Source of the DNA: Candidatus Omnitrophota bacterium
GTDB taxonomy: Bacteria > Omnitrophota > Gorgyraeia > Zapsychrales > Zapsychraceae
Direction: 5' to 3'
Assembly (NCBI GenBank): GCA_020429915.1
Contig: JAGQKV010000001.1
Coordinates: forward strand, 28,971 to 92,970
Length of the DNA stretch: 64,000 nt
A program made the position numbers and the translations under genes. Within the stretch, counting starts at the first letter, position 1. The number at the start of each line of letters is the position of its first letter. Below, in pieces: positions 1 through 64,000 of this stretch. The notes under the pieces are model-generated. The model saw only the letters and a list, made by a program, of their open reading frames with translations, was not told the DNA's origin and did not search any database.

Positions 1-2
1 TG

Positions 3-1010
3 CCTGAAAAGCCGAACAAGTACAAGTCCAAGAAGTCGGCGCAGGAGGCGCACGAGGCGATCCGACCGACGGACCTGGCACTGACGCCGGAAATTGTGGC
101 CAAGTACGTGGAGAAGGACCAGTACAAGCTTTACGAATTAATTTACAACAAGTTTGTGAGCTGTCAGATGGTCCCGGCGGTGTATGAGTATAAAAAGATG
201 GAGATCGCCGCCGGCAAGTACCAGTTCGGCGCCTCCGGTTCCACGCTGAAGTTCGACGGCTATCTCGCCGTCGACCGTGAGGCGCGCGAGGAGGAGAAGA
301 AGATCGACTTCTCTCACTTTTCCAAGGACGACAAGCTCAACGTCGAAGAGATCAAGCCCACACAGCATTTCACCAAACCCCCTCCGCGTTATTCGGACGC
401 GAGTCTGGTCAAGGCCTTGGAAGAAGACGGGATCGGTCGGCCGAGTACCTACGCTTCGATCATCTCCACTTTGGTCCTGCGCAACTATGTCCTGCGCGAC
501 CGCGGCTATCTGAAGCCGACCGAGTTGGGGATCATGATCTGCGAGCTGCTCGTGGAGTATTTCGCCAAGATCATGGACGTCGGCTTTACCGCCGAGATGG
601 AGGAAAAACTCGACCTGATCGAGGAAGGCAAACTCGGTTATCCGGAGCTGCTCGAAAAGTTCTATGGCAACTTCAAGGAGGAGCTCGATCACGCGGAAGA
701 GAGTATCGTCAAGACACAGAATTTTATAGACCGGGATTGCCCTGAGTGCGGTAAAAAACTGGTCATCAAGTGGGGACGGCGCGGCAAGTTCATCAGCTGT
801 TCGGGATTTCCGGACTGCAAGCACGCGGAACCCTTCACCGCGGGCGTAAAATGCCCCGAGGAAGGCTGTGATGGTGAGCTGGTGCAGCGGCGCTCCCGGC
901 GCGGTTCTTTTTACGGTTGTACCAATTATCCCAAGTGCACATACGTGACCCGGGAATTGCCGAAGAAGGAGGGCGAACAATCTGCGGAATCCTCCTCCGG
1001 CGATGAGTGA
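3..1010 (+). CDS. topA: DNA topoisomerase I, C-terminal part (5' end lies outside the window); includes C-terminal Cys4 zinc-ribbon repeats
   Basis: Frame is open back to nt 3 (PEKPNKYKSKKSAQEAHEAIRPTDLALTPE...). Contains the PPPRYSDASLVKALEEDGIGRPSTYASII topoisomerase IA motif and CPECG / CSGFPDCKH / CPEEGC...CTNYPKC zinc ribbons. The ORF track starts it at GTG 96, but the gene is 5'-truncated by the window edge. Confidence 0.9.
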   Translation, partial: PEKPNKYKSKKSAQEAHEAIRPTDLALTPEIVAKYVEKDQYKLYELIYNKFVSCQMVPAVYEYKKMEIAAGKYQFGASGSTLKFDGYLAVDREAREEEKKIDFSHFSKDDKLNVEEIKPTQHFTKPPPRYSDASLVKALEEDGIGRPSTYASIISTLVLRNYVLRDRGYLKPTELGIMICELLVEYFAKIMDVGFTAEMEEKLDLIEEGKLGYPELLEKFYGNFKEELDHAEESIVKTQNFIDRDCPECGKKLVIKWGRRGKFISCSGFPDCKHAEPFTAGVKCPEEGCDGELVQRRSRRGSFYGCTNYPKCTYVTRELPKKEGEQSAESSSGDE

Positions 1011-1029
1011 CGCCCGTTAATGAGGCCTT

Positions 1030-1890
1030 ATGAACCGCTATGTCCGAAAATTCATCTCCTATCTTGAGGTCGAAAAAAACTACTCTCCGCACACCATCCA
1101 AAACTACACCTCGGACTTGGAGTACTTTCTGAATTTTATCGAGAAGACGCCGGTGACCAAGGTCGACTATCAGCTGTTGCGCAAGTATCTCGCGCATCTG
1201 CGCGGCCGGCAGTTGAAGCCCCGGTCCCTGGCCCGCAAGCTATCCACCCTGCGCAGCTTCTACAAATTCCTTTTTCGCGAGGGGATCATCGATGACAGTC
1301 CTGCCGCGCTCTTGATGTCGCCCAAACTCGACAAGACCCTGCCCAAATTTTTAAGCGAGGACGAAATGGTCGCCCTGATTGAGGCCCCGGACCTGAAAAG
1401 TGTGTCGGGCAAACGGGACCGGGCGATCCTGGAGACGCTGTATTCGACTGGCATCCGGGTCAGTGAGCTGGTCGGCATGAATATCGCTGACGTCGATTTG
1501 ATCGGCAATATCGCGCGGGTGCGCGGCAAGGGCAAGAAAGAACGGCTGGTCCCGATCGGCTCGAAAGCCGTGACCGCGATCAGGAAATATCTGGACGAAC
1601 GGCCAGACCGGCCCGAGGCCATGTTTCTCAACAAAAACAGGACGCGTTTGACCCGGCGCGGGGTGTACGATATCGCCGACAAATACATCAGACAAACCAG
1701 TACCAGCAAGGGAATTTCGCCGCACGTGCTGCGGCATTCGTTTGCCACGCATCTGCTCGATCACGGCGCGGACCTGCGCTCGGTTCAGGAATTGCTCGGG
1801 CATGTCAACCTCTCGACAACGCAGATCTATACCCACGTGTCCACGGATAAACTCAAGAAGATCTACGACAAGGCCCATCCCCGGGCATGA
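1030..1890 (+). CDS. Tyrosine site-specific recombinase, XerC/XerD family
   Basis: 286 aa. N-terminal SAM-like core-binding region, then a C-terminal catalytic region with HVLRHSFATHLL...LLGH...TQIYTHV (R-H-R-Y catalytic residues). I cannot separate XerC from XerD by eye. Confidence 0.85.
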   Translation: MNRYVRKFISYLEVEKNYSPHTIQNYTSDLEYFLNFIEKTPVTKVDYQLLRKYLAHLRGRQLKPRSLARKLSTLRSFYKFLFREGIIDDSPAALLMSPKLDKTLPKFLSEDEMVALIEAPDLKSVSGKRDRAILETLYSTGIRVSELVGMNIADVDLIGNIARVRGKGKKERLVPIGSKAVTAIRKYLDERPDRPEAMFLNKNRTRLTRRGVYDIADKYIRQTSTSKGISPHVLRHSFATHLLDHGADLRSVQELLGHVNLSTTQIYTHVSTDKLKKIYDKAHPRA

Positions 1891-1894
1891 CGCC

Positions 1895-3178
1895 ATGGCG
1901 ATCCTGTTTGACATCATATACGCGGTTCTCTTTGTCCTTTATTTGCCGGTTCTGAAGTGGAAGGGCAAGCTTCACGCCGGTTATCCGATGCGTATGGGAA
2001 GGATTCCGCCGGATATCCAACAAGCCTTAGCCACGAAACCGAATATCTGGATTCATGCCGTCAGTGTCGGGGAGGTCCTGGCAGTGGCCGATTTGATCGA
2101 CAAGCTGATGCAACGCTTCCCCGATAAGCGCGTCGTATGTTCGGTCGTGACCGATACCGGCTATGCGGTCGCCCGGGAGAAGCTGCCCGGAGGGGTACAG
2201 GTGATCTACGCGCCGCTCGATTTCAGTTGGGTCGTTCGCCGATTCGTGAAGCTCATCCGGCCGGAGATCTATATCTTTGCCGAGACTGAGATCTGGCCGA
2301 ACCTGTTCGATCACCTGCACGCCGCCGGCGTGCCGATGATCCAGGTCAACGGCCGTATCTCCGACAAATCCTTCGGCGGATACAAACGGTTGCGTCCGGT
2401 GACGCGGCGGGTCCTCGGCAAGGTCGACCGCTTTCTGATGCAGTCGCAAACGGACGCCGACCGGATCTGCGAACTCGGCGCGCACCCAGCTGCAGTCCGG
2501 GTCCCCGGCAATCTGAAATTCGACAGTTTGCCCGAGGCAGTGGTGCCCGATCCGGCCCGTTTCGGTCTGGGAACAACGGACCAACCGCTGATCGCCGGCA
2601 GCACCCATCCGGGCGAGGAGGAAATACTGCTAGACGTGTTCGCAGTGTTGAAGCAGGCTCATCCGGCGGCCCGGCTGATTATCTGCCCGCGGCATGTGAC
2701 GCGTTGCGACGAAGTCCTGAGTCTGATCCGCGGCCGGGATATGACCGGCGTCGCGTTGAGCGCGGCACAGGAAACCGGTGCTCCTGCGGACGCGGTCATT
2801 GTGGTCGATACCATGGGGCAGCTGCGGGATTTGTACAGCGTGGCGCGGGTAGTCTTCGTCGGCAAGACGTTCACGGTCCAGGGCGGTCAAAACATGATCG
2901 AACCCGGCTTCTTCGGCAAGCCGGTGATCGTCGGACCGTACACGCAAAACTTCAAAGACGTGATGACGATTTTTAAACGCGAGAAGGCCATCGTGCAAGT
3001 GAATGATCCGGACGAATTGCGAGAGGAACTGCTGGATATCTGGGACAATGCTATCCGCCGTGAGTCGCTCGGGATGGCGGCCAGGCGGGTGGTGGAGAAG
3101 TTTCAGGGGGCCACCGAGAAGACATTACTCGAGATCGAAACATTGGGACCGGGACGCCAGGATGCGGCGATACATTAG
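1895..3178 (+). CDS. waaA: 3-deoxy-D-manno-octulosonic acid (Kdo) transferase WaaA/KdtA
   Basis: In-frame ATG at 1895 just after the xer stop. Protein MAILFDIIYAVLFVLYLPVLKWKGK...IWIHAVSVGEV...GGQNMIEPG matches the KdtA N- and C-terminal motifs. The track ORF starts earlier at 1742 and overlaps xer, which is unlikely to be real. Confidence 0.85.
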   Translation: MAILFDIIYAVLFVLYLPVLKWKGKLHAGYPMRMGRIPPDIQQALATKPNIWIHAVSVGEVLAVADLIDKLMQRFPDKRVVCSVVTDTGYAVAREKLPGGVQVIYAPLDFSWVVRRFVKLIRPEIYIFAETEIWPNLFDHLHAAGVPMIQVNGRISDKSFGGYKRLRPVTRRVLGKVDRFLMQSQTDADRICELGAHPAAVRVPGNLKFDSLPEAVVPDPARFGLGTTDQPLIAGSTHPGEEEILLDVFAVLKQAHPAARLIICPRHVTRCDEVLSLIRGRDMTGVALSAAQETGAPADAVIVVDTMGQLRDLYSVARVVFVGKTFTVQGGQNMIEPGFFGKPVIVGPYTQNFKDVMTIFKREKAIVQVNDPDELREELLDIWDNAIRRESLGMAARRVVEKFQGATEKTLLEIETLGPGRQDAAIH

Positions 3179-4217
3179 CGCACTCATGCATGACGAGCGC
3201 CGGGGAACCGTCGACGCGCTGCCCAAGGCATTGTTATGGATGTTGTCCGTCGTATACGGACTGTTCATGCGCGGACGCAACTTGGCGTATGATCGCGGAT
3301 GGAAACCATCCTCCGATGTCGGAGTTCCGGTCATCAGCGTCGGAAATATCACGATGGGTGGGGCGGGCAAGACCCCGCTGGTTGTTTATATTGCGCGTGA
3401 AATCGTCCGGGCCGGCGGCAAACCCGTGGTCTTGCTGCGCGGTTACATGCAACAGGATCGTTCCGCCACGGACAGCGACGAGGCCGAAGTGATCCGCCGC
3501 AAGGTCCCGGGCATCGACGTTATCACCGGGGCCGACCGGGTGGGTCGTGCCCGCGATTATTTGAAGCAGGCGCAGTGTGACGTTTTTATCCTTGATGACG
3601 CATTTCAACACCGTAAAATTAAACGACGGCTGGATATCGTCGTCATCGACGCCCTGAATCCGTTCGGTAACGGGCAGGTTATCCCCCGCGGGATTCTGCG
3701 GGAACCGCTTGGCGGTTTGGGCCGAGCCGATCTCACCGTGGTGACCCGGACGGACCTAAATGCCGGGGCGCTGCCGGAGATTGAAAATACACTGAAGACG
3801 CGGGGCAGGCAATCTTCGTCCATTCACTCGGTGCACCGGGCGGAGGGGTTCGTCAATCTAAAGAGCGGCGAAAGACGGGACGTCAACGGTTTTGCCGGCA
3901 ATCCGGCCGTCGCTTTTTGCGGCTTGGGGAATCCGGACGGTTTTCGCCGTACGTTGGAAGCCCTGCGCGTGGATTTACGGCACTTCGTGGCTTTTGAGGA
4001 TCATCATCGCTATACGGCGGGAGATTTTCAAATGTTGACGTCGCAGGCGGCCGAGAGCGACACGAAAGTGCTATTAACGACGTTGAAGGATGCGGTCAAG
4101 TTGACGGCGATCAAGGGGTTGCCGCTCGACCGCATTTACTATCTTGATATCGGGATTGAGATAACCCATGGGAAAGACGAACTCACAGATCGAATCCATA
4201 GCGTACTACGCGGTTAG
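3162..4217 (+). CDS. lpxK: Tetraacyldisaccharide 4'-kinase LpxK
   Basis: ATG at 3162 overlaps the waaA stop by 17 nt. ISVGNITMGGAGKTP is the LpxK P-loop signature. About 351 aa. Confidence 0.85.
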   Translation: MRRYISALMHDERRGTVDALPKALLWMLSVVYGLFMRGRNLAYDRGWKPSSDVGVPVISVGNITMGGAGKTPLVVYIAREIVRAGGKPVVLLRGYMQQDRSATDSDEAEVIRRKVPGIDVITGADRVGRARDYLKQAQCDVFILDDAFQHRKIKRRLDIVVIDALNPFGNGQVIPRGILREPLGGLGRADLTVVTRTDLNAGALPEIENTLKTRGRQSSSIHSVHRAEGFVNLKSGERRDVNGFAGNPAVAFCGLGNPDGFRRTLEALRVDLRHFVAFEDHHRYTAGDFQMLTSQAAESDTKVLLTTLKDAVKLTAIKGLPLDRIYYLDIGIEITHGKDELTDRIHSVLRG

Positions 4218-6150
4218 AGCAATCGCCGGCATCCTGCGCCGGCTGCCGGTGAATGCCGCGCTGGCATTCGGCCGGGGAGTGGGCTGGTTCATGTTTTACG
4301 TGGACCGCCGTCACAAGGAACTGGCCTTTGCCAATGTCACCAAGGCCCTCGGCCATGAAAAGTCTCCCCGTGAGATTCGCGCTATTGTTAAGAAATTGTA
4401 CAAGAACATCGGCATGAATATCGTCGAGCTGTTCCGGCTCAAAGACATGACCCAAGAGCTCTACGACAAGTACGTGGATTGCGAAGGCCCGCCCCATATC
4501 GACCAGGCCGTGAAGGAAGGTCGCGGCTGTATCCTGCTGGCCATGCACATGGGCAACTGGGAACTGGCCAATATCTACTGCGCGCTGCACGGTATTCCGT
4601 ACAAGGTCCTGGTCCGCCCGCAACCCGGATGGGACCGTTTGAACGACCTGCTCAATTCGTACCGTTCCTGCAACGGGGCCGTCGTCGTTAAACGGGGGGG
4701 CGGGACGCGGGAACTGATCAAGAGTCTGAAAGACAATCAGGTGATTGCCATGGTCGTCGATCAAGGCGGACGCCAGGGCGTGCGTGTTCCGTTCTTCGGC
4801 CGCAAGGCCTCAATGTCGTCGGGTGCCATCCGCATTGCGATGAAAATGAACGTGCCGGTGCTGGTGTCGATCATCACGCGCAAGAACGGCGCTTATCATC
4901 AGGTCAAGGCCTTTCCCAAACTGGACCTCGTCGACACCGGGAATCCCGAGCAGGATGTCGAGGCCAATCTCAAACAAGCCATCAAAATATTCGAGGATTA
5001 TGTCCGGCAGAATCCCGATGAGTACGTGTGGACATACAAGGTCTGGAAGTATTCCGACCAGAGCAATATCACCATCCTCTATGACGGACGGACCGGTCAT
5101 CTGCGTCAGTCGCAGGCCGTGGCCAAATGGACACAGAAGGCGCTGGAGGAGCGCGGCATCGCATCCGAGGTCAACGTCTGTGAAATCCGTTACCGCAGCA
5201 AAAAGCACCGGACCTGGTTCGCCGTCCTGTATCAGGCGTTCGGCTGGTTTTTACGTTACGGCCGGCACGACATTTTGCAGCGTTTTATCACCGAGGAAAG
5301 TTATCGTTCCTTGAACCGGGTTCGCAGTGACTATATCATTTCCACCGGCACCGGGGTGGCCCCGCTGAATCATCTTCTGAGCCGCAATCTGCAGGCCAAG
5401 AGCGTGGCGATCCTCAAACCCGGACTGATGCACACCAACAAGTTCGACCTGGTCTTTCTTCCGCAGCACGACGTCGTTTCGGACGAGTACATCAGTGAGA
5501 AGGTGCGGATCGTACGCGGCGCGCCTAATCTGGTCACACCGGAGTACCTCGAAGAGCACAAGCAGCGGTTGTTGAAGAGATTTTCCCACTTGAAAACCAA
5601 GGTCCGTTTTAAGATCGGGCTGCTGATCGGCGGCGACGCCAAAGGGATGTACGTGGGCGAGGACCAGGTGCGGCTGATTTTGCGGCAGATCAAGGAGGCG
5701 CAAAAGGCCATTGATGCCGACCTGCTGGTCACCTCATCGCGGCGGACCCCCGCCTTTATTGATCAGCTCCTGGTTCGTCAACTGCGCAAGGACCCGCGGT
5801 GTCCGCTGCTGATTCTGCCCAACCGGGAGGACGTGCCGGAGGCGATCGGCGGGATCCTCGCGCTGTGCGATTTGCTGATCGTGTCCGGTGATAGCATCTC
5901 GATGGTCTCGGAAGCGGCCAGCTCCGGCAAAAAGACGATTGTCTTCTTTCCCAAGACCCAGGAAGTCCTGCTCCACGCAGGCAACAAGCACTGGAAGTTC
6001 ATCAATAAACTCAATGATCAAGGATACGTGCTCGCATCGCAGGCCAAGGATGTCGGGCGTTCGATTTTTGACATCGTCAAACAGAAGATCAATACCCGGC
6101 CCCTGGATGACAACAAGACCATTCTGAAGGCCGTCCGTAAAATTATTTAA
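4168..6150 (+). CDS. Fusion protein: N-terminal lipid A biosynthesis (Kdo2-lipid IVA) acyltransferase LpxL/HtrB-family domain + C-terminal ELM1/DUF1022-like domain
   Basis: 660 aa continuous ORF. Residues 1-~300 resemble LpxL/LpxM acyltransferases (N-terminal TM segment, RRHKELAFANVTKAL...; HMGNWE, the HX4D-type acyltransferase motif). Residues ~310-660 carry ITILYDGRTGHLRQSQAV..., which resembles the bacterial 'mitochondrial fission ELM1' family (DGKPGHxNQ motif). Family assignment of the C-terminal half is from memory, not a search. Confidence 0.7.
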   Translation: MGKTNSQIESIAYYAVRAIAGILRRLPVNAALAFGRGVGWFMFYVDRRHKELAFANVTKALGHEKSPREIRAIVKKLYKNIGMNIVELFRLKDMTQELYDKYVDCEGPPHIDQAVKEGRGCILLAMHMGNWELANIYCALHGIPYKVLVRPQPGWDRLNDLLNSYRSCNGAVVVKRGGGTRELIKSLKDNQVIAMVVDQGGRQGVRVPFFGRKASMSSGAIRIAMKMNVPVLVSIITRKNGAYHQVKAFPKLDLVDTGNPEQDVEANLKQAIKIFEDYVRQNPDEYVWTYKVWKYSDQSNITILYDGRTGHLRQSQAVAKWTQKALEERGIASEVNVCEIRYRSKKHRTWFAVLYQAFGWFLRYGRHDILQRFITEESYRSLNRVRSDYIISTGTGVAPLNHLLSRNLQAKSVAILKPGLMHTNKFDLVFLPQHDVVSDEYISEKVRIVRGAPNLVTPEYLEEHKQRLLKRFSHLKTKVRFKIGLLIGGDAKGMYVGEDQVRLILRQIKEAQKAIDADLLVTSSRRTPAFIDQLLVRQLRKDPRCPLLILPNREDVPEAIGGILALCDLLIVSGDSISMVSEAASSGKKTIVFFPKTQEVLLHAGNKHWKFINKLNDQGYVLASQAKDVGRSIFDIVKQKINTRPLDDNKTILKAVRKII

Positions 6151-6165
6151 CTGAGATATCAGGGC

Positions 6166-8259
6166 ATGCACATTTTACAGATTCTCCCCGAGCTGAACGT
6201 CGGGGGTGTCGAAACCGGAACCGTTGATTTTGCCAATTATTTGGTCGAAAACGGACACAAGTCGGTGGTGATCTCCAACGGCGGTCGCCTCGTCGATAAA
6301 CTGGAAGAACAGGGATCGACGCATTACACACTGCCCGTACATAAGAAATCATTGATGACGGCGTGGCGTATGATCGAGAAAGTACGCGAGATTATTCATG
6401 CCGAAAAGATTCAGATCGTCCACGCCCGTTCACGGGTGCCGGCCTGGATCGCTTACTTCGCCTGCCGCAAAACCAGGGCGATGTACATCACCACCTGCCA
6501 CGGATTTTACCGGCATCCATGGTACAGCCAGGTGATGGGGTGGTCGAAGCTCGTCATCGTGCCCAGCGAGGCCATCGCCCGGCACATGATCGATACTTAT
6601 CATGTCCCGGCCGAACGCATCCGATGTATTCCGCGCAGCGTGGACATGACGCGCTTCGAAGGGATCAAGCGACGCAAGCGCAAAGACGGCAGCTTCGTGG
6701 TCACGATCCTCGGCCGGCTGACGCCGTTGAAGGGGCATCCGTATTTTCTGCAGGCGATGGCGCGTGTGATGCGTCAGGTCCCGCATGTGAAGATTTGGGT
6801 GATCGGCGACGCGCCGCAAAAGAAGCCGGAGTATCGCGAGGAATTGGAGAAGCAGGCCGCGCGACTGGGGCTGCGCAACAATATCGAGTTTTTGGGCAAC
6901 CGGGCTGACGTCCCGCAGCTGTTGGCGCAAACCGACGTGCTGTGCTTTGCCTCGACCGAACCGGAATCCTTCGGACGGGCCATTGTGGAGGCCCAGGCGG
7001 CGCATGTCCCGGTGGTCGCGACCAAGGTCGGAGGCGTACTCGATATCATCGAAGACGGTGATACCGGATACTTGGTCCTGCCCAAAGATGCGGCCGCGAT
7101 GGCCGACAAGGTGCTGCATATCTACCAGCATCCGAAGGAAGCGAGGCGTATTTCCGAAGCCGCCTATACCAAGGTTAAGGAAAATTACACCATCGACCAC
7201 ATGGCAGGGCGTACGCTGAAGGTTTATAAAGAAATGCTGCGTATGGTCAATATTCTGGTCCTGAAGATCAGCGCGATCGGGGACGTGGTCCTGGTCACCG
7301 CCTCGCTTAAGGCCATACGCCAGAAGTATCCGCGGGCCAAGATTTATTGTCTGGTCGGGACCGAGTCGCGCAAGATTCTCAGCAACTGTCCCTATCTCGA
7401 CGGGATCATCGTTTACGATCACCGGGGCAAGGAGCGCGGCTACTGGCCGCTATGGAAGCTGTCCCGGAAACTGCGCGGCTACCGTTTCGACATGGCGATT
7501 GATTTTCAGAACAACCGCAAGAGCCACCTGCTCGCATTCTTGAGTATGGCGCGGGAGACATACGGATTCGATAACGGCAAATGGTCGGGCTTGCTGACCG
7601 ATCCTGTCCCCAACGACAGGCCGGACCTCCCGGCCGTGGCGCATCAGTTTCAGGTGTTGCAGGAACTTAAGATCAACTATGACCCGGATCAGCGTCTGGA
7701 GCTGTGGCCGACCAAACAGGACCGCCAGTACGTAGACGCGTTCTTCGATGAGGAATGGCTGGGTAACGCGCGCAATATCGTCGGTATCAATATCGCGGCA
7801 TCCCCGAAGTGGGGGACCAAGAACTGGCCGCCTGAGTATATCGCGGAATTGTGCGACAAGCTGGCCGCCAAGAATGTCCGGGTGATCCTGACCGGATCGG
7901 ACCGCGACCGGGAACTGGCCAAGTATATTCAGGAAAATGCCAAGTCCAAACCCACGGTGAGCGCGGGTAAGACCGATATCCTGCAACTGGCGGCGCTGAT
8001 CGAACGCTGCCAGGTGTACATCACCCCGGATTCGGCGCCGCTGCACGTTGCCGCCGCCGTCCACACGCCGGTCATCGCGTTGTTCGGTCCGACCGATTCC
8101 CGGCGGCACGTTCCGCCAGCCGATCAGCTGGCGGTTTACCAGCGCAAAGTGCCCTGCGCTCCGTGTTATTCGGGGCAATGCAAAATCCGGACGCACGATT
8201 GTATGCGCGAGATCAAACCGGAACACATTTTCAAGAAGGTGATGTCGCTGATATCTTGA
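6166..8259 (+). CDS. Fusion glycosyltransferase: N-terminal GT4 (RfaG-like) domain + C-terminal GT9 (ADP-heptose:LPS heptosyltransferase-like) domain
   Basis: 697 aa, no internal stop. N-terminal half: MHILQILPELNVGGVETGTVDF... and EPESFGRAIVEAQAAHVPVVATKVGG (GT4 EX7E region). C-terminal half starts at internal MVNILVLKISAIGDVVLVTASLKAIRQKYP... (the GT9 ILVIRLSAIGD signature) and ends with YITPDSAPLHVAAAVHTPVIALFGPTD. Confidence 0.75.
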   Translation: MHILQILPELNVGGVETGTVDFANYLVENGHKSVVISNGGRLVDKLEEQGSTHYTLPVHKKSLMTAWRMIEKVREIIHAEKIQIVHARSRVPAWIAYFACRKTRAMYITTCHGFYRHPWYSQVMGWSKLVIVPSEAIARHMIDTYHVPAERIRCIPRSVDMTRFEGIKRRKRKDGSFVVTILGRLTPLKGHPYFLQAMARVMRQVPHVKIWVIGDAPQKKPEYREELEKQAARLGLRNNIEFLGNRADVPQLLAQTDVLCFASTEPESFGRAIVEAQAAHVPVVATKVGGVLDIIEDGDTGYLVLPKDAAAMADKVLHIYQHPKEARRISEAAYTKVKENYTIDHMAGRTLKVYKEMLRMVNILVLKISAIGDVVLVTASLKAIRQKYPRAKIYCLVGTESRKILSNCPYLDGIIVYDHRGKERGYWPLWKLSRKLRGYRFDMAIDFQNNRKSHLLAFLSMARETYGFDNGKWSGLLTDPVPNDRPDLPAVAHQFQVLQELKINYDPDQRLELWPTKQDRQYVDAFFDEEWLGNARNIVGINIAASPKWGTKNWPPEYIAELCDKLAAKNVRVILTGSDRDRELAKYIQENAKSKPTVSAGKTDILQLAALIERCQVYITPDSAPLHVAAAVHTPVIALFGPTDSRRHVPPADQLAVYQRKVPCAPCYSGQCKIRTHDCMREIKPEHIFKKVMSLIS

Positions 8260-8260
8260 T

Positions 8261-9352
8261 ATGAACGTGATGCTTTTAACAACTCATTTGAATGCCGGGG
8301 GGATCACCAGTTATCTGCAGACCCTTTGCCGTGGACTGACTGCCGACGGGCACGGCGTGTGGTTGGTTTCGTCGGGCGGTGAGCGCGCAGGCGATTTTCA
8401 AGCCATGGGCTGCCGGCTGGTAACGCGGGATATCAAGACCAAATCCGAGGTCAGTCCGAAAATCTATGCTGTCCTGGGTGAGCTCAAAGACATCATTCTG
8501 CGGGAGAAAATCGAGGTGTTGCACGCACACACCCGGATCACCCAGGTGATGGCGGCCTGGTTACGGCGCATGAGCGGCCGGCCCAACATAGCGACCTGTC
8601 ATGGATTCTTTAAGACGCGCTGGAACCGGAGATTGTTTCCGTGCTGGGGTATCCGGACGATTGCGATCAGCGAACCCGTGGTACGGCATTTGACCGGGGA
8701 CTTTCGTTGCCCGCCGGAGACGGTCAAGTTGATCCCCAACGGCATAGACCTGGAACGTTTTTTTGTGGCGGCGGACGAAGATCGCACGGCCTGTCGGGAA
8801 CGCCACGGCCTGGGTGACGAACCGGTCGTCGGAATTATCGCGCGATTATCCGACGTGAAGGGGATCGATATCCTGATCGAGACAATCCCCCGGGTCAAAG
8901 AACGGATTCCTGAGGTAAAACTTGTCATCATGGGGGAGGGCCGCGAGGAACAGGCCTTGAAAGATCTGGTTCGCCAACGGCACCTGGAAGGCACGGTCCG
9001 CTTTTTTTCGGGCGTGGATGACATGGCGCTGTGCCTGAATATGTTTGACGTGTTCGTTATGCCGTCGCGGCAGGAGGGATTGGGGCTGTCGGTGCTGGAA
9101 GCCCAAGCGTGCGGATTGTGCGTGGTTGCCTCGCGAGTCGGCGGTTTGGTCTCCATCATCGAGGACGGAGAGACGGGATTTCTCGTCGACCCGGAGGACC
9201 CCGCAGTTCTGGCGGCGCGCATCACGGCCGTGTTGACCGACGATTTCACGCGCCGCAAGGTCGGCCGTCAGGCCCGCGCGCGGGTGGGCGAACATCACGC
9301 GGCGTCACGCATGGTGGCCGAGACCGTTAAGGTGTATCGGGAGGTAATATAA
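8261..9352 (+). CDS. Glycosyltransferase family 4 (LPS core/sugar transferase)
   Basis: 363 aa. MNVMLLTTHLNAGGITSYLQTL...; C-terminal PSRQEGLGLSVLEAQACGLCVVASRVGG has the GT4 E..E motif. Confidence 0.8.
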   Translation: MNVMLLTTHLNAGGITSYLQTLCRGLTADGHGVWLVSSGGERAGDFQAMGCRLVTRDIKTKSEVSPKIYAVLGELKDIILREKIEVLHAHTRITQVMAAWLRRMSGRPNIATCHGFFKTRWNRRLFPCWGIRTIAISEPVVRHLTGDFRCPPETVKLIPNGIDLERFFVAADEDRTACRERHGLGDEPVVGIIARLSDVKGIDILIETIPRVKERIPEVKLVIMGEGREEQALKDLVRQRHLEGTVRFFSGVDDMALCLNMFDVFVMPSRQEGLGLSVLEAQACGLCVVASRVGGLVSIIEDGETGFLVDPEDPAVLAARITAVLTDDFTRRKVGRQARARVGEHHAASRMVAETVKVYREVI

Positions 9353-9355
9353 ACG

Positions 9356-10378
9356 ATGACCGGCATCCTGGTGGTCAATGTTAACTGGCTGGGCGACGTG
9401 ATCTTCTCGGCACCGGTCTTTCGCGCGTTGCGGGACGCGCAGCCCGATGCGCATATCGCCTGCCTGGCTGTGCCGCGGGTCGTGGAGATCCTGCGGTGCA
9501 TACCCGAAATCGACGAGGTAATTCCGTACGATGAATCCGGCGCGGACAAAGGCGTGGGGGCCAAGCTGCGCCTGGTGCGCCGGATCAAACGGCAGGGTTT
9601 CGACCGGGCCTACTTTTTGTCGCGTTCGCTGTCGCGCGCGGTCCTTATCCGGCTGGCCGGTATTCCGCAGCGTTTCGGCTATGAGAATAAAGGGCGGGGC
9701 CGCCTGTTGACTGGCGTGACTCCGCCGCCGACGGAACAGTTGCATCGCAGCGATTACTATCTCAGGGTGATCGAGGATGCCGGCGTACCCGTCCGCGACC
9801 GCACGACCCGCCTGCAACCGCCGGACGAATCGGCCGAAAAAGTGACGCGGCTGCTGACAGCGCACGGCCTGAGCGCCGGCGGAACCCGGATTGTCGTCAA
9901 TCCCGGCGGAAATTGGGATCTGAAGCGGTGGCCGTGCTTGTCATTTGCCCGGCTGATCGACAAGCTTGATGAACTGCCCGGAGCACGGATTATCATAACC
10001 GGTGCGCCGGACGATCGTGAGCTGGCCGCCGAGATCTTGAGCATGGCCCGGCGCCCGCAGGCGGTCACCGATTTGACCGGACAATTGACCCTGACCGAGC
10101 TGATCGCGTTTTTGCGCCATATCGATATTTTTGTCTCGGCCGACTCCGGACCGTTGCATATTGCGGGCAGCGTCGGGACGACGGCCGTCGGCATCTTCGG
10201 ACCAACGCGGCCGGAATGGACCGGTCCGCGGGGGAGCGCCGAGGCGCACATTCTGCAGCGGGATGTGGGCTGTAACCGGGAACCCTGTTACTATCTAGAG
10301 TGTCCCGACAACTTTTGTATGCGGGCCGTCACGGTGGACGATGTTTTTTCGCGTATCCGACAAATCCAAAGTGCGTAA
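9356..10378 (+). CDS. ADP-heptose:LPS heptosyltransferase family (GT9)
   Basis: 340 aa. MTGILVVNVNWLGDVIFSAPVFRALRDA...; C-terminal VSADSGPLHIAGSVGTTAVGIFGPT is typical of WaaC/WaaF/WaaQ-type GT9 enzymes. Confidence 0.8.
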   Translation: MTGILVVNVNWLGDVIFSAPVFRALRDAQPDAHIACLAVPRVVEILRCIPEIDEVIPYDESGADKGVGAKLRLVRRIKRQGFDRAYFLSRSLSRAVLIRLAGIPQRFGYENKGRGRLLTGVTPPPTEQLHRSDYYLRVIEDAGVPVRDRTTRLQPPDESAEKVTRLLTAHGLSAGGTRIVVNPGGNWDLKRWPCLSFARLIDKLDELPGARIIITGAPDDRELAAEILSMARRPQAVTDLTGQLTLTELIAFLRHIDIFVSADSGPLHIAGSVGTTAVGIFGPTRPEWTGPRGSAEAHILQRDVGCNREPCYYLECPDNFCMRAVTVDDVFSRIRQIQSA

Positions 10379-11333
10379 GATCCTGGTGATCTCCCTGTCG
10401 AATATCGGGGATGTGGTGTTGACCCTGCCGGTGGTCGATATTCTGCTGCGGGATTTTCCTAACAGTACGGTATCCGTGGTGGTCGGTCCCAAGGCCGAGT
10501 CGTTGCTGCGCGACAATCCGGTGCTGGCTGAGGTGATCGTACTGGACAAACACCAGTCGCGCTCGGCGCTGTGGTCCTGGGTCGCGGAATTGCGCCGGCG
10601 AAAATTCGACATGATCATCGATTTGCGAAACTCGATGATTCCGTTGATGCTGATGGCGCGTTACATGACGCCACCGGAGATGCGGCGGGTCAAGGGACAA
10701 CACATGCGGCGCAAGCACCTCGCGCGCCTGCGTACCGTCCATCACTTCGCAGACGACAACGCGCCGTGCCGGTGCCTCACCGCGACCGCGTCCGACGCGG
10801 GAGCTGTGGATGCACTTCTGGGTGATTCCGGTCCTTTCGTGGTGATGGCGCCCGGTTCGGCGGATCAGGCCAAGCGCTGGTCGCCGTCCGGTTTCGCGGC
10901 AGTAGCCAAATATGTGAAAAGCGAGTATGATCTAGGGATTGTTTTTCTCGGTGACCGTCACGATCGGGAGATCGCGGCGCGCATCACTGCCGCGTTGGAT
11001 GTCCCGGTCCTCGACCTGTGTGGCCGGACAACGCTGAGTCAATCCGCCGAAATCGTCCGGCGGGCGGCTGCGGCGGTCGTTAACGACAGCGCGGTCCTGC
11101 ACTTGGCCGGGTACCACAATATTCCCACGGTTGCCTTGTTCGGTTATACCGACCCGGTGAGGTACGGACCGTGGAGCGAACAGCGCGTCATTGTGACCCC
11201 GGAAGGCACGCCGTTACCGAAGGACAGCAGCACCGAGCGAAAGGTGGCGTATATCGAAAGCATTCCCCCGGAAGCGGTGATTAGCCGGCTGTGTTACACC
11301 GACGGGAGGATGCGACTGGTGAGCGACGAATGA
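10341..11333 (+). CDS. ADP-heptose:LPS heptosyltransferase family (GT9), second copy
   Basis: RKILVISLSNIGDVVLTLPVVDIL...AVVNDSAVLHLAGYHNIPTVALFGYTDP. The true start may be GTG at 10371 (GTGCGTAA overlap with the upstream stop); the ATG at 10341 overlaps the upstream gene by 38 nt. Confidence 0.75.
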   Translation: MFFRVSDKSKVRKILVISLSNIGDVVLTLPVVDILLRDFPNSTVSVVVGPKAESLLRDNPVLAEVIVLDKHQSRSALWSWVAELRRRKFDMIIDLRNSMIPLMLMARYMTPPEMRRVKGQHMRRKHLARLRTVHHFADDNAPCRCLTATASDAGAVDALLGDSGPFVVMAPGSADQAKRWSPSGFAAVAKYVKSEYDLGIVFLGDRHDREIAARITAALDVPVLDLCGRTTLSQSAEIVRRAAAAVVNDSAVLHLAGYHNIPTVALFGYTDPVRYGPWSEQRVIVTPEGTPLPKDSSTERKVAYIESIPPEAVISRLCYTDGRMRLVSDE

Positions 11334-12373
11334 AGACTTATAAAAACATCCTGGTTGTACGCACCGACCGGATCGGGGACGTGATTCTGACCACGCCGGC
11401 GATCAAGGCCCTTAAGGATAAATTTCCCCAAGCCCGGTTGACGGTGTTGGTGGCCCCGCTGACATACGATTTGTTGCACGGCCTGAAGTGGATCGACGAG
11501 ATTATGGTGGATGACCGGGCCGGTTTGAACAAGGGCATGATGGGATTCTTTCATCTGATGCATTCCCTGCGTCACAAGAAGTTTGATCTGGCCGTCGTCT
11601 TCCATACCAAACGCCGGACGAATTTGCTCTGTTTTCTGGCGGGCATTCCCAACCGGCTGGGATACCGCAACGGCAAGTACGGCTTTTTGCTCAACAGGCC
11701 CATGGACGACGACCGGCATCACGGACAAAAGCACGAGGCCGCCTATTGCATAGACCTGCTTGCCGCGGTGGGCGTCAAGGCCGGACCGCCCGAATTGGCG
11801 GTGGCTGTCCAGGAGTCGTCCGAACAATGGGTGCTGGATTTTCTTAAAGGCAAGGGCGTGGAGCCCGCGCACCATCTCTACATCATACATCCGGCGGCCA
11901 GTGATCCGGCCAAGCAGTGGCCCAAGGAGAACTTCGCCGAATTGATTGATGCCATCGCCAAACGGGACGCCAACGCGCGTTTTCTGATCGTCGGCGGCAA
12001 CGAGAACCAGCCCACCGCCCGGAATATCCAAAATAAAACCAATACCGAGGTCCTGGACACCTCGGGCCAGCTGACCATCCGCCAGCTGGTATCCGTGATC
12101 AAGCACTGCCATATGCTGATCTCAAATGACTCCGGTCCGGTGCATATCGCTGCCGCGCTTAAAACCCCGGTGGTCTCGATCTTCACCCGAAACCAGCCCG
12201 GGATCAACCCGCAGCGATGGGAGCCCTTGGGGGAGAAAGCCCGGGTCGTCAGCGTGGCTCCGGACGCCGGTTCCGACTTCCGCAAAGCCCGCCCGTATGA
12301 TCCTAACTGTATGAAACCTATACCAGTTAGGGACGTCGTTGCCGCGGTTGACGCGCTTTTGAAACTGTGTTAG
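11330..12373 (+). CDS. ADP-heptose:LPS heptosyltransferase family (GT9), third copy
   Basis: ATG at 11330 overlaps the previous stop (ATGA). MKTYKNILVVRTDRIGDVILTTPAIKALKDKFP...ISNDSGPVHIAAALKTPVVSIFT. Confidence 0.8.
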   Translation: MKTYKNILVVRTDRIGDVILTTPAIKALKDKFPQARLTVLVAPLTYDLLHGLKWIDEIMVDDRAGLNKGMMGFFHLMHSLRHKKFDLAVVFHTKRRTNLLCFLAGIPNRLGYRNGKYGFLLNRPMDDDRHHGQKHEAAYCIDLLAAVGVKAGPPELAVAVQESSEQWVLDFLKGKGVEPAHHLYIIHPAASDPAKQWPKENFAELIDAIAKRDANARFLIVGGNENQPTARNIQNKTNTEVLDTSGQLTIRQLVSVIKHCHMLISNDSGPVHIAAALKTPVVSIFTRNQPGINPQRWEPLGEKARVVSVAPDAGSDFRKARPYDPNCMKPIPVRDVVAAVDALLKLC

Positions 12374-12434
12374 AATCGAACGTTTTTCCACTACACTATC
12401 ATACGCCATATCAACATTTTAGCTTCCCGGATGC

Positions 12435-13469
12435 ATGAGAAATTACCGCTCTGTCATATCCAAGTTCTCTAAGCAGTCTGTATTGGTGATCGGAGACCTG
12501 ATTCTCGATCAGTATATCCGGGGGAGTGTTTCGCGCATTTCGCCTGAAGCCCCGGTACCTGTTGTCCTGCAACAAGATTCGTTCTATACGCCGGGAGGTG
12601 CCGCCAATGTGGCGCATAATCTTAGCGGACTCGGAGCGCAGGTCACCCTGATGGGGATCATCGGCAAGGACGACGAAGGCCAGATCCTGGTGAAGGATTT
12701 GAAGAAACGCAAAATCGACACCAAGGGCATCCTGGTGGACGCTCTCCGGCCGACGGTGACCAAGACCCGGGTGATCGCCCAGCATCAGCAGGTGGTCCGG
12801 ATCGACAAGGAGGACATGGACACGCCGCTCGCCGCGGGCGCCATTAAGAAACTGCACGGATTTCTCGACCGGCACCTTAAGGACTATGACGCGGTAATCC
12901 TGTCCGACTACGGTAAAGGACTGCTGACGGCGCAAACGGTGCAGTATGCGGTCACGCTGGCCCGGCAGCACAAGGTGATCATCACGGTCGATCCCAAGGT
13001 CGAACACTTTGACTATTACCGCCGGGTCACGGCCATCACGCCGAACCTCAAGGAGACCGAAAACGCGATTCGCAGCATCAAGATCACCTCGCCGGAGTTG
13101 TCGCAAAAGCTCGGCGTGAACTCGGACAAACTTCGCACGGATGAAGAGATCGACTGTGCCGGTCGGGAGCTGCTCAAGTGCCTTGAACTCGAATCCCTGC
13201 TGGTGACTTTGAGCGAACGCGGCATGCGGCTATTTGAGAAAGGCCGCCGTCCGGTATCGATTAAGACCAAGGCCATCGACGTCTTCGATGTCACCGGCGC
13301 GGGCGACGCGGTCATCTCCGTGTTCACGCTGGCCCTGGCCTGCGGGGCAAGCAAGCCGCTCGCCGCTGATTTGGCAAACGTGGGCGCGGGAGTGGTCGTC
13401 GGAAAGCTGGGGGCCGTAGCCGTCACTAAAAGGGAATTGCTCGACGCCCTCAGAGAGGGAGAAAAATGA
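12435..13469 (+). CDS. hldA: D-glycero-beta-D-manno-heptose-7-phosphate kinase (HldE kinase domain only, HldA-like; pfkB/ribokinase family)
   Basis: 344 aa. LVIGDLILDQYIRGSVSRISPEAPVPVV...GGAANVAHNLSGLGA...DVTGAGDAVISVF (the pfkB GAGD motif). It ends where kdsB starts; there is no C-terminal adenylyltransferase domain. Confidence 0.8.
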   Translation: MRNYRSVISKFSKQSVLVIGDLILDQYIRGSVSRISPEAPVPVVLQQDSFYTPGGAANVAHNLSGLGAQVTLMGIIGKDDEGQILVKDLKKRKIDTKGILVDALRPTVTKTRVIAQHQQVVRIDKEDMDTPLAAGAIKKLHGFLDRHLKDYDAVILSDYGKGLLTAQTVQYAVTLARQHKVIITVDPKVEHFDYYRRVTAITPNLKETENAIRSIKITSPELSQKLGVNSDKLRTDEEIDCAGRELLKCLELESLLVTLSERGMRLFEKGRRPVSIKTKAIDVFDVTGAGDAVISVFTLALACGASKPLAADLANVGAGVVVGKLGAVAVTKRELLDALREGEK

Positions 13470-14200
13470 ACGTGATCGGCGTCATTCCGGCGCGTTATGA
13501 CTCGGTACGTTTTCCCGGCAAGGCCTTGGCCGAGATCGACGGCCGCCCGATGATTCAACACGTTTACGAACGGGCCAGCCGGAGCCTGAGCCTGACGGAA
13601 GTGGTCGTCGCCTGTGACGATGAACGGATCAGGGACGCCGCGGCGGCGGCCGGGGCCCGGGTGATCATGACCCGATCCGATCACGCCTGCGGGACAGACC
13701 GCATCGTTGAGGCGGTGCAGGGTATCGAGGCCGACATCATCGTTAATATTCAGGGGGATGAGCCGCTGATCCAGCCGGATATCATCGATACGCTGGTGGC
13801 CTGTCTCGGCGAGGACTCACAGCAGGTCATGGCCACGGTGGTCAAGAAGATCGAGGACCCGCAGGAGATCGCCGATCCGAATGTGGTTAAGGTCGTCCTG
13901 GACAAGCAGAACTTCGCGATTTATTTTTCGCGCTCCCCGATACCGTATAACCGGGCGGGCACACAACTCACTTATCACAAGCATCTGGGAATTTACGCCT
14001 ATACCAAGCCCTTCCTGCTGATTTATGCCGCCCTGCCGAAAACCGCGCTGGAGCAGGCCGAGTGTCTGGAACAACTGCGCGCCATCGAGCACGGATTCAA
14101 GATCAAGACCGTCGCCACGCAGCATGAGAGCATCGGCGTGGACACGCCTGAAGATTTGGCAAAGGTGACGGCACTCATTAACGAAAGCAGGGGCACATGA
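13466..14200 (+). CDS. kdsB: 3-deoxy-manno-octulosonate cytidylyltransferase (CMP-Kdo synthetase)
   Basis: MNVIGVIPARYDSVRFPGKALAEIDGRPMIQHVYERA...NIQGDEPLI, classic KdsB motifs. ATGA overlap with the upstream gene. Confidence 0.9.
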   Translation: MNVIGVIPARYDSVRFPGKALAEIDGRPMIQHVYERASRSLSLTEVVVACDDERIRDAAAAAGARVIMTRSDHACGTDRIVEAVQGIEADIIVNIQGDEPLIQPDIIDTLVACLGEDSQQVMATVVKKIEDPQEIADPNVVKVVLDKQNFAIYFSRSPIPYNRAGTQLTYHKHLGIYAYTKPFLLIYAALPKTALEQAECLEQLRAIEHGFKIKTVATQHESIGVDTPEDLAKVTALINESRGT

Positions 14201-15018
14201 AAAGCATTCGCATCGGCGACATCCAGATTGGCGGGAAGAATCCGCTGGTCCTGATCGCGGGACCGTGCGTGGTTGAAGACCGCGCAACCACTCTCAAGAT
14301 AGCCGCAGGCCTGAAACGCATCACGGACAAGCTCAAGGTCCCGTTGATTTTCAAGGCCAGCTATGACAAGGCGAACCGCACGTCGCTGAACTCCTACCGC
14401 GGTCCGGGCATCACCGCCGGTCTCGAGGTGTTGGAAGAGGTCAAATACAAATACGGTGTTCCGGTGATCAGTGACGTGCATAATATCGGCGAGGTGGACC
14501 AGGCCGCCCGGGTCTTGGATGTTCTGCAAATTCCGGCCTTTCTGTGCCGGCAGACCGATCTGCTGGTCTGCGCAGGAAGCACGGGCAAAGTGGTCAATAT
14601 CAAAAAGGGTCAGTTCCTGGCCCCGGAAAACATGCGCCAGGCCGCGGCGAAGGTGGCCAGCACCGGCAACAAAAGGATTTTGCTGACCGAGCGCGGCGCC
14701 AGTTTCGGTTATAATAACCTCGTCACCGATTTCCGAGCCTTGGCCATTTTGAGGGAATGCGGATATCCGGTCGTGCTCGACGCTTCACACAGCGTTCAGC
14801 AACCCGGGGGGTTGGGGCATGCCTCGGGCGGTCGACGCGAATTCATTCCGCTGCTGGCGCGCTGCGGTGTGGCGGCCGGCTGCGACGGAATCTTTATGGA
14901 AGTGCACACCGATCCGACAAAGGCCCTGTCGGACGGGCCGAATATGCTCCCGCTGCGACAGCTCGAAAAACTGCTCGCGGACTTGGTGGCGATCGACCGG
15001 ATCGTCAGAAAGAAGTGA
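14197..15018 (+). CDS. kdsA: 2-dehydro-3-deoxyphosphooctonate aldolase (Kdo8P synthase)
   Basis: LVLIAGPCVVEDRATTLKIAAGLK...FKASYDKANRTS...VVLDASHSVQQPGG, typical of KdsA/DAHP-synthase-I family Kdo8P synthase. Confidence 0.9.
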   Translation: MKSIRIGDIQIGGKNPLVLIAGPCVVEDRATTLKIAAGLKRITDKLKVPLIFKASYDKANRTSLNSYRGPGITAGLEVLEEVKYKYGVPVISDVHNIGEVDQAARVLDVLQIPAFLCRQTDLLVCAGSTGKVVNIKKGQFLAPENMRQAAAKVASTGNKRILLTERGASFGYNNLVTDFRALAILRECGYPVVLDASHSVQQPGGLGHASGGRREFIPLLARCGVAAGCDGIFMEVHTDPTKALSDGPNMLPLRQLEKLLADLVAIDRIVRKK

Positions 15019-15019
15019 T

Positions 15020-15979
15020 ATGTCCTTAAAGAAAGCACAGGAAGTCATCAAGATCGAGGCCCGCGAACTGCAGGCTCTGGCCGGCCGGATCAACCGCAAT
15101 TTCAGCCGTGCGGTCAACATGATGGCCGAATGCCGGGGAAGGGTCGTGGTGACCGGCATGGGCAAGGCGGGATTGGTCGGCAGCAAGATTGCCGCGACCC
15201 TGTCGTCGACCGGAACGCCGAGCATCTCGATGCACAGCGCCGACGCCGTTCACGGAGACTTGGGTCAGGTCACACAGCACGATGTCCTGATTCTGATTTC
15301 AAAAAGCGGGGAGACCGACGAGACCAAACGTCTGCTTCCGTTGCTGAAGAAGATCGGCTGCAAGACGATCGCGATGACCGGCAATGTGAAATCCAGCCTC
15401 GCCAAATACAGCGATGTGACGCTGGATGTCTCGGTTAAGCAGGAAGGCTGCCCGCTGGGGCTGGCCCCGATGGCGTCCACGACGGCTATGCTGGCCTGCG
15501 GCGACGCCTTGGCCGCGTGTCTGATCATCAAGAAGGGCTTTAAGCGCGAGGACTTCGCTTTTTATCATCCGGCCGGAAGCCTGGGGCGGCAGCTTTTGCT
15601 CAAGGTGGAAGATATTATGCGTAAGGGGGCGGCTTTTCCTAAGGTGCGACAGACGACACCGGTCAAGCAGGTGTTGCTGGCCATCACCAAGGCGCGCTGC
15701 GGTTCCGCCTGTGTGACCGACCAGTATGGCGTGCTAGTGGGCATCTTTACCGATGGGGACTTGCGCCGGCACATCGAATCCGACCCTGACCTGCTCAACC
15801 TGAAGGTCAGCAAAGTGATGACCAAAAAGCCGGTCACCATCAATCAGGATAAGCTGGCCGCCGAGGCGCTGGCGCTGCTGAAGACACGTAAAATCGACGA
15901 AGTTCCGGTTGTGGACGATAGTCACAAACCGGTCGGACTGTTGGATATCCAGGATCTCCTGAAGGTAGGTTTGCTGTGA
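15020..15979 (+). CDS. kdsD: Arabinose-5-phosphate isomerase KdsD/GutQ (SIS + tandem CBS domains)
   Basis: ATG at 15020, 2 nt after the kdsA stop. VVVTGMGKAGLVGSKIAATLSSTGTPS...ILISKSGETDE (SIS domain), then C-terminal CBS pairs. The track ORF start at 14819 is an upstream in-frame artefact. Confidence 0.85.
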   Translation: MSLKKAQEVIKIEARELQALAGRINRNFSRAVNMMAECRGRVVVTGMGKAGLVGSKIAATLSSTGTPSISMHSADAVHGDLGQVTQHDVLILISKSGETDETKRLLPLLKKIGCKTIAMTGNVKSSLAKYSDVTLDVSVKQEGCPLGLAPMASTTAMLACGDALAACLIIKKGFKREDFAFYHPAGSLGRQLLLKVEDIMRKGAAFPKVRQTTPVKQVLLAITKARCGSACVTDQYGVLVGIFTDGDLRRHIESDPDLLNLKVSKVMTKKPVTINQDKLAAEALALLKTRKIDEVPVVDDSHKPVGLLDIQDLLKVGLL

Positions 15980-16524
15980 ATAAAACGTTGAAAGATAAGT
16001 TTAATCGGGTTAAACTGCTAGTCCTCGATGTGGACGGTATCCTTACCGACGGCCGCATTATCGTCAATGATCAGGGACGCGAAACCAAGCACTTTGACGT
16101 GCAGGACGGTTTCGGGATTGTCCTGTTCCAGCGCGCCGGGTTTAAAGTGGCCATTATTTCGGCCCGCGGGTCGGATGCGGTCAAGGCCAGGACGATGGAT
16201 CTGAAGATCAGCAAAGTCTATCTCAACGCGCGCAACAAGCTCAAGATCTACCGGCAGCTCGCCAAGAGTTCCGGCGTCGACGACCAGGAGGTGTGTTTTA
16301 TGGGAGACGATCTGCCCGATCTCGGGGTGGCCCAGACCGTCGGCACGGTATGTACCGTTCCCTCCGCGCGCGAGGAAATCCGGAAAGAAGCCGACTATGT
16401 TACGTCCTGTTCCGCCGGACGCGGAGCGGTTCGCGAAGTGATTGAATTGATCCTGAAATCCAAGGGGATGTGGGAAGACGTGGTAAAGGAGTACGCGAGT
16501 GATCAACAAGTCCGTAATCATTAG
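15976..16524 (+). CDS. kdsC: 3-deoxy-D-manno-octulosonate 8-phosphate phosphatase KdsC (HAD superfamily)
   Basis: GTG start overlapping the kdsD stop (GTGA). KLLVLDVDGILTDGRII...IISARGSDAVKARTMDLKI...CFMGDDLPDL; HAD motifs I-III in KdsC arrangement. Confidence 0.85.
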   Translation: MNKTLKDKFNRVKLLVLDVDGILTDGRIIVNDQGRETKHFDVQDGFGIVLFQRAGFKVAIISARGSDAVKARTMDLKISKVYLNARNKLKIYRQLAKSSGVDDQEVCFMGDDLPDLGVAQTVGTVCTVPSAREEIRKEADYVTSCSAGRGAVREVIELILKSKGMWEDVVKEYASDQQVRNH

Positions 16525-17353
16525 TTTGTTGCTGGCCGTGACCGTCACGCTTCCCGTCGCCGCGCAGCAGGACGAACAACGCTTTCAAGGGTTCAACCTG
16601 CAGGGTTACAACGACAGCGGGGAAAAGGCCTGGGACGTCGTGGGCGAGACCGCCGATGTGGTGGACGGGACCAAAATCCAGTTGACCAACATCAATGCCA
16701 ACACCTACGGCGAGCGGTCCTTAAATGTCACCGCCGCCGAAGGGCTGGTGGACCAAACATCCGGTTTCATGAAACTGGAGAAGGATGTGGTCATCACCAG
16801 TGACGACGGTTCGCAGATGATGACGGATTACGTCGAGTGGAACCGGGAAGAAGATCTGGTGCAGTCGGATGATGAGGTTTTTATCAAGAACGATAATTTT
16901 ACGGCCACCGGGACCGGACTCGAGGCCCGTCCGGGGATGAAAAGCGCGCAACTGAAGAAGGACGTAACGGTGCGCGTCGATACCAGCCAGCTGGCCCCGG
17001 AATCGTCCGCCGAACCGGTTGAGCCGCCCAAGCAATTTCTCACCGTGACCAGCGACGGACCGATGGTCCTTGATCAGCTCCTCAATAAGGCGCGTTTCGA
17101 GGTGAATGTGGTGGCCGAGCAGGAAGACCAGACGCTCAAGGCGGACGTCATTGAAATTTATTTTAAAGAAGGCATGCGCGATATCATCGAGATGGTCTGC
17201 ATCGGGAATGTAGAAATCACTCAGGGCGACAACAAGACCTATGCGGAAAAGGCGACATACAATGCCGAGGACCAGAAGCTGACATTGTCCGGAAGACCCA
17301 AACTGATACTGGAAACGGGGGGTGAGAATGGCATTGCACCTCTTGGAAACTAA
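16499..17353 (+). CDS. LPS transport periplasmic protein, LptA/LptC (OstA-like) family, N-terminal signal/anchor
   Basis: 284 aa with a hydrophobic N-terminus MINKSVIISLLLAVTVTLPVAAQQ. Sits between kdsC and lptB, where lptC-lptA sit in Proteobacteria. Has beta-jellyroll-like repeat segments (NVTAAEGLVD...; NVEITQGDNKTYAEKATYNAEDQKLTLSG). Only one such gene is present, not two. Confidence 0.6.
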   Translation: MINKSVIISLLLAVTVTLPVAAQQDEQRFQGFNLQGYNDSGEKAWDVVGETADVVDGTKIQLTNINANTYGERSLNVTAAEGLVDQTSGFMKLEKDVVITSDDGSQMMTDYVEWNREEDLVQSDDEVFIKNDNFTATGTGLEARPGMKSAQLKKDVTVRVDTSQLAPESSAEPVEPPKQFLTVTSDGPMVLDQLLNKARFEVNVVAEQEDQTLKADVIEIYFKEGMRDIIEMVCIGNVEITQGDNKTYAEKATYNAEDQKLTLSGRPKLILETGGENGIAPLGN

Positions 17354-18056
17354 GAGTCTGGTAAAGCAATACGGCGGCCGGCGGGTGGTAGACGGATTGA
17401 GTATTTCCGTGGGCCGGTCGGAAATCGTCGGGCTGCTCGGCCCCAACGGTGCCGGCAAGACCACAACGTTTTACATGGCCGTGGGGATCATCCAGCCCAA
17501 CGAAGGGCAGATCCTCTTTGACAACGAAGATATCACACGCAAATCGATCCACCAACGATGCCGTCTGGGTATGGGGTATCTCGCCCAGGAGCCGTCGATC
17601 TTCCGGAAGCTTACGGTAGAGCAGAACATCATGGCGATTCTGGAGACGCTGGATATTGGACCCCGTGAACGGCGTAAGCGGCTCGAATCCCTGCTGGAAG
17701 AGTTGAACATAGCGCACTTGGCCAGGAGCAAGGCCTATACGCTGTCGGGCGGGGAGCGGCGCCGGTTGGAGATCACCCGCGCGCTGGTCACCAATCCGTC
17801 CTTTCTGTTGTTGGACGAGCCGTTTTCCGGGATCGATCCGATCGTCGTGGCGGAGGCCCAGGAGATCATCAAGGAATTGAAGAACCGCGGTTTGGGGATC
17901 CTGCTGACCGATCACAATGTCCGTGAGACGCTATCGATTACCGACCGGGCGTACCTGGTTAAGGACGGAAGGATTTTCCGCTCCGGAAATGCGCAAGAGT
18001 TGATCAACGACCCGGATGCCCGCCGGTGGTACCTGGGCGAGAATTTTCGTATGTAG
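17322..18056 (+). CDS. lptB: LPS export ABC transporter ATP-binding protein LptB
   Basis: LLETKSLVKQYGGRRVVDGLSISVGRSEIVGLLGPNGAGKTTTFYM...LSGGERRRLEITRAL...LLLDEPFSGIDP. Walker A, ABC signature and Walker B in LptB context. Confidence 0.9.
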   Translation: MRMALHLLETKSLVKQYGGRRVVDGLSISVGRSEIVGLLGPNGAGKTTTFYMAVGIIQPNEGQILFDNEDITRKSIHQRCRLGMGYLAQEPSIFRKLTVEQNIMAILETLDIGPRERRKRLESLLEELNIAHLARSKAYTLSGGERRRLEITRALVTNPSFLLLDEPFSGIDPIVVAEAQEIIKELKNRGLGILLTDHNVRETLSITDRAYLVKDGRIFRSGNAQELINDPDARRWYLGENFRM

Positions 18057-18177
18057 TTTCTGCGACGGCAGGGACGAACGGTCTTAGTAAAAGACGGCGG
18101 ACGCGCCGCACCCAAGTGGTCTGTCGGCAGCTCAGCTTGCATCGGAAGGCTATCAAGAAGAAGGAGTATCAGACAAG

Positions 18178-19056
18178 ATGAAAGTAGACGTCAAGAAAGT
18201 CAACGAAGTGGCCCGTGAACTTACTTTCGAGGTCCCCAAGGAAACCGTAACTCCCAAGTTTGATGAGGTATACAAGGACCTGGCGAAGAAGGTCACGGTG
18301 AAAGGTTTTCGCAAGGGCAAGGTCCCTCGTAACATTCTGGAAACGCATCATCGTCAGCAGGCCGAGGAAGAAGTCATTCGCAAAGTGGTCGGCGAGGCTT
18401 ATGAAAAAGCGTTGCAGGACGAAGATATCCATCCCATCGACCTGCCGGAGATTCATGACGTCTCGCTGAAAGAGGGCGTCGTCCGTTTTACCGCCAAACT
18501 CGAAATCAAACCGGATATCCAGCTGAAAGAATACAAGGGACTTAAGGTGAAGCGTAAGGATTCCAAGGTCACCGACGACGAACTGAACAAAACGCTGGAA
18601 GTGTTCAAGCAAGGTCAGGGCAAGGACGTCGAAGTGAACGATGACTTTGCCAAGGGAATGGGTTTTCCCAGTTTGGAAGAATTCAAAAAGTCTTTGGCGC
18701 GTCAGCTTGAGATGGAAAAGGATCGCCAGAACAAAGTGGATGTCGAGAATCAGATTATCGAACAGCTGCTGAAATCCACCAAGGTGACCGTACCGCAGTC
18801 ACTGGTCGAGCGTCAACTGCACCGCCGGTTGCACGATTATCAAAATCAAATGCAGCAACAGGGTGTTGCGGCCGAGGAAGCGCAGAAGCGTATCAATGAA
18901 TCCGAAAAGGAATTGCGGACTGCGGTCGAAAAGGACGTGCAGGTTTATCTGATCCTCGACAAGATCGCCGCCGAAGAGAAGATGGATATCAAGCAAGGCG
19001 AGAACCTTCCCGCGAAGGTTATCGAATTTCTGCTTAAGGAAGCAAAGTGGAGTTAA
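18178..19056 (+). CDS. tig: Trigger factor homolog lacking the central FKBP-type PPIase domain (N-terminal ribosome-binding domain + C-terminal chaperone arms only)
   Basis: 292 aa. N-terminal domain has the GFRKGKVP ribosome-docking signature (VKGFRKGKVPRNILE). After ~residue 130 the sequence passes directly into C-domain-like helices; no GxxxG/FKBP segment. Located immediately upstream of clpP, as in the canonical tig-clpP arrangement. Confidence 0.75.
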   Translation: MKVDVKKVNEVARELTFEVPKETVTPKFDEVYKDLAKKVTVKGFRKGKVPRNILETHHRQQAEEEVIRKVVGEAYEKALQDEDIHPIDLPEIHDVSLKEGVVRFTAKLEIKPDIQLKEYKGLKVKRKDSKVTDDELNKTLEVFKQGQGKDVEVNDDFAKGMGFPSLEEFKKSLARQLEMEKDRQNKVDVENQIIEQLLKSTKVTVPQSLVERQLHRRLHDYQNQMQQQGVAAEEAQKRINESEKELRTAVEKDVQVYLILDKIAAEEKMDIKQGENLPAKVIEFLLKEAKWS

Positions 19057-19121
19057 AGGCCATTCGTTCGACGGCCGGTTGTTCCACGCAACACAATCTC
19101 TAATACGGGAGGCAGGAGAAT

Positions 19122-19733
19122 ATGGAAGTGAATAATTCCCTACTGGTACCAATGGTGGTCGAGAAATCGGGACAGGGCGAACGCGCCTACGACATTTATT
19201 CCCGCCTGTTGAAGGAGCGCATTGTTTTCATCGGGACCGCCATTGATGACAATGTAGCGAACCTGATTATCGCGCAGCTGCTCTATCTGCAAAGCGAGGA
19301 TGCCAAAAAAGATATCCATGTGTATATCAATTCTCCCGGAGGGTCGGTCACTGCGGGGTTGGGCATTTACGACACGATGCAGTTTGTGAAGCCGGACGTA
19401 CGGACGTATTGTATCGGTCAGGCCGCCAGTATGGGGTCGTTATTGCTGACCGCCGGCGCGCCGGGCAAGCGATACTCTTTGCCGTATTCACGGATCATGA
19501 TCCACCAACCGTGGGGCGGGGCCCAGGGGACAGCTAGTGACATTCATATTCAAGCCCAGGAAATCCTGCGGATGAAGGAAGAGTTGACCGGGATCCTGGC
19601 CAAGCATACAGGGCAGGAATTCGCCAAGGTCGAACGGGACTGCGACCGGGACTACTACATGTCCGCCAAGGAAGCCAAGGAGTACGGTCTGGTCGATGAA
19701 GTGATTGAAGCCGTGCCCAAAGACAACAAGTAA
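19122..19733 (+). CDS. clpP: ATP-dependent Clp protease proteolytic subunit ClpP
   Basis: [56 protein letters not shown]...[11 protein letters not shown]...IMIHQP. Ser-His-Asp triad context typical of ClpP. Confidence 0.95.
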
Positions 19734-19770
19734 CCGGACCATGGGGCCGGTCGCGGATCCCCATCAGCTC

Positions 19771-21350
19771 ATGAAAATACTCGTCAGCGACAAATTGGCC
19801 CCTGAGGGCCTGGCGATTCTCGAGGCTCAAAAGGAATTCCAGGTGGATGTCCGTAACGGGATGTCTCCCGACGAACTAAAGAAGGTCATCGGCGAGTACG
19901 ACGCCATTATCATCCGTTCGGCCACCACACTGACCGGGGATATTATTGATGCCGGCGCCAAGTTAAAGGTGATCGGCCGGGCGGGCGTGGGGCTCGACAA
20001 TGTCGATCTGCCGGCGGCGACCAAAAAAGGGGTCGTCGCGATGAACACCCCGGGAGGAAACACGACCTCCACGGCGGAGCACACGCTGAGCATGATGTTG
20101 GCCTTATCACGCAACATTCCTCAGGCGTGCGCCGCGATGCGTGCCGGCCGTTGGGACCGCTCGCAATTCAGCGGTGTTGAGCTGCACGGCAAGACCTTGG
20201 GTATCATCGGCTTGGGCCGCATCGGCTCCACGGTTTCCCGTTACGCCAAGGCCTTCGGCATGCAGGTGCTGGCGTATGATCCGTATCTGTCGATGGAGGC
20301 AATCCAGCAGCAAGGGGTTGCCGCCGGGCCTTTGGAACGGCTCTATGAAAATTCGGACTACATCTCGGTTCACATCCCTAAAACTGCGGAGACCGAGAAT
20401 TTGATCGGGGCCACAGAGATCGCTAAAATGAAACCGGGTGTGCGCTTGATCAATTGCGCGCGCGGCGGCATTATTGATGAAGCGGCCTTGGATGAGGCAC
20501 TGGCGTCGGGGCGCATCGCCGGCGCGGCACTGGATGTCTTTGCCGAAGAGCCGTTGGCCGCGGATTCACCGTTACGTGGTCGCGAAAATTGTGTCCTCAC
20601 TCCGCACCTCGGGGCTTCTACCTCCGAGGCGCAAGTCAATGTGGCGATTGAAATTGCCGAATGTGTGCGTGACGCCCTGATGGGCCGTGGGATCGTGAAC
20701 GCCGTCAATTTTCCATCCGTCGACGGGGAGACATACAGGCAACTGGAACCGTATATTCATCTCGGTTTCTGCATGGGTAAATTCGCCGGACAGTTGATCA
20801 ATGGCCGCATCAGCGAGGTCAAGATTACCTATAACGGCATCCTGACCCGGTACAAGACGGCACCGGTCACCTTGTCATTGGTTAACGGGCTGTTGACACC
20901 GATCCTGGAAGACCGGGTGAATTACGTCAACGCTCTGGATGTGGCCCGGGAGCGGGCCATCGCAGTGCAGGAGATCACGTCCACCCGCGACGAAGAATTC
21001 ACGAATTGTGTGAAGGTCGAGATCGAGACGGACAAGATTCCCTTTCTGATGATGGGGACGCTCTCCGGAAATAACTTGCCGCGAATTGTGCGTATCAATC
21101 AGACTTATATGGAAGCGATTCCGGAAGGAAACATTCTGTTTATCCACAATAACGACAAACCGGGTATGGTGGGCGCCATCGGGGCCACACTAGGCGAAGG
21201 TCAGGTGAACATTGCGGGCATCACGCTTGGTCGGCGGACCGATACCGGCACGGCCATCAGTGTCATCAATGTGGACAGTGAGGTCCCCGAAGCGGTCGTG
21301 GAACGGCTTAAACAGATTCCCGATATCCTGTATGTCAGGGCGATGAAGGT

Positions 21351-21354
<4 letters not shown>
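19771..21354 (+). CDS. serA: D-3-phosphoglycerate dehydrogenase SerA (with C-terminal ACT domain)
   Basis: MKILVSDKLAPEGLAILE...GRAGVGLDNVDL...LGIIGLGRIGSTVS (NAD-binding GxGxxG). C-terminal ACT-like region NNDKPGMVGAIGATLGEGQVNIAGITLGR. ATG at 19771 chosen; earlier in-frame ATGs at 19705/19741 overlap or abut clpP. Confidence 0.85.
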
Positions 21355-23446
<2,092 letters not shown>

Positions 23447-23450
23447 TTTC

Positions 23451-23467
23451 GTATCCTATTGGGATAC
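23451..23467 (+). terminator. Hairpin (GTATCC-tattg-GGATAC) followed by a T-rich tract, possible purA terminator
   Basis: Perfect 6-bp inverted repeat 5 nt after the purA stop, followed by ATTGAGTTGTTATAATTTT. Confidence 0.35.
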
Positions 23468-23487
23468 ATTGAGTTGTTATAATTTTC

Positions 23488-23516
23488 TTGACTTTAAATT
23501 ACACTCATGCTAATGT
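23488..23516 (+). promoter_or_regulatory. Sigma70-like promoter upstream of the OmpA-family gene (-35 TTGACT, 17-nt spacer, -10 TAATGT)
   Basis: TTGACT at 23488-23493, spacer ttaaattacactcatgc (17 nt), TAATGT at 23511-23516. A good SD (AAAGGAGG) follows before the ATG at 23542. Confidence 0.45.
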
Positions 23517-23541
23517 TGGGTATTGCTAAAGGAGGAAAAGC

Positions 23542-24174
23542 ATGCATTTTCACTTGAGAAAGCTTTCTATGGCCGTTATTGCCGTTTTTGTTACGGTGAG
23601 CACCAGCGGCTGCACCTTTATTTTCCAGAAAAACCGCCGACCCGATGTCGATAAGATTCAAGCGATGCAGGATGAAGTTCGTTCGCTGAAAGATGAAAAG
23701 TCCCAGCTCCAGCGCGCCAAGGAAGAGCTGGAGAAGCAGATGTCCCAGGAGATCGCGGACAAAGAGGTCAAGGTCCAGATGCTCGAGCGGGGCCTGGTTA
23801 TTACGTTTGTGGCCGAGGTCCTGTTTGACTCCGGAAAGGCGGACCTGCGCGAAGGCTCCAAATCCCGTTTGAGCAAGGTTGCCAACACGCTCAACACCAC
23901 CGTCAAGAATCTGGATGTCGGTATCGAAGGACACACCGATAATGTTCCAATCAAATACTCGGGTTGGAAATCCAACTGGGAGTTGTCCAGCGCGCGTGCG
24001 CTCAGCGTCCTGCACTTTTTGATCGAACAGCACAAGGTCGACCCCAATCGTTTAGCCGCTACCGGTTACGGCCAATACAAACCAGTCGCTTCCAACAATA
24101 CCGCGGAAGGTCGCCAGAAGAATCGTCGGGTGGAAATCGTTATCCTGCCTGAGGCCGAAGTAGAAGGAAGATAA
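23542..24174 (+). CDS. OmpA/MotB-family peptidoglycan-binding lipoprotein (Pal-like) with a central coiled-coil segment
   Basis: Signal peptide with lipobox-like VSTSG|C. Coiled-coil QAMQDEVRSLKDEKSQLQRAKEELEKQ. C-terminal OmpA-like domain (ITFVAEVLFDSGKADLREGSKSRL...GHTDNVPI...SNWELSSARALSVLHFL...RRVEIVI). Confidence 0.8.
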   Translation: MHFHLRKLSMAVIAVFVTVSTSGCTFIFQKNRRPDVDKIQAMQDEVRSLKDEKSQLQRAKEELEKQMSQEIADKEVKVQMLERGLVITFVAEVLFDSGKADLREGSKSRLSKVANTLNTTVKNLDVGIEGHTDNVPIKYSGWKSNWELSSARALSVLHFLIEQHKVDPNRLAATGYGQYKPVASNNTAEGRQKNRRVEIVILPEAEVEGR

Positions 24175-24181
24175 CCGAATT

Positions 24182-24526
24182 ATGCGCATTTTTGCGATGA
24201 TAGTCGCGATTGTCATTACCGCGGCGTCGGTCGGTTTGGCGTACCGTTATTACAAAGGCGCCAGCAAGGCCGAAAACGATCTCAATCAGGAACGCTATCA
24301 GCGTATGGTGGCAGAGGAAAATCTGCAAAACACCAAGCTGCAGGTCAAGAGCCTCGAAGGACAATTGCAAAAGTCCGAACAAAAGGCTCAGAGCCTTGAA
24401 CAGCGGGCTCAGAAATTTGCCGCGATCAACGAGGACCTTAAAATGCGCCTCGAAAAGGCCTCCGAAATCCAGAAGCGGCTCGAAGAAAAGATCCTCGAGT
24501 TCGATATGATTTCACAGCAGTTGTAG
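24182..24526 (+). CDS. Small membrane-anchored coiled-coil protein, function unknown
   Basis: 114 aa. N-terminal TM helix MRIFAMIVAIVITAASVGLA, then a heptad-like coiled coil (LQNTKLQVKSLEGQLQKSEQKAQSLEQRAQK...). Begins 8 nt after the OmpA-like gene stop. Confidence 0.5.
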   Translation: MRIFAMIVAIVITAASVGLAYRYYKGASKAENDLNQERYQRMVAEENLQNTKLQVKSLEGQLQKSEQKAQSLEQRAQKFAAINEDLKMRLEKASEIQKRLEEKILEFDMISQQL

Positions 24527-24565
24527 CGCAGCTGCCTAACAGCCTGAATCTCGAGAAGTTTTCGG

Positions 24566-24597
24566 ATGGGGGATAATCAATCCCCCATTTTGTTTGT
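24566..24597 (+). terminator. Rho-independent terminator
   Basis: Stem ATGGGGGA / TCCCCCAT with loop TAATCAA, followed by TTTTGTTTG; directly after the stop of the 24182 ORF. Confidence 0.6.
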
Positions 24598-24605
24598 AAA
24601 CGACC

Positions 24606-25337
24606 ATGAACCAGGAACTTGATAAAGAACGGATCCCCAGGCACGTTGCCATCATCATGGACGGTAACGGTCGTTGGGCCGAAAAGCAAAATCTGTCGCG
24701 AACGCAAGGGCATATCGCCGGAGTCAAGCGGGTCGAAGAGATCATCGACTATGCCAGCGAAATCGGCATCGAAGCGGTAACCTTATACACCTTCTCATCC
24801 GAAAACTGGAATCGTCCCAGCAATGAAGTCTCCACGATTATGAATATCGTGGCCGCGGTCTTGAACCGGAAGTTGAAGAAACTTAAACAGGACAACTTCA
24901 AATTCCGTATGATCGGCCGCGAAGAGGGGTTGCCTGAGAATTGTCTGGAGGCCATTAAGCTCGTAGTCGAGGAAACCAAGGAAAATAAGGGCGTAAAGAT
25001 CAACTTGGCGTTCAATTACGGATCACGTATTGAGATTCTCGATGCCATCAAAAGCATCGCCCGGTCAGTTCAGCAGGGGGAACTTTCCGTCGAGGATATC
25101 GACGAAGACTCTGTCAATAATGCTTTGTACACGCATGGATTGCCGGACCCGGACCTGTTGATCCGGACTTCCGGTGAACAGCGGATCAGCAATTTTCTGC
25201 TGTGGCAATTGTCCTACGCAGAGCTTTATTTTACCGATAAATTCTGGCCTGACTTCAGTATTGAGGAGTTCAAACGGGCCTTGCTGGACTATCAGAACCG
25301 GCAAAGGCGTTTTGGGAATCTGACTCCCCAGTCTTGA
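24606..25337 (+). CDS. uppS: Undecaprenyl pyrophosphate synthase (di-trans,poly-cis-decaprenylcistransferase)
   Basis: PRHVAIIMDGNGRWA...EAVTLYTFSSENWNRP...IRTSGEQRISNFLLWQLSYAELYF; canonical UppS motifs. Confidence 0.95.
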   Translation: MNQELDKERIPRHVAIIMDGNGRWAEKQNLSRTQGHIAGVKRVEEIIDYASEIGIEAVTLYTFSSENWNRPSNEVSTIMNIVAAVLNRKLKKLKQDNFKFRMIGREEGLPENCLEAIKLVVEETKENKGVKINLAFNYGSRIEILDAIKSIARSVQQGELSVEDIDEDSVNNALYTHGLPDPDLLIRTSGEQRISNFLLWQLSYAELYFTDKFWPDFSIEEFKRALLDYQNRQRRFGNLTPQS

Positions 25338-25341
25338 GCCC

Positions 25342-26160
25342 ATGAACAGAGACCGCTGGATTAGTTCGACGATCATGATCACTCTTACGGTGGGGGCATT
25401 GCTCAACCGTTGGGTGTTGCTCTTTGTCACGTTGGCGCTGACGATCGGCGCGATGTACGAGTTCTTCCACCGCATTAAGAAGAAGGGGATCCCGATATAC
25501 AGCTATACAGGGATCGTCATCGGGGTGATCATCCCGTTGGTGGCTTTCTTCCAACTGGAACCGGCACGCAAATGGGACCTGCTTTTCATCGCCGCCGCTC
25601 TTTTGGTAATTTTTGTCATGCAGCTCAGCCGCAACGACAATACCAACGCGATCGTCGGCATTTCATGTACCCTGTTCGGCGTGCTGTACGTGTCTTGGTT
25701 TTTCAGCTTTCTGATCAAGATTTATTACCTGATGCCCGAGATCCCGAACGCAGGTGTGAAGATGCTGGCGTTCCTGCTTTTGGTTACCAAGTGCGGCGAC
25801 ATGGGAGCTCTGCTCGTCGGATCGAAGTACGGCAAGAAATTGCTGGTGCCCAAGATCAGTCCCAAGAAAACCGTGGAAGGGGCGATGGGCAGTACGGCGG
25901 CGAGTGTCATGGCCGCGCTGATCGGTTGCCAGTTAATCCCGGTGCAGTTGGATCTGTCACTGTGGCACATTGCCCTGATGGGGGCGGTATTCGGCGGATT
26001 AGGCCAGTTGGGGGACATGTCCGAATCAATGATCAAGCGGGATTTGGGGGTCAAGGACTCGGGCAAGATGTTGCCGGCCTTGGGAGGCGCTTTGGACGCC
26101 ATCGACAGCCTGCTGTTTTCGGCACCGGTGTTTTATTTCTACATCATATCCCTGATATAG
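25342..26160 (+). CDS. cdsA: Phosphatidate cytidylyltransferase (CDP-diglyceride synthase)
   Basis: Multi-TM protein with C-terminal KISPKKTVEGAMGSTAASV...GDMSESMIKRDLGVKDSG...GGALDAIDSLLF; CdsA signature. Confidence 0.9.
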   Translation: MNRDRWISSTIMITLTVGALLNRWVLLFVTLALTIGAMYEFFHRIKKKGIPIYSYTGIVIGVIIPLVAFFQLEPARKWDLLFIAAALLVIFVMQLSRNDNTNAIVGISCTLFGVLYVSWFFSFLIKIYYLMPEIPNAGVKMLAFLLLVTKCGDMGALLVGSKYGKKLLVPKISPKKTVEGAMGSTAASVMAALIGCQLIPVQLDLSLWHIALMGAVFGGLGQLGDMSESMIKRDLGVKDSGKMLPALGGALDAIDSLLFSAPVFYFYIISLI

Positions 26161-26172
26161 ATTTTTGTTTTT

Positions 26173-27327
26173 ATGGCGGCTAAAAATATTGTTATTCTCG
26201 GTTCGACCGGCTCGATCGGCATCAGCACGCTGAAAGTTATTGAGCGCTATCCCGCGCGATTCAGGGTCTTCGCCTTGAGCGCGTATAACAACGTTCAGCT
26301 CCTTGAAAAACAAATTCATACGTTCCGGCCGCGGTATGCCGTAGTCAGCGACCGGGGTATGGAATATTTTCGTGGCCGCTCCCTCAACGGGACCAAGTTG
26401 TTGCACGTCGATCACGACCTGGAAGATATAGTCGCCCGACGGAGCGTATCGCACGTGGTCATCGGAATGCGCGGAAGCGCCGCGTTGGGTCCCTTCCTGA
26501 GCGCGGTCAACAACGGTAAGACCGTGGCCCCGGCGAACAAGGAAGCCCTGGTCATCGCCGGGGAACTGATAATGCGGCAGGCCCGGCGCCACAACGCCGT
26601 CATTGTCCCGGTGGACAGCGAACAAAGCGCTATTTTTCAGTGTCTGCAGGGTCAAAACCGGCCTGAATTGAAGAAGATTTATTTAACCGCCTCCGGAGGG
26701 ACATTACGCACCGTCGCCCGGCAGCGGTTCGACAAACTGTCGGTCGCCGAGATCCTCAATCATCCGCGCTGGAAGATGGGTAAGAAGATCACGGTCGACT
26801 CCGCGACCTTGATGAACAAGGGATTTGAAATTATCGAAGCATTGCGTTTGTTCGACTTAACGGTCGAACAGGTGGAAGTCGTCATCCATCCCGAGGCTAT
26901 TATCCATTCCATGGTTGAATATGTGGACGGATCCATCATCGCGCAGCTGGGGGTCACCGATATGCGGATTCCCATTCAGTACGCCTTGACATATCCCCAG
27001 CGGCTTGATGCCGGCTTGAAGCCTTTGAACTTTGCACGGCTCAAATCGCTGAATTTTGAAAAACCGGATTACCGGAAGTTTCCGGCCTTGTCGCTGGCCG
27101 TTGCGGTCGCGCGCCAGGGGGGGACGCTGCCGAGTGTCCTGAACGCTGCGGACGAAGAGGCGGTTGAAGCCTTCCTTAATAAACAAATCAAGTTGACGGA
27201 TATCTACCGGTCCGTGGAGAAAGTGGTCGCGCGGCACCGGGTCAGAGCAAAACCGAACCTCAATCAAATCCTGGAGGCCGATGTTTGGGCCCGGGAAGAA
27301 ACCAGAAAGGTGATTTCTGAGTTATGA
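26173..27327 (+). CDS. dxr: 1-deoxy-D-xylulose 5-phosphate reductoisomerase
   Basis: IVILGSTGSIGISTLKVI...PVDSEQSAIFQCLQG...LTASGGTLR...NKGFEIIEA; Dxr motifs. Confidence 0.95.
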   Translation: MAAKNIVILGSTGSIGISTLKVIERYPARFRVFALSAYNNVQLLEKQIHTFRPRYAVVSDRGMEYFRGRSLNGTKLLHVDHDLEDIVARRSVSHVVIGMRGSAALGPFLSAVNNGKTVAPANKEALVIAGELIMRQARRHNAVIVPVDSEQSAIFQCLQGQNRPELKKIYLTASGGTLRTVARQRFDKLSVAEILNHPRWKMGKKITVDSATLMNKGFEIIEALRLFDLTVEQVEVVIHPEAIIHSMVEYVDGSIIAQLGVTDMRIPIQYALTYPQRLDAGLKPLNFARLKSLNFEKPDYRKFPALSLAVAVARQGGTLPSVLNAADEEAVEAFLNKQIKLTDIYRSVEKVVARHRVRAKPNLNQILEADVWAREETRKVISEL

Positions 27328-28715
27328 TGGCATTCGAGGGAGTTTTATCGGGATTTTGGAGCACGGCAATATTTCTGCTGGTGCTCAGCATCCTCATTGT
27401 GGTGCATGAATGGGGCCATTTCATTACCGCCAAGCTGCAGGGCATCCAGGTCGACGAATTCGCCCTTGGATTCGGGCCCACATTGTGGCAGCGGAAATGG
27501 CACGGGACCAACTACATGATCAAGGCCTTTCCCTTGGGCGGGTATGTCCGTATGGCCGGTGACGAACGGGAGAAGGCGACCGGGGCGCCGGACGAATTCT
27601 TTTCAAAGTCTCCCGAACAAAGGGCTCTGGTGGTGTTCAACGGCCCCCTCATAAACTTTGTCCTGGCTTATGTCAGTTTTGTGCTGGTCTTTATGCTGGG
27701 ATATCCGGACCTGTCGACGAAGGTGACCGAAGTCGTTCAAGACGGGCCGGCGGTCACCTCCGGCATTCAGGTCGGGGATCGTGTGGTCGCGCTGAACGGG
27801 AAGAAATTGTGGGGGCTGATGCATATGGAGCGGCTGCTTGAGGGAACGGATGACTCCCCGATGACCGTGACCATCGAGCGCGGCGGCCAAAAGATGGATT
27901 ATCAGATCAAGCCTGAAGTGGAGGAACGGCCGGACCTGTTGCAGGTCCCGACGATGTTCCGTGAAATCGGACTCGGCTTTCTTCCCAACCGGGTGGCGAT
28001 CGTGGACGACACGCCCGCAGATAAGGCGGGGTTGATGCCCGAAGACGTTATTGTCGGGATCGACAATATGACCGTCACCAATTGGCGCACCTTGCACGAG
28101 GCGGTGGCGGATACCACCGGGGAGTTTATCAAGGTCAGCTATATACGTGACGGCAAGCCGGCAGTGATGAACATCAAGCCGAAGATCGTCGAACGCACCG
28201 ACAGCGAGACCGGCGAAATGAAGAAAGTCCGGCAGCTGGGCGTCGCTCCGATGCAGGACACCGCCCGTTACCGGTTCGGTTTTCTGGAATCGTTCGGCTA
28301 TGGCTGGGACCAGTTGTGGTATATTACCACGTTGACCTATGAGGCGCTTTACCGGATGGTGACCAAGACCATGCCGGCGCGCGATTCGCTCACCGGACCG
28401 GTGGGGATCTTTGTGATCGTGCAGGAATCGGCCAAGCTCGGACTTTCGCCGCTGATCTTTACGCTGGGTGTGATCAGCGCCAGTCTGGCCATTTTCAACC
28501 TGCTACCCATGCTGCCGCTGGACGGCGGGCATTTGGCTTTGCTGGCCGTGGAAAAGGCACGCGGCCGACCATTATCACAAAAAGTGGATGAGTTTTTCGC
28601 CAAGCTCGGGTTCACATTCATTATTCTTTTGGCGTTGTACGTCTTTTATATCGATTTCGACCGATTCGGCTGGATAGCGACCGTAAAAGACTTTTTTACT
28701 AATTTGGGAAAGTAA
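27324..28715 (+). CDS. rseP: RIP zinc metalloprotease RseP (site-2 protease) with PDZ domains
   Basis: N-terminal HEWGHFITAK (HExxH). C-terminal LPMLPLDGGH (LDG motif). Central PDZ-like segments (GIQVGDRVVALNG; PADKAGLMPEDVIVGIDN). Confidence 0.9.
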   Translation: MMAFEGVLSGFWSTAIFLLVLSILIVVHEWGHFITAKLQGIQVDEFALGFGPTLWQRKWHGTNYMIKAFPLGGYVRMAGDEREKATGAPDEFFSKSPEQRALVVFNGPLINFVLAYVSFVLVFMLGYPDLSTKVTEVVQDGPAVTSGIQVGDRVVALNGKKLWGLMHMERLLEGTDDSPMTVTIERGGQKMDYQIKPEVEERPDLLQVPTMFREIGLGFLPNRVAIVDDTPADKAGLMPEDVIVGIDNMTVTNWRTLHEAVADTTGEFIKVSYIRDGKPAVMNIKPKIVERTDSETGEMKKVRQLGVAPMQDTARYRFGFLESFGYGWDQLWYITTLTYEALYRMVTKTMPARDSLTGPVGIFVIVQESAKLGLSPLIFTLGVISASLAIFNLLPMLPLDGGHLALLAVEKARGRPLSQKVDEFFAKLGFTFIILLALYVFYIDFDRFGWIATVKDFFTNLGK

Positions 28716-28735
28716 TCTGAGAAAGGAGTGCTGCC

Positions 28736-30004
28736 ATGGCTGAGGACCTCAGAGATAAAGTCAACCGGTATCTGATTAATAGCACCGAGTTTCTCAAGGT
28801 CAAAGATCAGATGACGGAGGACCAGTTGCGCGCGTTCGTCAACCGGTCCATTGACGATATGATCAATGAGCAGGACCTCGAGATCAGCATGGAGGAGCGC
28901 GGGGCCCTGATCAAGTCCATGGTCAGTGCGGTGCTCAGTCTCGGACCGTTGCGGCCGTTGATGGAGGATGAAACCATCACCGAAATTATGGTCAACGGTT
29001 ACGACACGATTTACATCCAACGCTTCGGGAAGATCGAGAAGACCGATGTCAAGTTCGAGAGCAACGCCGCGTTGGCGCACACCACCCAGAAAATTCTGGC
29101 GACGTCCGAGTCCAACAAGCGGTGCGACGAGTCCAATCCGTACGTTGACTTTTCATTGCGCGATGGATCTCGGGTCAACGCGATCTTGCCTCCGTGTTCA
29201 CTGATGGGCCCGGTGTTGACGATCCGTAAATTTAAGGAAGATATCGGCTCCACCCAGCAGCTGCTGGAGATCAAAGAATTGAACGACGCCATGCATGAGT
29301 TGCTGGTCGCCGGGATGAAGTCCAAGTGCAACGTTATTTTCTGCGGGGCGACAGGTGCCGGAAAGACCACTTGTATGAACTGTTTCTCCACGCACATTCC
29401 CGAGGAGGAACGGATCATTACCATCGAGGACACCCCGGAGTTGAATCTCATGCAGGACCACGTCGTACGTCTGCAATCCAAGCCCCCCAACATTGAAGGC
29501 AAGGGGGAGATTACCATGGCCGATCTCTTTACCAATTCTTTGCGTATGCGTCCGGACCGGATTATCATCGGGGAAATCCGGGGCAAGGAAATGCTCGACT
29601 TGATTCAGTCGATCAGTTCCGGCCACAGCGGGTCGCTGGCGATCGTCCACGCGGAGTCTCCGGAAGACTGTTTCAGCCGGATGGTTACCATGATGTTGAT
29701 GACCGGGATTCGCCTGAGCAACGCGGAACTGCAAAAGCAAGTGGCCCGTGCGGTCGACATGATTGTGCACGTCGAGCTGTACAACGACGGGGTCCGCCGG
29801 ATCGCCAACATCACCGACGTTGTGTGGGATGAGGAAAAACAAAAGACATACCTGCACGACATCTGGTACTGGAAGCAGACCGGAGACATGGTTGACGGCG
29901 TTTTGCAGGGTGACTGGGTCAAGAATCGCCGGATACCGTCCTTCATGCAAAAATTCATCAAACACCGGGTGGAATTCCCGAAGGATTATTTCGATAAAGA
30001 GTAG
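28736..30004 (+). CDS. CpaF/TadA-family secretion ATPase (type II/IV secretion system ATPase superfamily), orphan
   Basis: 422 aa. ITEIMVNGYDTIYIQRFGKIEKT; Walker A FCGATGAGKTT; RIITIEDTPEL; IIGEIRG (Walker B/Asp box); His box SGHSGSLAIVHA. No other Tad/pilus or T2SS genes nearby. Confidence 0.8.
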   Translation: MAEDLRDKVNRYLINSTEFLKVKDQMTEDQLRAFVNRSIDDMINEQDLEISMEERGALIKSMVSAVLSLGPLRPLMEDETITEIMVNGYDTIYIQRFGKIEKTDVKFESNAALAHTTQKILATSESNKRCDESNPYVDFSLRDGSRVNAILPPCSLMGPVLTIRKFKEDIGSTQQLLEIKELNDAMHELLVAGMKSKCNVIFCGATGAGKTTCMNCFSTHIPEEERIITIEDTPELNLMQDHVVRLQSKPPNIEGKGEITMADLFTNSLRMRPDRIIIGEIRGKEMLDLIQSISSGHSGSLAIVHAESPEDCFSRMVTMMLMTGIRLSNAELQKQVARAVDMIVHVELYNDGVRRIANITDVVWDEEKQKTYLHDIWYWKQTGDMVDGVLQGDWVKNRRIPSFMQKFIKHRVEFPKDYFDKE

Positions 30005-30008
30005 CCTT

Positions 30009-31190
30009 ATGCATTGGAGTCATTCGTTTATACCCACTCTCAAAGAAACCCCGCAGGGGACCGAGGCCGTCAGCCATCAACTCCTGTTGCGTGCGGGCAT
30101 GATCCAGATGCTCACCTCGGGAGTGTACAATTACCTGCCGCTCGGGCTGAAGGTCCTGTCTAACATCGAACGCGTCATCCGCGAAGAGATGGATGCCGCC
30201 GGGGCCAACGAGCTCTTAATGCCCAGCGTGCATCCGCTGGATATCTGGAAACAGACGGGCCGTGACCAGACATTGAAGGACGTGATGCTGACTTTTCAGG
30301 ACGGTAAAGGCCGAGACATGTGCTTGGGGCCGACTCACGAGGAGATTATTACCGATATCGTGCGAAATCATGTGCAGTCATACCGGCAGCTTCCCGTGAC
30401 GCTGTATCAGATCCAAACCAAATTTCGTGATGAACTGCGGCCGCGTTACGGGATTGTCCGGGCGTGTGAATTCGTGATGAAGGATGCCTACAGTTTTGAC
30501 CGCGACAAGGAAGGACTGCAGAAGAATTATGACATCATGTTCGAGGCCTATCAGAAAGTGTTCAAAAGGCTGGACCTGAACGTGGTGATCACGGAAGCCG
30601 ATTCGGGGGCAATGGGCGGGGACGTTTCCCATGAATTTATGGTCCCGGCGGAGATCGGGGAAGATGAGGTGGAGGTCAACGGTGAGCAGAAGGTCGCGAT
30701 GGAACTGGGCCATATTTTCCAGCTGGGAACCAAGTACAGCGACGCCTTGGGTGCCAATTTTCTGGACGAGGACGGTAAGTCCAAGCCGATCATAATGGGC
30801 TGTTACGGCATCGGGGTCAGCCGCGTTATCGCCGCGATTATCGAAACGCATCACGACGATAAAGGCATCATCTGGCCGCGCGAGGTCGCTCCTTACGCGG
30901 TGGAGGTCCTACCGATCTTCAAGAAATCCGAGGACGATACGTTGAGCCTGGCGCGGCAGTATCATGACGAACTGCTGAGCCGAGGGGTCGCCGTCCTCTG
31001 CGATGACCGGGATGAGTCCGCCGGGAAGAAATTCAACGACGCGGATTTGATCGGGATTCCGTGGCGTATCATCATCGGTCAGCGCAATCTGGCCGAAGGC
31101 AAGGTCGAACTCAAGGAGCGCGCCAGCGGTGAAACGACCCTGGTGGATAAGGACCAGGCCGTGGCGGCGTTGGCGGAACGATTGAATTAG
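30009..31190 (+). CDS. proS: Prolyl-tRNA synthetase, compact form lacking the INS editing domain
   Basis: ATG at 30009, 2 nt after the cpaF-like stop. Class II motifs present (motif 2 FRDELRPRYGIVRACEFVMKDAYSF; motif 3 GCYGIGVSRVIAAIIE). Only ~30 residues between them where E. coli ProS has a ~180-aa insertion domain. About 394 aa. Confidence 0.8.
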   Translation: MHWSHSFIPTLKETPQGTEAVSHQLLLRAGMIQMLTSGVYNYLPLGLKVLSNIERVIREEMDAAGANELLMPSVHPLDIWKQTGRDQTLKDVMLTFQDGKGRDMCLGPTHEEIITDIVRNHVQSYRQLPVTLYQIQTKFRDELRPRYGIVRACEFVMKDAYSFDRDKEGLQKNYDIMFEAYQKVFKRLDLNVVITEADSGAMGGDVSHEFMVPAEIGEDEVEVNGEQKVAMELGHIFQLGTKYSDALGANFLDEDGKSKPIIMGCYGIGVSRVIAAIIETHHDDKGIIWPREVAPYAVEVLPIFKKSEDDTLSLARQYHDELLSRGVAVLCDDRDESAGKKFNDADLIGIPWRIIIGQRNLAEGKVELKERASGETTLVDKDQAVAALAERLN

Positions 31191-31196
31191 AGCGCC

Positions 31197-31652
31197 ATGA
31201 GTGAGAGCATTCTTGAGGAAGTTCAACAGCTCGCTGAAAACTTGTGTGAGCAGCTCGGGTTGGATCTGGTTCATATCGCCGTAAAGCGGGTCAACCAGGT
31301 CACCAACATCGATGCGTTGACCGACCGGCCGCGCGGCGGCATTACGATCGAGGAATGCAGCCGGCTGAACAGACTGTTGTGCGACGAGGTGGACGCTCGT
31401 GAACTGTTCCCCGCCGGCTACACGGTGCGGGTATCCTCGCCCGGCGTTGACCGGCCGTTGCGTCACGAACGGGATTTTTTGAGAGTGATCGGGCGGCCCG
31501 TCAGATTTTATTTGTCGCAAAAGGTCGCCGGCAAGCTCGAACAGGTCGGGCTGGTTGAAACGGCCGATGCCAACGGGGTTATGATTTCACAAAATTCGGA
31601 ATCATTGACGATTCCGATGGAACTAATAAATAAGGCCATTCAGGAAATTTAG
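31197..31652 (+). CDS. rimP: Ribosome maturation factor RimP
   Basis: 151 aa immediately upstream of nusA. ...VRVSSPGVDRPL... is typical of RimP. Confidence 0.8.
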   Translation: MSESILEEVQQLAENLCEQLGLDLVHIAVKRVNQVTNIDALTDRPRGGITIEECSRLNRLLCDEVDARELFPAGYTVRVSSPGVDRPLRHERDFLRVIGRPVRFYLSQKVAGKLEQVGLVETADANGVMISQNSESLTIPMELINKAIQEI

Positions 31653-31670
31653 AACGAGAGAGGACGAACG

Positions 31671-32960
31671 ATGGAAAGCAGTGAACTCTTAGCGATCTTG
31701 GAGCAGTTGGAGCGCGATAAAGGTATTAACAAGGATGTACTGGTGGAGGCCGTTGAGGCCGCGGTGGCATCGGCGGCCAAGAAATTGTGGACGGTGGACA
31801 AGGACGAAGAAGTTCGCGTCGAGCTGGACAAGGTTACCGGCAAGCTCACGGCTTATGCCGGCGACGAAGAGATCCGCTCCAGCGAGTTCGGACGTATCGC
31901 AGCGCAGACCGCCAAACAGGTTGTCATTCAGAAGATCCGTGAGGCCGAGAAGGATGTCGTGTACGATGAATACCAGAAGCGTATCGGAGAAATCATCAGT
32001 GGGAGTGTGTACCGGTTCGAACGTGGCAATATAATCATTGATCTGGGCAAGACCGAGGCGCTGATCCCGCGCCGCGAGCAGTCATCCAAAGAGGAATTCA
32101 AACAGGGTGACCGGATCCGCGCGTATGTTCTGGACGTCAAACGCGAAAACCGCGGGCCGCAAATTATATTGTCTCGCGCACATCCCCAATTCGTCAAACG
32201 CCTCTTTGAGCTCGAAGTTCCCGAGATCCTGGAAGGTATTGTCGAAATCAAATCCATTTCCCGCGACGTCAGCGAACGGACAAAGATCGCGGTTCATTCC
32301 AAGGACGAGAAGGTTGACTCGGTCGGCGCGTGCGTGGGTATGCGCGGGTCCCGCGTCAAGAATATCGTCTCGGAACTGCAGGGAGAAAAGATCGACATCG
32401 TGCGTTATTCTCAGGACATTAAGGAATATATCCAGGCGGCGCTGTCGCCTGCGGAGATCTCGCAAATTCAGCTCGACTATGACGGCAAGAAAGCGAATAT
32501 CATCGTTGCCGATGATCAGCTGTCCCTGGCGATCGGCAAGCATGGTCAGAACGTGCGTCTCGCCAGTCAGCTTGTCGGCTGGGAATTGGATCTGTTTTCA
32601 TTTGACCAGTGGGCCGAATACCAGGAGAAGCTGGAGCAGGAGGAAGAAGCGGATCAGGATGAAGCGGCCGCTGGAACCGAAGAAGAGGCCTCGCCGACAT
32701 CCGGAGCAGGCGATTCGGGGGAAGACGGCGATCAGGAAGAATACGAAGAGGAAATCATCCAGGAAATCTCGATTGCCGATTTAACCGGTGTCGGCGACAA
32801 GCTGATCGCCGAGCTGGAGGCTAAAGATCTGGGGACCCTGGACAGCATCGCGGAGGCGAGTGTTGAGGATTTGACACAAATCAAGGGATTGGGTAAAATC
32901 AAGGCTCAAAAAATGATCGAGGAAGCCAAGAAATTACTCGCCGAATGCGAAGAGGAGTAA
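31671..32960 (+). CDS. nusA: Transcription termination/antitermination factor NusA (with acidic C-terminal region and HhH)
   Basis: N-terminal NusA domain, S1 and KH regions (GACVGMRGSRVKNIVSELQGEKIDIV), acidic linker, C-terminal helix-hairpin-helix (LTQIKGLGKIKAQKMIEEAK). Confidence 0.9.
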   Translation: MESSELLAILEQLERDKGINKDVLVEAVEAAVASAAKKLWTVDKDEEVRVELDKVTGKLTAYAGDEEIRSSEFGRIAAQTAKQVVIQKIREAEKDVVYDEYQKRIGEIISGSVYRFERGNIIIDLGKTEALIPRREQSSKEEFKQGDRIRAYVLDVKRENRGPQIILSRAHPQFVKRLFELEVPEILEGIVEIKSISRDVSERTKIAVHSKDEKVDSVGACVGMRGSRVKNIVSELQGEKIDIVRYSQDIKEYIQAALSPAEISQIQLDYDGKKANIIVADDQLSLAIGKHGQNVRLASQLVGWELDLFSFDQWAEYQEKLEQEEEADQDEAAAGTEEEASPTSGAGDSGEDGDQEEYEEEIIQEISIADLTGVGDKLIAELEAKDLGTLDSIAEASVEDLTQIKGLGKIKAQKMIEEAKKLLAECEEE

Positions 32961-32972
32961 GGTGTTAGCTGT

Positions 32973-35369
32973 ATGAAAGTTGTTGAATTAGCGAAAGAAC
33001 TGAACACGGATAGCGAAACGATTCTGGCGGCGCTGAAGAATCTGAAGCTCAAGGCCAAGGATAGCGAACAGGACCTGAATGTGGCGGTCGTGTCCGTGGT
33101 GAAGAGTGCCTTCAAGAAGGGCGACATTCCCAAGGTGGTCAAAAAGAAGGCCGTGAAGAAAGCGGCCAAAGCGGACGCCGAAGAGGCGCCGGCTAAGAAA
33201 ACCGTCAAGAAGGTCGTCAAGAAGGTCGTTCGTAAGAAGGCCGAGGACAATGAAGGGGAACCGGTCAAGAAGACGGTCAAAAAGAAAGTCGTCAAGAAAA
33301 AGGTCGTCAAGAAATCGGTTAAGGTCAAAAAGAAGGATGACGAGGCGGATGCCATGGCCGCGTCGAAAGATGCCGATGCCATGAAGGCCAAACCGGCGGA
33401 AGACAAGCCGGCGGCGGAGACCAAACCGAAACCCAAGAAGAAGATCAATCAATCACCGGTGATCACTCTCAAGCCGCTGTCCCGCAAGCGTCGCAAGTCG
33501 GCTCGCGACGATAAGAAGGAATCGGCGACCCCGACCCAGCCGACGGCAGAGCAATCCGCCGACAAATTGGCCGAGGCCGAAAAGGCCCTGGACAATCTGC
33601 TTTCCGACGAGAATCTTCCGGAAATCGAAATCAAGGTGCCTATCACCGTTAAGGATTTTGCTACGACCATCCAGCAAAAGCCGAGCATGGTCCTCACCCA
33701 CATGATGAAAATGGGTATGTTGGCCCATATCAATCAGAGCCTCGGGGAAGAAGTGGTCAGCAAGCTCACGCGGGAATTCGGATTCAAGCTGACAAAGATT
33801 AAGACCCAGGAAGAGCAGCTGATCGACATGCACATCCAGGAAGACGACGATGAATCGGAACTGCTGCCGCGGGCACCGGTCATCACCTTTATGGGACACG
33901 TCGATCACGGAAAGACGTCACTCCTCGACCGCATCCGCAAGTCCAAGATTACCGACCAGGAACACGGCGGGATTACCCAGCATATGGGGGCCTATTCCGT
34001 TGAAATGCCTAAGGGCCGGATCACGTTTCTGGACACGCCGGGTCACGAAGCCTTTACCGCTATGCGGGCACGCGGGGCGCACATTACGGATATCGTGGTC
34101 TTGGTTGTGGCCGCGGACGAAGGGATCATGCCGCAGACCGAGGAAGCGATCGATCACGCCCGGGCGGCGAATACTCCCATTGTCGTGGCGATGAACAAGA
34201 TGGATCGGCCCGGCGCCAACCCGGACAATGTCAAGAAGCAACTCGCCGAACGGGATTTGGCCTCGGAAGACTGGGGCGGCAAGACGGTGGTCGTCGGTGT
34301 CTCCGCCATGACCGGCGAAGGGATCGATGAGTTGCTGGAAATGATCCTGCTGGAAGCCGAACTTCTTGAATTAAAAGCCAACCCGCACAAGCGCGCCTCC
34401 GGCATCGTCGTGGAAGCGCATCTCAGCCAAGGGAAAGGGACGGTCACCACTTTGATCGTGCAGAGCGGAACGTTGAGCGAAGGCGATTATCTGATCGCCG
34501 GACCGCATTGGGGCAAGGTCAAGGCCTTGTTCGACGATCACGGCCGGACCATCAAGGAAGCCGGTCCGTCGATGCCGGTGGAAATCCTCGGCCTCTCCGA
34601 AGTGCCGGACGCGGGGGAGATGTTTTATGTCGTTCCGGACGAACGGCAGGCCAAAGAGATTTCTTACACCCGCCAGGAAAAGATCAAGAACAAGAAGATG
34701 CAGGCTTCGTCCGCCATATCGCTGGACGACCTCTACGCCCAGATCCAGGACGGTGCGATCAAGGAGCTGAACGTCGTCCTCAAGGCGGACGTGCAGGGAT
34801 CCCTGGAGGCACTTAAGGATTCCCTGGAAAAGATCCCCAGCGACAAGGTAAAGGTCAAGTTTATCCATGTCGGCGTCGGTGAAATCAATACTTCCGATGT
34901 GTTGCTGGCGGTCGCCTCGAAGGCCATCATTATCGCCTTTCACGTGGGCATCAATCCCAAGGCCAAGGAGGCCCTGGAAAAAGACCCGGTGGAGGTTCGT
35001 GAGTACCGCATTATTTACGACGCGGTTAACGACATCCGCAATGCCCTGGAGGGTATGCTTGAGGCCAAGACCAAGAAAAACTTCTTCGCCAAGATCGAGG
35101 TCCGGCAGGTCTTTAAGTTGACCAAGGGGATCGTCGCCGGCTGCTACGTCACCAAGGGGAAAGTCCCGCGCAAGGCGCATGTGGACCTGGTCCGCGAAGA
35201 CGAAATCGTCTACTCCGGGATTATCGCGTCGCTCAAGCGCTTTAAGGAAGATGTCAAGGAAGTGACGGAAGGCATGGAGTGCGGTATTCAACTGGAAAAC
35301 TTTACCGAATACCAGGCCGGCGATATGCTCGAAGTCTACACCATCGAAAAGATTACCCAAAGGCTGTAA
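32973..35369 (+). CDS. infB: Translation initiation factor IF-2
   Basis: 798 aa. Lys/Val-rich repetitive N-terminal region. G-domain [12 protein letters not shown]...DTPGHEAFT...NKMD. C-terminal beta-barrel domains. Confidence 0.95.
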
Positions 35370-35403
35370 CAGCCAAACCCGTCATACCAGATTACGATCC
35401 ATC

Positions 35404-36384
35404 ATGAAGAAAACCGTTTTCAGCGGCATGCGCCCGACCGGAAAGTTGCATCTCGGCCATCTCGTGGGTGCCCTGCACAATTGGCTGGCGCTTCAGGAGC
35501 AGCATCAGTGTATTTTCTGTATCGTGGACTGGCACGCCCTGATGGGCGAATACGAACAGAGCGAACAGATTCGCGAGAACGTCCTGGAGATGGCGATCGA
35601 CTGGATCGCCTGCGGGATCGATCCGGAGCGGTCGATTATCTATGTGCAGTCCGAGGTCCCCGAGCACCTCGAATTACAGATGATCTTATCCTGCATCACA
35701 CCGTTGGGCTGGCTGGAGCGTAATCCGACCTACAAAGAGCAATTGCGGGAGATCAAGACCCGCGATCTGCAGACCTATGGATTCCTGGGCTATCCGGTGC
35801 TCCAGGCCGCGGATATCCTGCTTTACCGCGCTAACGCCGTCCCGATCGGAGAGGACCAGCTGCCCCACCTGGAGCTGACCCGCGAGATTTCGCGGCGATT
35901 CAACCATATTTTCAAGACCGATTATTTCGAAGACTGCGAGGCCATTCTCACCCAAACGCCCCGGCTGATGGGCCTGGACGGCCGAAAGATGAGTAAGAGT
36001 TATCAGAACGCCATCAATCTCAGCGATGATCCCGAGGAGATCGGAAAAAAGGTCAAGACTATGATCACCGATCCCGAACGAGTCCGTCTGAAAGACCCCG
36101 GTCACCCCGACGTCTGCAACGTCTACAGTTATTATCAAGTTTTTGCTCCACAACAGGTCAAAGAGGTATATAATTGGTGTACGGGCGCGCAGAAGGGGTG
36201 TACCGAGTGCAAATCGATCCTCGCCGGGCATTTGGCCGACACACTGCGGGACGTCAGCGCCAAACGCCGGGAGCTCACCGGCGACCGTGACCGCATCAGA
36301 GATATATTGTCAGACGGACGCGACAAGGCTCGTCAAATTGCCGCGCAAACAATTGCCGAAATCAAAGAGATAGTTTTTCCATGA
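35404..36384 (+). CDS. trpS: Tryptophanyl-tRNA synthetase
   Basis: SGMRPTGKLHLGHLVG (HIGH), KMSKS present (KMSKSYQN), class I Rossmann context. Confidence 0.95.
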   Translation: MKKTVFSGMRPTGKLHLGHLVGALHNWLALQEQHQCIFCIVDWHALMGEYEQSEQIRENVLEMAIDWIACGIDPERSIIYVQSEVPEHLELQMILSCITPLGWLERNPTYKEQLREIKTRDLQTYGFLGYPVLQAADILLYRANAVPIGEDQLPHLELTREISRRFNHIFKTDYFEDCEAILTQTPRLMGLDGRKMSKSYQNAINLSDDPEEIGKKVKTMITDPERVRLKDPGHPDVCNVYSYYQVFAPQQVKEVYNWCTGAQKGCTECKSILAGHLADTLRDVSAKRRELTGDRDRIRDILSDGRDKARQIAAQTIAEIKEIVFP

Positions 36385-37154
36385 GCTACAAATTACGCCT
36401 CGATGTTTTCGAAGGTCCGCTGGATCTGCTGTTGTATCTGATTAAGAAGAACGACATCGATATCAAAGACATCCCGATCGTCAAAGTCACCGAACAGTAC
36501 ATGGAGTACATCGAGATGATGAAGCTCCTGGATCTGGAAATCGTCGGTGACTTTCTTGTTATGGCGGCCACCCTGATTCAAATCAAATCCAAGATGCTGT
36601 TGCCGCCGGACCCCTCCGCGGAAGAGGAAGATGAAATCGATCCCCGCGATGAACTCGCCCGCCGTTTGTTGGAGTACAAGCGGTTCAAGGAAATTGCCGA
36701 GACCCTGGAAACCCATGAATTGCAGCGTAAGGACTATTATGCGCGCCGTCTCGACGACGATCAGATGCAGCAGATTAAGGACGATGCCCGTGAGGTATTC
36801 TTTGAGGCGAGCCTTTTTGATTTGATCACCGCCTTTCAGGAAGCCCTGCAACGGACGCCTGAGGAGATTATCCATGAAATCATCCAGGAAGAGTTCACCG
36901 TTGAGGACAAGATTCACGATATTTTGCATGAACTGATTCAGCAGGAAAAGATGTCCGTCCAGGCCATATTCAAGAGATGTCGGAGCCGCTCAGAGATCGT
37001 CGTATCGTTTATCGCTGTGCTGGAACTGATCCGTTTGAGAGAAATAAAGGCCTATCAAGCCGCCCCGTTTGACGATATTCAAATCGTACGCAACCAGGGC
37101 AGTAAAGACCGGGACCAACCGCCCGCCGAACCCGGCCCGTCCGATCCGCAATAA
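36381..37154 (+). CDS. scpA: Segregation and condensation protein A
   Basis: [27 protein letters not shown]...; ScpA N-terminal signature. 257 aa. Confidence 0.85.
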
Positions 37155-37168
37155 ATAACCTGTCGCCT

Positions 37169-38197
37169 ATGGAAGAGCACCGCAAGATTATTCTGAATCA
37201 GGAGACCGAGGAAGACCAGGTGTACAGCCTGTCGTTGCGTCCGCAGATGCTCGGTGATTTTGTGGGGCAGCGGGACGTCGTCGACAATCTCAAAATAGCG
37301 ATCCAGGCGGCCAAACTGCGGCAGGAGCCGCTGGAGCACGTCTTGTTTTCGGGCCCGCCAGGCTTGGGGAAAACCTCTTTGGCCAATATCGTGGCCAATG
37401 AAATGGGCTCGCGGATAACGGTCACTTCCGGGCCGGCGATTGACCGGGCCGGCGACCTGATCGGGATTTTGACCAATCTCGAGAAGGGAGACATCCTGTT
37501 CATCGACGAGATCCACCGGTTGTCCAAAATGGTGGAAGAGTTCCTCTATCCGGCGATGGAAAGCTTCAAGATTGATTTCATCGTGGACAAAGGGCCGTAC
37601 GCGAAGACCATCAATTTCAACCTCAAACCGTTTACCTTAATCGGAGCCACCACACGTAGCGGGCTTTTGGCCTCACCGCTGCGAGACCGGTTCGGCATCT
37701 TTCATCATCTGGATTTCTACACCCATGATGATCTGGCTTCCATCGTGGGCCGTTCGGCGGAGAAATTGAATATGATCATCGATTCGGAAGCCGCGTTGGA
37801 ATTGGCCCGGCGTTCGCGCGGGACGCCGCGGATCGCCAATCGACTGTTGCGCCGGGTCCGGGACTACGCTCAGGTCAAGAAGGAGTCCGACAATATTTGC
37901 GCCCGCGTCGTCGAGGAATCGATGCGGACCCTCGGTATCGACGCCTGCGGTCTGGATGATGCCGACCGGAGACTGTTGAACGTCATCAAGGAAAACTATA
38001 AAGGCGGGCCGGTCGGAATCGAAACCCTGGCGGCCACCCTTAATGAGGAAGTGGATACCCTGGTCGATGTCATCGAACCGTATCTTTTGAAAATCGGCTT
38101 TTTGAACCGTACTCCGCGCGGACGTGAACTGACCGAGTCCTCGCGACGGCATATCCGGATGCCTGCCACCGGCAAAGGGCAGAATCAGCTCTTCTAG
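37169..38197 (+). CDS. ruvB: Holliday junction branch migration helicase RuvB
   Basis: [12 protein letters not shown]...[23 protein letters not shown]...[10 protein letters not shown]...TRSG; AAA+ RuvB motifs. Confidence 0.95.
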
Positions 38198-38213
38198 GAA
38201 GGAAGCGTCGGCC

Positions 38214-38420
38214 ATGGCCAGGATCTTGATCATAACGGGAGCGATTTTGATTCTGCTCGGCGGACTGTTGACGTTCCTTCCCAAGATACCGTGGCTGGGG
38301 CGCTTACCCGGCGACATCCTGGTCAAGCGGGAGAACTTGACGTTTTATTTTCCGCTGGCTACCTGCATCCTGCTCAGTCTGTTGATCAATTTGATCCTCT
38401 ATCTTATAAATAACAGGTGA
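38214..38420 (+). CDS. Small membrane protein, DUF2905 family
   Basis: 68 aa, two TM segments with central ...LPGDILVKRENLTFYFPLATCILLS..., typical of DUF2905. Confidence 0.55.
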   Translation: MARILIITGAILILLGGLLTFLPKIPWLGRLPGDILVKRENLTFYFPLATCILLSLLINLILYLINNR

Positions 38421-39571
38421 TCATGAGGCTACTGCGTTTGCTGTTGAGTGTTTGTCTGGCCGTTGCCGTTGCGTTCCCCACGGCGGCGGATGACGATCCC
38501 GTTATCCGGGTGGCGATCCTCCAGGATGAAGGGGATTTTGTGATCTCCGCGCGCGGCGTGTACACCGTTACCGATCAAAAGTCCGGAGAGCTGTTGGTTC
38601 AGGGCCGCCGGCTGCGACGGTCGCGCGTGCAGGCCGTCGACGGCGGTTTGGCCATCGGCAGCAAGTTCTTTGACAGCCGGCATCTGCGGGTCTCCTCGCA
38701 AAAAGATGTGACCATCTATGCCCACAACAAGCAGGGACAGTTCCGGGGATCAATCGATATCATAGAGGGTAAGGACAGAAAATTGCTGGTGATCAATCGG
38801 CTGGATCTGGAGTCGTACGTCAAGGGCGTCCTGTTGCATGAGGTCTCCGACCGCTGGCCGATTGAGGCCACCAAGGCCCAGGCGGTGGCGACGCGCACCT
38901 ACGCCCTGTACAAAGCGGCGGAGAACAAGGATCAACCGTTTGATGTGACCAGTGATATTTACTCGCAGGTGTACGGCGGCAAAACGGCAGAGCGTTTTCG
39001 CACCGACATCGCCGCTGAGTATACTAAAGGGCAGATCATGGTATTTGAAGGGAAGATCATCCCCGCGTTCTTTCACGCCAACAGCGGCGGGCACACCGAA
39101 GACGCGAATATCGTCTGGGGTATCGACCTGCCGCCTCTGAAAGGGGTGGAGGATCCTTATTCGAAGGACATGCCGGCCTACACCTGGAAAAAAAATTTTC
39201 AGTCCCGCGAGATACAGGAAAAGTTGCAGGCCGCGGGCATCAAGGTGGGGATGATCAAGGATATCGAGGTCACCAACAGGACGCCCAGCGGACGCATACA
39301 GGAGCTGGTGATCCGCTCCCGCGACGGGAAAACCACACGGTTGTCGGGAAAGAAATTCCGCGACATCATCGGCCCTAATCTGGTGCGCAGCAACATGTAT
39401 GAGGTCGACATGCAGGGTTTTTATTTTGATTTGACGGGAAAAGGCTGGGGGCACGGTGTCGGGCTGTGCCAGTGGGGCGCCTATCAGATGGCCCGCCAGC
39501 GGCATGATTACGATGAAATCCTGCGCTATTACTATCCGGGCATTGAAATCAAGAAGGTGAAAGCGGATTGA
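38417..39571 (+). CDS. SpoIID/LytB-domain protein (amidase enhancer family), secreted
   Basis: Signal peptide MIMRLLRLLLSVCLAVAVAFPTAA; SpoIID-family motifs FHANSGGHTEDANIVWG and GHGVGLCQWGAYQMA. Confidence 0.8.
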   Translation: MIMRLLRLLLSVCLAVAVAFPTAADDDPVIRVAILQDEGDFVISARGVYTVTDQKSGELLVQGRRLRRSRVQAVDGGLAIGSKFFDSRHLRVSSQKDVTIYAHNKQGQFRGSIDIIEGKDRKLLVINRLDLESYVKGVLLHEVSDRWPIEATKAQAVATRTYALYKAAENKDQPFDVTSDIYSQVYGGKTAERFRTDIAAEYTKGQIMVFEGKIIPAFFHANSGGHTEDANIVWGIDLPPLKGVEDPYSKDMPAYTWKKNFQSREIQEKLQAAGIKVGMIKDIEVTNRTPSGRIQELVIRSRDGKTTRLSGKKFRDIIGPNLVRSNMYEVDMQGFYFDLTGKGWGHGVGLCQWGAYQMARQRHDYDEILRYYYPGIEIKKVKAD

Positions 39572-40581
39572 TGCGGCTGCAGGACTTTGCCTACGAACTC
39601 CCCGACGAGTTGATTGCCCAATATCCGCTGAAGAAGCGCGAAGACGCCCGCCTGATGATCGTCGATCGCGACTCCGGTGAGATCCACCACGACGTATTCA
39701 AGAATATCGGCCGTCACCTTCCGGCGCGAAGTCTGCTCGTTCTGAACAACAGCAAGGTCGTGCAGGCGCGCCTTTACGGGGAAAAAGAGTCAACCGGGGC
39801 GAGGATTGAAGTATTCCTCTTAAACCGGCTTCCGGACGGATACAGCTATGAAGTCCTGATGCGGCCGTTGAAGAGGCTCAAGAACGGCGACCGGATTGTG
39901 TTCCCCAAGGAAAAGATTGCCGCCGAGGTTGTCGACCGGGACGCCCGTGTCGTCCGGTTTAATCGCAAGAATCTGACATCGTTTCTGGAAAAGCACGGTC
40001 ACATTCCTTTGCCGCCGTACATCAAACGTGACGACCGGGCGATCGACCGGACGCATTATCAAACAGTGTACGCCGACAAGCTCGGGTCCGTTGCCGCACC
40101 CACGGCGGGATTGCATTTCAGTAAGTCCGTCCTAAACCGGTTGGCCGGCGCAGGGCACGATATCAGGGAAGTGACCCTGCATATCAATTACGGAACGTTT
40201 AAACCCGTCGAGGAAGATGACATCACGCGCCATCGGATGCATTACGAGTCTTACCGGGTTACCAAGACGGTTCACCGGGCATTGCTCAAAGCGCACGAAT
40301 CGGGCAAGCCCATCGTTGCGGTCGGCACGACGGGAACGCGGGTGATCGAAAGTCTGGCCCACGGTTATCCTCTCGAGGGGGAGACCAATTTATTTATATA
40401 CCCGGGGGTGAAACTGCGCTGGGTCGACGTCTTGCTGACCAATTTTCACCTGCCGCACAGCACACTCTTAATGCTGGTCAGCGCCTTCGGCGGTACGGAC
40501 TTAATCCGACGGGCCTACCGCGAGGCGGTCCGGGAACGCTATCGTTTTTACAGTTACGGCGACGCAATGCTGATTATTTAA
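39568..40581 (+). CDS. queA: S-adenosylmethionine:tRNA ribosyltransferase-isomerase
   Basis: DFAYELPDELIAQYPLKKREDARLMIVDR...VAAPTAGLHFS...VGTTGTRVIES; QueA signature. Confidence 0.95.
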   Translation: MMRLQDFAYELPDELIAQYPLKKREDARLMIVDRDSGEIHHDVFKNIGRHLPARSLLVLNNSKVVQARLYGEKESTGARIEVFLLNRLPDGYSYEVLMRPLKRLKNGDRIVFPKEKIAAEVVDRDARVVRFNRKNLTSFLEKHGHIPLPPYIKRDDRAIDRTHYQTVYADKLGSVAAPTAGLHFSKSVLNRLAGAGHDIREVTLHINYGTFKPVEEDDITRHRMHYESYRVTKTVHRALLKAHESGKPIVAVGTTGTRVIESLAHGYPLEGETNLFIYPGVKLRWVDVLLTNFHLPHSTLLMLVSAFGGTDLIRRAYREAVRERYRFYSYGDAMLII

Positions 40582-40582
40582 T

Positions 40583-41713
40583 ATGTACAAACTCATCAAA
40601 AAAGATAAACACACCAAGGCCCGATTGGGTGTCCTCTCGACGGCGCACGGCGACATCGAGACTCCGTTCTTCATGCCGGTCGGGACCAACGGGACGGTTA
40701 AATCGCTGACCTGCGATAATCTCAACGCGATCGGCGCGCAGCTGATGCTGTCCAATACCTATCATCTGTACCTGCGGCCGGGAATGGACATCATCCGGCA
40801 GGCGGGCGGTCTGCATGCTTTTGCCGGCTGGAATAGGCCGATCCTGACCGACAGCGGCGGGTATCAGGTCTTCAGTCTTTCCAAGCTGCGAACGATCAGT
40901 GATGACGGTGTCGAGTTCCGCTCCCACCTCGACGGGTCCGCGCACTATTTCGATCCGGAGAAGGTGATGGAGATTGAGGCGGTACTCGGATCCGACATCG
41001 TCATGCCGCTTGACGAATGCGCCCCGTATCCGTGTGATCGCAAACAGGCGGAAGAGTCGGTCCGGCGCACCACCGCTTGGGCGCAACGTTCGAAGGATTA
41101 TTTTTACGAGCACGGTATGAACGAACGGCAAAAGTTATTCGGTATCATTCAGGGTTCCGTGTACGAAGACCTGCGGGAGCAGTCGGCCCGCGAGATCCTC
41201 GATATCGGCTTTGACGGTTATGCCATCGGCGGGGTCAGCGTCGGGGAGACGGTTAAGGAGATGTTCGATACCCTGCGCTGGGTCGAACCGCTGTTGCCGT
41301 CGGATCAGGCCCGCTACTTCATGGGCATCGGCTATCCGGATCAGATCGTCAAGGCGGTAGGTGAGGGGGTCGATATGTTCGACACGGTCCTGCCGACACG
41401 CTTCGGCCGGCACGCGACGGCCTTCACACGCCGGGGACGCGTGGTCCTGCGAAACAGCGAATTTTCCGACCGCTTCGAACCGCTCGACCCGGACCGCGAT
41501 ATTCCGTATTGCCAAAATTACAGCCTGGCGTACCTGCGGCACCTGGCCAATCAGAATGAAATCACCGCGCTGCACATCTTATCTTATTGCAACGTGCATT
41601 TCTACGTGAATCTGATGCGACAGATGCGCGAGGCGATCAAGGAAGACCGTTTCGCTGAGTTTCAGCATGATTTTCTGACCGAGTTTAATTCGGAGCTGGC
41701 CGATGCGCTTTGA
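40583..41713 (+). CDS. tgt: Queuine tRNA-ribosyltransferase
   Basis: ARLGVLSTAHGDIETPFFMPVGT...ILTDSGGYQVFSL...; Zn-binding C-x-C-x2-C...H near the C-terminus (CQNYSLAYLRHL). Confidence 0.95.
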   Translation: MYKLIKKDKHTKARLGVLSTAHGDIETPFFMPVGTNGTVKSLTCDNLNAIGAQLMLSNTYHLYLRPGMDIIRQAGGLHAFAGWNRPILTDSGGYQVFSLSKLRTISDDGVEFRSHLDGSAHYFDPEKVMEIEAVLGSDIVMPLDECAPYPCDRKQAEESVRRTTAWAQRSKDYFYEHGMNERQKLFGIIQGSVYEDLREQSAREILDIGFDGYAIGGVSVGETVKEMFDTLRWVEPLLPSDQARYFMGIGYPDQIVKAVGEGVDMFDTVLPTRFGRHATAFTRRGRVVLRNSEFSDRFEPLDPDRDIPYCQNYSLAYLRHLANQNEITALHILSYCNVHFYVNLMRQMREAIKEDRFAEFQHDFLTEFNSELADAL

Positions 41714-42383
41714 TATCATTACCATATTTCCCGATGTGGTGCGCGCCGCCGCCGAAGAGTCGATCCTCAAACGAGCCCAGGCCAAGAAGAAGGTCGTCAT
41801 CAATGTCCATGATCTGCGGGACTATACCGATGACAAGCATCTGAAGGTGGACGACCGGCCGTTCGGCGGTGGGCCCGGGATGGTCATGGGCTGCCAGCCA
41901 ATCTTCGATGCCGTGAAAAAGATTAAAGGCCGCCGCAAGGCCCATGTGATCCTGACCTGCCCGCGGGGCAAGACCCTCACCCAAAAGCGGGTAAAAAAGT
42001 TGACAAGTCATCGAAATATCATTATTATATGCGGTCATTACGAAGGAGTGGACGAGCGGGTCAATCAGTTCCTGGTGGATGAATGTCTGTCCATTGGGGA
42101 CTACGTGCTGACCGGCGGCGAACTGCCCGCCATGGTCGTTATGGATGCTGTAACCCGTTTGATACCAGGCGTTTTAGGGAGAGAAGAGTCGTTGGTGGAC
42201 GAATCGTTTGAGCACGGCCGCCTGGACTATCCCCACTACACGCGGCCGGCAGATTTTCGTGGCAAAAAAGTACCGGATGTGTTACTATCTGGTAATCATG
42301 CGGATATAAACGCTTGGCGCGAGAAGCAGGCGCTGGCCATCACTCGCAAGAATCGTCCTGATTTACTGAAGGATTCCAAATAG
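41703..42383 (+). CDS. trmD: tRNA (guanine37-N1)-methyltransferase
   Basis: MRFDIITIFPDVV...DDRPFGGGPGMVM...GHYEGVDERV...LTGGELPAMVVMDAV; TrmD SPOUT motifs. Confidence 0.95.
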   Translation: MRFDIITIFPDVVRAAAEESILKRAQAKKKVVINVHDLRDYTDDKHLKVDDRPFGGGPGMVMGCQPIFDAVKKIKGRRKAHVILTCPRGKTLTQKRVKKLTSHRNIIIICGHYEGVDERVNQFLVDECLSIGDYVLTGGELPAMVVMDAVTRLIPGVLGREESLVDESFEHGRLDYPHYTRPADFRGKKVPDVLLSGNHADINAWREKQALAITRKNRPDLLKDSK

Positions 42384-42404
42384 TTTAGGGTATGGAGGTT
42401 AAAA

Positions 42405-42764
42405 ATGGCCACTAATATCGGTGCAACCATCGCTAAGGTCGAGGAAAAGTACAGAAAGAAGATGCCGGAATTTGACGTCGGTGATACCGTCAAGATGCAG
42501 ATTAAGGTTCAGGAAGCGGACAAGATTCGTATGCACCCGTTTGAAGGAACGATTATCCGTAAGACCGGGCGCGGCCTGAAGGCCACGTTCACGGTCCGCA
42601 AGATATCTTTCGGTGAGGGAGTGGAGAGAAGTTTTCCGATGCATTCGCCGGTTATCGACAGCATGTTGGTCACCAGCAAGGGTATTGTTAAACGCGCCAA
42701 GCTGTACTATCTTCGCGACCGGGTCGGCAAGAAGGCCCGCGTGAAACGCAAGCAAACGCAATAA
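42405..42764 (+). CDS. rplS: 50S ribosomal protein L19
   Basis: FDVGDTVKMQIKVQEADKIRMHPFEGTIIRKTGRGLKATFTVRKISFGEGVERSFPMHSPVIDSM; canonical L19, downstream of trmD. Confidence 0.95.
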   Translation: MATNIGATIAKVEEKYRKKMPEFDVGDTVKMQIKVQEADKIRMHPFEGTIIRKTGRGLKATFTVRKISFGEGVERSFPMHSPVIDSMLVTSKGIVKRAKLYYLRDRVGKKARVKRKQTQ

Positions 42765-42819
42765 CCACAACACATTCACCATCCCCCGTTTAGACCATTC
42801 CCCTCGCGACGGGATATTC

Positions 42820-43416
42820 ATGATCAATTTCGAGTTATCCATCAAGGATGAGGGGTTCGACCATATCGTCGGCATTGATGAAGCCGGACGCGGCCCGCTC
42901 GCCGGGCCCGTTGTGGCCAGTGCCGTTCTCGTCAAGGACTATCACTTTACCGCCAAGATTGCCGATTCCAAGAAGATCAGCGCACGTCAGCGCGAGGCCG
43001 CCTTTCATGAGATTCTGGATAAGGCCTGCGTCGGGGTGGGCATCATCAGCGAAGCGGTGATCGACCGGATCAACATTCTCGAGGCGACCTATTTGGCGAT
43101 GAACAATGCGGCCGCCCGGGTTTTGGAAGAATCCGGCCCCCAGCGGACTTGTCTGTTGGTCGACGGCAACCGTTTTAAAACCGATCTGCCGACGCCGTTC
43201 AAGACAGTCACGGCCGGAGACAGCAAGTCCTTCAGCATCGCTTGCGCCTCAATCGTGGCCAAGGTCATCCGGGACCGGATCCTGACGGCCTATGACCAGG
43301 TGTACCCGCAGTACGGGTTCAAACAGCACAAGGGATATGGGACCGTTTTGCACCGGCAGGCCATCCGGACGTACGGTCCGTCGCTGATTCACCGCCGGAG
43401 CTTCATTCATTTATGA
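42820..43416 (+). CDS. rnhB: Ribonuclease HII
   Basis: IVGIDEAGRGPLAGPVVASAV...DSKKIS...LVDGN...GDSKSFSIACASIVAKV; RNase HII catalytic motifs. Confidence 0.95.
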   Translation: MINFELSIKDEGFDHIVGIDEAGRGPLAGPVVASAVLVKDYHFTAKIADSKKISARQREAAFHEILDKACVGVGIISEAVIDRINILEATYLAMNNAAARVLEESGPQRTCLLVDGNRFKTDLPTPFKTVTAGDSKSFSIACASIVAKVIRDRILTAYDQVYPQYGFKQHKGYGTVLHRQAIRTYGPSLIHRRSFIHL

Positions 43417-43790
43417 GTTCCCGGTCGCCGGTCCCCGGCAGCGGCGGCGTGGCGGAACAGCTGGCTGCGGAACGTCTTTGTCAATCCGGTTATGTGGTGC
43501 GCGAGAAAAACTACCGCTGCCCGTTGGGCGAAATCGATATCGTCGCTGAGGACGGTGACGTGCTGTGCTTCATCGAGGTCAAGTTTCGGGCCGGAGAGCA
43601 GCAGGGGCATCCGCTGGAAGCCATCACACCGGCCAAGCGGCGGACTATCAGCCTGGTCGCGCTGCATTACCTCCAGGCGTATGCTGTCGCTGACGACGTG
43701 ACCGTAAGATTTGATGCGGTGGCGGTCACTCTGGGGGAAGACAGCTGCGAGGTTCAAATTGTCCCGGGAGCATTTGAAAGTTCGATCTAA
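43413..43790 (+). CDS. yraN: YraN-family (UPF0102) predicted endonuclease
   Basis: GEIDIVAEDGDVLCFIEVKFR...; restriction-endonuclease-like fold signature of UPF0102, in the conserved rnhB-yraN pairing. Confidence 0.75.
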   Translation: MSSRSPVPGSGGVAEQLAAERLCQSGYVVREKNYRCPLGEIDIVAEDGDVLCFIEVKFRAGEQQGHPLEAITPAKRRTISLVALHYLQAYAVADDVTVRFDAVAVTLGEDSCEVQIVPGAFESSI

Positions 43791-43904
43791 AAAGCTGATG
43801 AAATGATTGCAATGCCCCGTCGATTTCGCTAATATTAAATTTGTTGCAACACAATATCATTTCAATAATTTCCATATCCCGGCTTCGATTTATTCCAATA
43901 TCCC

Positions 43905-44390
43905 ATGGCCAAGCGCTTAAAAAACCACACGCTTGATCAGTACCTGACCGTGTTGGCAAAGAAGGAACCCACCCCCGGCGGAGGTTCGGCGGCCGCCATG
44001 ACTGCGGCCATGGGGGCGGCTCTGTTGGCGATGGTGACCCGGTATTCCATCGGAAAAGGTCACTCCAAAACCGTGGACAATAAGTTGCGGCGGCACCTGA
44101 CCAAGGCCGAGGAACTACGCAAGAAGCTGACGGAACTGGTCGATCGCGATGCCGAGGCCTACCAGCAGGTGGTGAAGGCCCGCGGCCAAACTGCGGCGCG
44201 CCGCCGCGCGGCGGAACGGGCAGCGGCCAAGGTCCCCGGGGAGGTCGGCCGCTTGTGTTATCAGGCCGTACAGTTGGCGCCGTATCTGGTGGAAAAGGGC
44301 AACAAGTATTTGTTGTCCGACGTCGAGATCGCGGTGGAAATGCTCAAGTCGGCATACAACTCCGCCTTGGTTCTGCAACATCATCACTAA
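43905..44390 (+). CDS. Cyclodeaminase/cyclohydrolase-family protein (FTCD C-terminal-like; candidate methenyl-THF cyclohydrolase FchA)
   Basis: 161 aa with PTPGGGSAAAMTAAMGAALLAMV, the hallmark of the formiminotransferase-cyclodeaminase C-domain/FchA family. Sits directly upstream of folD. Confidence 0.65.
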   Translation: MAKRLKNHTLDQYLTVLAKKEPTPGGGSAAAMTAAMGAALLAMVTRYSIGKGHSKTVDNKLRRHLTKAEELRKKLTELVDRDAEAYQQVVKARGQTAARRRAAERAAAKVPGEVGRLCYQAVQLAPYLVEKGNKYLLSDVEIAVEMLKSAYNSALVLQHHH

Positions 44391-44399
44391 AAAACAATT

Positions 44400-45281
44400 A
44401 TGCTCGCTATGGCTCAATTACTTGACGGCAGGGCGTTGGCCAAGGACATCAAAGCAGGATTGTCCGCGCAGGTCGCGCGTTTGCACAAAGAATTCGCACA
44501 AGTCCCGCGCATGGTCAACATTATGATCGGCAACGACGACGGGTCCTGCGCCTACGCCAATTCCCAGAAGAAAGTTGCCCAAGCGATCGGCATCGAGTAC
44601 GAACTCGTCAATTTACCGTTGGACATCACTCAGGAACATCTCAGTGCGGAGATCAGCCGTTTCAATGCGGACCCGCAGGTCAACGGGATCATGCTGCATA
44701 AACCGGTTCCGGAGCATATCGATTACAACAGCATCGCCAATCTTGTTCAGATCGAAAAGGATCTGGAAGGTATTAACGTGGCCAACATCGGCAAGATGCT
44801 CTTGGGCGAGACCACGATCATCCCATGCACGCCCCAGGCGGTCATGGAGCATATCAAGTCGACGGGTGTCGACATCCGGGGGAAAGAGGCGGTGATTGTC
44901 GGGGCCTCGGGGATTGTGGGGAAGCCTTTGAGTATTCTGTTGGTGGAGCAGTACGTCACCGTCACGGTGTGCCACATCGCCACCAGTGAGGCCGGCCGAT
45001 TGGAAGAACATGTCCGGCGTGCCGATATCCTGGTCGTGGCGGTGGGACGCGCGCGTCTGATCCCGGGCCTGTGGATCAAGGAAGGCGCTATTGTGATCGA
45101 CGTCGGCATTAATCGTGTGGAGTCCGGAATTGTCGGCGACGTCGACTTTGACGCGGCGAAGGAACGTGCCGCGTATATCACGCCCGTCCCGGGAGGCGTC
45201 GGGCCGGTGACGGTCTGCATGCTGATGAAGAACGCGGTCGAGGCCTTCAAGCTGCAAAACATCAAGCGGAGAGACGCATGA
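44400..45281 (+). CDS. folD: Bifunctional methylenetetrahydrofolate dehydrogenase / methenyltetrahydrofolate cyclohydrolase
   Basis: AQLLDGRALAKDIK...IMLHKPVPEHID...DLEGINVANIGKM...VIVGASGIVGKPL...PVPGGVGPVTV; FolD motifs. Confidence 0.95.
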   Translation: MLAMAQLLDGRALAKDIKAGLSAQVARLHKEFAQVPRMVNIMIGNDDGSCAYANSQKKVAQAIGIEYELVNLPLDITQEHLSAEISRFNADPQVNGIMLHKPVPEHIDYNSIANLVQIEKDLEGINVANIGKMLLGETTIIPCTPQAVMEHIKSTGVDIRGKEAVIVGASGIVGKPLSILLVEQYVTVTVCHIATSEAGRLEEHVRRADILVVAVGRARLIPGLWIKEGAIVIDVGINRVESGIVGDVDFDAAKERAAYITPVPGGVGPVTVCMLMKNAVEAFKLQNIKRRDA

Positions 45282-46570
45282 ATAAACTCGTGTTGTTAGG
45301 CGGATCCGTGGCCGCTCTGCGGGCCGTGGAGATCCTGCGGGACCGTAACCGGTTACCGGACCAGGTTATCATGTTGTTGTCCGACTGCAATACGATTGCC
45401 GCGCGCGACCGCTATCCCGACGGAATTATCAGTCAGAAGAAACCGCGGCAGCTATGCTACCGGCCGGAGGATCAGATTATCGCCGGCGGCATCGATATCG
45501 TCAGCGATAAGGTGGCCACGCGTGTCAACGTAACACGTCAGAAGATTCACTTCGACGACCGTTCTCAAATGGATTACGACATGCTCATCATCGCCGACAC
45601 GCCCGGTCACAAGATGGACGCCGTCAAAGGGCACAACAAGGAAGGGGTCTTCGGCTTTATCGAACCCGGCCATATGAACCGGATCGGGACCTTGGCCGCT
45701 CTGAATGAAAGCATCACTATTCAAAGTGACCACTGGTGGGGGATGGATCTGGCCCTGCGGTTGGGCGGCAAGGGCAAAGACGTGATCCTTTCGATTTCGG
45801 ATCGTCATCCTTTGGTGCGGACGACCGATCAGGAATACCGGGACGGATTAACGGCGGTCATGAGCAAACGGAATGTCAGCCTGCTGATTGACAACCCGAT
45901 TGAGGAGATTCTCGGCGACAGCGATGTTAAGGCGGTCAAGATGCGCAGCGGCAAAGTGTATGCCTCCCAGGTAGTCGTCCTGGACGAAGCCCGGCTTGAT
46001 TTGCGTATATTTAGTGAAGGGCTCGAAACGGAAGCGGAACGGATCACCGTGGACGAGTGCTACCGGACCAACATTCCCCATGTCTATGCGGTCGATTACG
46101 CGGCCCATCGCAGCGGACGGCTGTGGCAGAACTATGGGCCGCAAACGTCATTCCTTGAGTACCAGGGGCAGGTCGTGGCCGACGTGATATCAGAGTACGC
46201 GGAATTTCCGTCTCCACCGATTCCGCAGGCCGCCTATGGTCCCCAGGAGTACCGGATTGTATCGGCCGGGCAGTTGACCGAGGGAAGGTCGGTGTCAAGC
46301 CGATGCCGGATGGATCCGCGCGGCGGACGGTTAGTCAGGATTTTTGTCCGGGACGAGATCGTGGTCGGCGCGTTGGCGGCCGGTACGGATATCCCGGCCG
46401 AAAGACTTTTTGCCTGTGTTGAGGGCGGTTATCCCGCGGATATGGCCTGGGACGAGTTTTCGGCGGCGATCCCGGCGGGGCAGCCCGAAGAGGCGACGTC
46501 AGATGAGCCGGCGGCTGAGGTCCCGGCAACCCATGACACGCCGTCGGTAACGGCTCAGGAGAAAGGGTAA
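45278..46570 (+). CDS. FAD/NAD(P)-binding oxidoreductase-like protein (pyridine nucleotide-disulfide oxidoreductase fold) with degenerate dinucleotide-binding motifs
   Basis: 430 aa. N-terminus KLVLLGGSVAALRAVEIL sits where GxGxxG is expected; second Rossmann-like LALRLGGKGKDVIL; C-terminal region typical of NADH-oxidase/CoA-disulfide-reductase-like dimerisation domains. The glycine motifs are not intact, so this is possibly a non-catalytic paralog. Confidence 0.5.
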   Translation: MNKLVLLGGSVAALRAVEILRDRNRLPDQVIMLLSDCNTIAARDRYPDGIISQKKPRQLCYRPEDQIIAGGIDIVSDKVATRVNVTRQKIHFDDRSQMDYDMLIIADTPGHKMDAVKGHNKEGVFGFIEPGHMNRIGTLAALNESITIQSDHWWGMDLALRLGGKGKDVILSISDRHPLVRTTDQEYRDGLTAVMSKRNVSLLIDNPIEEILGDSDVKAVKMRSGKVYASQVVVLDEARLDLRIFSEGLETEAERITVDECYRTNIPHVYAVDYAAHRSGRLWQNYGPQTSFLEYQGQVVADVISEYAEFPSPPIPQAAYGPQEYRIVSAGQLTEGRSVSSRCRMDPRGGRLVRIFVRDEIVVGALAAGTDIPAERLFACVEGGYPADMAWDEFSAAIPAGQPEEATSDEPAAEVPATHDTPSVTAQEKG

Positions 46571-46600
46571 ATAGACTTGTCAAAGCAGGAATAATGTATT

Positions 46601-47446
46601 ATGCTTGTCAGGAAGAATACAAAGCCACCGAATTTGCATGCCGTTTTTATTCTTCTGTCATTCATATCTTTTGTTACCTTTCATACAGATGTCCTAGCTG
46701 CTCCCAAACAAACCCTATACGAAAAATACCGTGATCTTGGTTATCAAGAGCAGCAGCAGGGCAATTTTAATGCGGCCTTGGCCTACTTTTCCAAAGCCGT
46801 TTCCCTGGGTATCGAGGACCCCGTCGTCTTTAATGACATGGGCGTCATTTACGAGCAACTGGGATATTTGGGCAAGGCCGAGAAATATTATGGTAAGGCC
46901 CTGACCATTGATCCCGAGTATTTACCGGCCTACAGTAATATCGCTTATTTATATCTGAACAACGGCTTCCCGGACAAAGCCTTCCCGTATTTCAAAAAGC
47001 GTCACGAGTTATCATCGTTGGGAGACGTGTGGGGAGAGCGGGCCAAAGAAGAGATGCTCAAGATCAAGCCCGAGTATCATGCCTGGATTGTTCATCAAGA
47101 AGCCGAAAAACTGGACCGCGAGCTTCAGCAGAAATACCATGAGGATTTCGTGGATAAGGTCAACCGCTCGTATGAACATTACCAAAAGGGAAGAACGTAT
47201 CTGAAGAATGAGGAGTTAGAGGAGGCCTTGAATCAATTCAATCTGGCGTTGCGGTTGACACCGAATAATCCCAAGTTCGTGGATGCCCGCGAAGAAGTCA
47301 AGCGGGAGATATCGCGGCGCCAAATGAAGTCGCAAATGGAAAGCGCCCTGCGCCAGTTTGAGGCCGGGCATTCCTATTCGGCCAAACGCGAGCTTCAAAA
47401 ACTACTCACCAATTTTCCTGACGAACCGCTTTTGAATTCAAAATAA
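46601..47446 (+). CDS. Secreted TPR-repeat protein
   Basis: Signal peptide (HAVFILLSFISFVTFHTDVLAA). Several 34-residue TPR-like units (AALAYFSKAVSLGIEDPVVFNDMGVIYEQLGYLGKAEKYYGKALTIDPEY...). Confidence 0.7.
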   Translation: MLVRKNTKPPNLHAVFILLSFISFVTFHTDVLAAPKQTLYEKYRDLGYQEQQQGNFNAALAYFSKAVSLGIEDPVVFNDMGVIYEQLGYLGKAEKYYGKALTIDPEYLPAYSNIAYLYLNNGFPDKAFPYFKKRHELSSLGDVWGERAKEEMLKIKPEYHAWIVHQEAEKLDRELQQKYHEDFVDKVNRSYEHYQKGRTYLKNEELEEALNQFNLALRLTPNNPKFVDAREEVKREISRRQMKSQMESALRQFEAGHSYSAKRELQKLLTNFPDEPLLNSK

Positions 47447-47520
47447 ACATCGATCATGCGACCCACATGATTCATATACCGCCTTTGATCCGGCTGACCA
47501 ACTACGCACAATGCTGATTT

Positions 47521-50088
47521 ATGAATAGGTTGTTTCTCATCGATGGGCACGCCCTGTGTTACCGCTCTTTTTTTGCGATTCGCGAATTGGTGGCCAGCAA
47601 CGGCCAGGCCACCAATGCGGTCTACGGTTTCGTCAACACCCTGCGCAAAATCCTGCGGGAATTCGAGCCGCAGTTTTTAGCCGTCTGTTTCGATTCCAAG
47701 GAGCAGACCCTGCGGGAAAAAAAGTATTCCGAATACAAGATCCAGCGGCCGCAGATGCCCGAACAGCTCATCAGCCAGATCAGCATCATTAAGGATGTGA
47801 TCCGGGCCTACAACGTATCCATTTTCGAAGTGCCCGGCTATGAAGCTGATGATATTATCGCGACGCTGGCCCGGGAGGCCCATGAGAATAAACTGGATGT
47901 GACCATAGTGACTGAAGACAAGGATATGTTTCAACTCAGCGACGCGCGCACGGAGTTCTTCAGCGCCCGTAAAGACAAGATTCTCAAAGAACGTGACGTC
48001 AACGATAAGCTCGGCTTTGCTCCGGTCCGCATCACGGATTTCATCGCATTGGCCGGCGACAAATCAGACAATATCCCCGGGGTACAGGGGATCGGCCAAG
48101 TCACGGCGACCAAACTGATCAAAAGCTATGGAAAACTGGAAGACATTTACGACCACATTGACGAAGTCCGCCCGGATAAGGTGCGGCAAAAGCTTGAGGC
48201 GCAACGGGACATGGCCTTCCTGAGCAAAGAACTGGCTGTGTTGGAAAAGAATGTCCCGCTGGCATTCGATCTCGACGACCTCAAGGTCGGCGATGCCGAC
48301 CGGGGAACCCTGCACGAAATCTTCAAGCGGATGGAATTCCGGCGGCTCGCCGAGGAATACGGCGACACGCGGGCTGCCGACATCGAGGTCGAGGTCCGTA
48401 CGCTGAAAAGCGATAAGGATGTCCAGGAACTGGTTGCCGCTGTGCGCCGGTCCGGACATTTTTCCTATCTCAATGACGAACCGGACGACACGATGTTCGG
48501 GCAGCTGACCGTGGGAGTCGGCGAGGATACCGTCTATATCGTCGGTCACGACCGACTCGGACAACTGCGGGAATTGTGGGAAGACCCCGCCGTCACAAAA
48601 ATTACGCATAACAGCAAGGAGATGTTCAAGTTCCTGGCGCGCCAGGGAATTGAATCCGCCGGGGAAACCTTTGATACTTTATTGGCCGGCTATCTGTTGG
48701 CTTTGAATAATGCTCCGGCTTCGCCGCGCGAGTTGGCATGGACGTACTTTCATATCTCCTTACGCGGCGATCAGCTCGAATACAAGGAAGCGGCATTATT
48801 GTGCCGGCTATTTCCGGCGTTGCGGGAGCGACTCGAAGCCGAAGGCCTGCTTTCGCTATACCGCGACATCGAAGTACCCCTGTCGCGTGTCCTGTTCCTT
48901 ATGGAGACTACGGGTGTCCGCCTCGATGATCAACTGCTGCGGAAGCTGTCCGCGGATTGCCAAAAGAAGATCGAGACGTTGACCGCGCGCCTGTTCGAGA
49001 TGGCCGGTGAGGAATTCAATGTGAATTCGCCCAAACAGCTTGGCGTGATTCTCTTTGAGAAGCTGGAACTGCCGGTGATCAAACGCACCAAGACCGGCTA
49101 CTCCACGGATGAAGGAGTGCTGGTCAAACTCAGCGAGATGCATGAATTCCCGTCACTGATCCTCGAGTACCGGCAACTGTCCAAATTGAAATCCACCTAT
49201 TTGGATGCGCTGCCCAAGCTGGTGGATCCGGTCACCCGCCGTATTCACGCCGAATTCAATCAGATCGGCGCCGAGACCGGCCGGTTGAGTTCGCGGCATC
49301 CCAACTTGCAGAATATTCCGATCCGGACCGAGCTGGGCCGGCAGGTTCGCCGGGCGATTGTCCCATCCGAAGGGATGACGCTTTTGGCGGCCGATTATTC
49401 GCAGATCGAGCTGCGCATTCTGGCGCACCTGTCAGGAGACGATACCCTGCTGAAGGCCTTTCAGGAAGATCAGGACATCCACCGTTACACCGCGTCATTG
49501 ATCTTTGATGTCGCCCCGGAAGAGGTGGATTATCCGAAACGTGACACCGCCAAGCGGGTCAACTTCGGAATCGTCTACGGCATGAGCGGATTCGGTCTGT
49601 CCAAGGACCTCGGGATTTCCCAGCCCGAGGCGCAGGAATTTATCGACCGGTACTTCGAGCGTTATCCGAAGGTCAAAGATTTTATGGATGAGCAGAAGAA
49701 GATATGCAAGGAACGCGGATATGTGGAGACCATACTTCACCGGCGGCGCTACATCCCGGAGATCGGCAGTAAGAATCCGGCGGTGCGGCAATTTGCCGAA
49801 CGCCAGGCGATCAATACGCCGGTGCAGGGCTCGGCCGCAGATCTGATGAAGTTGGCCATGATTAAGGTGCAGGAGCAGATCGAAGCGCGTGCCTGGTCGT
49901 CCCGCATGCTGATCACCGTACATGACGAACTGGTATTCGACGTGGACCCGGCGGAACAGGATGAGCTTATCGCCATGGTGCGTGAGACGATGGAACACAC
50001 CATCGAACTGGCGGTCCCGGTCAAAATCGATATGAAGAGCGGACCCAATTGGCTCGATATGGATCCGGTCAGCGAGGTGCGCGCATGA
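47521..50088 (+). CDS. polA: DNA polymerase I
   Basis: 855 aa. N-terminal 5'-3' exonuclease (LFLIDGHALCYRSFFA); C-terminal family A polymerase motifs (DYSQIELRILAHLS; RRRAKAINFGIVYG-type RDTAKRVNFGIVYGMS; VHDELVFD). Confidence 0.95.
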   Translation: MNRLFLIDGHALCYRSFFAIRELVASNGQATNAVYGFVNTLRKILREFEPQFLAVCFDSKEQTLREKKYSEYKIQRPQMPEQLISQISIIKDVIRAYNVSIFEVPGYEADDIIATLAREAHENKLDVTIVTEDKDMFQLSDARTEFFSARKDKILKERDVNDKLGFAPVRITDFIALAGDKSDNIPGVQGIGQVTATKLIKSYGKLEDIYDHIDEVRPDKVRQKLEAQRDMAFLSKELAVLEKNVPLAFDLDDLKVGDADRGTLHEIFKRMEFRRLAEEYGDTRAADIEVEVRTLKSDKDVQELVAAVRRSGHFSYLNDEPDDTMFGQLTVGVGEDTVYIVGHDRLGQLRELWEDPAVTKITHNSKEMFKFLARQGIESAGETFDTLLAGYLLALNNAPASPRELAWTYFHISLRGDQLEYKEAALLCRLFPALRERLEAEGLLSLYRDIEVPLSRVLFLMETTGVRLDDQLLRKLSADCQKKIETLTARLFEMAGEEFNVNSPKQLGVILFEKLELPVIKRTKTGYSTDEGVLVKLSEMHEFPSLILEYRQLSKLKSTYLDALPKLVDPVTRRIHAEFNQIGAETGRLSSRHPNLQNIPIRTELGRQVRRAIVPSEGMTLLAADYSQIELRILAHLSGDDTLLKAFQEDQDIHRYTASLIFDVAPEEVDYPKRDTAKRVNFGIVYGMSGFGLSKDLGISQPEAQEFIDRYFERYPKVKDFMDEQKKICKERGYVETILHRRRYIPEIGSKNPAVRQFAERQAINTPVQGSAADLMKLAMIKVQEQIEARAWSSRMLITVHDELVFDVDPAEQDELIAMVRETMEHTIELAVPVKIDMKSGPNWLDMDPVSEVRA

Positions 50089-51509
50089 AGGTGCTGTTCT
50101 GTTCATCGGAAGTCTTTCCCTTTGCCAAGACCGGCGGTCTGGCGGATGTGTGCGGAACGCTCCCCCCCGAGATCGCCCAGTGCGGCGCCGAAGTCAAGGT
50201 GATCATGCCGTTGTACCGTGAGGTCCGCAAAAAGACCAAGAATCTGGAAGAGATCGATGAAACAGTTTCACGGGCCATGTTGAGCGACGACGTGGAAATT
50301 CTGTTTGTACGCAATGATGACTACTATGACCGGGCCGGTTTGTACGGCGATGAAAACGGTGACTTTCCCGACAATTTAATGCGCTTTCAATTCTTCAACC
50401 GGCAGGTTCTGAAGACCCTAAAGATGCTCGACTGGCAGGCGGACATCATCCACTGCCACGATTGGCATGCCGCGCTGATCCCTGTCTATCTGAAGACCAA
50501 ACACAAAGATGACAAGTTTTTCCGCGACACCAAGACCGTCCTGACGATTCACAACTTGGCGTTTCAGGGGTTGTTCCCCAAGGATCAGTACCCGTTGCTC
50601 GGACTTCCGGACGACTTGTACAGCGAAGAGGGATTTCAATACTACGATCAGATCAACCTGCTGAAGGCGGGCATCATCTACAGCGATGAGGTCACCACGG
50701 TGTCTCCGCAATATGCCACCGAGATCCAGACAGAGGAATACGGCTGCGGACTCGACGGTGTCATTCAAAAGTATCGCAAAGGGGTCGTGGGGATCCTTAA
50801 CGGGCTGGATTACCACTACTGGAATCCGGCCAAGGACCCGTTCATCGCCAAGCATTATGACCGCGACAGCGTCATATCCGGCAAGGCGGAGACCAAGGCG
50901 GTTTTACAGCGGGAAATGGGCTTGCCGGTCGATATCGACCGGCCGGTATTCGGCTATGTCGGGCGGTTGTCACATCAGAAGGGAATGGACCTGGTCGTCG
51001 ACGCGTTAAGCGCCTTGCAGGGTGATGATGTCCAGGTCGTCATCCAGGGATTGGGTACTCAGCAATATCAGGATGAACTTTCCGAGCTGCGCAACGAGAT
51101 GCCGGACCGGCTGGGCATTTGTTTTTCGTACAACGAACGGCTGGCACACACCATTTACGCCGGCAGCGACTGGTTCTTGATGCCGTCGAACTTTGAACCG
51201 TGCGGACTGGCGCAGATGATCAGCATGCATTACGGCACGCCGCCGATTGTGTACCGCACCGGCGGGCTGGCGGATACCGTGGAATCGTTTCAGCTCGATG
51301 AGGCCAACGGCAACGGGCTGGTTTTTCAGGAATACACCACCGACGCGCTGTTGCAGGCCGTGCGGCTGGCGGAAGAAATTTTCCGGGACAAACGCCAGTA
51401 TTTCAGTCTGGTCGCCAACGCGATGCATACATTGTTTCCGTGGCGTGAGTCCGCTATGAAATACTTTGAACTCTACCGATGCCTACGCTTGGAATCACAG
51501 GAGGTTTAG
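50085..51509 (+). CDS. glgA: Glycogen synthase (ADP-glucose type, GT5)
   Basis: ATG at 50085 overlaps the polA stop (ATGA). MKVLFCSSEVFPFAKTGGLADV... is the hallmark KTGGL motif of bacterial GlgA. 474 aa. Confidence 0.9.
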   Translation: MKVLFCSSEVFPFAKTGGLADVCGTLPPEIAQCGAEVKVIMPLYREVRKKTKNLEEIDETVSRAMLSDDVEILFVRNDDYYDRAGLYGDENGDFPDNLMRFQFFNRQVLKTLKMLDWQADIIHCHDWHAALIPVYLKTKHKDDKFFRDTKTVLTIHNLAFQGLFPKDQYPLLGLPDDLYSEEGFQYYDQINLLKAGIIYSDEVTTVSPQYATEIQTEEYGCGLDGVIQKYRKGVVGILNGLDYHYWNPAKDPFIAKHYDRDSVISGKAETKAVLQREMGLPVDIDRPVFGYVGRLSHQKGMDLVVDALSALQGDDVQVVIQGLGTQQYQDELSELRNEMPDRLGICFSYNERLAHTIYAGSDWFLMPSNFEPCGLAQMISMHYGTPPIVYRTGGLADTVESFQLDEANGNGLVFQEYTTDALLQAVRLAEEIFRDKRQYFSLVANAMHTLFPWRESAMKYFELYRCLRLESQEV

Positions 51510-52084
51510 CCAGCGGCAAGAGCACCGCGGCCGAGGCCTTTGCCGGATTGGGGGCGGATGTCATCGACGCCGACCGGATCGCGCATCAGCTGATCGGCGG
51601 CGGTGGGCCGTGCGTGGATGAGATCCGGCGGATATTCGGAGACCAGGTGATTTCCGGCGGGGCCGTGAACCGGCCGGCCTTGGCCAGGGTCGTTTTTGCC
51701 GACCGCGCCGAACTCAGCAAACTGGAAGCGATCGTTCATCCGGAGGTCCGTCGCGTGATGCAGTCCCGGATCGATGAAATCAGAAAATCCGATCCGGACA
51801 AAGTGATCGTTATCGATATCCCGCTGTTGTTTGAAGCGGGTATGGAGGACATGGTCGACATCAGCATCGTCGTCCGCTGTGAGGAGCGGCAACAACTCGC
51901 ACGGGCCACCGAAGCGCTCAAAATCGCAAAGCAGGACGCTTTGTTAAGGATTCAATCGCAGATGCCCCTGAAGGAAAAGGAACAACGGGCGGATATCGTG
52001 ATTGACAATACAGGCAGTAAACTAGAATTGACAAAAGAGGTCAAACGAATATGGCAAAAAGTTCAATCAACTCAAGGACGGTAA
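51479..52084 (+). CDS. coaE: Dephospho-CoA kinase
   Basis: [35 protein letters not shown]...; P-loop plus CoaE context. Confidence 0.9.
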
Positions 52085-52101
52085 AAGGGGGGGGCCGAGA
52101 C

Positions 52102-53484
52102 ATGGCTAAGACGGCGCAATCGAAGGATAAAGGCACAGCAGGCAAAAAGCCGGCCAAAGGTAAGAACGGCAGCGGAGCCGATGGTGAACTCGAGAACGGG
52201 GCACACGAGGACGTCATCGAGAGCGGCGACAACATCGATATCACCCGGTTGAAGGAGATGAAGATGTCGGAGCTCAGCAAGATCGCGAAGGAGCTGGATA
52301 TCACCGGAACCAGCGGTTTGAAGAAGCAAGATCTGATTTTCAACATCCTGCAGGCGCAGGCGGAGAAGGAAGGACAGATGTTCGGCGGGGGGACGCTGGA
52401 AATCCTTTCGGAAGGTTTCGGCTTTTTGCGTAGCGCGAACTACAACTACCTGCCGTGTCCGGACGATATCTATATCTCACCGTCGCAGATCCGCCGGTTC
52501 GATTTGAAAACCGGTGACAGCGTCAGTGGACACATCCGTCCGCCGAAGGAAGGGGAAAAGTATTTTGCCCTGCTGAAGGTGGAAGCGGTCAATTTCGAGA
52601 ATCCGGAGAAGTGCAAGGACAAGATCTTCTTCGACAATCTCACCCCGCTTTATCCCAAGGACCGGATCCTTCTTGAGACGTCCCAGAAGGATATTTCAAC
52701 CCGGATTATGGATATGCTCACGCCGCTGGGCAAGGGCCAGCGCGCCCTGATCGTGGCGCCCCCGTTCAGCGGGAAAACGGTGCTTTTACAAAAAGTCGCC
52801 AATTCGATTATGCAGAACCAGCCGGATGTCATCCTGATCGTTTTGCTTATCGACGAACGCCCGGAGGAAGTTACGGACATGCAGCGCAACGTCAAGGGTG
52901 AAGTTATCGCCTCAACCTTCGACGAACCGGCCGAGCGTCACGTGCAGGTGGCGGAAATGGTGCTGGAAAAGGCCAAACGGCTGGTGGAGCACCAGCGTGA
53001 CGTCATCATCCTGCTGGACAGTATTACGCGTCTGGCGCGTGCTTACAACACGGTGGTGCCGCACTCCGGGAAAATCCTCTCCGGCGGGGTCGACTCCAAC
53101 GCCTTGCACAAGCCCAAACGCTTTTTCGGGGCGGCGCGCGCCGTGGAAGAAGGTGGCAGCCTTACGGTTATTGCCACCGCCTTGGTTGAGACCGGCAGCC
53201 GGATGGATGAGGTCATCTTTGAGGAATTCAAGGGGACGGGTAATATGGAGCTGCAACTCGACCGTAATCTGTTCCAGCGCCGTATCTATCCGGCGATCGA
53301 TATCAAGCGTTCCAACACCCGTCACGAGGAATACCTGATTCCGGAAGACGATCTGCAGCGGATCTGGCTGTTGCGCAAGGCGATCAATGACCTGAATTCC
53401 GCTGAGGCCATGGAGCTGCTGATCGACCGGATCGGCAAGTACAAGTCCAACAGGGAATTTCTCGACAATCTCAACAATATGTAG
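52102..53484 (+). CDS. rho: Transcription termination factor Rho (with ~40-aa Lys-rich N-terminal extension)
   Basis: ATG at 52102. N-terminal RNA-binding domain ([15 protein letters not shown]); RecA-like ATPase ([17 protein letters not shown]; [12 protein letters not shown]); Q- and R-loops. The track ORF start at 52051 overlaps coaE. Confidence 0.9.
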
Positions 53485-53545
53485 GGATTATATTCAAGTC
53501 ATTGGTATACAACAGTTTGCGGCATATTAACGGGGTGGAGAAAAA

Positions 53546-53573
53546 TTGTACAATTTTAAATTTGTGCTATAAT
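53546..53573 (+). promoter_or_regulatory. Sigma70-like promoter upstream of rpmE (-35 TTGTAC, 16-nt spacer, -10 TATAAT)
   Basis: TTGTAC at 53546-53551 and a perfect TATAAT at 53568-53573, about 60 nt upstream of the rpmE ATG, with a GAGGAGAAA SD. Confidence 0.5.
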
Positions 53574-53632
53574 TGGTCTTTCCAATTAAATAGCCAGCTG
53601 CCCGCTGCTGCGATTAAACGAGGAGAAATGCG

Positions 53633-53833
53633 ATGAAGAGCGATATCCATCCTGAATACCATAACACCACGATCACATGCGTGTGCGGAAATGTCGTGCA
53701 GACACGATCGACCGTGCAGAATATCCGCGTGGAGATCTGTTCAAGCTGCCATCCGTTCTTTACCGGTGAAAAGAAATTCGTCGACACCACCGGTCGGATC
53801 GAACGCTTCCGGAAACGTTACAAGAAGAAGTAA
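53633..53833 (+). CDS. rpmE: 50S ribosomal protein L31 (Zn-ribbon type)
   Basis: [27 protein letters not shown]...[12 protein letters not shown]...; C-x-C...C-x2-H L31 signature. Confidence 0.95.
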
Positions 53834-53840
53834 ACCTTTG

Positions 53841-53873
53841 GGGCCGCATGTTTTGCGGCCCTTAGTGTTTTTT
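53841..53873 (+). terminator. Rho-independent terminator after rpmE
   Basis: GGGCCGCA-tgttt-TGCGGCCC 8-bp GC-rich stem, followed by TTAGTGTTTTTTGTC. Confidence 0.6.
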
Positions 53874-53877
53874 GTCA

Positions 53878-54942
53878 ATGGACCCCGATAAATTCGATCA
53901 ACTGGAAGCGCGCTTCGTCGAACTGGAAAATCTCCTTGCCGATCAGGATGTTATCGCGGATCAGAACCAGTACCAGAAACTCGCCAAAGAGTATTCCGAC
54001 ATCACCCCGACCGTCACCGTTTACCGGGAATACCAGGATGTGTCCCGCCAGATTGCCGATACCGAGAAGCTACTCACCGAAAAACACGATGCCGAATTCG
54101 AAGAGCTGGCCAAGGCCGAGCTTGCGGAACAGACTGCCGAAAAATCACGTCTGGAGCAACAACTCGCGGACCTAACGAATCCCCGGAAACAGGAGCAAAA
54201 CCGCGACCTTATCCTGGAGATCCGCGCCGGCACCGGCGGTGAGGAGGCGAGCCTGTTTGCCGCCGACCTCTACCGGATGTACACAAAGTATTGTGACAAG
54301 AAGGGATGGCGATTGGATCCCATCAGTTCCAATCCGTCCGAGACCGGCGGCTTCAAGGAAGTTATTTTCAGTATCAGTGGCGTGGGCGCCGAGAAACATT
54401 TAAAATGGGAAAGTGGCGCGCACCGGGTTCAACGTGTTCCGGCAACCGAGGCGTCCGGACGCATTCACACCTCAGCCGCCACGGTCGCCGTACTCTTCGA
54501 GCCGGAAGAGGTTGAGGTCGAGATCGATCCCGGTGATTTGCGGATCGATATCTTCCGGTCCTCCGGACCCGGCGGGCAGAGTGTTAACACCACCGACTCG
54601 GCGGTACGCATCACTCACATGCCCACCGGTGTGGTGGTCCAGTGCCAGGACGAACGTTCACAACTGAAAAATAAGAACAAGGCGATGCGCGTTCTGCGCG
54701 CCCGTTTGCTCGACAAAATCCGTTTGGAGACGATGGAACAGGAATCGCAGGACCGCAAGCTGAAAGTCGGCAGTGGCGACCGCAGTGAGAAGATTCGCAC
54801 CTATAATTATCCGGACCGCCGGGTCACGGATCACCGCATCGGATTTACGACCCACAAATTATCGATGGTGCTGGACGGGGAACTTGATGAGTTGACCGAA
54901 GCCCTGATCAAGGCCGAACAAGAGGACTCCATGAATGAATGA
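53878..54942 (+). CDS. prfA: Peptide chain release factor 1
   Basis: ...RSSGPGGQSVNTTDSAVRITHMPTGVVVQCQDERSQ (GGQ motif) and the PxT-type RF1 context. The track start at 53872 is a TTG; ATG at 53878 is preferred. Confidence 0.9.
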   Translation: MDPDKFDQLEARFVELENLLADQDVIADQNQYQKLAKEYSDITPTVTVYREYQDVSRQIADTEKLLTEKHDAEFEELAKAELAEQTAEKSRLEQQLADLTNPRKQEQNRDLILEIRAGTGGEEASLFAADLYRMYTKYCDKKGWRLDPISSNPSETGGFKEVIFSISGVGAEKHLKWESGAHRVQRVPATEASGRIHTSAATVAVLFEPEEVEVEIDPGDLRIDIFRSSGPGGQSVNTTDSAVRITHMPTGVVVQCQDERSQLKNKNKAMRVLRARLLDKIRLETMEQESQDRKLKVGSGDRSEKIRTYNYPDRRVTDHRIGFTTHKLSMVLDGELDELTEALIKAEQEDSMNE

Positions 54943-55753
54943 GCAAGAACAGATGCTGACCTCGGTAATGAATTGCCGGCGCGTTGATCTCTACGTCGAT
55001 AAGAAGGAGATGACGCCTGTACAGGAACGGCAGTACGCGCGCATGCTTAAGCGCCGTCAGCAAGGCGAGCCGCTGCAATATATCATCGGCCATTGCGAGT
55101 TCCTGAATACGAAACTCTTCGTGAATGAGCATGTGCTGATCCCCCGGCCTGAAACGGAACTCCTGGTGGAAATGGCGGTTCAAAAGTTGCGCATGACCAC
55201 CCGGCGGCCGTTACGCATCCTTGATTTGGGGACCGGTTCGGGGAATATCGCCATTGCGATCGCCAAACGGATTTACGAATGCCACGTCGATGCTATTGAT
55301 ATATCCCGCGAGGCGATCATGGTCGCACGGCACAATGCCGAAAAGAATTTCGTCCAAAAGAAAACCACCTTTATTTGGTGCGATATGTTTAACTGGCTTG
55401 GCCTGGACGAAGATCTGATAAAACCTTATGATATGATCATATCCAACCCCCCGTATATTCCTTCGGCCGATGTGGCCGGTTTGCCGGCCGACGTGCAACG
55501 GGAGCCGCACATTGCACTCGACGGGGGAGTCGACGGGCTGGCTTACTACCGCGGCATCATTGCCGCCGCCGGCAAGTTCCTGAAGCCGGACGGTTATCTC
55601 ATGCTCGAGATCGGCGAGGAACAAAGCGCCGCGTTAAAGGCCGTCTTTAAGCAGTACTCCGATTTTCAGAAAGTGTTTGTGTTCCGCGACTACACCGACG
55701 CCGACCGGTTCCTGTGCGCCCAGTACGTCCCGGACACGACCGCAAACAATTAA
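54935..55753 (+). CDS. prmC: Release factor glutamine N5-methyltransferase PrmC/HemK
   Basis: ILDLGTGSGNIAIAIA (motif I) and IISNPPYIP (NPPY), immediately after prfA. Confidence 0.9.
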   Translation: MNEQEQMLTSVMNCRRVDLYVDKKEMTPVQERQYARMLKRRQQGEPLQYIIGHCEFLNTKLFVNEHVLIPRPETELLVEMAVQKLRMTTRRPLRILDLGTGSGNIAIAIAKRIYECHVDAIDISREAIMVARHNAEKNFVQKKTTFIWCDMFNWLGLDEDLIKPYDMIISNPPYIPSADVAGLPADVQREPHIALDGGVDGLAYYRGIIAAAGKFLKPDGYLMLEIGEEQSAALKAVFKQYSDFQKVFVFRDYTDADRFLCAQYVPDTTANN

Positions 55754-55773
55754 CGTCCCCGCATCCCGGAATT

Positions 55774-57036
55774 ATGGATAAACTCGTAATAGAAGGCGGG
55801 CACCCTCTGCAAGGAGAGGTGACCATCAGCGGCTCCAAGAATGCCGCACTTCCGATCATCGCCGCCACCTTGTTGACCGACGAAAAATGCGTGTTGCGCA
55901 ACATTCCCAATTTGCGCGACACCAATACCATGCTCAAGCTGATGGAATCCTTGGGCAAGGTCGTTGAGTACAAAGACAACACGGTCACGATCACTTCATC
56001 GGGTAAAATCAATCCTTTCGCGGATTACAACCTGGTATCGACCATGCGCGGCACCTTCTGTGTGCTGGGGCCGCTGCTGGCCAAAGTCGGTCGCGCCAAG
56101 GTTTCGTTGCCGGGCGGATGTGTCATCGGGATCCGGCCGGTCGACCTGCACGTGAAGGGATTGAAAAAGCTTGGGGCCAAGATGGACATCGCCGGCGGTT
56201 ATGTGATCGCCAAGGCGAACCGGCTGCAGGGGCGGCGCGTATATCTCGGCGGGGTTTTCGGGTCTTCGGTGCTGGCTACCGCCAACGTGTTGATGGCGGC
56301 CGTGCTGGCCGAGGGAGAGACCGTGATCGAGTTTGCGGCCTGCGAGCCGGAGATCGAAGACCTCTCATGCATGCTCAACAAAATGGGCGCGAATATCAAG
56401 GGCGTCGGCAGCGCCCGGCTGATCGTCACCGGAGTCAAGGAGCTGAAGGGCGTTAACTATAAGGTGATCCCCGACCGTATTGAAGCCGGGACATACATAT
56501 TGCTCAACGCCGCCACCCGCGGGAACATTACCCTCAAGGGAGCGGAGTCGGCCCATTTGATGGCGCTCGATGACAAGCTTGAAGAGGTGGGCGTGCAGAT
56601 GATCCAGGAGGGCGATTGCATCCGCTGCAAGCAGCTGCGCAAACTCCATCCGGTAAGCATTACCACTTATCCGTATCCCGGTTTTCCCACCGACTTGCAG
56701 GCTCAGTTTATGTCCCTGATGGCCATGGTCGAAGGGGTCAGCGTGATTACCGACAAAGTTTATCCCGACCGCTTTATCCACATCGCCGAGCTCAACCGGA
56801 TGGGCGCGAACATCCGACGTGAGGGAACCAACGCGATCGTGCAGGGGACCAAGCAGCTGCGCGGCGCGCCGGTGATGGCCTCGGACCTGCGGGCATCCGC
56901 CGCTCTGGTTATCGCGGGTCTGGCCGCGCGGGGGACAACCGAGATAAACCGGATCTATCACCTCGAACGGGGTTATGAAAAACTGACAGAGAAGCTGACG
57001 GCCCTGGGAGCCAAAATCACCCGCGAGAAAGCCTGA
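55774..57036 (+). CDS. murA: UDP-N-acetylglucosamine 1-carboxyvinyltransferase
   Basis: ATG at 55774. [34 protein letters not shown]...; active-site region [15 protein letters not shown]. The track start at 55714 overlaps prmC. Confidence 0.95.
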
Positions 57037-57038
57037 CC

Positions 57039-57602
57039 ATGATATTGATGATCGACAATTACGACAGCTTTACTTATAACCTCGTCCAGTATTTCGGCGA
57101 ACTGGGCGCGGATCTGAAGGTGTACCGCAACGACGCCTTGACGGTCGACGATATCCGCCGCATGGGGCCACAGAAGATCGTCATTTCGCCGGGGCCGAGT
57201 AATCCGGACCACGCTGGCATTTCGCTCGATGTGATCCAGCATTTCAAAGGTCAGGTCCCTATTTTCGGAGTGTGCCTCGGCCACCAATGCCTGGGACAGG
57301 CCTTCGGTGGAAAAATCGTGCGCGCGGGCAAACTGATGCACGGTAAGACTTCCCAGATCCGGCACAACGGTAAAGACATTTTTAAAGACGTGGCCAATCC
57401 GTTTGAGGCGACGCGGTATCATTCCCTGGTCATCGAGCGCAAATCTATCCCGGCCTGTTTCGAGATTACCGCAGAGAGCGAAGACAATGAGATTATGGGC
57501 GTGCGTCACCGCGAATTACCGCTGTGGGGCGTTCAATTCCATCCCGAGTCGATTCTGACCACCGAAGGAAAAAAGCTGCTCGACAACTTTCTCAATTTGT
57601 AA
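57039..57602 (+). CDS. trpG: Anthranilate synthase component II / aminodeoxychorismate synthase glutamine amidotransferase (TrpG/PabA)
   Basis: [19 protein letters not shown]...GVCLGHQCL...VQFHPES; class I GATase triad. Confidence 0.9.
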
Positions 57603-57612
57603 GGGGCTTTCC

Positions 57613-58623
57613 GTGCGCCGTTATCTGGACAAACTGCACAGCAAGGAGAATTTGACCGAATCCGAAATGGAGGAGGTTATGGATACCATCATGTCCGGTG
57701 AGGCGATTAAAGAAGAGGTCGCCAGTTTTCTGATAGCCCTGCGGGAAAAAGGGCCGACCGTGGCTGAAATCACCGGCGCGGCGCGCATCATGCGCCGCTT
57801 TGTCGTCGGGATCAAATCCGATCATAAGGTTGTCCTCGACACCTGCGGCACCGGCGGCGACAAGTCAGGGACATTCAACATATCCACCTGCACCGCGTTT
57901 GTGGTGGCCGGCGCCGGCGTGGCGGTGGCAAAGCACGGCAACCGTTCGGTGTCCAGCAAATGCGGGTCCGCCGACATTCTGGAAGGTTTGGGTGTCAACC
58001 TCGACATTCCGGCCGAACGTGTCGAGCAGTGCCTTAATGATGTCGGCATCGCCTTTCTTTTTGCGCAACGGCATCACCCGGCCATGAAGAATGTGGCGGC
58101 GATCCGCAAAGAACTCGGGGTGGAGACCATCTTTAATGTGCTGGGTCCGTTGACCAATCCCGCGCAGGCCACGCATCAGATGATCGGCGTCTACCATCGC
58201 CGGCTGGTGGAGCCCATGGCCAGGGTATTGAGCAACCTAGGCCTCAGGAGGGCCCTGGTCGTGCACGGCAGCGACGGACTGGATGAAATCACCACCACCG
58301 GTCCGACACACTTTTGTGAGTATAACGGCGAGGACTTGTTATCCTACGATATCTCGCCCGAGGAGATCGGATTGCCGGTGGCTTCCCCGGAAGATCTGAA
58401 GGGGGGAAACCTTGATGAAAACCTGCGCATATTCAGCGCCATCCTGGACGGAGAACAGGGCCCTCGGCGCGATATCGTGCTGTTGAACGCGGCGTATGCC
58501 CTGTATCTCAGCGAGAAGGTCACCAGTATCGAGGACGGTTTGCGGTTGGCGGCCGCATCCGTCGACGACGGCAGGGCTCGCGCCAAGCTCGAAGCGTTGA
58601 AAGAATTCACCCATGCCGAATGA
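57613..58623 (+). CDS. trpD: Anthranilate phosphoribosyltransferase
   Basis: CGTGGDKSGTFNISTCTAFVVAGAGVAVAKHGNRSVSSKCGSADILE; TrpD signature. Confidence 0.95.
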   Translation: MRRYLDKLHSKENLTESEMEEVMDTIMSGEAIKEEVASFLIALREKGPTVAEITGAARIMRRFVVGIKSDHKVVLDTCGTGGDKSGTFNISTCTAFVVAGAGVAVAKHGNRSVSSKCGSADILEGLGVNLDIPAERVEQCLNDVGIAFLFAQRHHPAMKNVAAIRKELGVETIFNVLGPLTNPAQATHQMIGVYHRRLVEPMARVLSNLGLRRALVVHGSDGLDEITTTGPTHFCEYNGEDLLSYDISPEEIGLPVASPEDLKGGNLDENLRIFSAILDGEQGPRRDIVLLNAAYALYLSEKVTSIEDGLRLAAASVDDGRARAKLEALKEFTHAE

Positions 58624-59404
58624 TTTTCTCACCCGTATTATCGATTACAAACGGGAACTGATCGCGCAGAAAAGCGATTACTACCGCGCCCTGCGGGACA
58701 AGATCGAAGGGACGGACATCACCCCATATCGTGTCTTTCAGAAGGCGTTGGAAGGACGTGATCGGATCAGCCTCATTGCCGAGATTAAAAAGGCATCTCC
58801 GTCGCTGGGGGTAATCCGCGAGGAGTTCGACATCTTAAAGATCGCCAGCGCATACCGTGATCATCACGCCGCGGCCGTGTCCGTATTGACCGAAGACAAG
58901 TGGTTTCTCGGCAAGCCGGAATACATCCGCCGGGTCAGCGAGCATACCCGGCTGCCGATCCTGATGAAAGATTTCTTTATAGACGTCAACCAGGTGTTTG
59001 AGGCCTTCGCGCACGGGGCCAGCGCGATCCTGCTGATTGCGGCCGTGCTTACCGACGAGCGGATGGTCGAACTGAAGCGTGCCGCCGATGACCTCGATCT
59101 GGATTGCTTGGTCGAGATCCATGATGAAGCGGAGCTGCGGCGGGTGCTCAAACTGGATATGCCGATTATCGGTATCAACAACCGCAACCTGCACACCTTT
59201 GAAGTGACGCTCGATACCTGCCGCCGGCTGATACCGATGATTCCGGAGGACAGGATCGTCGTGGCTGAAAGCGGGATCAAGTCCCACAAAGATGTCCGCG
59301 AACTGCATCAGCTCGGCGCGCGGGCGGTCCTGATCGGGGAAACGTTTATGCGTGCGCCGGATATCGGAGCGAAGGTCGATGAATTGATGGGAGCAGAATC
59401 ATGA
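58613..59404 (+). CDS. trpC: Indole-3-glycerol phosphate synthase
   Basis: ISLIAEIKKASPSLG...ILLIAAVL...LVEIHDEAEL...IGINNRNL; TrpC motifs. Confidence 0.95.
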   Translation: MPNDFLTRIIDYKRELIAQKSDYYRALRDKIEGTDITPYRVFQKALEGRDRISLIAEIKKASPSLGVIREEFDILKIASAYRDHHAAAVSVLTEDKWFLGKPEYIRRVSEHTRLPILMKDFFIDVNQVFEAFAHGASAILLIAAVLTDERMVELKRAADDLDLDCLVEIHDEAELRRVLKLDMPIIGINNRNLHTFEVTLDTCRRLIPMIPEDRIVVAESGIKSHKDVRELHQLGARAVLIGETFMRAPDIGAKVDELMGAES

Positions 59405-60012
59405 TGAAGGTCAAGATTTGCGGCATCACGAACCACGAAGATGCCCAGAAGGCGATGTACTACGGCGCCTATGCCGCCGGATTTATTTTTCACAAGAAGA
59501 GTCCGCGCTATGTCAGTCCAAGCAAGGCGCGCAAACTGATTGAGGCCCTGCCGCCGTTTATCGTGCCGGTGGGCGTGTTCGTGGATTTGAAGGAAAAGGC
59601 GGTGCGCGATATCTGCCAGTTCACCCGGATCCGCACCGTGCAGTTTCACGGTGAGGAAACGCCGCTGTACTGCAAACGCTTCACCGACTACAAGATCATC
59701 AAGGCCTTCCGGGTCAACGACATGTTCGACCCGGTCGGCGTCCGCAAGTACAAGGTTGACGCCTATCTGTTCGACACCTACCAGGAGAACGTGATCGGAG
59801 GCACGGGCAAGACCTTTAATTGGGAAGTCCTCAAGGGCCACAAATTCGAGAAGCCCGTCATCCTCTCCGGCGGTCTCACCGCGGAGAATGTGGCCGATGC
59901 CATCGGCTCGGTCAACCCCTACGCGGTCGACGTCTCCAGCGGGGTGGAGAAAACCCCCGGAATCAAAGACCCCCGCAAGATCCGCGAATTCATGAAAGCC
60001 GCTTTGATCTAG
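59401..60012 (+). CDS. trpF: Phosphoribosylanthranilate isomerase
   Basis: MMKVKICGITNHEDAQ...VQFHGEETP...LSGGLTAENV; TrpF (PRAI) motifs. ATGA overlap with trpC. Confidence 0.9.
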   Translation: MMKVKICGITNHEDAQKAMYYGAYAAGFIFHKKSPRYVSPSKARKLIEALPPFIVPVGVFVDLKEKAVRDICQFTRIRTVQFHGEETPLYCKRFTDYKIIKAFRVNDMFDPVGVRKYKVDAYLFDTYQENVIGGTGKTFNWEVLKGHKFEKPVILSGGLTAENVADAIGSVNPYAVDVSSGVEKTPGIKDPRKIREFMKAALI

Positions 60013-60243
60013 CCGTCTCAGGTTCACCGTGGAGGAGGCGGGATCGATCCCACCGCGGGGGAGGTCCGGCCCTGATAGGTCCCCCGTCCGGCAAATAGTT
60101 ACCCGAAGGATGCCGCACCCGGGCCCAACCGGCGAAAATGTCCTATCCCGGACACACCCGGACATAAACCTGTGACTGGTTCAAAAGTCTTTATTTTACA
60201 ATGGATTATCTCTTTGTGGCTGGTCGGGGTGTGTGGTATCCTT

Positions 60244-60483
60244 AAAAAAGCCGATAAAGGTAAACCCGGGGAAACCCGGGGACTCCCGGATTTATGAGGT
60301 CCGGGACCAAGGGCATGCCTGGACTCTTGGACAAAACCACAGACCTAAGGTGTTTGCGACCATAAGGCCCGATCAGGCCGCCGGCCGGGGCAAAACAGAC
60401 TGGTAGAGAGGTCAAGGACGCGATGGTGGCTGGGTTGCCGAAGTGCGGTGAGGGAGACATCCTCGCCTTTATCGGCTATTTTT
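60244..60483 (+). other. Inverted-repeat-bounded ~240-nt GC-rich non-coding element: candidate structured RNA (riboswitch-like leader / sRNA) or MITE-like repeat; family undetermined
   Basis: AAAAAAGCCGATAAAGG (60244-60260) is the near-perfect reverse complement of CCTTTATCGGCTATTTTT (60466-60483), with a 12-bp perfect core. Inside sits a CCCGGG-GAAA-CCCGGG hairpin (60265-60280, GNRA-type loop) and several other GC-rich palindromes. No plausible ORF. U-rich tracts follow the 3' arm on both strands. Confidence 0.3.
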
Positions 60484-60539
60484 CCCCTTTTCGGGTGATT
60501 TCCCGGACCGGGGATTTCTTTTGGGCAGCCACATTTTAT

Positions 60540-60568
60540 TTGCCATCAGTATATATATCAATTATACT
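60540..60568 (+). promoter_or_regulatory. Sigma70-like promoter upstream of the giant ORF (-35 TTGCCA, 17-nt spacer, -10 TATACT) in an AT-rich tract
   Basis: TTGCCA at 60540-60545, spacer tcagtatatatatcaat (17 nt), TATACT at 60563-60568. The predicted transcript start is ~45 nt upstream of ATG 60618. No canonical SD; the leader contains CCCCUCC instead. Confidence 0.4.
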
Positions 60569-60617
60569 AATTTTATCCAATTCCCCTCCGTAACCGCTCT
60601 TAAATCCCCTTAAAACC

Positions 60618-63600
60618 ATGTTTAGAAAATTTCACCATCGGCGCGTCCGTGCATGCGCCGTTTATTTTATTTGGTTCCTGACCCTGAGTCTGGTGCCGGG
60701 TCCGGTTGCGGCTTCCGTGCCGGCCGATGAGCTGTTGCCTATGCCCGATCCCGGAGTCATGGTTCATCGCAGCACTTCGTACGCTCCGGCCATGATGAAC
60801 GGCGTAACGATTCATCCGGACAGGCCATTTCATTTTGATTTCGTCATCGACAAAGGAGAATCCGCCTCCCAAGATGAGTCATTCCGTAATGAGTCCATGC
60901 GGCTGGTCCGTTATTTCCTGGCCTCATTGACCGTCCCGGAACAGGACCTGTGGGTCAATCTCTCACCCGAGGAAGCGGACCGTACCATCCCGCCCGAATT
61001 CGCGCAGACCGACATGGGGCGCGACCTTCTTCTGCAGGACTATCTGCTAAAACAATTCACCGCCTCGTTGATGTACCCCGACAAGGAAACCGGACAGGAT
61101 TTCTGGCGGCGCGTGCACCGCCGTGCGCAGCAATTGTTCGGGACGACCGATGTGCCGGTCAACACCTTCAACAAGGTGTGGATCGTGCCGCAGGCCGCGG
61201 TCGTCTATCAAAACGGCAACTCGGCCTACGTGGTGGAAAGCACTTTAAAGGTCATGATGGAAGAGGACTATCAGGCTGCAGCCGCAGGGCAGCCTTCGCC
61301 GCCGTTGCCCGCGGACCGATTTGCCGATGAGATTGTTCGCGACGTGCTGATCCCGGAGATCGAATATGAAGTGAATCACGGCAAACAGTTTGCCCGCCTG
61401 CGGCAGATCTATCACACGCTGATCCTGGCGACGTGGTACAAGGAGAATATCCGCGCGTCGTTCGTTAACGAGATGTACTCCAACCGCAATAAAATCGCCG
61501 GGATCGATATCAGTGATAAGGACTCGAAGGAAGAGATTTACGCGGCTTACTTGGCCGCCTTCCGTCGCGGGGTCTACAACATGATCCGGGAGGATTACGA
61601 TCCCTACAGCCGGCGCATGATCCCCCGCAACTATTTCTCCGGCGGAATGAACATTAAACCCGTGGTGACCGTCACCGAATCGGCCGCCGCCCTGCCGCAG
61701 GGGGGTGATATGGCCCTGCTCGCGGTGAAACTGGATCCCATGAACAACGGCCGGATCGTGAATGTTGCCGAAGCCGCTGGGGACCAGGCACTGTTGAGCG
61801 AACAGCTCGATCCGGACGAACGCCGCCGCTACATCCGGTCCTTAATCAACCGGCGGGTAACGCGCCCGGAACCCGAGGAATTGGAGGGCATCGGTCCCCG
61901 GGAAATCGCCTTGGCCGCCCGCGGCCTCGCGGCACCGGTCAATCCCATCAGGGACTACACGCGGCTGCATGAATTGGCTCTTCCGCTGCTAAAGGCCAAG
62001 CTCAACGCGGTGCTGCGCCGGCATGCGGCTGAGCAACCGACATATGTGGTCCTGGCACGGGACGGTGATATGCTTTACGACATGCTCAGGCTCATGGACC
62101 CGAACGCGGCCGCCCAAGGCCGGATCAAGCTGATCAACATCAGCCTGCGGCAAAGCGAACGGATTGTCGATCCCGGAAGTCCGTTTTTTGACGCTGAACA
62201 GGCCGCTTCCATGCGGGCCTTTTTGCGCCAGGAAGGTGTGGGGACGGATGATTTGCAGTCGGGGAAATTTGTCTTTATCGACAGCGCCTACAAAGGGTCC
62301 ATCTTTGATACCATCCTGCGTCTCAATAATCTCAAGCCGGAGGATGTGTCCGGTCGCGTAACCGGTTACCTTGTGTTTCGTGACGATGCCCGGTCCGCTT
62401 ACACCGAAATGCCCGATATTTCCCCGAACGAAGCGATGGACGCGCTGACCGGTCTGGCCGCGGTCTTCGATCGCAGCCTGCAGGATCTGATGCCCGGATT
62501 CGTCAAAGAGCAATGGGCGTCGTTGAGTCTCCAGCGGCGGTTGAATTTTATGCTGGCTCTGTACTTGCAGGTGCAACCGAAGTTCCTGCGGAATGCCAAC
62601 GCGGTCGAGTATATCGATGGCCGCTGGTATTCCCTGAACAGGGCGTACGAAAGTTATTTTCAAGATTTGGAACCGCTGGACGAATTGACCTTTCATAATC
62701 CGCATCAGATGGACCCGGTTGCCGCGCTGCAGTTGCAGGCGATGACCGCCGGATATTTCCGTGAACAACAGCCGGGTGACGCTGCGATCCTGGTCCATGC
62801 AGGCGGGCGGATCAGTTTCGACGGTCCATATTTGGAGCCGGCGTTTCCGTTCTACGCGATGCGTCACGGCGAGACGCCGGCCAATGCCCGCAATATATTT
62901 CAAGGTTCCACCGACGATCCGAAGTTGAATTATCTGTCCCCGAAGGGTCTGGAAGACGCGCGGAAGGGAGCGCAAACCCTGTACGATCAGATCGCCCCGC
63001 TTCTCAGACGCGGGAAAAAGGTCCTGCTGCTGACCAGCGGGCTCACCCGGACCAAGCAAAGCCTGCAACCATTTCTGGACTTGATCGCCGCCAAGATTGC
63101 CGCCGGCGAGTTACCGGAGGACATCCGGTTGGAAGTCCGGGCGGATCCTGATCTGAATGAAATCAATTTCGGATCACTGAGCAATACCGATCCCGCGGAT
63201 TACACCGCTGAACAGGCGGCGTTTGAACAGGCGTACCGCCGCGGCAAGAACGCGACGCTGCCCGCGCCCGGGGGGGAAAGTTACCTGGATCTCATCGAAC
63301 GCGGCCTCAAATGGTTGGAGGGAATGAATAGCCGCTTTGCCGACGGGGAGACGGCGGTGGTGGTTTTCGGGCATGGAACGTTTCTCTCCACTTTGCAGAT
63401 CCTGACCGGCATCAAGGATATGGCTGATGCGACCGGATATATCGACTGGATCAGCAACCGGCCGCGTAACGGAGAGGTCGTGACTTTCCGGCCCGATCAG
63501 GCGATTCTGACGGAGGCACCCGGCAGGGACGGCGTGGAGACTCTCACTATCCCGCGCTTTGAAGGCACTTACGCGGAAATCGGGCGCTTCTTTGTGTACT

Positions 63601-64000
63601 ACCGTTCCGCCTTGCCGGCCGCGTTGAGCGGCGGGCAGACAGCTTCCCGCTGGGCGGATGAGGAAACGGTGGCAGCGGCCCGGTCGCGCGGCAAAGAAGT
63701 GATTTCACTGGCTGATTACTCCCGCTTTCGCAACCGGCCCGTGTATGAATCCGTCGAGGCGGATGAAGAGCCCGTCCGGGTTTGGGATCACACCCAAGCC
63801 GCTGTCGCGGCACTGCAGAGCGTTGATCTCAAGGGCAAGACGGTAGTGGAGCTGGGTGCCGGCGACGGGATTTTATCGGTGGTATCACTGCGTTTGGGGG
63901 CCCGCAAGGTCGTCGCCGTCGACGGCATGAACACCGCCGGATTGATTGAGATGAATATGGGTGAGAACGAGCCGGGCTTCGGCGACTACACCGGCAGGAC
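60618..64000 (+). CDS. Giant secreted multidomain protein, 3' end outside the window (>=1127 aa): signal peptide + ~700 aa unassigned region + PGAM-type histidine phosphatase domain + start of a PrmA-like SAM-dependent methyltransferase domain
   Basis: I translated the + strand in frame 3 from ATG 60618 codon by codon to nt 64000 and found no stop. The in-frame stop upstream is TAA 60591-93, so 60618 is the first possible start. N-terminus MFRKFHHRRVRACAVYFIWFLTLSLVPGPVAASVPA is a typical signal peptide. Residues ~745-960 (nt ~62850-63500): FYAMRHGETPANARN (RHGxT catalytic His), ...PGGESYLDLIERG..., ...VVVFGHGTFLSTL (second His), i.e. the histidine phosphatase clade-1 motif set. Residues ~1070-end (nt ~63825-64000): KTVVELGAGDGILSVVSLRLGARKVVAVDGMN, a class I MTase motif I/post-I most like PrmA. 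Not in the supplied ORF track because it has no stop inside the window. The minus-strand 61989..63068 and plus-strand 60950..61330 track ORFs are shadows of it. Confidence 0.8.
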   Translation, partial: MFRKFHHRRVRACAVYFIWFLTLSLVPGPVAASVPADELLPMPDPGVMVHRSTSYAPAMMNGVTIHPDRPFHFDFVIDKGESASQDESFRNESMRLVRYFLASLTVPEQDLWVNLSPEEADRTIPPEFAQTDMGRDLLLQDYLLKQFTASLMYPDKETGQDFWRRVHRRAQQLFGTTDVPVNTFNKVWIVPQAAVVYQNGNSAYVVESTLKVMMEEDYQAAAAGQPSPPLPADRFADEIVRDVLIPEIEYEVNHGKQFARLRQIYHTLILATWYKENIRASFVNEMYSNRNKIAGIDISDKDSKEEIYAAYLAAFRRGVYNMIREDYDPYSRRMIPRNYFSGGMNIKPVVTVTESAAALPQGGDMALLAVKLDPMNNGRIVNVAEAAGDQALLSEQLDPDERRRYIRSLINRRVTRPEPEELEGIGPREIALAARGLAAPVNPIRDYTRLHELALPLLKAKLNAVLRRHAAEQPTYVVLARDGDMLYDMLRLMDPNAAAQGRIKLINISLRQSERIVDPGSPFFDAEQAASMRAFLRQEGVGTDDLQSGKFVFIDSAYKGSIFDTILRLNNLKPEDVSGRVTGYLVFRDDARSAYTEMPDISPNEAMDALTGLAAVFDRSLQDLMPGFVKEQWASLSLQRRLNFMLALYLQVQPKFLRNANAVEYIDGRWYSLNRAYESYFQDLEPLDELTFHNPHQMDPVAALQLQAMTAGYFREQQPGDAAILVHAGGRISFDGPYLEPAFPFYAMRHGETPANARNIFQGSTDDPKLNYLSPKGLEDARKGAQTLYDQIAPLLRRGKKVLLLTSGLTRTKQSLQPFLDLIAAKIAAGELPEDIRLEVRADPDLNEINFGSLSNTDPADYTAEQAAFEQAYRRGKNATLPAPGGESYLDLIERGLKWLEGMNSRFADGETAVVVFGHGTFLSTLQILTGIKDMADATGYIDWISNRPRNGEVVTFRPDQAILTEAPGRDGVETLTIPRFEGTYAEIGRFFVYYRSALPAALSGGQTASRWADEETVAAARSRGKEVISLADYSRFRNRPVYESVEADEEPVRVWDHTQAAVAALQSVDLKGKTVVELGAGDGILSVVSLRLGARKVVAVDGMNTAGLIEMNMGENEPGFGDYTGR

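Follow-up and report, generated by a model that had tools for sequence, protein, structure and literature searches.

A lipid A late acyltransferase fused to an ELM1/KdoT-type glycosyltransferase in Omnitrophota

The fusion gene and its operon

The window, by which we mean the whole 64,000-nucleotide (nt) stretch of Candidatus Omnitrophota DNA that was analyzed, contains a cluster of genes, all on the + strand, in the order waaA-lpxK-fusion-GT4/GT9-GT4-GT9x3-PfkB-kdsB-kdsA-kdsD-kdsC-lptC/A-lptB. The first gene, waaA (1895..3178), encodes a 427-aa Kdo transferase of family GT30 (PF04413, E = 1e-61) that falls below the cutoff of all the NCBIfam lipid IVA Kdo transferase models. It is followed by lpxK (3162..4217), which encodes the tetraacyldisaccharide 4'-kinase (PF02606, E = 9e-81; TIGR00682 above cutoff) and overlaps the start of the fusion gene by 50 nt, an overlap that is kept in homologous loci. 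Downstream of the fusion gene lie a gene in which a GT4 and a GT9 (heptosyltransferase II-like) domain are fused (6166..8259), one GT4 gene and three GT9 heptosyltransferase-family genes assigned by domain matches and synteny (8261..12373), and a gene for a PfkB-family sugar kinase resembling the HldE/RfaE kinase (12435..13469), the position of which is conserved. The genes for CMP-Kdo supply come next, namely kdsB (13466-14200), kdsA (14197-15018), kdsD (15020-15979), and kdsC (15976-16524), recognized as a set by matches to PF02348, PF00793, SIS plus CBS, and HAD domains. Domain matches also identified an open reading frame (ORF; 16499-17353) that combines an LptC domain with an LptA/LptD_N domain, and a gene (17322-18056) for an LptB-like ABC ATPase. 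A preliminary description of this DNA had placed the fusion in a waaA-lpxK-lpxL operon, and the PF04413 and PF02606 genes are indeed immediately upstream. The core of the operon is conserved down to 47% identity, and in every Omnitrophota operon variant with a fused ELM1 module that we examined, that module is followed directly by a GT4 module.

The fusion gene itself (4168..6150) runs from an ATG start to a TAA stop without an internal stop codon, so that, as first proposed, a single continuous frame of 660 aa passes through both domains. In Pfam searches aa 13-294, in the N-terminal half, matched positions 16-294 of the 295-position profile PF03279 (Lip_A_acyltrans; E = 2.2e-47), and aa 310-658, in the C-terminal half, matched positions 2-302 of the 304-position profile PF06258 (Mito_fiss_Elm1; E = 2.2e-45). 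The scores were 162.1 bits versus a gathering cutoff of 22.3 and 155.5 bits versus a cutoff of 27, respectively. The profile search thus bore out the original assignment of the two halves to the LpxL-like acyltransferases and to the ELM1-like (DUF1022) family.

The joining of a lipid A late acyltransferase and an ELM1/KdoT-type glycosyltransferase in one gene is genuine and extends across the Omnitrophota phylum. When 81 ORFs at 80 species-representative Omnitrophota loci were classified, 77 had both domains in one frame (75 complete and 2 cut by a sequence edge), which answers the preliminary description's call for a survey of other genomes. The fusion architecture was found in 110 of the best 150 50%-identity clusters, and at least 452 species genomes carry a relative. 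With a closer alignment as the query, the best 80 loci were all of the Omnitrophota type, and the sampling obtained in this way is of that phylum. The junction between the domains (aa 281-320; 5008..5127) is free of gaps in 118 full-length homologs and is among their best-conserved segments. Invariance of the junction and of the motifs described below was scored on 53 aligned fusions that are 45 to 82% identical, and in the junction P283, Y286, W288, K291, W293, K294, Y295, D306, H311, and Q314 are invariant. An AlphaFold2 model of the full-length protein (pLDDT 90, pTM 0.87) suggests a defined arrangement of the two domains.

That two genes were artificially joined, by a frameshift introduced in sequencing or assembly or by the loss of a stop codon, was rejected as virtually inconceivable: although the two halves are adjacent ORFs with stop codons between them at one species locus (L048), the fusion ORF is interrupted at another (L081), and some ORFs were called as stand-alone, a protein identical over all 660 aa occurs in 62 of the indexed collection blocks, among them entries of two separate ENA assemblies, the orthologous loci have the in-frame, gap-free junction just described, and the longest open stretch in the other two frames is ≤154 aa. 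Because one of the "stand-alone" ORF calls clusters at 90% identity with a 642-aa fusion, the broken forms are the likelier artifacts.

The two halves of the protein

The N-terminal domain (aa 13-294; 4204..5049) was recognized as a lipid A late (secondary) acyltransferase by PF03279, NCBIfam, Foldseek, and phmmer. The HMGNWE motif noticed earlier (aa 127-132; 4546..4563) supplies the HX4E catalytic dyad, H127/E132; it is invariant in 53 of 53 fusions and aligns with HSGNWD of PatA, the phosphatidylinositol mannoside (PIM) acyltransferase of Mycobacterium smegmatis. The top Foldseek matches of the modeled domain were Acinetobacter baumannii LpxM (5KNK and 5KN7; E = 7.6e-13 for 5KNK), followed by PatA (5F2Z; TM-score 0.81 to 0.83, normalized to the target). 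In a phmmer search of PDB sequences the order was reversed, with PatA first (E = 5e-11) and LpxM next (E = 3e-9). From the invariant dyad and the LpxM/PatA-like modeled fold, this half looks catalytically intact. In NCBIfam two models for lipid A lauroyl acyltransferases scored best, at 136 and 120 bits, and the PIM acyltransferase model scored 83 bits. However, the domain fell below the cutoff of all 17 LpxL-type NCBIfam models (LpxL, LpxM, and LpxP), the best being NF006270 at 135.9 versus 248 bits. Because all of these equivalog cutoffs were missed, we file the domain as a member of the PF03279 family and not as a named orthologue.

The preliminary description also gave this half a membrane anchor, a point that we did not confirm: a canonical transmembrane anchor was not supported, because the best N-terminal 19-residue Kyte-Doolittle window reached only 1.14, below the threshold of about 1.6 customary for a transmembrane helix in this crude method. 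Among the homologs, 46% do reach 1.6 in that window. Because several N-terminal helices are modeled in the fusion, its association with the membrane is probably peripheral or amphipathic.

The C-terminal domain (aa 310-658; 5095..6141) belongs to the ELM1/GtrOC1/KdoT family of GT-B proteins, as judged by PF06258, hhalign, BLASTP, and AlphaFold2. Its AlphaFold2 model (pLDDT 89) has a GT-B fold with two Rossmann-like lobes, and the Foldseek matches of the model were exclusively GT-B enzymes and epimerases, in agreement with the GT-B-type prediction made at the outset. A profile of the domain found nothing among the PDB sequences at E ≤ 1. PF06258 is a member of clan CL0113 (PMC10327509).

The preliminary description regarded the ELM1-like family as one of unknown function, but this has been overtaken by work on A. 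baumannii. Its PF06258 protein GtrOC1 (A1S_2903) was implicated genetically in 2024 (PMC10936431), and in vitro experiments published in December 2025 established it as KdoT, a CMP-Kdo:Kdo2-lipid IVA KdoIII transferase that adds a third Kdo (PMC12856342). KdoT is unable to place the first Kdo on lipid IVA (PMC12856342), and its GT4 partner in the next step is GnaT/LpsB. The SRRT motif of KdoT is critical: mutagenesis showed that R180 is needed for activity, and the arginines of the motif are proposed to hold the carboxylate of the Kdo in CMP-Kdo (PMC12856342). Mutants altered at the candidate catalytic bases D8, H13, H109, and D110 are still active (PMC12856342), so that the catalytic mechanism is unusual.

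We compared the C-terminal domain with KdoT, the sequence of which was taken from the A. baumannii chromosome (L087:5845-6732) and verified by its position adjoining ilvE and by the agreement of D8, H13, H109, D110, R179, and R180 with the published residues. hhalign gave a probability of 99.6% (E = 6e-25) over 247 columns at about 27% identity, and BLASTP gave 28% identity (E = 1e-13). The motifs DGxxGH, HD, SRRT, and DSxSMVxEA are conserved at aligned positions. The first is part of the N-lobe motif DGRTGHLRQS (aa 306-315; 5083..5112), in which D306 and H311 align with D8 and H13 of KdoT by hhalign (hmmalign lost the N-terminal mapping). H434-D435 (5467..5472) aligns with H109-D110 by hmmalign, and H434 is invariant. 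SRRT (S524, R525, R526, and T527; 5737..5748) corresponds to S178-R179-R180-T181 and is invariant in 53 of 53 fusions, and the C-lobe motif SGDSISMVSEA (5884..5916) has TEDSVSMVFEA as its KdoT counterpart. On the strength of the invariant SRRT and the predicted GT-B fold, the glycosyltransferase half looks catalytically intact as well. Two observations count against a close equivalence with KdoT: only 16 of the 36 invariant positions of the domain are common to KdoT, and the Omnitrophota domain, at about 350 aa, is roughly 50 residues longer because of an insertion.

Proposed function and its alternatives

We think it probable, from sequence and genomic context, that the fusion protein is a bifunctional membrane-associated enzyme, a late acyltransferase and a Kdo-type glycosyltransferase that both act on Kdo-lipid IVA. 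We infer the donor sugar, the position on the acceptor, the sequence in which the two reactions occur, and the purpose of the fusion as follows. LpxK, encoded one gene upstream, would make lipid IVA, and WaaA, encoded two genes upstream, would add Kdo. The PF03279 domain, by means of its His-X4-Glu dyad, would then put a secondary acyl chain on Kdo-lipid IVA, and the ELM1/KdoT-family domain would glycosylate the Kdo region of that same intermediate. By homology to KdoT, the likeliest reaction of the C-terminal domain would be the addition of an extra Kdo from CMP-Kdo, which the kdsB, kdsA, kdsD, and kdsC genes of the same cluster could supply. The product may be extended by the adjacent GT4-GT9 protein and the other heptosyltransferase-family enzymes. 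Most likely, the fusion serves to hold at the membrane, near its lipid substrate, a glycosyltransferase that would otherwise be soluble or peripheral, and it would fix the expression of the two activities at 1:1. Strict channeling between the active sites is less likely, because sister lineages fuse the module to LpxK or to GT9. One observation that counts against the proposed function is that a homolog in Tistrella sits in a non-LPS neighborhood.

The preliminary description took a covalent fusion in this operon as direct evidence that the ELM1-like domain acts on lipid A/Kdo intermediates. The proposed role fits the KdoT experiments, but the evidence given by the fusion itself is circumstantial.

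A minority possibility, yet one to be taken seriously, is that the protein is bifunctional on Kdo-lipid A but that its ELM1 domain moves another sugar (for example, a hexuronic acid, a hexosamine, or a heptose), or else adds the second Kdo beside a monofunctional WaaA. A. baumannii has five different PF06258 proteins (GtrOC1, 14, 19a, 19b, and 22), and because GtrOC1 alone has been characterized, membership in the family leaves the donor sugar unfixed; the other four are paralogs encoded in OC loci. The low identity to KdoT (26 to 28%) and the insertion would also allow a different donor, and the window WaaA, which is under all the NCBIfam equivalog cutoffs, may add one Kdo or more. In contrast, the SRRT arginines, for which binding of the Kdo carboxylate has been proposed, do not vary among the aligned fusions, the same cluster contains a complete CMP-Kdo pathway, and a distant homolog from Rickettsia partly complements a kdoT deletion (PMC12856342), all of which favor Kdo as the donor.

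It is improbable that the N-terminal domain is PatA-like instead, with a sugar hydroxyl on the core or on some other glycolipid as its acyl acceptor, so that the fusion would couple glycosylation to sugar O-acylation. PatA (5F2Z and 5OCE) shares the Pfam family, the fold, and the HSGNWD version of the motif, and it lacks a transmembrane helix and associates with the membrane peripherally, as the fusion may also do. It came ahead of LpxM in the PDB sequence search, the LpxL/LpxM/LpxP cutoffs were all missed, and the acyltransferase module is missing from the operon in the LpxK-ELM1 lineages. However, PatA acylates the mannose of PIM in Actinobacteria, whereas the context of the fusion is lipid A and Kdo: the gene directly follows waaA and lpxK, as would be expected of a Kdo-dependent late acyltransferase such as Escherichia coli LpxL, and no further PF03279 gene was found in the 64-kb window. 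In addition, the lauroyl acyltransferase models outscored the PIM model, and LpxM headed the Foldseek list. The fusion does differ from LpxL and LpxM in missing every equivalog cutoff, in being without a strongly hydrophobic N-terminal helix, and in bearing a 360-aa C-terminal glycosyltransferase.

Very improbable is the suggestion, by analogy with plant ELM1, that the ELM1-like half is a noncatalytic scaffold or adaptor that organizes LPS enzymes at the membrane. Plant ELM1 is described as an adaptor for the dynamin-related protein DRP3A, and the continued activity of the KdoT mutants at D8, H13, H109, and D110 points to an unusual catalytic mechanism. However, KdoT alone transfers Kdo in vitro (PMC12856342), SRRT and DSxSMVxEA, the motifs of the nucleotide-sugar-binding lobe, are invariant in the fusions, and the modeled GT-B fold is complete. 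Arabidopsis ELM1 (ELONGATED MITOCHONDRIA 1), the namesake of PF06258, shares the Pfam family alone with the Omnitrophota domain; it is a eukaryotic adaptor of the mitochondrial outer membrane that is not known to act as a glycosyltransferase and works outside any LPS context. Given the bacterial LPS setting of the Omnitrophota domain, the recruitment of a dynamin-related protein to mitochondria has no bearing on it.

The bifunctional reading favored above can be taken further, to a rigid machine with two active sites in which Kdo-dependent late acylation and core extension would be coupled while a single molecule of Kdo-lipid IVA stays bound; in that case the ELM1-then-GT4 pair may be an ancient equivalent of the Acinetobacter KdoT-GnaT pair. 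We consider this stronger version doubtful. If it were true, inner-core synthesis would include the WaaA-independent addition of Kdo as an ancestral and widespread branch and not as a proteobacterial peculiarity, and in the Omnitrophota the second Kdo might even come from the C-terminal domain, beside a monofunctional WaaA.

Relation to known enzymes and to other Omnitrophota fusions

LpxL-ELM1 is a new architecture of known enzymes, and the link of the ELM1 family to Kdo-lipid A was previously established by the KdoT experiments. Because PF06258 is no longer uncharacterized, the value that the preliminary description saw in the fusion, as a guide to annotating the family, does not hold, and because the function hoped for has already been published, the fusion opens no new question. 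In open-access papers and preprints we found no description of an LpxL-ELM1 fusion or of Omnitrophota lipid A. What is extended is the range of a KdoT-type, WaaA-independent inner-core step, from Acinetobacter and Rickettsia to a deep-branching and largely uncultured phylum. Because the family is, to our knowledge, without a solved structure, a naturally membrane-tethered KdoT variant could help structural work.

KdoT and the Omnitrophota domain are both encoded among LPS core genes. KdoT, however, is a stand-alone protein of 296 aa encoded in the OC locus beside ilvE, away from lpxL, lpxK, and waaA, whereas the Omnitrophota domain covalently follows an LpxL-type domain, and its donor and acceptor are predicted. 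WaaA (KdtA) is also a GT-B enzyme that transfers Kdo from CMP-Kdo onto lipid IVA-type acceptors, and it is encoded in the same operon, but it has no detectable sequence relationship to the C-terminal domain.

Elsewhere in the Omnitrophota LpxK or GT9 takes the place of the fusion partner. The module also occurs as a stand-alone copy that overlaps an MsbA-like gene, and in all three arrangements it stays among lipid A and core genes. Fusions of LPS genes in the same operon and phylum also include WaaA-LpxK and GT4-GT9. In LpxK-ELM1 and GT9-ELM1, as in the fusion described here, ELM1 is directly upstream of the GT4-GT9 gene; because the N-terminal partner differs between lineages, we regard it as interchangeable. 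The genomic placement of the module at the Kdo-lipid IVA stage, given by three covalent fusions (to LpxL, LpxK, and GT9), the waaA-lpxK-...-kds operon, and the stand-alone copy coupled to the MsbA-like gene, is independent of the Acinetobacter experiments.

These Omnitrophota proteins are named "ELM1/GtrOC1 family putative glycosyltransferase" by NCBI. Two other database names mislead, because each passes over one half of the protein: the acyltransferase in the case of "Mitochondrial fission ELM1 family protein," and the glycosyltransferase in the case of "KDO2-lipid IVA lauroyltransferase."

Domains and integrity of the LpxL-ELM1 protein

The open reading frame (ORF) at 4168 to 6150 on the forward strand has 660 codons, from an ATG start to a TAA stop, with no internal stops. 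Pfam assigned residues 13 to 294 to PF03279, the bacterial lipid A biosynthesis acyltransferases (E = 2.2e-47), and residues 310 to 658 to PF06258, Mito_fiss_Elm1 (E = 2.2e-45); both matches extended over nearly the entire profile and were well over the gathering thresholds. The preliminary description had claimed a fusion of an LpxL-like and an ELM1-like domain, and this was borne out by the single open frame and by the profile obtained for each half. The two motifs quoted there, HMGNWE and DGRTGHLRQS, are present at residues 127 to 132 and 306 to 315, respectively. The membrane anchor also described there was not supported: the top 19-residue Kyte-Doolittle window in the N-terminal region scored 1.14, and only 46% of homologs reached 1.6 in such a window.

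Among 53 fusions sharing 45 to 82% identity, the invariant residues include H127 and E132, which make up the late-acyltransferase His-X4-Glu dyad. In the C-domain, D306, H311, Q314, H434, G488-G489, S524-R525-R526-T527, and a block at about S573-E582 are invariant. AlphaFold2 modeled the full-length protein with a mean pLDDT of 90 and a pTM of 0.87, and the C-domain by itself with a pLDDT of 89. The best Foldseek match of the N-domain model in the PDB was Acinetobacter baumannii LpxM (5KNK; E = 7.6e-13), and mycobacterial PatA was also matched. The top NCBIfam models for this domain are lipid A lauroyl acyltransferases, but every match was under the equivalog cut-off, so no specific orthology to LpxL, LpxM, or LpxP can be claimed. 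The C-domain model matched only generic GT-B enzymes in the PDB (MGD1, WecB-type epimerases, TreT, MshA, and a GT9 protein), and no sequence relatives of this domain were found there. Also among the GT-B matches of the ELM1 model was a Tetrahymena mitochondrial complex I subunit of ∼500 residues (PDB 8b6f_A0 and 8gym_T1; E of ∼1e-7), a curious match because PF06258 takes its name from a mitochondrial protein.

The identical 660-amino-acid (aa) protein is indexed in 62 assembly-collection blocks, and the occurrences listed include two separate ENA assemblies. A homology search gave 586 proteins at an E value of ≤1e-5; the best 120 are nearly all ∼655 aa long, have both Pfam domains, and range from 46 to 100% in identity. 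When 118 full-length homologs were aligned, the junction (aa 281 to 320) was gap-free and among the best-conserved stretches. In a survey with one genome per species, a relative was encoded in at least 452 genomes. The best 80 species loci were all from Omnitrophota-type MAGs; 75 of the ORFs were complete one-frame fusions, 2 were fusions truncated where the contig stops, and 2 further ORFs were situated at contig edges. There were two apparent exceptions. At L081 (3368 to 5317) the break falls inside the ELM1 domain, and at L048 (1 to 1377) the LpxL and ELM1 parts are neighboring same-frame ORFs with only stop codons between them; either case might reflect natural fission, pseudogene formation, or faulty assembly. 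When the search was made with the C-domain alone, 110 of the best 150 50%-identity cluster representatives had an LpxL-type domain, and one apparently stand-alone ELM1 protein clustered at 90% identity with a 642-aa fusion.

A frameshift artifact can be dismissed because the identical protein occurs in separate assemblies, the junction is gap-free, and nearly all the species loci have the fusion. The comparison of orthologous loci thus confirmed the frame, and the LpxL-ELM1 fusion is real, ancient, and phylum-wide in Omnitrophota. Many ENA third-party MAGs (at L008, L016, L017, and other loci) are titled "uncultured Planctomycetales bacterium" and have this Omnitrophota-type operon and the fusion at 40 to 51% identity; these labels are probably imprecise.

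The Kdo and lipid A gene cluster

The fusion lies in a long, single-strand cluster that begins with topA, xerC, waaA, lpxK, the LpxL-ELM1 gene, and a GT4-GT9 fusion gene, and continues with one GT4 gene, three GT9 genes, a PfkB kinase gene, kdsB, kdsA, kdsD, kdsC, an ORF with LptC and LptA-type domains, and a gene for an LptB-like ATPase. The waaA-lpxK operon setting proposed earlier was confirmed: WaaA (PF04413) and LpxK (PF02606; TIGR00682 over its cut-off) are encoded directly upstream, and lpxK overlaps the start of the fusion by 50 nucleotides (nt). The order xerC-waaA-lpxK-fusion-GT4/GT9-GT4-GT9-GT9-GT9 was found in most of the best 80 species loci and with homologs down to 47% identity. 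No second PF03279 gene was found in the remainder of the 64-kb window, which holds housekeeping genes.

A second conserved fusion, the GT4-GT9 gene directly downstream (6166 to 8259, forward strand), encodes GT4 from aa 1 to ∼358 and then GT9, and its GT9 half scored over the cut-off of the heptosyltransferase II model (TIGR02195; 162.6 bits versus a cut-off of 134.6). It was present in nearly all the Omnitrophota loci examined, in each case after the fused ELM1 module. The cluster of the fusion thus also encodes the whole pathway that supplies CMP-Kdo (kdsB, kdsA, kdsD, and kdsC). Choosing the longest kdsD ORF (14819 to 15979) masks the kdsA gene (14197 to 15018, forward strand; 273 aa, PF00793). 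The start of kdsD is likely the ATG at 15020; kdsB, kdsA, kdsD, and kdsC are then tightly packed, and several of their junctions are overlaps of 4 nt. The 284-aa ORF at 16499 to 17353 (forward strand) has LptC at aa 29 to 159 and LptA/LptD_N at aa 190 to 269 and appears to encode an LptC-LptA fusion, with the LptB-like ATPase following.

Two other forward-strand ORFs lack Pfam matches, one over its whole length and one over a long stretch. One, between serA and purA (21351 to 22124; 257 aa), has no Pfam match at an E value of ≤1e-5. The other (60618 to 64000; >1,127 aa) runs off the end of the window and has no Pfam match in its first ∼745 residues, after which come a histidine phosphatase domain (His_Phos_1) and a methyltransferase segment that is PrmA-like.

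Relationship to KdoT of Acinetobacter

The preliminary description took the function of the bacterial ELM1-like family to be unknown, which is outdated. The A. baumannii OC-locus gene gtrOC1 (A1S_2903) encodes a PF06258 member (PMC10327509), and its deletion gives a Kdo2-lipid A chemotype (PMC10936431). In December 2025, purified GtrOC1, renamed KdoT, was shown to add Kdo to Kdo2-lipid IVA with CMP-Kdo as the donor; it prefers tetra-acylated over hexa-acylated acceptors and does not use lipid IVA itself. It requires R180, which belongs to an SRRT motif invariant among KdoT homologs, and a Rickettsia homolog partially complemented a KdoT mutant (PMC12856342). Some Omnitrophota proteins are already named "ELM1/GtrOC1 family putative glycosyltransferase" by NCBI.

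The KdoT sequence was obtained from several A. baumannii chromosomes in a plasmid collection that were matched by the C-domain. The matched ORF (296 aa) is directly downstream of ilvE, and after it come a PF13524 glycosyltransferase gene and an ORF that is deacetylase-like; this agrees with where gtrOC1 has been placed in the literature. Its residues D8, H13, H109, D110, and S178-R179-R180-T181 exactly match the published KdoT numbering. Three of the PLSDB records labeled as A. baumannii plasmids (NZ_CP064203.1, NZ_CP077849.1, and NZ_CP104448.1) are 3.6 to 4.1 Mb long; because such records have the chromosomal ilvE-gtrOC1 OC locus, they are mis-filed chromosomes.

The Omnitrophota C-domain profile aligned to KdoT with an hhalign probability of 99.6% (E = 6e-25; 247 columns, 26% identity), and BLASTP gave an E value of 1e-13 at 28% identity. 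By hhalign, KdoT D8 and H13 correspond to D306 and H311 of the fusion. Residue mapping paired H109 and D110 with H434 and D435, and the SRRT motif (S178 to T181) with residues 524 to 527; both methods paired TEDSVSMVFEA of KdoT with SGDSISMVSEA. KdoT shares 16 of the 36 invariant C-domain positions. The Omnitrophota domain is ∼50 residues longer.

The earlier proposal that the ELM1-like domain acts on lipid A/Kdo intermediates was correct as to role but is no longer new, since the action of the family on Kdo2-lipid IVA had already been demonstrated experimentally in the KdoT work. What is new is the LpxL-ELM1 architecture itself, with its alternative partners, and what would be an extension of KdoT-type chemistry to Omnitrophota. 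We found no published description of the architecture among open-access papers and preprints, although automated pipelines do detect both domains.

Proposed activity and alternative partners of the ELM1 module

The fusion is probably a bifunctional enzyme whose substrate is the WaaA product. The PF03279 half would add a secondary acyl chain, and the KdoT-like half would glycosylate the Kdo region; the sugar added is most likely another Kdo, donated by CMP-Kdo. Late acyltransferases of the PF03279 family, such as E. coli LpxL, are Kdo dependent. This dependence and the preference of KdoT for tetra-acylated acceptors bring the two known activities together at one intermediate, Kdo2-lipid IVA.

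The similarity to KdoT makes Kdo transfer by the C-domain a somewhat favored reading. That the domain transfers another sugar, or adds KdoII, is less likely, but its low identity to KdoT and the four other A. baumannii PF06258 paralogs (PMC10327509) point in that direction and temper the assignment of the donor. That the N-domain is a PatA-like, sugar-acylating enzyme is a minor alternative; its sequence matches both LpxM and PatA, and HSGNWD of PatA pairs with HMGNWE. A noncatalytic ELM1 domain is likewise a minor alternative.

Other N-terminal extensions were found in 5 of the 150 best representatives, including three LpxK-ELM1 proteins (P0183, P0192, and P0288; one locus is L086, 8001 to 10136) and one GT9-ELM1 protein (P0244; L091, 4116 to 6326). 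LpxK-ELM1 is a recurrent Omnitrophota form, with ∼38 clusters; in the closed 1.55-Mb genome CP070837.1 it stands at the corresponding position of the operon, in which no LpxL module was found. WaaA-LpxK fusions of ∼780 to 810 aa were also among the matches of the LpxK-ELM1 search. The GT9-ELM1 gene is directly upstream of a GT4-GT9 gene. Thus, the ELM1 module is the constant element and its covalent partner varies, and the fused forms always precede a GT4 module. This order recalls Acinetobacter, in which KdoT and GnaT, a GT4 enzyme, depend on each other in vivo (PMC12856342). Since LpxL, LpxK, and GT9 are interchangeable as partners, we favor membrane tethering, colocalization, and a fixed stoichiometry over obligatory channeling as the purpose of the fusion. 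A less likely but conceivable arrangement, given the high pTM and the invariant aromatic junction, is a rigid one with two sites.

A genuine stand-alone Omnitrophota ELM1 gene (P0204, 357 aa; L090, 5058 to 8074) shares 4 nt with the 3' end of a gene for an MsbA-like ABC transporter, and Wzy_C, Wzm/Wzt-type, and several methyltransferase genes are nearby. Outside Omnitrophota, the linkage of ELM1 to lipopolysaccharide genes is looser. In A. baumannii, kdoT adjoins none of lpxL, lpxK, and waaA. A Tistrella homolog has an unrelated gene neighborhood. On the IncP plasmid pPNP1 of Pseudomonas sp. JS425 (L088, 4654 to 6996), the ELM1 domain occupies aa 441 to 723 of a 780-aa protein whose 440-aa N-terminal region has no Pfam match, and the gene adjoins lptG, phosphocholine/CDP-alcohol genes, and a gene for an Asp/Asn beta-hydroxylase that is LpxO-like.

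Follow-up and report, generated by a model that had tools for sequence, protein, structure and literature searches.

A conserved GT4-GT9 fusion in the core LPS locus of Omnitrophota, a likely bifunctional inner-core glycosyltransferase

Assembly of the lipopolysaccharide (LPS) core is known almost entirely from Proteobacteria, where one enzyme is assigned to each step. A 64,000-nucleotide stretch of DNA from an Omnitrophota bacterium (hereafter, the window) contains a gene that joins two glycosyltransferases in one frame, raising the question of whether consecutive core glycosyltransferases can work as a physical unit, for which the gene, from an uncultured phylum of the PVC group, offers a natural test. 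The open reading frame at 6166-8259 (+ strand) is a single 697-amino-acid frame with zero stop codons, and encodes a retaining-type GT-B module of family GT4 (residues 1-358; 6166-7239, +) followed by a heptosyltransferase-like GT-B module of family GT9 (residues 359-697; 7240-8259, +). In the first half, Pfam identified Glyco_transf_4 (PF13439) at residues 12-163 (1.4e-30, 107 bits) and Glycos_transf_1 (PF00534) at residues 169-335 (1e-39, 136.2 bits), both above threshold, and the EX7E motif and Gly-rich N-terminal loop of GT4 enzymes are present. In the second half, PF01075 covers residues 430-674 (1.3e-41; 143.1 bits against a 22-bit gathering threshold), while the HepII model TIGR02195 spans residues 362-695 with 162.6 bits against a cutoff of 134.6. 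The AF2 model of the full-length protein (pLDDT 91.6, pTM 0.85) was compared with solved GT4 and GT9 structures using Foldseek, which gave TM-scores, normalised to target length, of 0.81-0.87 for each half. The best PDB relative of the GT4 half is the Rickettsia GT4 7mi0 (31% identity, E 4e-56; TM-score 0.84), and the GT9 half scored 0.87 to 3tov and 0.83 to 1psw, indicating a GT-B fold like that of solved GT9 enzymes. At the junction, the last GT4 helix (343-359) continues straight into the first GT9 beta-strand (362-366) with no linker.

A frame of this kind could result from an assembly or sequencing artefact, in which loss of a stop codon or a spurious frameshift merged adjacent GT4 and GT9 genes. 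Consistent with such an origin, standalone GT9 genes begin exactly at the junction motif (M-x-ILV-x-K..GD), the window's fusion has a Met at the boundary, and unfused GT9 relatives exist (P0190 and P0236). However, the frame continuity of 6166-8259, which the initial annotation had read as an in-frame fusion, was upheld by 281 distinct, full-length and collinear GT4-GT9 proteins of about 25-92% identity, drawn from independent assemblies (NCBI, JGI, ENA and Logan), and both domains are present in 120/120 of the best homologs (57-92% identity, 685-720 amino acids). In an alignment of 76 homologs at 57-92% identity, from which junction and motif conservation were assessed, the segment from Y354 to D373 is free of indels and linkers in 76/76, and the same junction is retained down to about 30% identity. 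On these sequence comparisons the probability of an artefact is negligible, and we regard this reading as effectively refuted.

The initial annotation had also left open that a second product, a GT9 protein initiated separately at the internal ATG at 7243, is made beside the full-length protein, and indeed the Met360 codon (7243-7245) is in frame and falls exactly on the GT4/GT9 domain boundary. This did not hold up in the alignment, where 6/76 homologs have Met at residue 360 and 16/76 have it at 361, with Ser and Leu predominating; no GGAGG-like motif was found upstream of ATG 7243, and a junction of zero length without indels implies selection on the covalent link. Separate initiation of the GT9 half is thus very improbable.

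GT4-GT9 enzymes had been described as uncommon, which stands for characterised enzymes, as none with this architecture was found in the PDB or by literature searches on the fusion or Omnitrophota LPS, but not for sequences, as the full-length architecture occurs in 47 of the best 150 representatives of 50%-identity clusters. Taxonomic spread was taken from the source names of the homologs: all except three of the organism-named homologs are labelled Omnitrophota, and a single-protein scan of a species-representative genome collection with the fusion returned 3 loci. The fusion is inherited across this uncultured phylum. The neighbourhoods of the nearest standalone relatives were searched for side-by-side GT4 and GT9 genes that could represent the ancestor before fusion, and no clear split ancestor emerged: L011, the nearest standalone GT4, has another GT4 and not a GT9 after it, and the nearest standalone GT9s (L012 and L013) have no GT4 before them, with a gene order of GT9-GT9-GT4 in L013. 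The closest unfused GT4 relative (48%, from a Leptospirillia MAG) is found at the corresponding position, following WaaA-LpxK, of an LPS locus. Two apparently standalone GT9s, P0183 and P0208, begin ~20 residues before the junction, at query residues 340 and 338, and lie on short contigs of 5.3 and 1.9 kb, so that each is probably a truncated fusion gene. Among relatives of the fusion, tandem GT9-GT9 and GT4-GT4 arrangements are frequent, and GT4x3 proteins also occur.

Across the 76 homologs, invariant residues comprise G13-G14, R184, K189 and E267-x7-E275 in the GT4 half and D373, K552, D622, S623 and H627 in the GT9 half, the latter set aligning with D13, K192, D261, T262 and H266 of E. coli WaaC; invariant columns number 59 in the GT4 half and 37 in the GT9 half. 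Degeneration of one half does occur in the fusion family, as the GD aspartate of the GT9 half has been replaced in some distant members (P0131, P0172, P0207 and P0211), and the GT9 half is thus not obligatorily catalytic family-wide. This would be consistent with only one half being catalytic and the other being a pseudo-glycosyltransferase with a scaffolding or acceptor-binding role; however, both sets of catalytic motifs are invariant in the window's fusion and its 76 closer homologs, and we consider such a division of labour improbable for this protein.

The genes surrounding the fusion, all on the + strand, bear out the LPS core cluster of the initial annotation. Upstream are WaaA, the Kdo transferase of family GT30 (1742-3178; PF04413 1e-61, NF004388 6e-97), LpxK (3003-4217; PF02606 9e-81), and LpxL, an acyltransferase carrying a fused Elm1-like GT-B-clan domain (4168-6150; PF03279 at residues 13-294, PF06258 at 310-658). 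WaaA orthologs are 420 amino acids in length, and translation of WaaA probably begins 3' of the TTG given as its start. Searching PDB sequences with the Elm1-like portion of the LpxL fusion gave no relative. Downstream, the heptose-7-P kinase HldA adjoins the glycosyltransferase genes (12435-13469; TIGR02198, 351.3 bits against an equivalog cutoff of 345), followed by the Kdo supply genes KdsB, KdsA, KdsD and KdsC (13466-16524; PF02348, PF00793, SIS+CBS and HAD hydrolase, respectively), and by a fused LptC-LptA (PF06835 and PF03968 in one 284-amino-acid ORF) and the ABC ATPase LptB (16499-18056). The order TopA-XerC-WaaA-LpxK-LpxL/Elm1-fusion-GT4-GT9x3-HldA-KdsBACD-LptC/A-LptB is common to two related loci, L004 and L006, in both of which the LpxL-Elm1-like fusion is kept, and the glycosyltransferase block is also retained in L001. 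As the WaaA/LpxK-to-LptB neighbourhood is syntenic in related genomes, it is the core LPS locus of the phylum Omnitrophota, and its best-conserved glycosyltransferase across related loci is the fusion, at 56-68% identity versus 39-55% for the others. GmhA, GmhB, the adenylyltransferase and HldD, which make up the rest of the ADP-heptose pathway, are absent from the 64,000-nt window, and scans for Rfam families, tRNAs, promoters and terminators inside the cluster revealed neither an RNA element nor an operon boundary above chance expectation.

The fusion gene is followed, on the same strand, by four standalone glycosyltransferase genes. GT4b (8261-9352; PF00534 6.5e-44) has 28% identity to the fused GT4 module and 1:1 orthologs in loci L001, L004, L006 and L009. 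GT9a (9356-10378; PF01075 5e-31) and GT9c (11330-12373; PF01075 9e-35) score 148.4 and 137.9 bits, respectively, against the TIGR02195 cutoff of 134.6, while the most divergent of the three, GT9b (10341-11333; PF01075 1e-28, residues 162-295 only), scores under every NCBIfam heptosyltransferase cutoff and retains the GD, K and DS..H motifs. The longest ORF of GT9c begins at GTG 11291, with ATG 11330 as an alternative start, and its homologs align from residue 14-19 of that longer frame onwards. The genes had been described as all overlapping by 4-38 nt, which is the case at two junctions (38 nt at 10378/10341; 4 nt, ATGA, at 11333/11330 if ATG 11330 is the start), whereas the other two are spaced by 1 nt (8259/8261) and 3 nt (9352/9356). 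Pfam agrees with six glycosyltransferase domains, all GT-B modules, within 6.2 kb, a number far beyond chance, although the count leaves out WaaA and the Elm1-like domain just upstream, and HMMs supported the GT9 assignment for all four GT9 modules. The idea that four GT9 domains exceed the enteric complement fails against E. coli K-12, which also has four PF01075 proteins (WaaC, WaaF, WaaQ and WaaU), and the GT9 count is no evidence for a Kdo-rich core, because Kdo is transferred by the GT30 enzyme WaaA and not by GT9.

To which heptosyltransferase does each GT9 correspond? The HepII model TIGR02195 (the WaaF equivalog) ranks highest in NCBIfam for three GT9 paralogs of the cluster, and its cutoff is passed by the fused GT9 as well as by GT9a and GT9c. 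With 20-31% BLASTP identity to E. coli WaaC, WaaF and WaaQ, the GT9 modules are not clear orthologs of any of these enzymes, and a neighbour-joining tree (200 bootstraps) recovered four GT9 orthogroups at 87-100% (93% for GT9a), all outside the WaaC and WaaF clades; we therefore equate none of the four with WaaC, WaaF or WaaQ. The fused GT9 scores 85.6 bits against the 185.3-bit cutoff of TIGR02193 (HepI, the WaaC equivalog) and is 23% identical to E. coli WaaC; bridging through GT9s of Thermodesulfobacteriota and Solibacter gives a weak hint that it leans to HepI, as L002, the top match beyond the fusion family, does. The fused GT4 was rejected as a WaaG ortholog (24.6% identity over 252 amino acids, 55 bits, with no WaaG structure in the best 50 Foldseek matches), and no LPS-specific GT4 family of NCBIfam scored above cutoff.

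The fusion might instead serve a different glycoconjugate, for instance a Pel-like exopolysaccharide, or take part in protein heptosylation, or its GT9 half might transfer a non-heptose sugar. Several observations would fit such roles: PGAP names some orthologs PelF, the PelF model NF038011 reaches 102.6 bits against a cutoff of 100, the distant family member P0169 is located outside any LPS cluster, and CAZy family GT9 also includes non-heptose LPS transferases. However, the NF038011 match is limited to profile positions 277-489 of 489, and we found no pel genes anywhere in the 64,000-nt window, leading us to reject a PelF identity. The fusion is instead embedded among lipid A, Kdo and Lpt genes, next to the heptose-7-P kinase, in a conserved context, and a different target or sugar appears unlikely.

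We therefore favour, on sequence grounds, the reading that the fusion is probably a genuine, vertically inherited bifunctional LPS inner-core glycosyltransferase of the Omnitrophota bacterium with both halves active. The GT4 module would be a retaining enzyme using an NDP-sugar donor, and the GT9 module an inverting enzyme that is most likely ADP-heptose-dependent, in line with the heptose-7-P kinase of the cluster. In GT-B enzymes the C-terminal helix folds back against the N-terminal domain, which binds the acceptor; the linker-less join should therefore set both acceptor-binding domains side by side, a prediction drawn from GT-B topology and the pTM of the model. Both sites could then act, in successive or adjacent steps, on one membrane-anchored Kdo-lipid A intermediate, possibly with hand-over of the substrate between the GT4 and GT9 sites, and extension of the core would fall to the standalone GT4 and the three standalone GT9 enzymes encoded downstream. 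A bolder and rather doubtful extension is that the protein forms one rigid four-Rossmann-domain body, uniting the acceptor-binding domains of a retaining hexosyltransferase and an inverting heptosyltransferase, and passes nascent Kdo-lipid A between its sites without release, as part of an unusually integrated, assembly-line LPS pathway in very small cells whose first inner-core steps would be unlike WaaC-then-WaaF. The locus holds two further conserved fusions, LpxL with the Elm1-like glycosyltransferase and LptC with LptA, which would fit an assembly-line picture.

The fusion overturns no concept; it is a conserved protein in which two known enzyme families are combined in a new way, each module being an ordinary family member. 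Automatic annotation as 'heptosyltransferase II' or 'PelF' hides its second predicted activity, which we correct here, and with two GT-B sites for what may be one acceptor it presents a compact structural target.

In comparison with known systems, the fused GT9 has in common with E. coli WaaF, WaaC and WaaQ (1PSW; Veillonella GT9 3TOV) the GT-B fold, the GD aspartate, the Lys and the D-S/T...H motif, together with an LPS core context, an adjacent heptose-pathway gene and a TIGR02195 score above cutoff. Unlike the E. coli enzymes, to which it is only 23-31% identical, it falls outside the WaaC/WaaF clades of the neighbour-joining tree, is covalently joined to a GT4, and carries a C-x2-C-x4-C-x6-C motif that all three lack. 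The fused GT4 shares its GT4 Pfam domains and EX7E motif with E. coli WaaG and other LPS or glycolipid GT4 enzymes (PimA, BshA, HepE; Rickettsia 7MI0), with Foldseek TM-scores, normalised to target length, of 0.81-0.86 against 7mi0, 4xsp and the best 3mbo chains. The position of the gene directly after lipid A/Kdo genes resembles that of core glycosyltransferases such as WaaG, although the fused GT4 is only 25% identical to E. coli WaaG (55 bits). Two GT-B modules in one polypeptide, serving one lipid-linked acceptor, also occur in E. coli O9a WbdA, a tandem GT4-GT4 mannosyltransferase; in contrast to WbdA, which belongs to the O-antigen pathway, the Omnitrophota fusion pairs two CAZy families with opposite stereochemistry, a retaining GT4 and an inverting GT9, and belongs to the core-oligosaccharide pathway.

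The initial annotation had read positions 6166-8259 as an in-frame GT4-GT9 fusion gene, and ORF calling on the window returned a single plus-strand ORF of 697 codons, whose translation runs on across the predicted module boundary (...KVYKEMLR-MVNILVLKISAIGD...), uninterrupted by a stop or a frame change. Pfam matched Glyco_transf_4 to residues 12-163 (1.4e-30), Glycos_transf_1 to residues 169-335 (1e-39), marking the GT4 module as complete, and PF01075 (GT9) to residues 430-674 (1.3e-41); the predicted GT9 assignments were thereby supported for the C-terminal half and also for the three GT9 genes that follow. As the NCBIfam heptosyltransferase II model covers residues 362-695, the GT9 module is likewise complete from its first strand. 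In an alignment of 76 homologs, the stretch from Y354 to G372-D373 contains no indels and the residues named at its two ends are invariant. The linker-less junction is kept in representatives down to ~30% identity with two exceptions, which carry inserted linkers and an NW[LI]GD motif like that of GT9a, the first standalone GT9 downstream, and which may be independent fusions. Separate translation of the GT9 half from an internal ATG had also been considered; methionine occurs at residue 360 in 6 and at residue 361 in 16 of the 76 homologs, and as the boundary methionine is not conserved, a separately initiated GT9 product is not a conserved feature.

The best 120 database homologs, drawn from NCBI, JGI, ENA, and Logan assemblies, are 57-92% identical to the fusion, 685-720 aa long, and without exception contain both domain sets (120/120). 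Searching again with a 34%-identical member as seed brought in 109 further homologs, and in an exhaustive scan of representatives of 50%-identity clusters the best 150 included 47 full-length and 8 partial junction-spanning GT4-GT9 proteins. Other multi-glycosyltransferase proteins were also common among the relatives (17 tandem GT9-GT9, 13 GT4-GT4, and 10 triple-GT4). Altogether we retrieved 281 different proteins in which GT4 and GT9 are collinear in this order (median length 700 aa), and this number, with the continuity of the frame, bears out the fusion; these sequence comparisons indicate that it is real and exclude an artefact. Where the source names an organism, the homologs are nearly always labelled Candidatus Omnitrophica or Omnitrophota, including Ca. 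Aceula meridiana and Ca. Zapsychrus exili, whose membership of Omnitrophota was confirmed; the other labels are one MAG each of Chlamydiota, Margulisiibacteriota, and Planctomycetales. By these labels, the window most likely belongs to an Omnitrophota genome. The nearest unfused GT4 (48% identity) comes from a Leptospirillia MAG, where it has the corresponding position behind WaaA-LpxK in an LPS locus, with a second GT4 next to it downstream. Unfused GT9 relatives that start exactly at the junction exist in other arrangements, and no clean split GT4 and GT9 ancestor pair was found among the loci of the nearest unfused relatives.

Both halves retain the residues expected of active enzymes of their families. 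The GT4 hallmarks, namely the Gly-rich loop G13-G14, R184, K189, and E267-x7-E275, are invariant in 76/76 homologs, as are D373, K552, D622-S623, and H627 of the GT9 module, which align with D13, K192, D261-T262, and H266 of E. coli WaaC, residues whose roles we take to be those described in published WaaC structural work. Alignment to WaaC showed that the three standalone GT9s retain these residues as well. A confident AlphaFold2 model built from the homolog alignment (pLDDT 91.6, pTM 0.85, no segment below 50) places a helix at 343-359 running directly into a strand at 362-366. Foldseek matched the two halves to separate structures, the GT4 half to Rickettsia GT4 7mi0 (31% identity), HepE, and BshA, and the GT9 half to E. 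coli WaaF 1psw and Veillonella GT9 3tov, and the TM-scores of these hits are 0.81-0.87 when normalised to target length.

The fusion is followed on the plus strand by a standalone GT4 (GT4b, 8261-9352) and three standalone GT9s (GT9a, 9356-10378; GT9b, 10341-11333; GT9c, 11291/11330-12373), each assigned by Pfam, which bears out the original tally of six glycosyltransferase modules. The claim that all of these genes overlap by 4-38 nt applies to the last two junctions (38 nt, and 4 nt at an ATGA), whereas the first two are gapped by 1 and 3 nt. Upstream lie TopA, a XerC-like recombinase, WaaA, LpxK, and an LpxL/Elm1-like fusion, and downstream heptose-7-phosphate kinase, KdsB, KdsA, KdsD, KdsC, an LptC-LptA fusion, LptB, and trigger factor; the remaining genes are housekeeping, and Rfam and tRNA scans of the window gave no match. 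This order is identical in two related loci, L004 (1.17-Mb contig) and L006 (255-kb contig), at 57-65% identity, and the glycosyltransferase block is conserved in a third, L001. All five glycosyltransferase genes have one-to-one orthologs in these three loci, the fusion being the best conserved (56-68% versus 39-55% for the others). By gene content and synteny, the region is the core LPS locus of the phylum and not a mobile island. In locus L009, labelled Margulisiibacteriota, the GT9b and GT9c orthologs form one 677-aa GT9-GT9 protein (5710-7743), showing that fusion between neighbouring core glycosyltransferase genes recurs; GT4b there is followed by an inserted polysaccharide deacetylase.

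Several further features of the window were recorded. The LpxL/Elm1-like gene (4168-6150, +) joins an LpxL acyltransferase domain (PF03279, residues 13-294) to Mito_fiss_Elm1 (PF06258, residues 310-658), and the same fusion occurs in L004 and L006. To our knowledge PF06258, a GT-B-clan family, has no established bacterial function, and this domain had no sequence relative in the PDB. The family has been reported under the names GtrOC1/14/19/22 from outer-core loci of A. baumannii (PMC10327509). The 284-aa ORF at 16499-17353 (+), directly 5' of LptB, combines LptC (residues 29-159) with an LptA/LptD_N-type domain (190-269), and this two-domain gene is likewise present in L004 and L006. The longest ORFs of WaaA (1742-3178), LpxK (3003-4217), and KdsD (14819-15979) overlap upstream genes by 149-215 nt and exceed their L004 and L006 orthologs (420, 352-358, and 318-319 aa, respectively) by 46-68 residues, and their true starts probably lie downstream. 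Among sigma-70-like sequences of the first 19 kb, the top match (12348-12376, +; 10/12, extended TG) covers the 3' end of GT9c and lies 59 nt 5' of the heptose-7-phosphate kinase start at 12435; the overall number of promoter-like matches was no higher than in shuffles. Three ORFs of 257-359 aa lack a Pfam match (21351-22124, +; 59308-60165, -; 61989-63068, -), and the two on the minus strand of an otherwise plus-strand window may be spurious.

The four GT9 modules, which are old paralogs, share 23-31% identity with one another and 20-31% with E. coli WaaC, WaaF, and WaaQ. Three of the four pass the NCBIfam HepII cutoff and none the HepI cutoff; the best match to the fused module outside the fusion family is a Thermodesulfobacteriota GT9 leaning weakly towards HepI, and the best match to GT9a is a Solibacter WaaF-like gene. 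A neighbour-joining tree (336 columns, 200 bootstraps) recovered the four orthogroups at 87-100%, none of which grouped within either the WaaC (91%) or the WaaF (62%) clade. By these scores and placements, automatic names are similarity labels and not functions. Fusion orthologs are publicly annotated either as 'lipopolysaccharide heptosyltransferase II' or as 'GT4 family glycosyltransferase PelF'; the PelF identity was rejected, being a partial match to profile positions 277-489 of 489 at 102.6 bits (cutoff 100).

The C-terminal helix of a GT-B enzyme packs back against the N-terminal domain, which binds the acceptor. A zero-length link from this helix of the GT4 half to beta-1 of the next GT-B domain should therefore set the two acceptor-binding domains side by side, and this arrangement, given the LPS context, makes a bifunctional inner-core enzyme the most likely function, an explanation that we hold as a whole with moderate confidence. 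The inverting GT9 half would add heptose to a Kdo-lipid A intermediate and the retaining GT4 half an alpha-linked sugar to the same intermediate, after which GT4b and the three GT9s would extend the core. Heptose as the GT9 donor is supported indirectly, by family membership and by the adjacent PfkB-type heptose-7-phosphate kinase, which scores above its equivalog cutoff (351.3 versus 345 bits); the rest of the ADP-heptose pathway was not found within the 64-kb window.

Together, our sequence and model comparisons describe the fusion as a conserved and uncharacterised glycosyltransferase of the LPS core that is typical of Omnitrophota and probably bifunctional. Sequence and Foldseek searches of the PDB found no GT4-GT9 fusion and no solved structure with both modules, nor did we find one in the literature on this architecture or on Omnitrophota LPS; the view that such enzymes are uncommon holds for these sources, but in metagenomes they are abundant. 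Four GT9 modules had been thought to exceed the enteric complement, yet E. coli K-12 has four PF01075 proteins (WaaC, WaaF, WaaQ, and WaaU), and as GT9 enzymes do not transfer Kdo, the proposed 'Kdo-rich' core does not follow. Near its C-terminus, the fused GT9 module carries a four-Cys motif (8155-8202, residues 664-679; C664, C667, and C672 invariant in the 76 homologs, C679 conserved in at least 90%) that also occurs in GT9a (~10235-10290) and in Thermodesulfobacteriota, Solibacter, and Leptospirillia GT9s, is absent from the four E. coli proteins, and may form a structural metal site. Set against known systems, the fusion combines two known families in a new way and is not a new kind of system.

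Follow-up and report, generated by a model that had tools for sequence, protein, structure and literature searches.

A GEMM-I riboswitch variant with an extra insert, its own predicted promoter and two putative terminators upstream of a giant Omnitrophota gene

The numbering and the roles of the ligand-contacting positions G20, A47 and C92 of class I c-di-GMP riboswitches have been described (PMC6140456, PMC4744006), and so has the interhelical C44-G83 pair (PMC4744006). The cGAMP riboswitches (GEMM-Ib) carry an adenine at position 20 (PMC6140456). In Bc1, a riboswitch of the Bacillus cereus group, the first terminator (T1) unfolds with c-di-GMP, whereas the second (T2) stays intact (PMC11218506). 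Our literature searches for a GEMM-I riboswitch in Omnitrophota, or for GEMM in connection with leaderless genes, returned nothing. Here we describe an element from a window of 64,000 nucleotides (the whole stretch of DNA that was analyzed, from a Candidatus Omnitrophota bacterium), which is an unusual variant of the known class GEMM-I, having an extra insert, its own predicted promoter and two putative terminators.

Identity of the element

The gap between the stop codon of trpF (60012) and the ATG of a giant ORF (60618) spans 605 nt, and no longer gene-free stretch occurs in the window, as the first-pass annotation had held. Two seemingly longer gaps in the crude ORF map are occupied by a 273-aa ORF (14197-15018) and a 404-aa ORF (3003-4217), which, read from sequence alone, we take to be kdsA and lpxK, respectively; a third one contains L31. 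The features listed earlier for the gap were all recovered, no more than a few bases from the positions given: the palindrome near position 60040 (GGGATCGATCCC), the 17-nt inverted repeat (arms 60244-60260 and 60466-60482, 94% complementary, with 205 nt in between), the GNRA hairpin CCCGGG-GAAA-CCCGGG at 60265-60280, the promoter-like site TTGCCA-17-TATACT at 60540-60568, and a start codon at 60618 that is not preceded by a GGAGG-like SD motif. A terminator-like hairpin followed by TTTCTTTT, placed at 60500-60514, is indeed present, but it is larger than was thought (60483-60514). The promoter-like sequence directly upstream of the element (60214-60242) is an addition to the earlier description. 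Within the window, the 200 nt upstream of the element show no repeats. The gap region contains 5 terminator-like sites, where 1.3 are expected from shuffles, and its fold has a z-score of -2.76; more telling than the latter is that all described elements are conserved in homologues.

The element at 60246-60483 is a class I c-di-GMP riboswitch aptamer (GEMM-I, Rfam RF01051), an identification that we consider practically certain on basis of homology and covariation. RF01051 was the sole Rfam signal in the 64 kb; the match covers the full model (1-87) and has a score of 34.3 bits, the gathering score being 35 (E = 6.9e-5 for the 751 nt searched and 0.0058 for the whole window). The Rfam search that had been proposed for this region thus did find a riboswitch, yet below threshold: a scan at the gathering thresholds gave zero matches in the window and the match was exposed only in the E-value mode. 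Standard annotation misses the element because the score is 0.7 bits too low, a shortfall that results from the gap penalties for two large insertions. Matches to anti-hemB, sR53 and GHRLOS had E > 6 and were treated as chance. The RF01051 scores of Omnitrophota homologues that stand ahead of paralogous genes were 62.1 (L027), 61.4 (L019), 66.4 (L100), 75 (L087) and 71 bits (L089), and these passing homologues (62-75 bits) lack the junction insert that is discussed below. Among the members that bear it, L135 reached 29.3 bits, L095 gave a weak partial match and L122 none. A covariance model of the subfamily (R1) recognized the window element at full length and in a single copy with 118.5 bits (E 7e-29).

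Compensatory changes were found in 24 of the 33 base pairs among 107 homologues (104 distinct). In the same 107 homologues 96.9% of the paired cells were indeed paired, as compared to 78.6% in shuffles and 31-47% with slid partners; the pair counts were taken on an alignment fitted to the covariance model. The long-range helix formed by the arms of the inverted repeat has compensatory changes in 6 of its 10 pairs, with the variants UCCG/CGGA, AUCCG/CGGAU and GUUG/CAAU. The 5' arm was partly fixed by the search pattern and its invariance therefore provides no independent evidence. RNAalifold, which had been put forward as a check together with covariation in homologues, recovered the same helices independently. 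The window sequence forms all of the P2, P3 and closing-pair helices, and the core positions that are invariant in the family are all intact. The element fits the broader description given before, a structured cis-regulatory RNA (riboswitch, leader or sRNA) ahead of the giant ORF, and the tentative suggestion of c-di-GMP-I is borne out by the Rfam match, the homologues above threshold, the R1 score and the strong covariation. Of the segments on which that suggestion was based, GGGGCAAAAC belongs to an extension of P3 and does not correspond to the GGCAAAC box, and GGACGCGAUGG overlaps the true P3 3' strand. The true GEMM-I boxes are GGUAAAC (60259-65), GGGGAC (60278-83), ACAAAACC (60331-38), CCUAAG (60344-49) and GAUGGUGGCUGGGUUGCCGAAG (60422-43). 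The coordinates of all parts are collected in Table 1.

Table 1. Features of the element and its surroundings, in window coordinates
Feature	Position	Strand	Details
Predicted promoter of the riboswitch RNA	60214..60242	+	-35 TTGTGG 60214-19, 17-nt spacer, -10 TATCCT 60237-42
Long-range helix, 5' arm	60244..60260	+	P1 'CG' 60252-53, J1/2 AUAAAG 60254-59, G21 60260
P2 upper stem CCCGGG/CCCGGG, GAAA tetraloop 60271-74	60265..60280	+	5/6 pairs compensatory (104 distinct homologues)
GAC of the P2 internal loop, C60283 = C44	60281..60283	+	alignment to RF01051, L019/L027
Insert hairpin A, UCCCGGAUUU-AUG-AGGUCCGGGA	60284..60306	+	complete hairpin fold
Insert hairpin B, CCAAGGGC...CUCUUGG	60307..60330	+	fold
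A45-C46 closing the G21-C46/U22-A45 pairs, then AAA; A60333 = A47	60331..60335	+	alignment
P3 5' strand with receptor half CCUAAG (60344-49)	60336..60349	+	helices 4-6: 12/15 pairs compensatory
P3 distal extension, ~70 nt	60350..60421	+	63-nt insert relative to RF01051; 62/72 identical in L202
P3 3' strand, GAUGG, ~G60429 = G83, C60438 = C92, P1 3' 'CG' 60439-40	60422..60443	+	alignment
P4 hairpin GUGAGGGAGACAUCCUCGC, spacer between aptamer and 3' arm	60448..60466	+	homologues: hairpin of varied sequence here
3' arm CCUUUAUCGGCU, then U-tract AUUUUU; with 5' arm proposed T1	60466..60483	+	covariation
T2, putative intrinsic terminator of canonical type: hairpin 60483-60514 (-17.9 kcal/mol) and UUUCUUUU 60515-22	60483..60522	+	
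Second predicted promoter (P2), TTGCCA-17-TATACT	60540..60568	+	-35/-10 kept in L202, L205
Predicted 5' UTR from promoter P2, without SD	60575..60617	+	31/43 identical in distant orthologue L205
Giant ORF, from its start	60618..64000	+	1878 aa in the source contig

Proposed switch and rival accounts of gene control

Upstream of the element, a -10-like hexamer is present in 59 of the 61 distinct homologues, mostly 16-18 nt before ATAAAGG. Most of these hexamers read TATATT, TATACT or TATAAT, usually with a TTGxxx -35, and a TG extension occurs in 38. The window has TG at 60234-35, and the predicted start lies at about 60248-60250. We infer that the sequence at 60214-60242 functions as a promoter. 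In our reading this sigma-70 promoter would drive transcription of the element, and the RNA would as a consequence have the 5' arm of the repeat at its start. Without ligand, a 12-bp helix (-19.6 kcal/mol) would close the RNA end to end and constitute, together with the U-tract, the intrinsic terminator T1. With c-di-GMP, the 5' arm would be locked in the pocket, T1 would be blocked and RNA polymerase would go on, after which the ligand-independent T2 would halt most of the passing transcripts. The giant ORF would also be expressed at a basal level from its own conserved promoter P2. As the net result, c-di-GMP would increase the minority share of upstream-promoter transcripts that extend into the giant ORF, which would add to the expression from P2. 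We give this account as a whole, in which a GEMM-I aptamer acts as a damped ON switch like the dual-terminator riboswitch Bc1, a probability of roughly 60%.

The individual steps are not equally firm. The 3' arm (60466-60477) can pair with the P1 'CG', with all six J1/2 nucleotides, G20 among them, and with G21, and the duplex of the arms amounts to -19.6 kcal/mol versus -1.3 for a canonical CG/CG P1. By analogy with the Vc2 structure, formation of the pocket and of the long-range helix are likely to be mutually exclusive, and the overlap with the binding pocket suggests that T1 is ligand-sensitive. The aptamer 3' motif and the 3' arm are both present in 66 elements (63 distinct), and a U-rich tail follows the arm in 46 of these 63. 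The tail is missing in the other 17, which implies that T1 cannot be a terminator in all members; in some, for example L089 (with SD and ATG ~30 nt further on) and the RsmE group, T1 is the only terminator before the gene. That the long-range helix works as a terminator is somewhat more probable than that it does not, and that read-through yields a net ON effect for the giant ORF is put forward only tentatively.

T2 is present in 48 of the 63 homologues, and its sequence differs in L202 and L205, where the hairpin and the U-run are kept. It folds regardless of whether the 3' arm is free. An antiterminator for T2 was not found: T2 formed in all eleven members whose platform was folded with the 5' arm left out, and by eye no consistent complementarity of its 5' half to the 3' arm, P2, P3 or insert was seen. 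The GGCGGG/CCCGCU pairing in L172 was considered as antiterminator and looks coincidental. The hairpin at ~60500-60525, proposed earlier as a possible attenuator, is better described as an unconditional terminator, and the ligand-sensitive one would be the inverted repeat itself. Considering the strength of T2 and the lack of an antiterminator, read-through into the ORF is possibly negligible. With respect to the likeness to Bc1, the structures and U-tracts of T1 and T2 are both present and conserved, and the ligand response of T1 is predicted.

A conserved promoter (P2) is located between the switch and the ORF. Both L202 and L205 retain its -35 (TTGCCA/TTGCTA/TTGCAA) and its -10 (TATACT), while 13-21 of the 39 positions of the T2 region are identical, and the 5' UTR behind it contains a conserved AAUUCCCC(U/A)CCGUAAC motif. 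Many homologues have a TGnTATAAT element 7-11 nt before the ATG of the downstream gene, a placement that suggests a leaderless mRNA without any riboswitch. The strongest competitor of our reading, which we regard as unlikely, takes the segment from the promoter at 60214 to T1/T2 as the complete non-coding gene of a stand-alone, c-di-GMP-sensing small RNA. The ligand would then pick either a short closed form that ends at T1 or a longer form that ends at T2 and has its 3' arm exposed; the giant ORF would be transcribed solely from P2, and any regulation would be a trans effect, exerted by buffering of the ligand or via RNA stability. This agrees with the own promoter of nearly all homologues, with a T2 that is strong, unconditional and structurally conserved, with the conserved promoter between T2 and the ORF, and with the leaderless-type promoters of the downstream genes in homologous loci. 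Moreover there are precedents, as the genes downstream of Bc1 are unresponsive to c-di-GMP (PMC11218506) and Vc2 regulates the stability of a small RNA located upstream of it (bioRxiv 10.1101/617340). Yet even among widely diverged members the element remains tied to certain downstream genes and keeps its orientation to them, some members without T2 lead straight into an SD-led gene (L089), and no trans target is known.

It is similarly doubtful that the members of the Omnitrophota GEMM-I subfamily are self-contained units, bounded by a promoter and terminators of their own, instead of 5'-UTR elements. If they were, the genes downstream would be transcribed from separate promoters, often leaderless-type ones, and c-di-GMP would choose the 3' end of the RNA, T1 or T2. 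Gene control would then follow a route hitherto undescribed for riboswitches, for example by occlusion of the promoter, through an RNA that is tethered in cis or acts in trans, or by buffering of the ligand, and the insert would be a new functional aptamer module, for instance a docking site for protein or RNA.

Transcriptional interference has a small chance of being correct. Polymerases that pass T1 at high c-di-GMP would occlude promoter P2 and lower expression, and the role of T2 would be to keep the interfering transcripts from becoming mRNA. A regulated T1 followed by an unconditional T2 would be explained in this way, and the GH1 group offers a case in which TTGGGA, the 3' half of T2, coincides with the -35 of a TGnTATAAT promoter whose spacer measures 17-18 nt. 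In the window, however, the U-tract of T2 ends 18 nt before the -35 of P2, and several loci have 100-250 nt between T2 and the gene promoter downstream of it, so that a polymerase terminated at T2 would never arrive at that promoter. To our knowledge there is no precedent for a riboswitch that acts like this.

The junction insert and the binding pocket

Between C44 and A45 the window element has a 47-nt insert of two hairpins (60284-60330), which is absent in L019, L027 and L205. Both covariance models placed it inside the P2 loop, a placement that we rejected on account of a 36-nt exact match to L019 that runs through GGGGAC. In every member that has one, the insert is made up of two complete hairpins, no more and no fewer, and it occurs in five versions that are unrelated in sequence. 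L203 shows a compensatory change from A-U to G-C in hairpin A and an unrelated hairpin at the place of B. The tip UUUAUGAGG is common to the window and L203. A second enlargement, the distal extension of P3, defines a 'long-P3' class (there are two size classes) and has a conserved AAGGCCC...GGGGCA core; the adjoining P3 3' strand (60422-60443) is identical in L202 and L203 (22/22) and nearly so in L205 (21/22).

Being located beside C44, a nucleotide involved in tertiary contacts, the insert could impair ligand binding. The element might accordingly be the relic of a decayed riboswitch, in which the 47-nt insertion destroyed binding. The sub-threshold Rfam score (34.3 bits) and the likewise low scores of other insert-bearing members (29.3 bits for L135, partial for L095, none for L122) point in that direction, but the score of the window element is explained by the gap penalties for the two large insertions. 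In the nearest orthologue, L202, the aptamer core is 100% identical (103/103), the insert 98% (46/47; hairpin A 23/23 and one loop substitution in hairpin B) and the 3' arm 17/18, versus 52-54% for the flanks (upstream flank 23/44, T2 21/39). The insert is thus under clear purifying selection. In combination with the recurrence of two complete hairpins in five unrelated versions and the intact family-invariant positions, this renders decay very improbable.

According to the alignment to Vc2 numbering, G20, A47 and C92 correspond to G60259, A60333 and C60438, and by alignment only, C44 corresponds to C60283 and G83 to about G60429. Tetraloop and receptor could also be aligned (GAAA 60271-74, CCUAAG 60344-49, GAUGG 60422-26), the first receptor base being G and the canonical base U. 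The U22:R45 pair is UA in 61 homologues, UG in 40 and CG in 3. On basis of G20, A47 and C92 the ligand is very probably c-di-GMP. An altered ligand, such as the 3'3'-cGAMP of GEMM-Ib or whatever the c-di-GMP-I-GGC/-UAU variants bind, has only a slim chance. Some homologues do score slightly better against RF03167 (GGC) than against RF01051, and the extra insert could reshape the pocket. Against this stands that every one of the 35 aligned subfamily members has, like the window, a G at position 20, and not the A of cGAMP riboswitches (PMC6140456). In addition, the consensus of RF03167 has a G at the A47-aligned position (GCGAA for GCAAA), where the window has an A (ACAAAA; homologues RCAAA), C92 is retained, and a GAF-HD-GYP protein as well as genes related to polysaccharides are found among the gene contexts of the subfamily. 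Finally, a MITE-like mobile insertion, which the first-pass annotation had offered as alternative in view of the 17-nt terminal inverted repeats around about 205 nt, can be set aside as next to impossible: there is one copy in the 64 kb and the adjoining 10 kb (L200/L201), without dispersed copies or a reported flanking direct repeat, the arms begin at a conserved transcription start and form, in > 60 homologues, a conserved RNA helix in which compensatory changes occur, which reveals constraint at the RNA level, and the interior is a covarying aptamer.

Downstream genes and comparison with known systems

The protein encoded by the giant ORF has a signal peptide and an Omnitrophota-specific N-domain of ~350 aa, followed by His_Phos_1 and methyltransferase domains. 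The N-domain has no match in Pfam or NCBIfam, and its AlphaFold model (pLDDT 69) has no match in the PDB at E <= 0.001. Four giants that lie behind riboswitches of the subfamily (those of the window, L019, L027 and L100) share the N-domain only. The riboswitch is not specific to genes with this domain, as only 3 of the 79 paralogue loci carry one. A family of 100-aa genes follows the element in 13 loci and in the genome of the window (protein identity 42-60%), and GH1 genes follow it in 16 loci. For the 100-aa protein, homology to PilZ, an idea that reportedly comes from West-Roberts et al. 2023, was rejected: there was no PilZ signal, and only weak matches to zinc ribbons were obtained (E 0.014 or worse).

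The element illustrates how peripheral insertions can hide a riboswitch 0.7 bits under the Rfam threshold; the insert-bearing relatives score lower or not at all, and such variants are systematically missed in candidate phyla. It links c-di-GMP signaling in Omnitrophota to a very large, uncharacterized family of signal-peptide proteins with variable cargo, and also to a conserved zinc-ribbon-like protein of 100 aa. The junction insert can be viewed as a natural experiment on the tolerance of the GEMM-I three-helix junction beside C44. The predicted layout, with an own promoter, a pocket-sequestering helix plus U-tract, an unconditional terminator and a second promoter, recurs in dozens of loci and poses, like Bc1, the question of how a dual-terminator c-di-GMP riboswitch controls its gene.

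The window element shares with RF01051 and Vc2 the three-helix architecture, the GGYAAAC...GNRA...GGGGAC-RC-AAA and ...GCCGAA boxes, the GAAA tetraloop of P2, the P3 receptor, the short CG/CG P1, and the equivalents of G20, A47, C92 and C44/G83. It differs by the 47-nt two-hairpin insert between C44 and position 45, the ~70-nt distal extension of P3, a score 0.7 bits under the gathering score, a GAUGG instead of UAUGG receptor half, and U22-A45 where Vc2 has C22-G45. Furthermore, its platform would pair a distal segment with the 5' side of the pocket and not with the P1 3' strand. GEMM-Ib and c-di-GMP-I-GGC (RF03167) have the same fold and belong to the same Rfam clan (CL00126), but the former has A at position 20, where the window has G, and the latter has a consensus G at the A47-aligned position, where the window has A. 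With Vc2 and its upstream sRNA (bioRxiv 10.1101/617340), and with other riboswitch-containing ncRNAs, the element would share the location of the c-di-GMP aptamer in a discrete non-coding transcript and the presence of further promoters between aptamer and gene. In Vc2 the aptamer is found at the sRNA's 3' end and influences how stable the sRNA is, whereas the window aptamer is at the 5' end, where the ligand would select the 3' end. Compared to Bc1, the T1 of the window consists of a long-range helix around the entire aptamer, in which the RNA's 5' end takes part, T2 is followed by a promoter, and the organism belongs to the Omnitrophota, the system being known here from its sequence alone. 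Nevertheless, in both cases a GEMM-I aptamer precedes a pair of intrinsic terminators (putative ones in the window) that are separated by a few tens of nt. In Bc1, as is predicted for the window, the upstream one responds to c-di-GMP and the downstream one stays folded and masks the response (PMC11218506).

The trpF-giant ORF interval and its GEMM-I element

Between the end of the trpF (PRAI) ORF at 60012 and the ATG of the giant ORF at 60618 lie 605 nt that contain only short spurious ORFs and constitute the longest gene-free stretch of the window. Two larger 'gaps' in the crude ORF map are occupied by ORFs of 273 and 404 aa, which from their sequences we take to be kdsA and lpxK, and a third apparent gap holds L31. 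All features that the first-pass annotation had described within the interval were recovered: a long inverted repeat, a GAAA hairpin, a terminator-like hairpin followed by a U-run, and a promoter-like sequence (see table). The interval starts, immediately 3' of trpF, with a GC-rich segment of ~125 nt that includes the palindrome GGGATCGATCCC; the segment is absent from the closest orthologous locus (L202) and from the more distant L205, and no further copy was found in the window or the fetched loci, source contigs excepted. In the source contig L200, ~9.5 kb (10613-20193, from window position 60013 onward) separates trpF from trpB/trpA and holds the riboswitch, the giant ORF, a 100-aa gene, an M28 peptidase and two unknown genes. 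Given the position of these genes, the 9.5-kb stretch looks like an island within the trp operon; both L202 and L205 show synteny for it.

At curated thresholds, Rfam gave no match anywhere in the window. In E-value mode the sole signal in the 64 kb was c-di-GMP-I (RF01051), matched over the full model. The score of 34.3 bits is just short of the gathering score of 35, E is 6.9e-5 at the searched length of 751 nt and 0.0058 over the entire 64 kb, and the alignment includes two large insertions. Homologues were collected via the downstream protein, which yielded 79 paralogue loci. In two of these, L019 and L027, the upstream region can be aligned to the window and exceeds the Rfam threshold as a riboswitch (61.4 bits on the sister model and 62.1 bits, respectively). 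A metagenome scan, using the 5' box and the P2 helix as a pattern, provided 120 additional loci, and a subfamily covariance model was built on 35 of them. The model recovered the window element at full length with 118.5 bits (E 7e-29), as the single copy in the window and the adjoining 10 kb. Within the 107 matches, aligned by fitting to the covariance model, 96.9% of the cells are standard pairs, versus 78.6% for shuffles and 31-47% when the partners are slid, and 24 of the 33 pairs show compensatory changes; RNAalifold recovered the same helices from a plain MAFFT alignment. The RF01051 match, the subfamily score and the covariation among relatives thus corroborate what had been a guess at c-di-GMP-I.

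The two guanines of c-di-GMP are recognized by G20 and C92, and position 20 is an A in cGAMP riboswitches (PMC6140456); further conserved contacts involve A47 and an interhelical C-G pair (PMC4744006). With G at position 20, A at 47 and C at 92, the window element represents neither GEMM-Ib nor the 'GGC' variant. Homology and covariation show it to be a GEMM-I aptamer, its contacts intact.

Coordinates of features in the interval (aptamer positions in Vc2 numbering, from the RF01051 alignment and the window sequence)
Feature	Window position	Strand	Remark
GC-rich segment	60017-60141		includes palindrome
Predicted first promoter	60214-60242	+	TTGTGG-17-TATCCT
Inverted-repeat arms	60244-60260 / 60466-60482		17 nt, 94% complementary
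RF01051 match	60249-60442	+	
P1 'CG', 5' side	60252-53		
J1/2	60254-59		AUAAAG
G20	G60259		
G21, U22	60260-61		
P2 upper stem with GAAA	60265-80		
GAC, C44	C60283		
Junction insert	60284-60330		
Tip of insert hairpin A	60291-60299		UUU-AUG-AGG
A45, C46	60331-32		
A47	A60333		
P3 5' strand	60336-49		receptor half CCUAAG
P3 extension	60350-60421		
P3 3' strand	60422 onward		receptor half GAUGG; G83 at ~60429
C92	C60438		
P1 'CG', 3' side	60439-40		
T2	60483-60522	+	-17.9 kcal/mol
Terminator-like hairpin	60500-60514		followed by U-run
Predicted second promoter	60540-60568		TTGCCA-17-TATACT
C-rich 5' UTR motif	60580-60595		anti-SD-like
Signal peptide and N-domain	60618-61670		

The junction insert

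The paralogue locus L019 and the window match exactly over 36 nt through GGGGAC, after which L019 reads GCAAAACC and the window has 47 additional nt ahead of ACAAAACC. Inserts of 46-62 nt occupy the equivalent site in L095 (identical to L113), L122, L135 and L203. Their sequences are mutually unrelated, and in each case exactly two adjacent hairpins take up the entire insert; compared with shuffles, the four inserts tested gave z of -3 to -7. By Rfam, the insert-bearing L135 scores 29.3 bits, L095 yields a partial match and L122 none, as compared to 62-75 bits for canonical members.

The insert can be dated by the syntenic orthologues. L205, which has trpF, riboswitch, giant ORF and a 100-aa gene with a product 73% identical to that of the window's locus, carries none; L203 (80%) carries a two-hairpin insert of 46 nt; and L202 (96%) carries the window's own. 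Window and L202 are identical at 23/44 positions of the upstream flank, 103/103 of the aptamer core (40/40, 19/19, 22/22, 22/22), 46/47 of the insert, 17/18 of the 3' arm and 21/39 of T2. By these identities, selection acts on the insert as strongly as on the core. The tip of hairpin A recurs as the tip of hairpin B in the L203 insert, where the stem is unrelated, and may be a conserved functional loop.

Predicted promoters and terminators and the proposed switch

A -10-like hexamer precedes the element in 59 of the 61 distinct homologues, mostly as TATATT, TATACT or TATAAT, 16-18 nt before ATAAAGG and with a TTGxxx -35; in 38 of the 61 it carries a TG extension. Given the position of the predicted first promoter, the RNA should start at the 5' arm of the long-range helix. 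The 3' arm CUUUAUCGGC, complementary to GCCGAUAAAG, is present in 66 elements (63 distinct). The helix is conserved and covarying: compensatory variants include UCCG/CGGA, AUCCG/CGGAU and GUUG/CAAU, and 6 of its 10 pairs covary among the 107 matches. It uses up the P1 CG, the whole of J1/2 including G20, and G21, and by analogy with the Vc2 structure we infer that it is incompatible with the ligand-bound pocket. The calculated duplex energy is -19.6 kcal/mol for the arms versus -1.3 for canonical P1. Of the 63 elements, 46 have a U-rich tail after the helix, and in some members, L089 for example, helix and U-tract form the sole terminator ahead of an SD-led gene. On these grounds we read the combination as a predicted ligand-sensitive terminator, T1.

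Another 7-70 nt further 3', 48 of the 63 elements have a canonical hairpin with U-tract (T2), which folds regardless of whether the 3' arm is free or paired. Across the orthologues its shape is kept while the sequence diverges, and its structure is conserved. A search for an antiterminator of T2 found none. Both hexamers of the predicted second promoter, 3' of T2, are kept in L202 and L205, and hexamers fitting the sigma-70 consensus are conserved at both predicted promoter positions. The giant ORF's predicted 5' UTR contains the motif AAUUCCCC(U/A)CCGUAAC, which persists as far as the distant orthologue L205, with 31/43 UTR positions identical.

On the most likely reading, the arrangement would constitute a damped ON switch. 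With c-di-GMP bound, the 5' arm would be locked into the pocket and T1 would not form, such that transcription would run on to T2; transcripts leaking past T2 would be the sole addition to expression from the second promoter. According to the main rival, the unit would be a c-di-GMP-sensing RNA in its own right, of which the ligand merely selects the 3' end. Downstream genes in the homologous loci, namely those of a GH1 group (L085-L188) and a 100-aa group (L103-L177), often have TGnTATAAT 7-11 nt ahead of the ATG, by sequence a leaderless-mRNA signature, and the riboswitch would not be part of such an mRNA. Promoter occlusion, the second rival, fits the GH1 loci, in which the 3' half of T2 (TTGGGA) coincides with the -35 of the downstream promoter, but not those in which 100-250 nt separate T2 from the promoter.

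Associated genes and relation to known riboswitches

The giant ORF, on a contig from a Candidatus Omnitrophica MAG, encodes 1878 aa comprising a signal peptide, the N-domain, His_Phos_1 and methyltransferase domains. A very large Candidatus Omnitrophota family shares the N-domain (~350 aa), with >1400 matches and, in representative genomes, at least 577 places. The domain is always N-terminal, following the signal peptide in the giant ORF, and is joined to unrelated C-terminal partners, among them His_Phos, methyltransferases, HAD, ankyrin, WD40, HEAT and HATPase. It had no match in Pfam or NCBIfam, and its AlphaFold model (pLDDT 69) none in the PDB. In the orthologous locus L204 (6167-9567), the small genes 3' of the giant ORF include those for a SUKH_5/SMI1_KNR4 protein and a Cys-rich protein. 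SUKH/SMI1 proteins typically provide immunity in polymorphic toxin systems, and this neighbour, together with the variable C-terminal cargo, hints that N-domain proteins are secreted effectors.

The 100-aa CxxC...CxxC gene (L200 16864-17166) starts 10 nt after the giant ORF stop, past the window end and ~6.2 kb downstream of the riboswitch, with its own putative TGTTATAAT-8-ATG promoter overlapping that stop codon. The family is unannotated, with weak zinc-ribbon signals only, and nearly confined to Omnitrophota (one weak partial match is labelled Lysobacterales). Its members, at 42-60% identity, lie directly 3' of this riboswitch subfamily in 13 metagenome loci, and in L203 the riboswitch is located 62 nt before the gene, without an intervening giant ORF. 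Considering these arrangements, the 100-aa gene may be the riboswitch's conserved partner, with giant ORFs inserted between them in some lineages. Other genes downstream of the subfamily encode GH1 (16 loci), GH77, a Wzx-like flippase, a Big_2-CAP secreted protein, RsmE and a GAF-HD-GYP protein. Double riboswitch-model matches occur on the same strand in several metagenome loci: tandem-like, 120-200 nt apart, in six (L090, L139, L118, L143, L080, L174) and ~0.5-1.3 kb apart in L093 and L116.

The riboswitch class itself is already known. New are the junction-insert architecture missed by curated thresholds, the pocket-sequestering 5'/3' helix predicted to serve as T1, the recurrent order of promoter, switch, T1, T2 and second promoter, and the association with N-domain proteins of Omnitrophota and with the 100-aa gene; no published account of these four features turned up in literature searches. 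Another N-domain paralogue, L050, is preceded by a different, canonical short GEMM-I (2356-2490; 61.7 bits on RF03167). By our reading, the 5' half of its terminator (ACCUAUUCC) could pair with the aptamer-internal GGAAUAGG or with its own 3' half, and an SD-led GTG start follows. If this alternative pairing holds, the L050 platform is of the textbook type, unlike that of the window. The damped behaviour proposed for the window element would be that of Bc1, the GEMM-I riboswitch of the Bacillus cereus group, in which c-di-GMP was measured to unfold T1 but not T2, the latter masking the response (PMC11218506).
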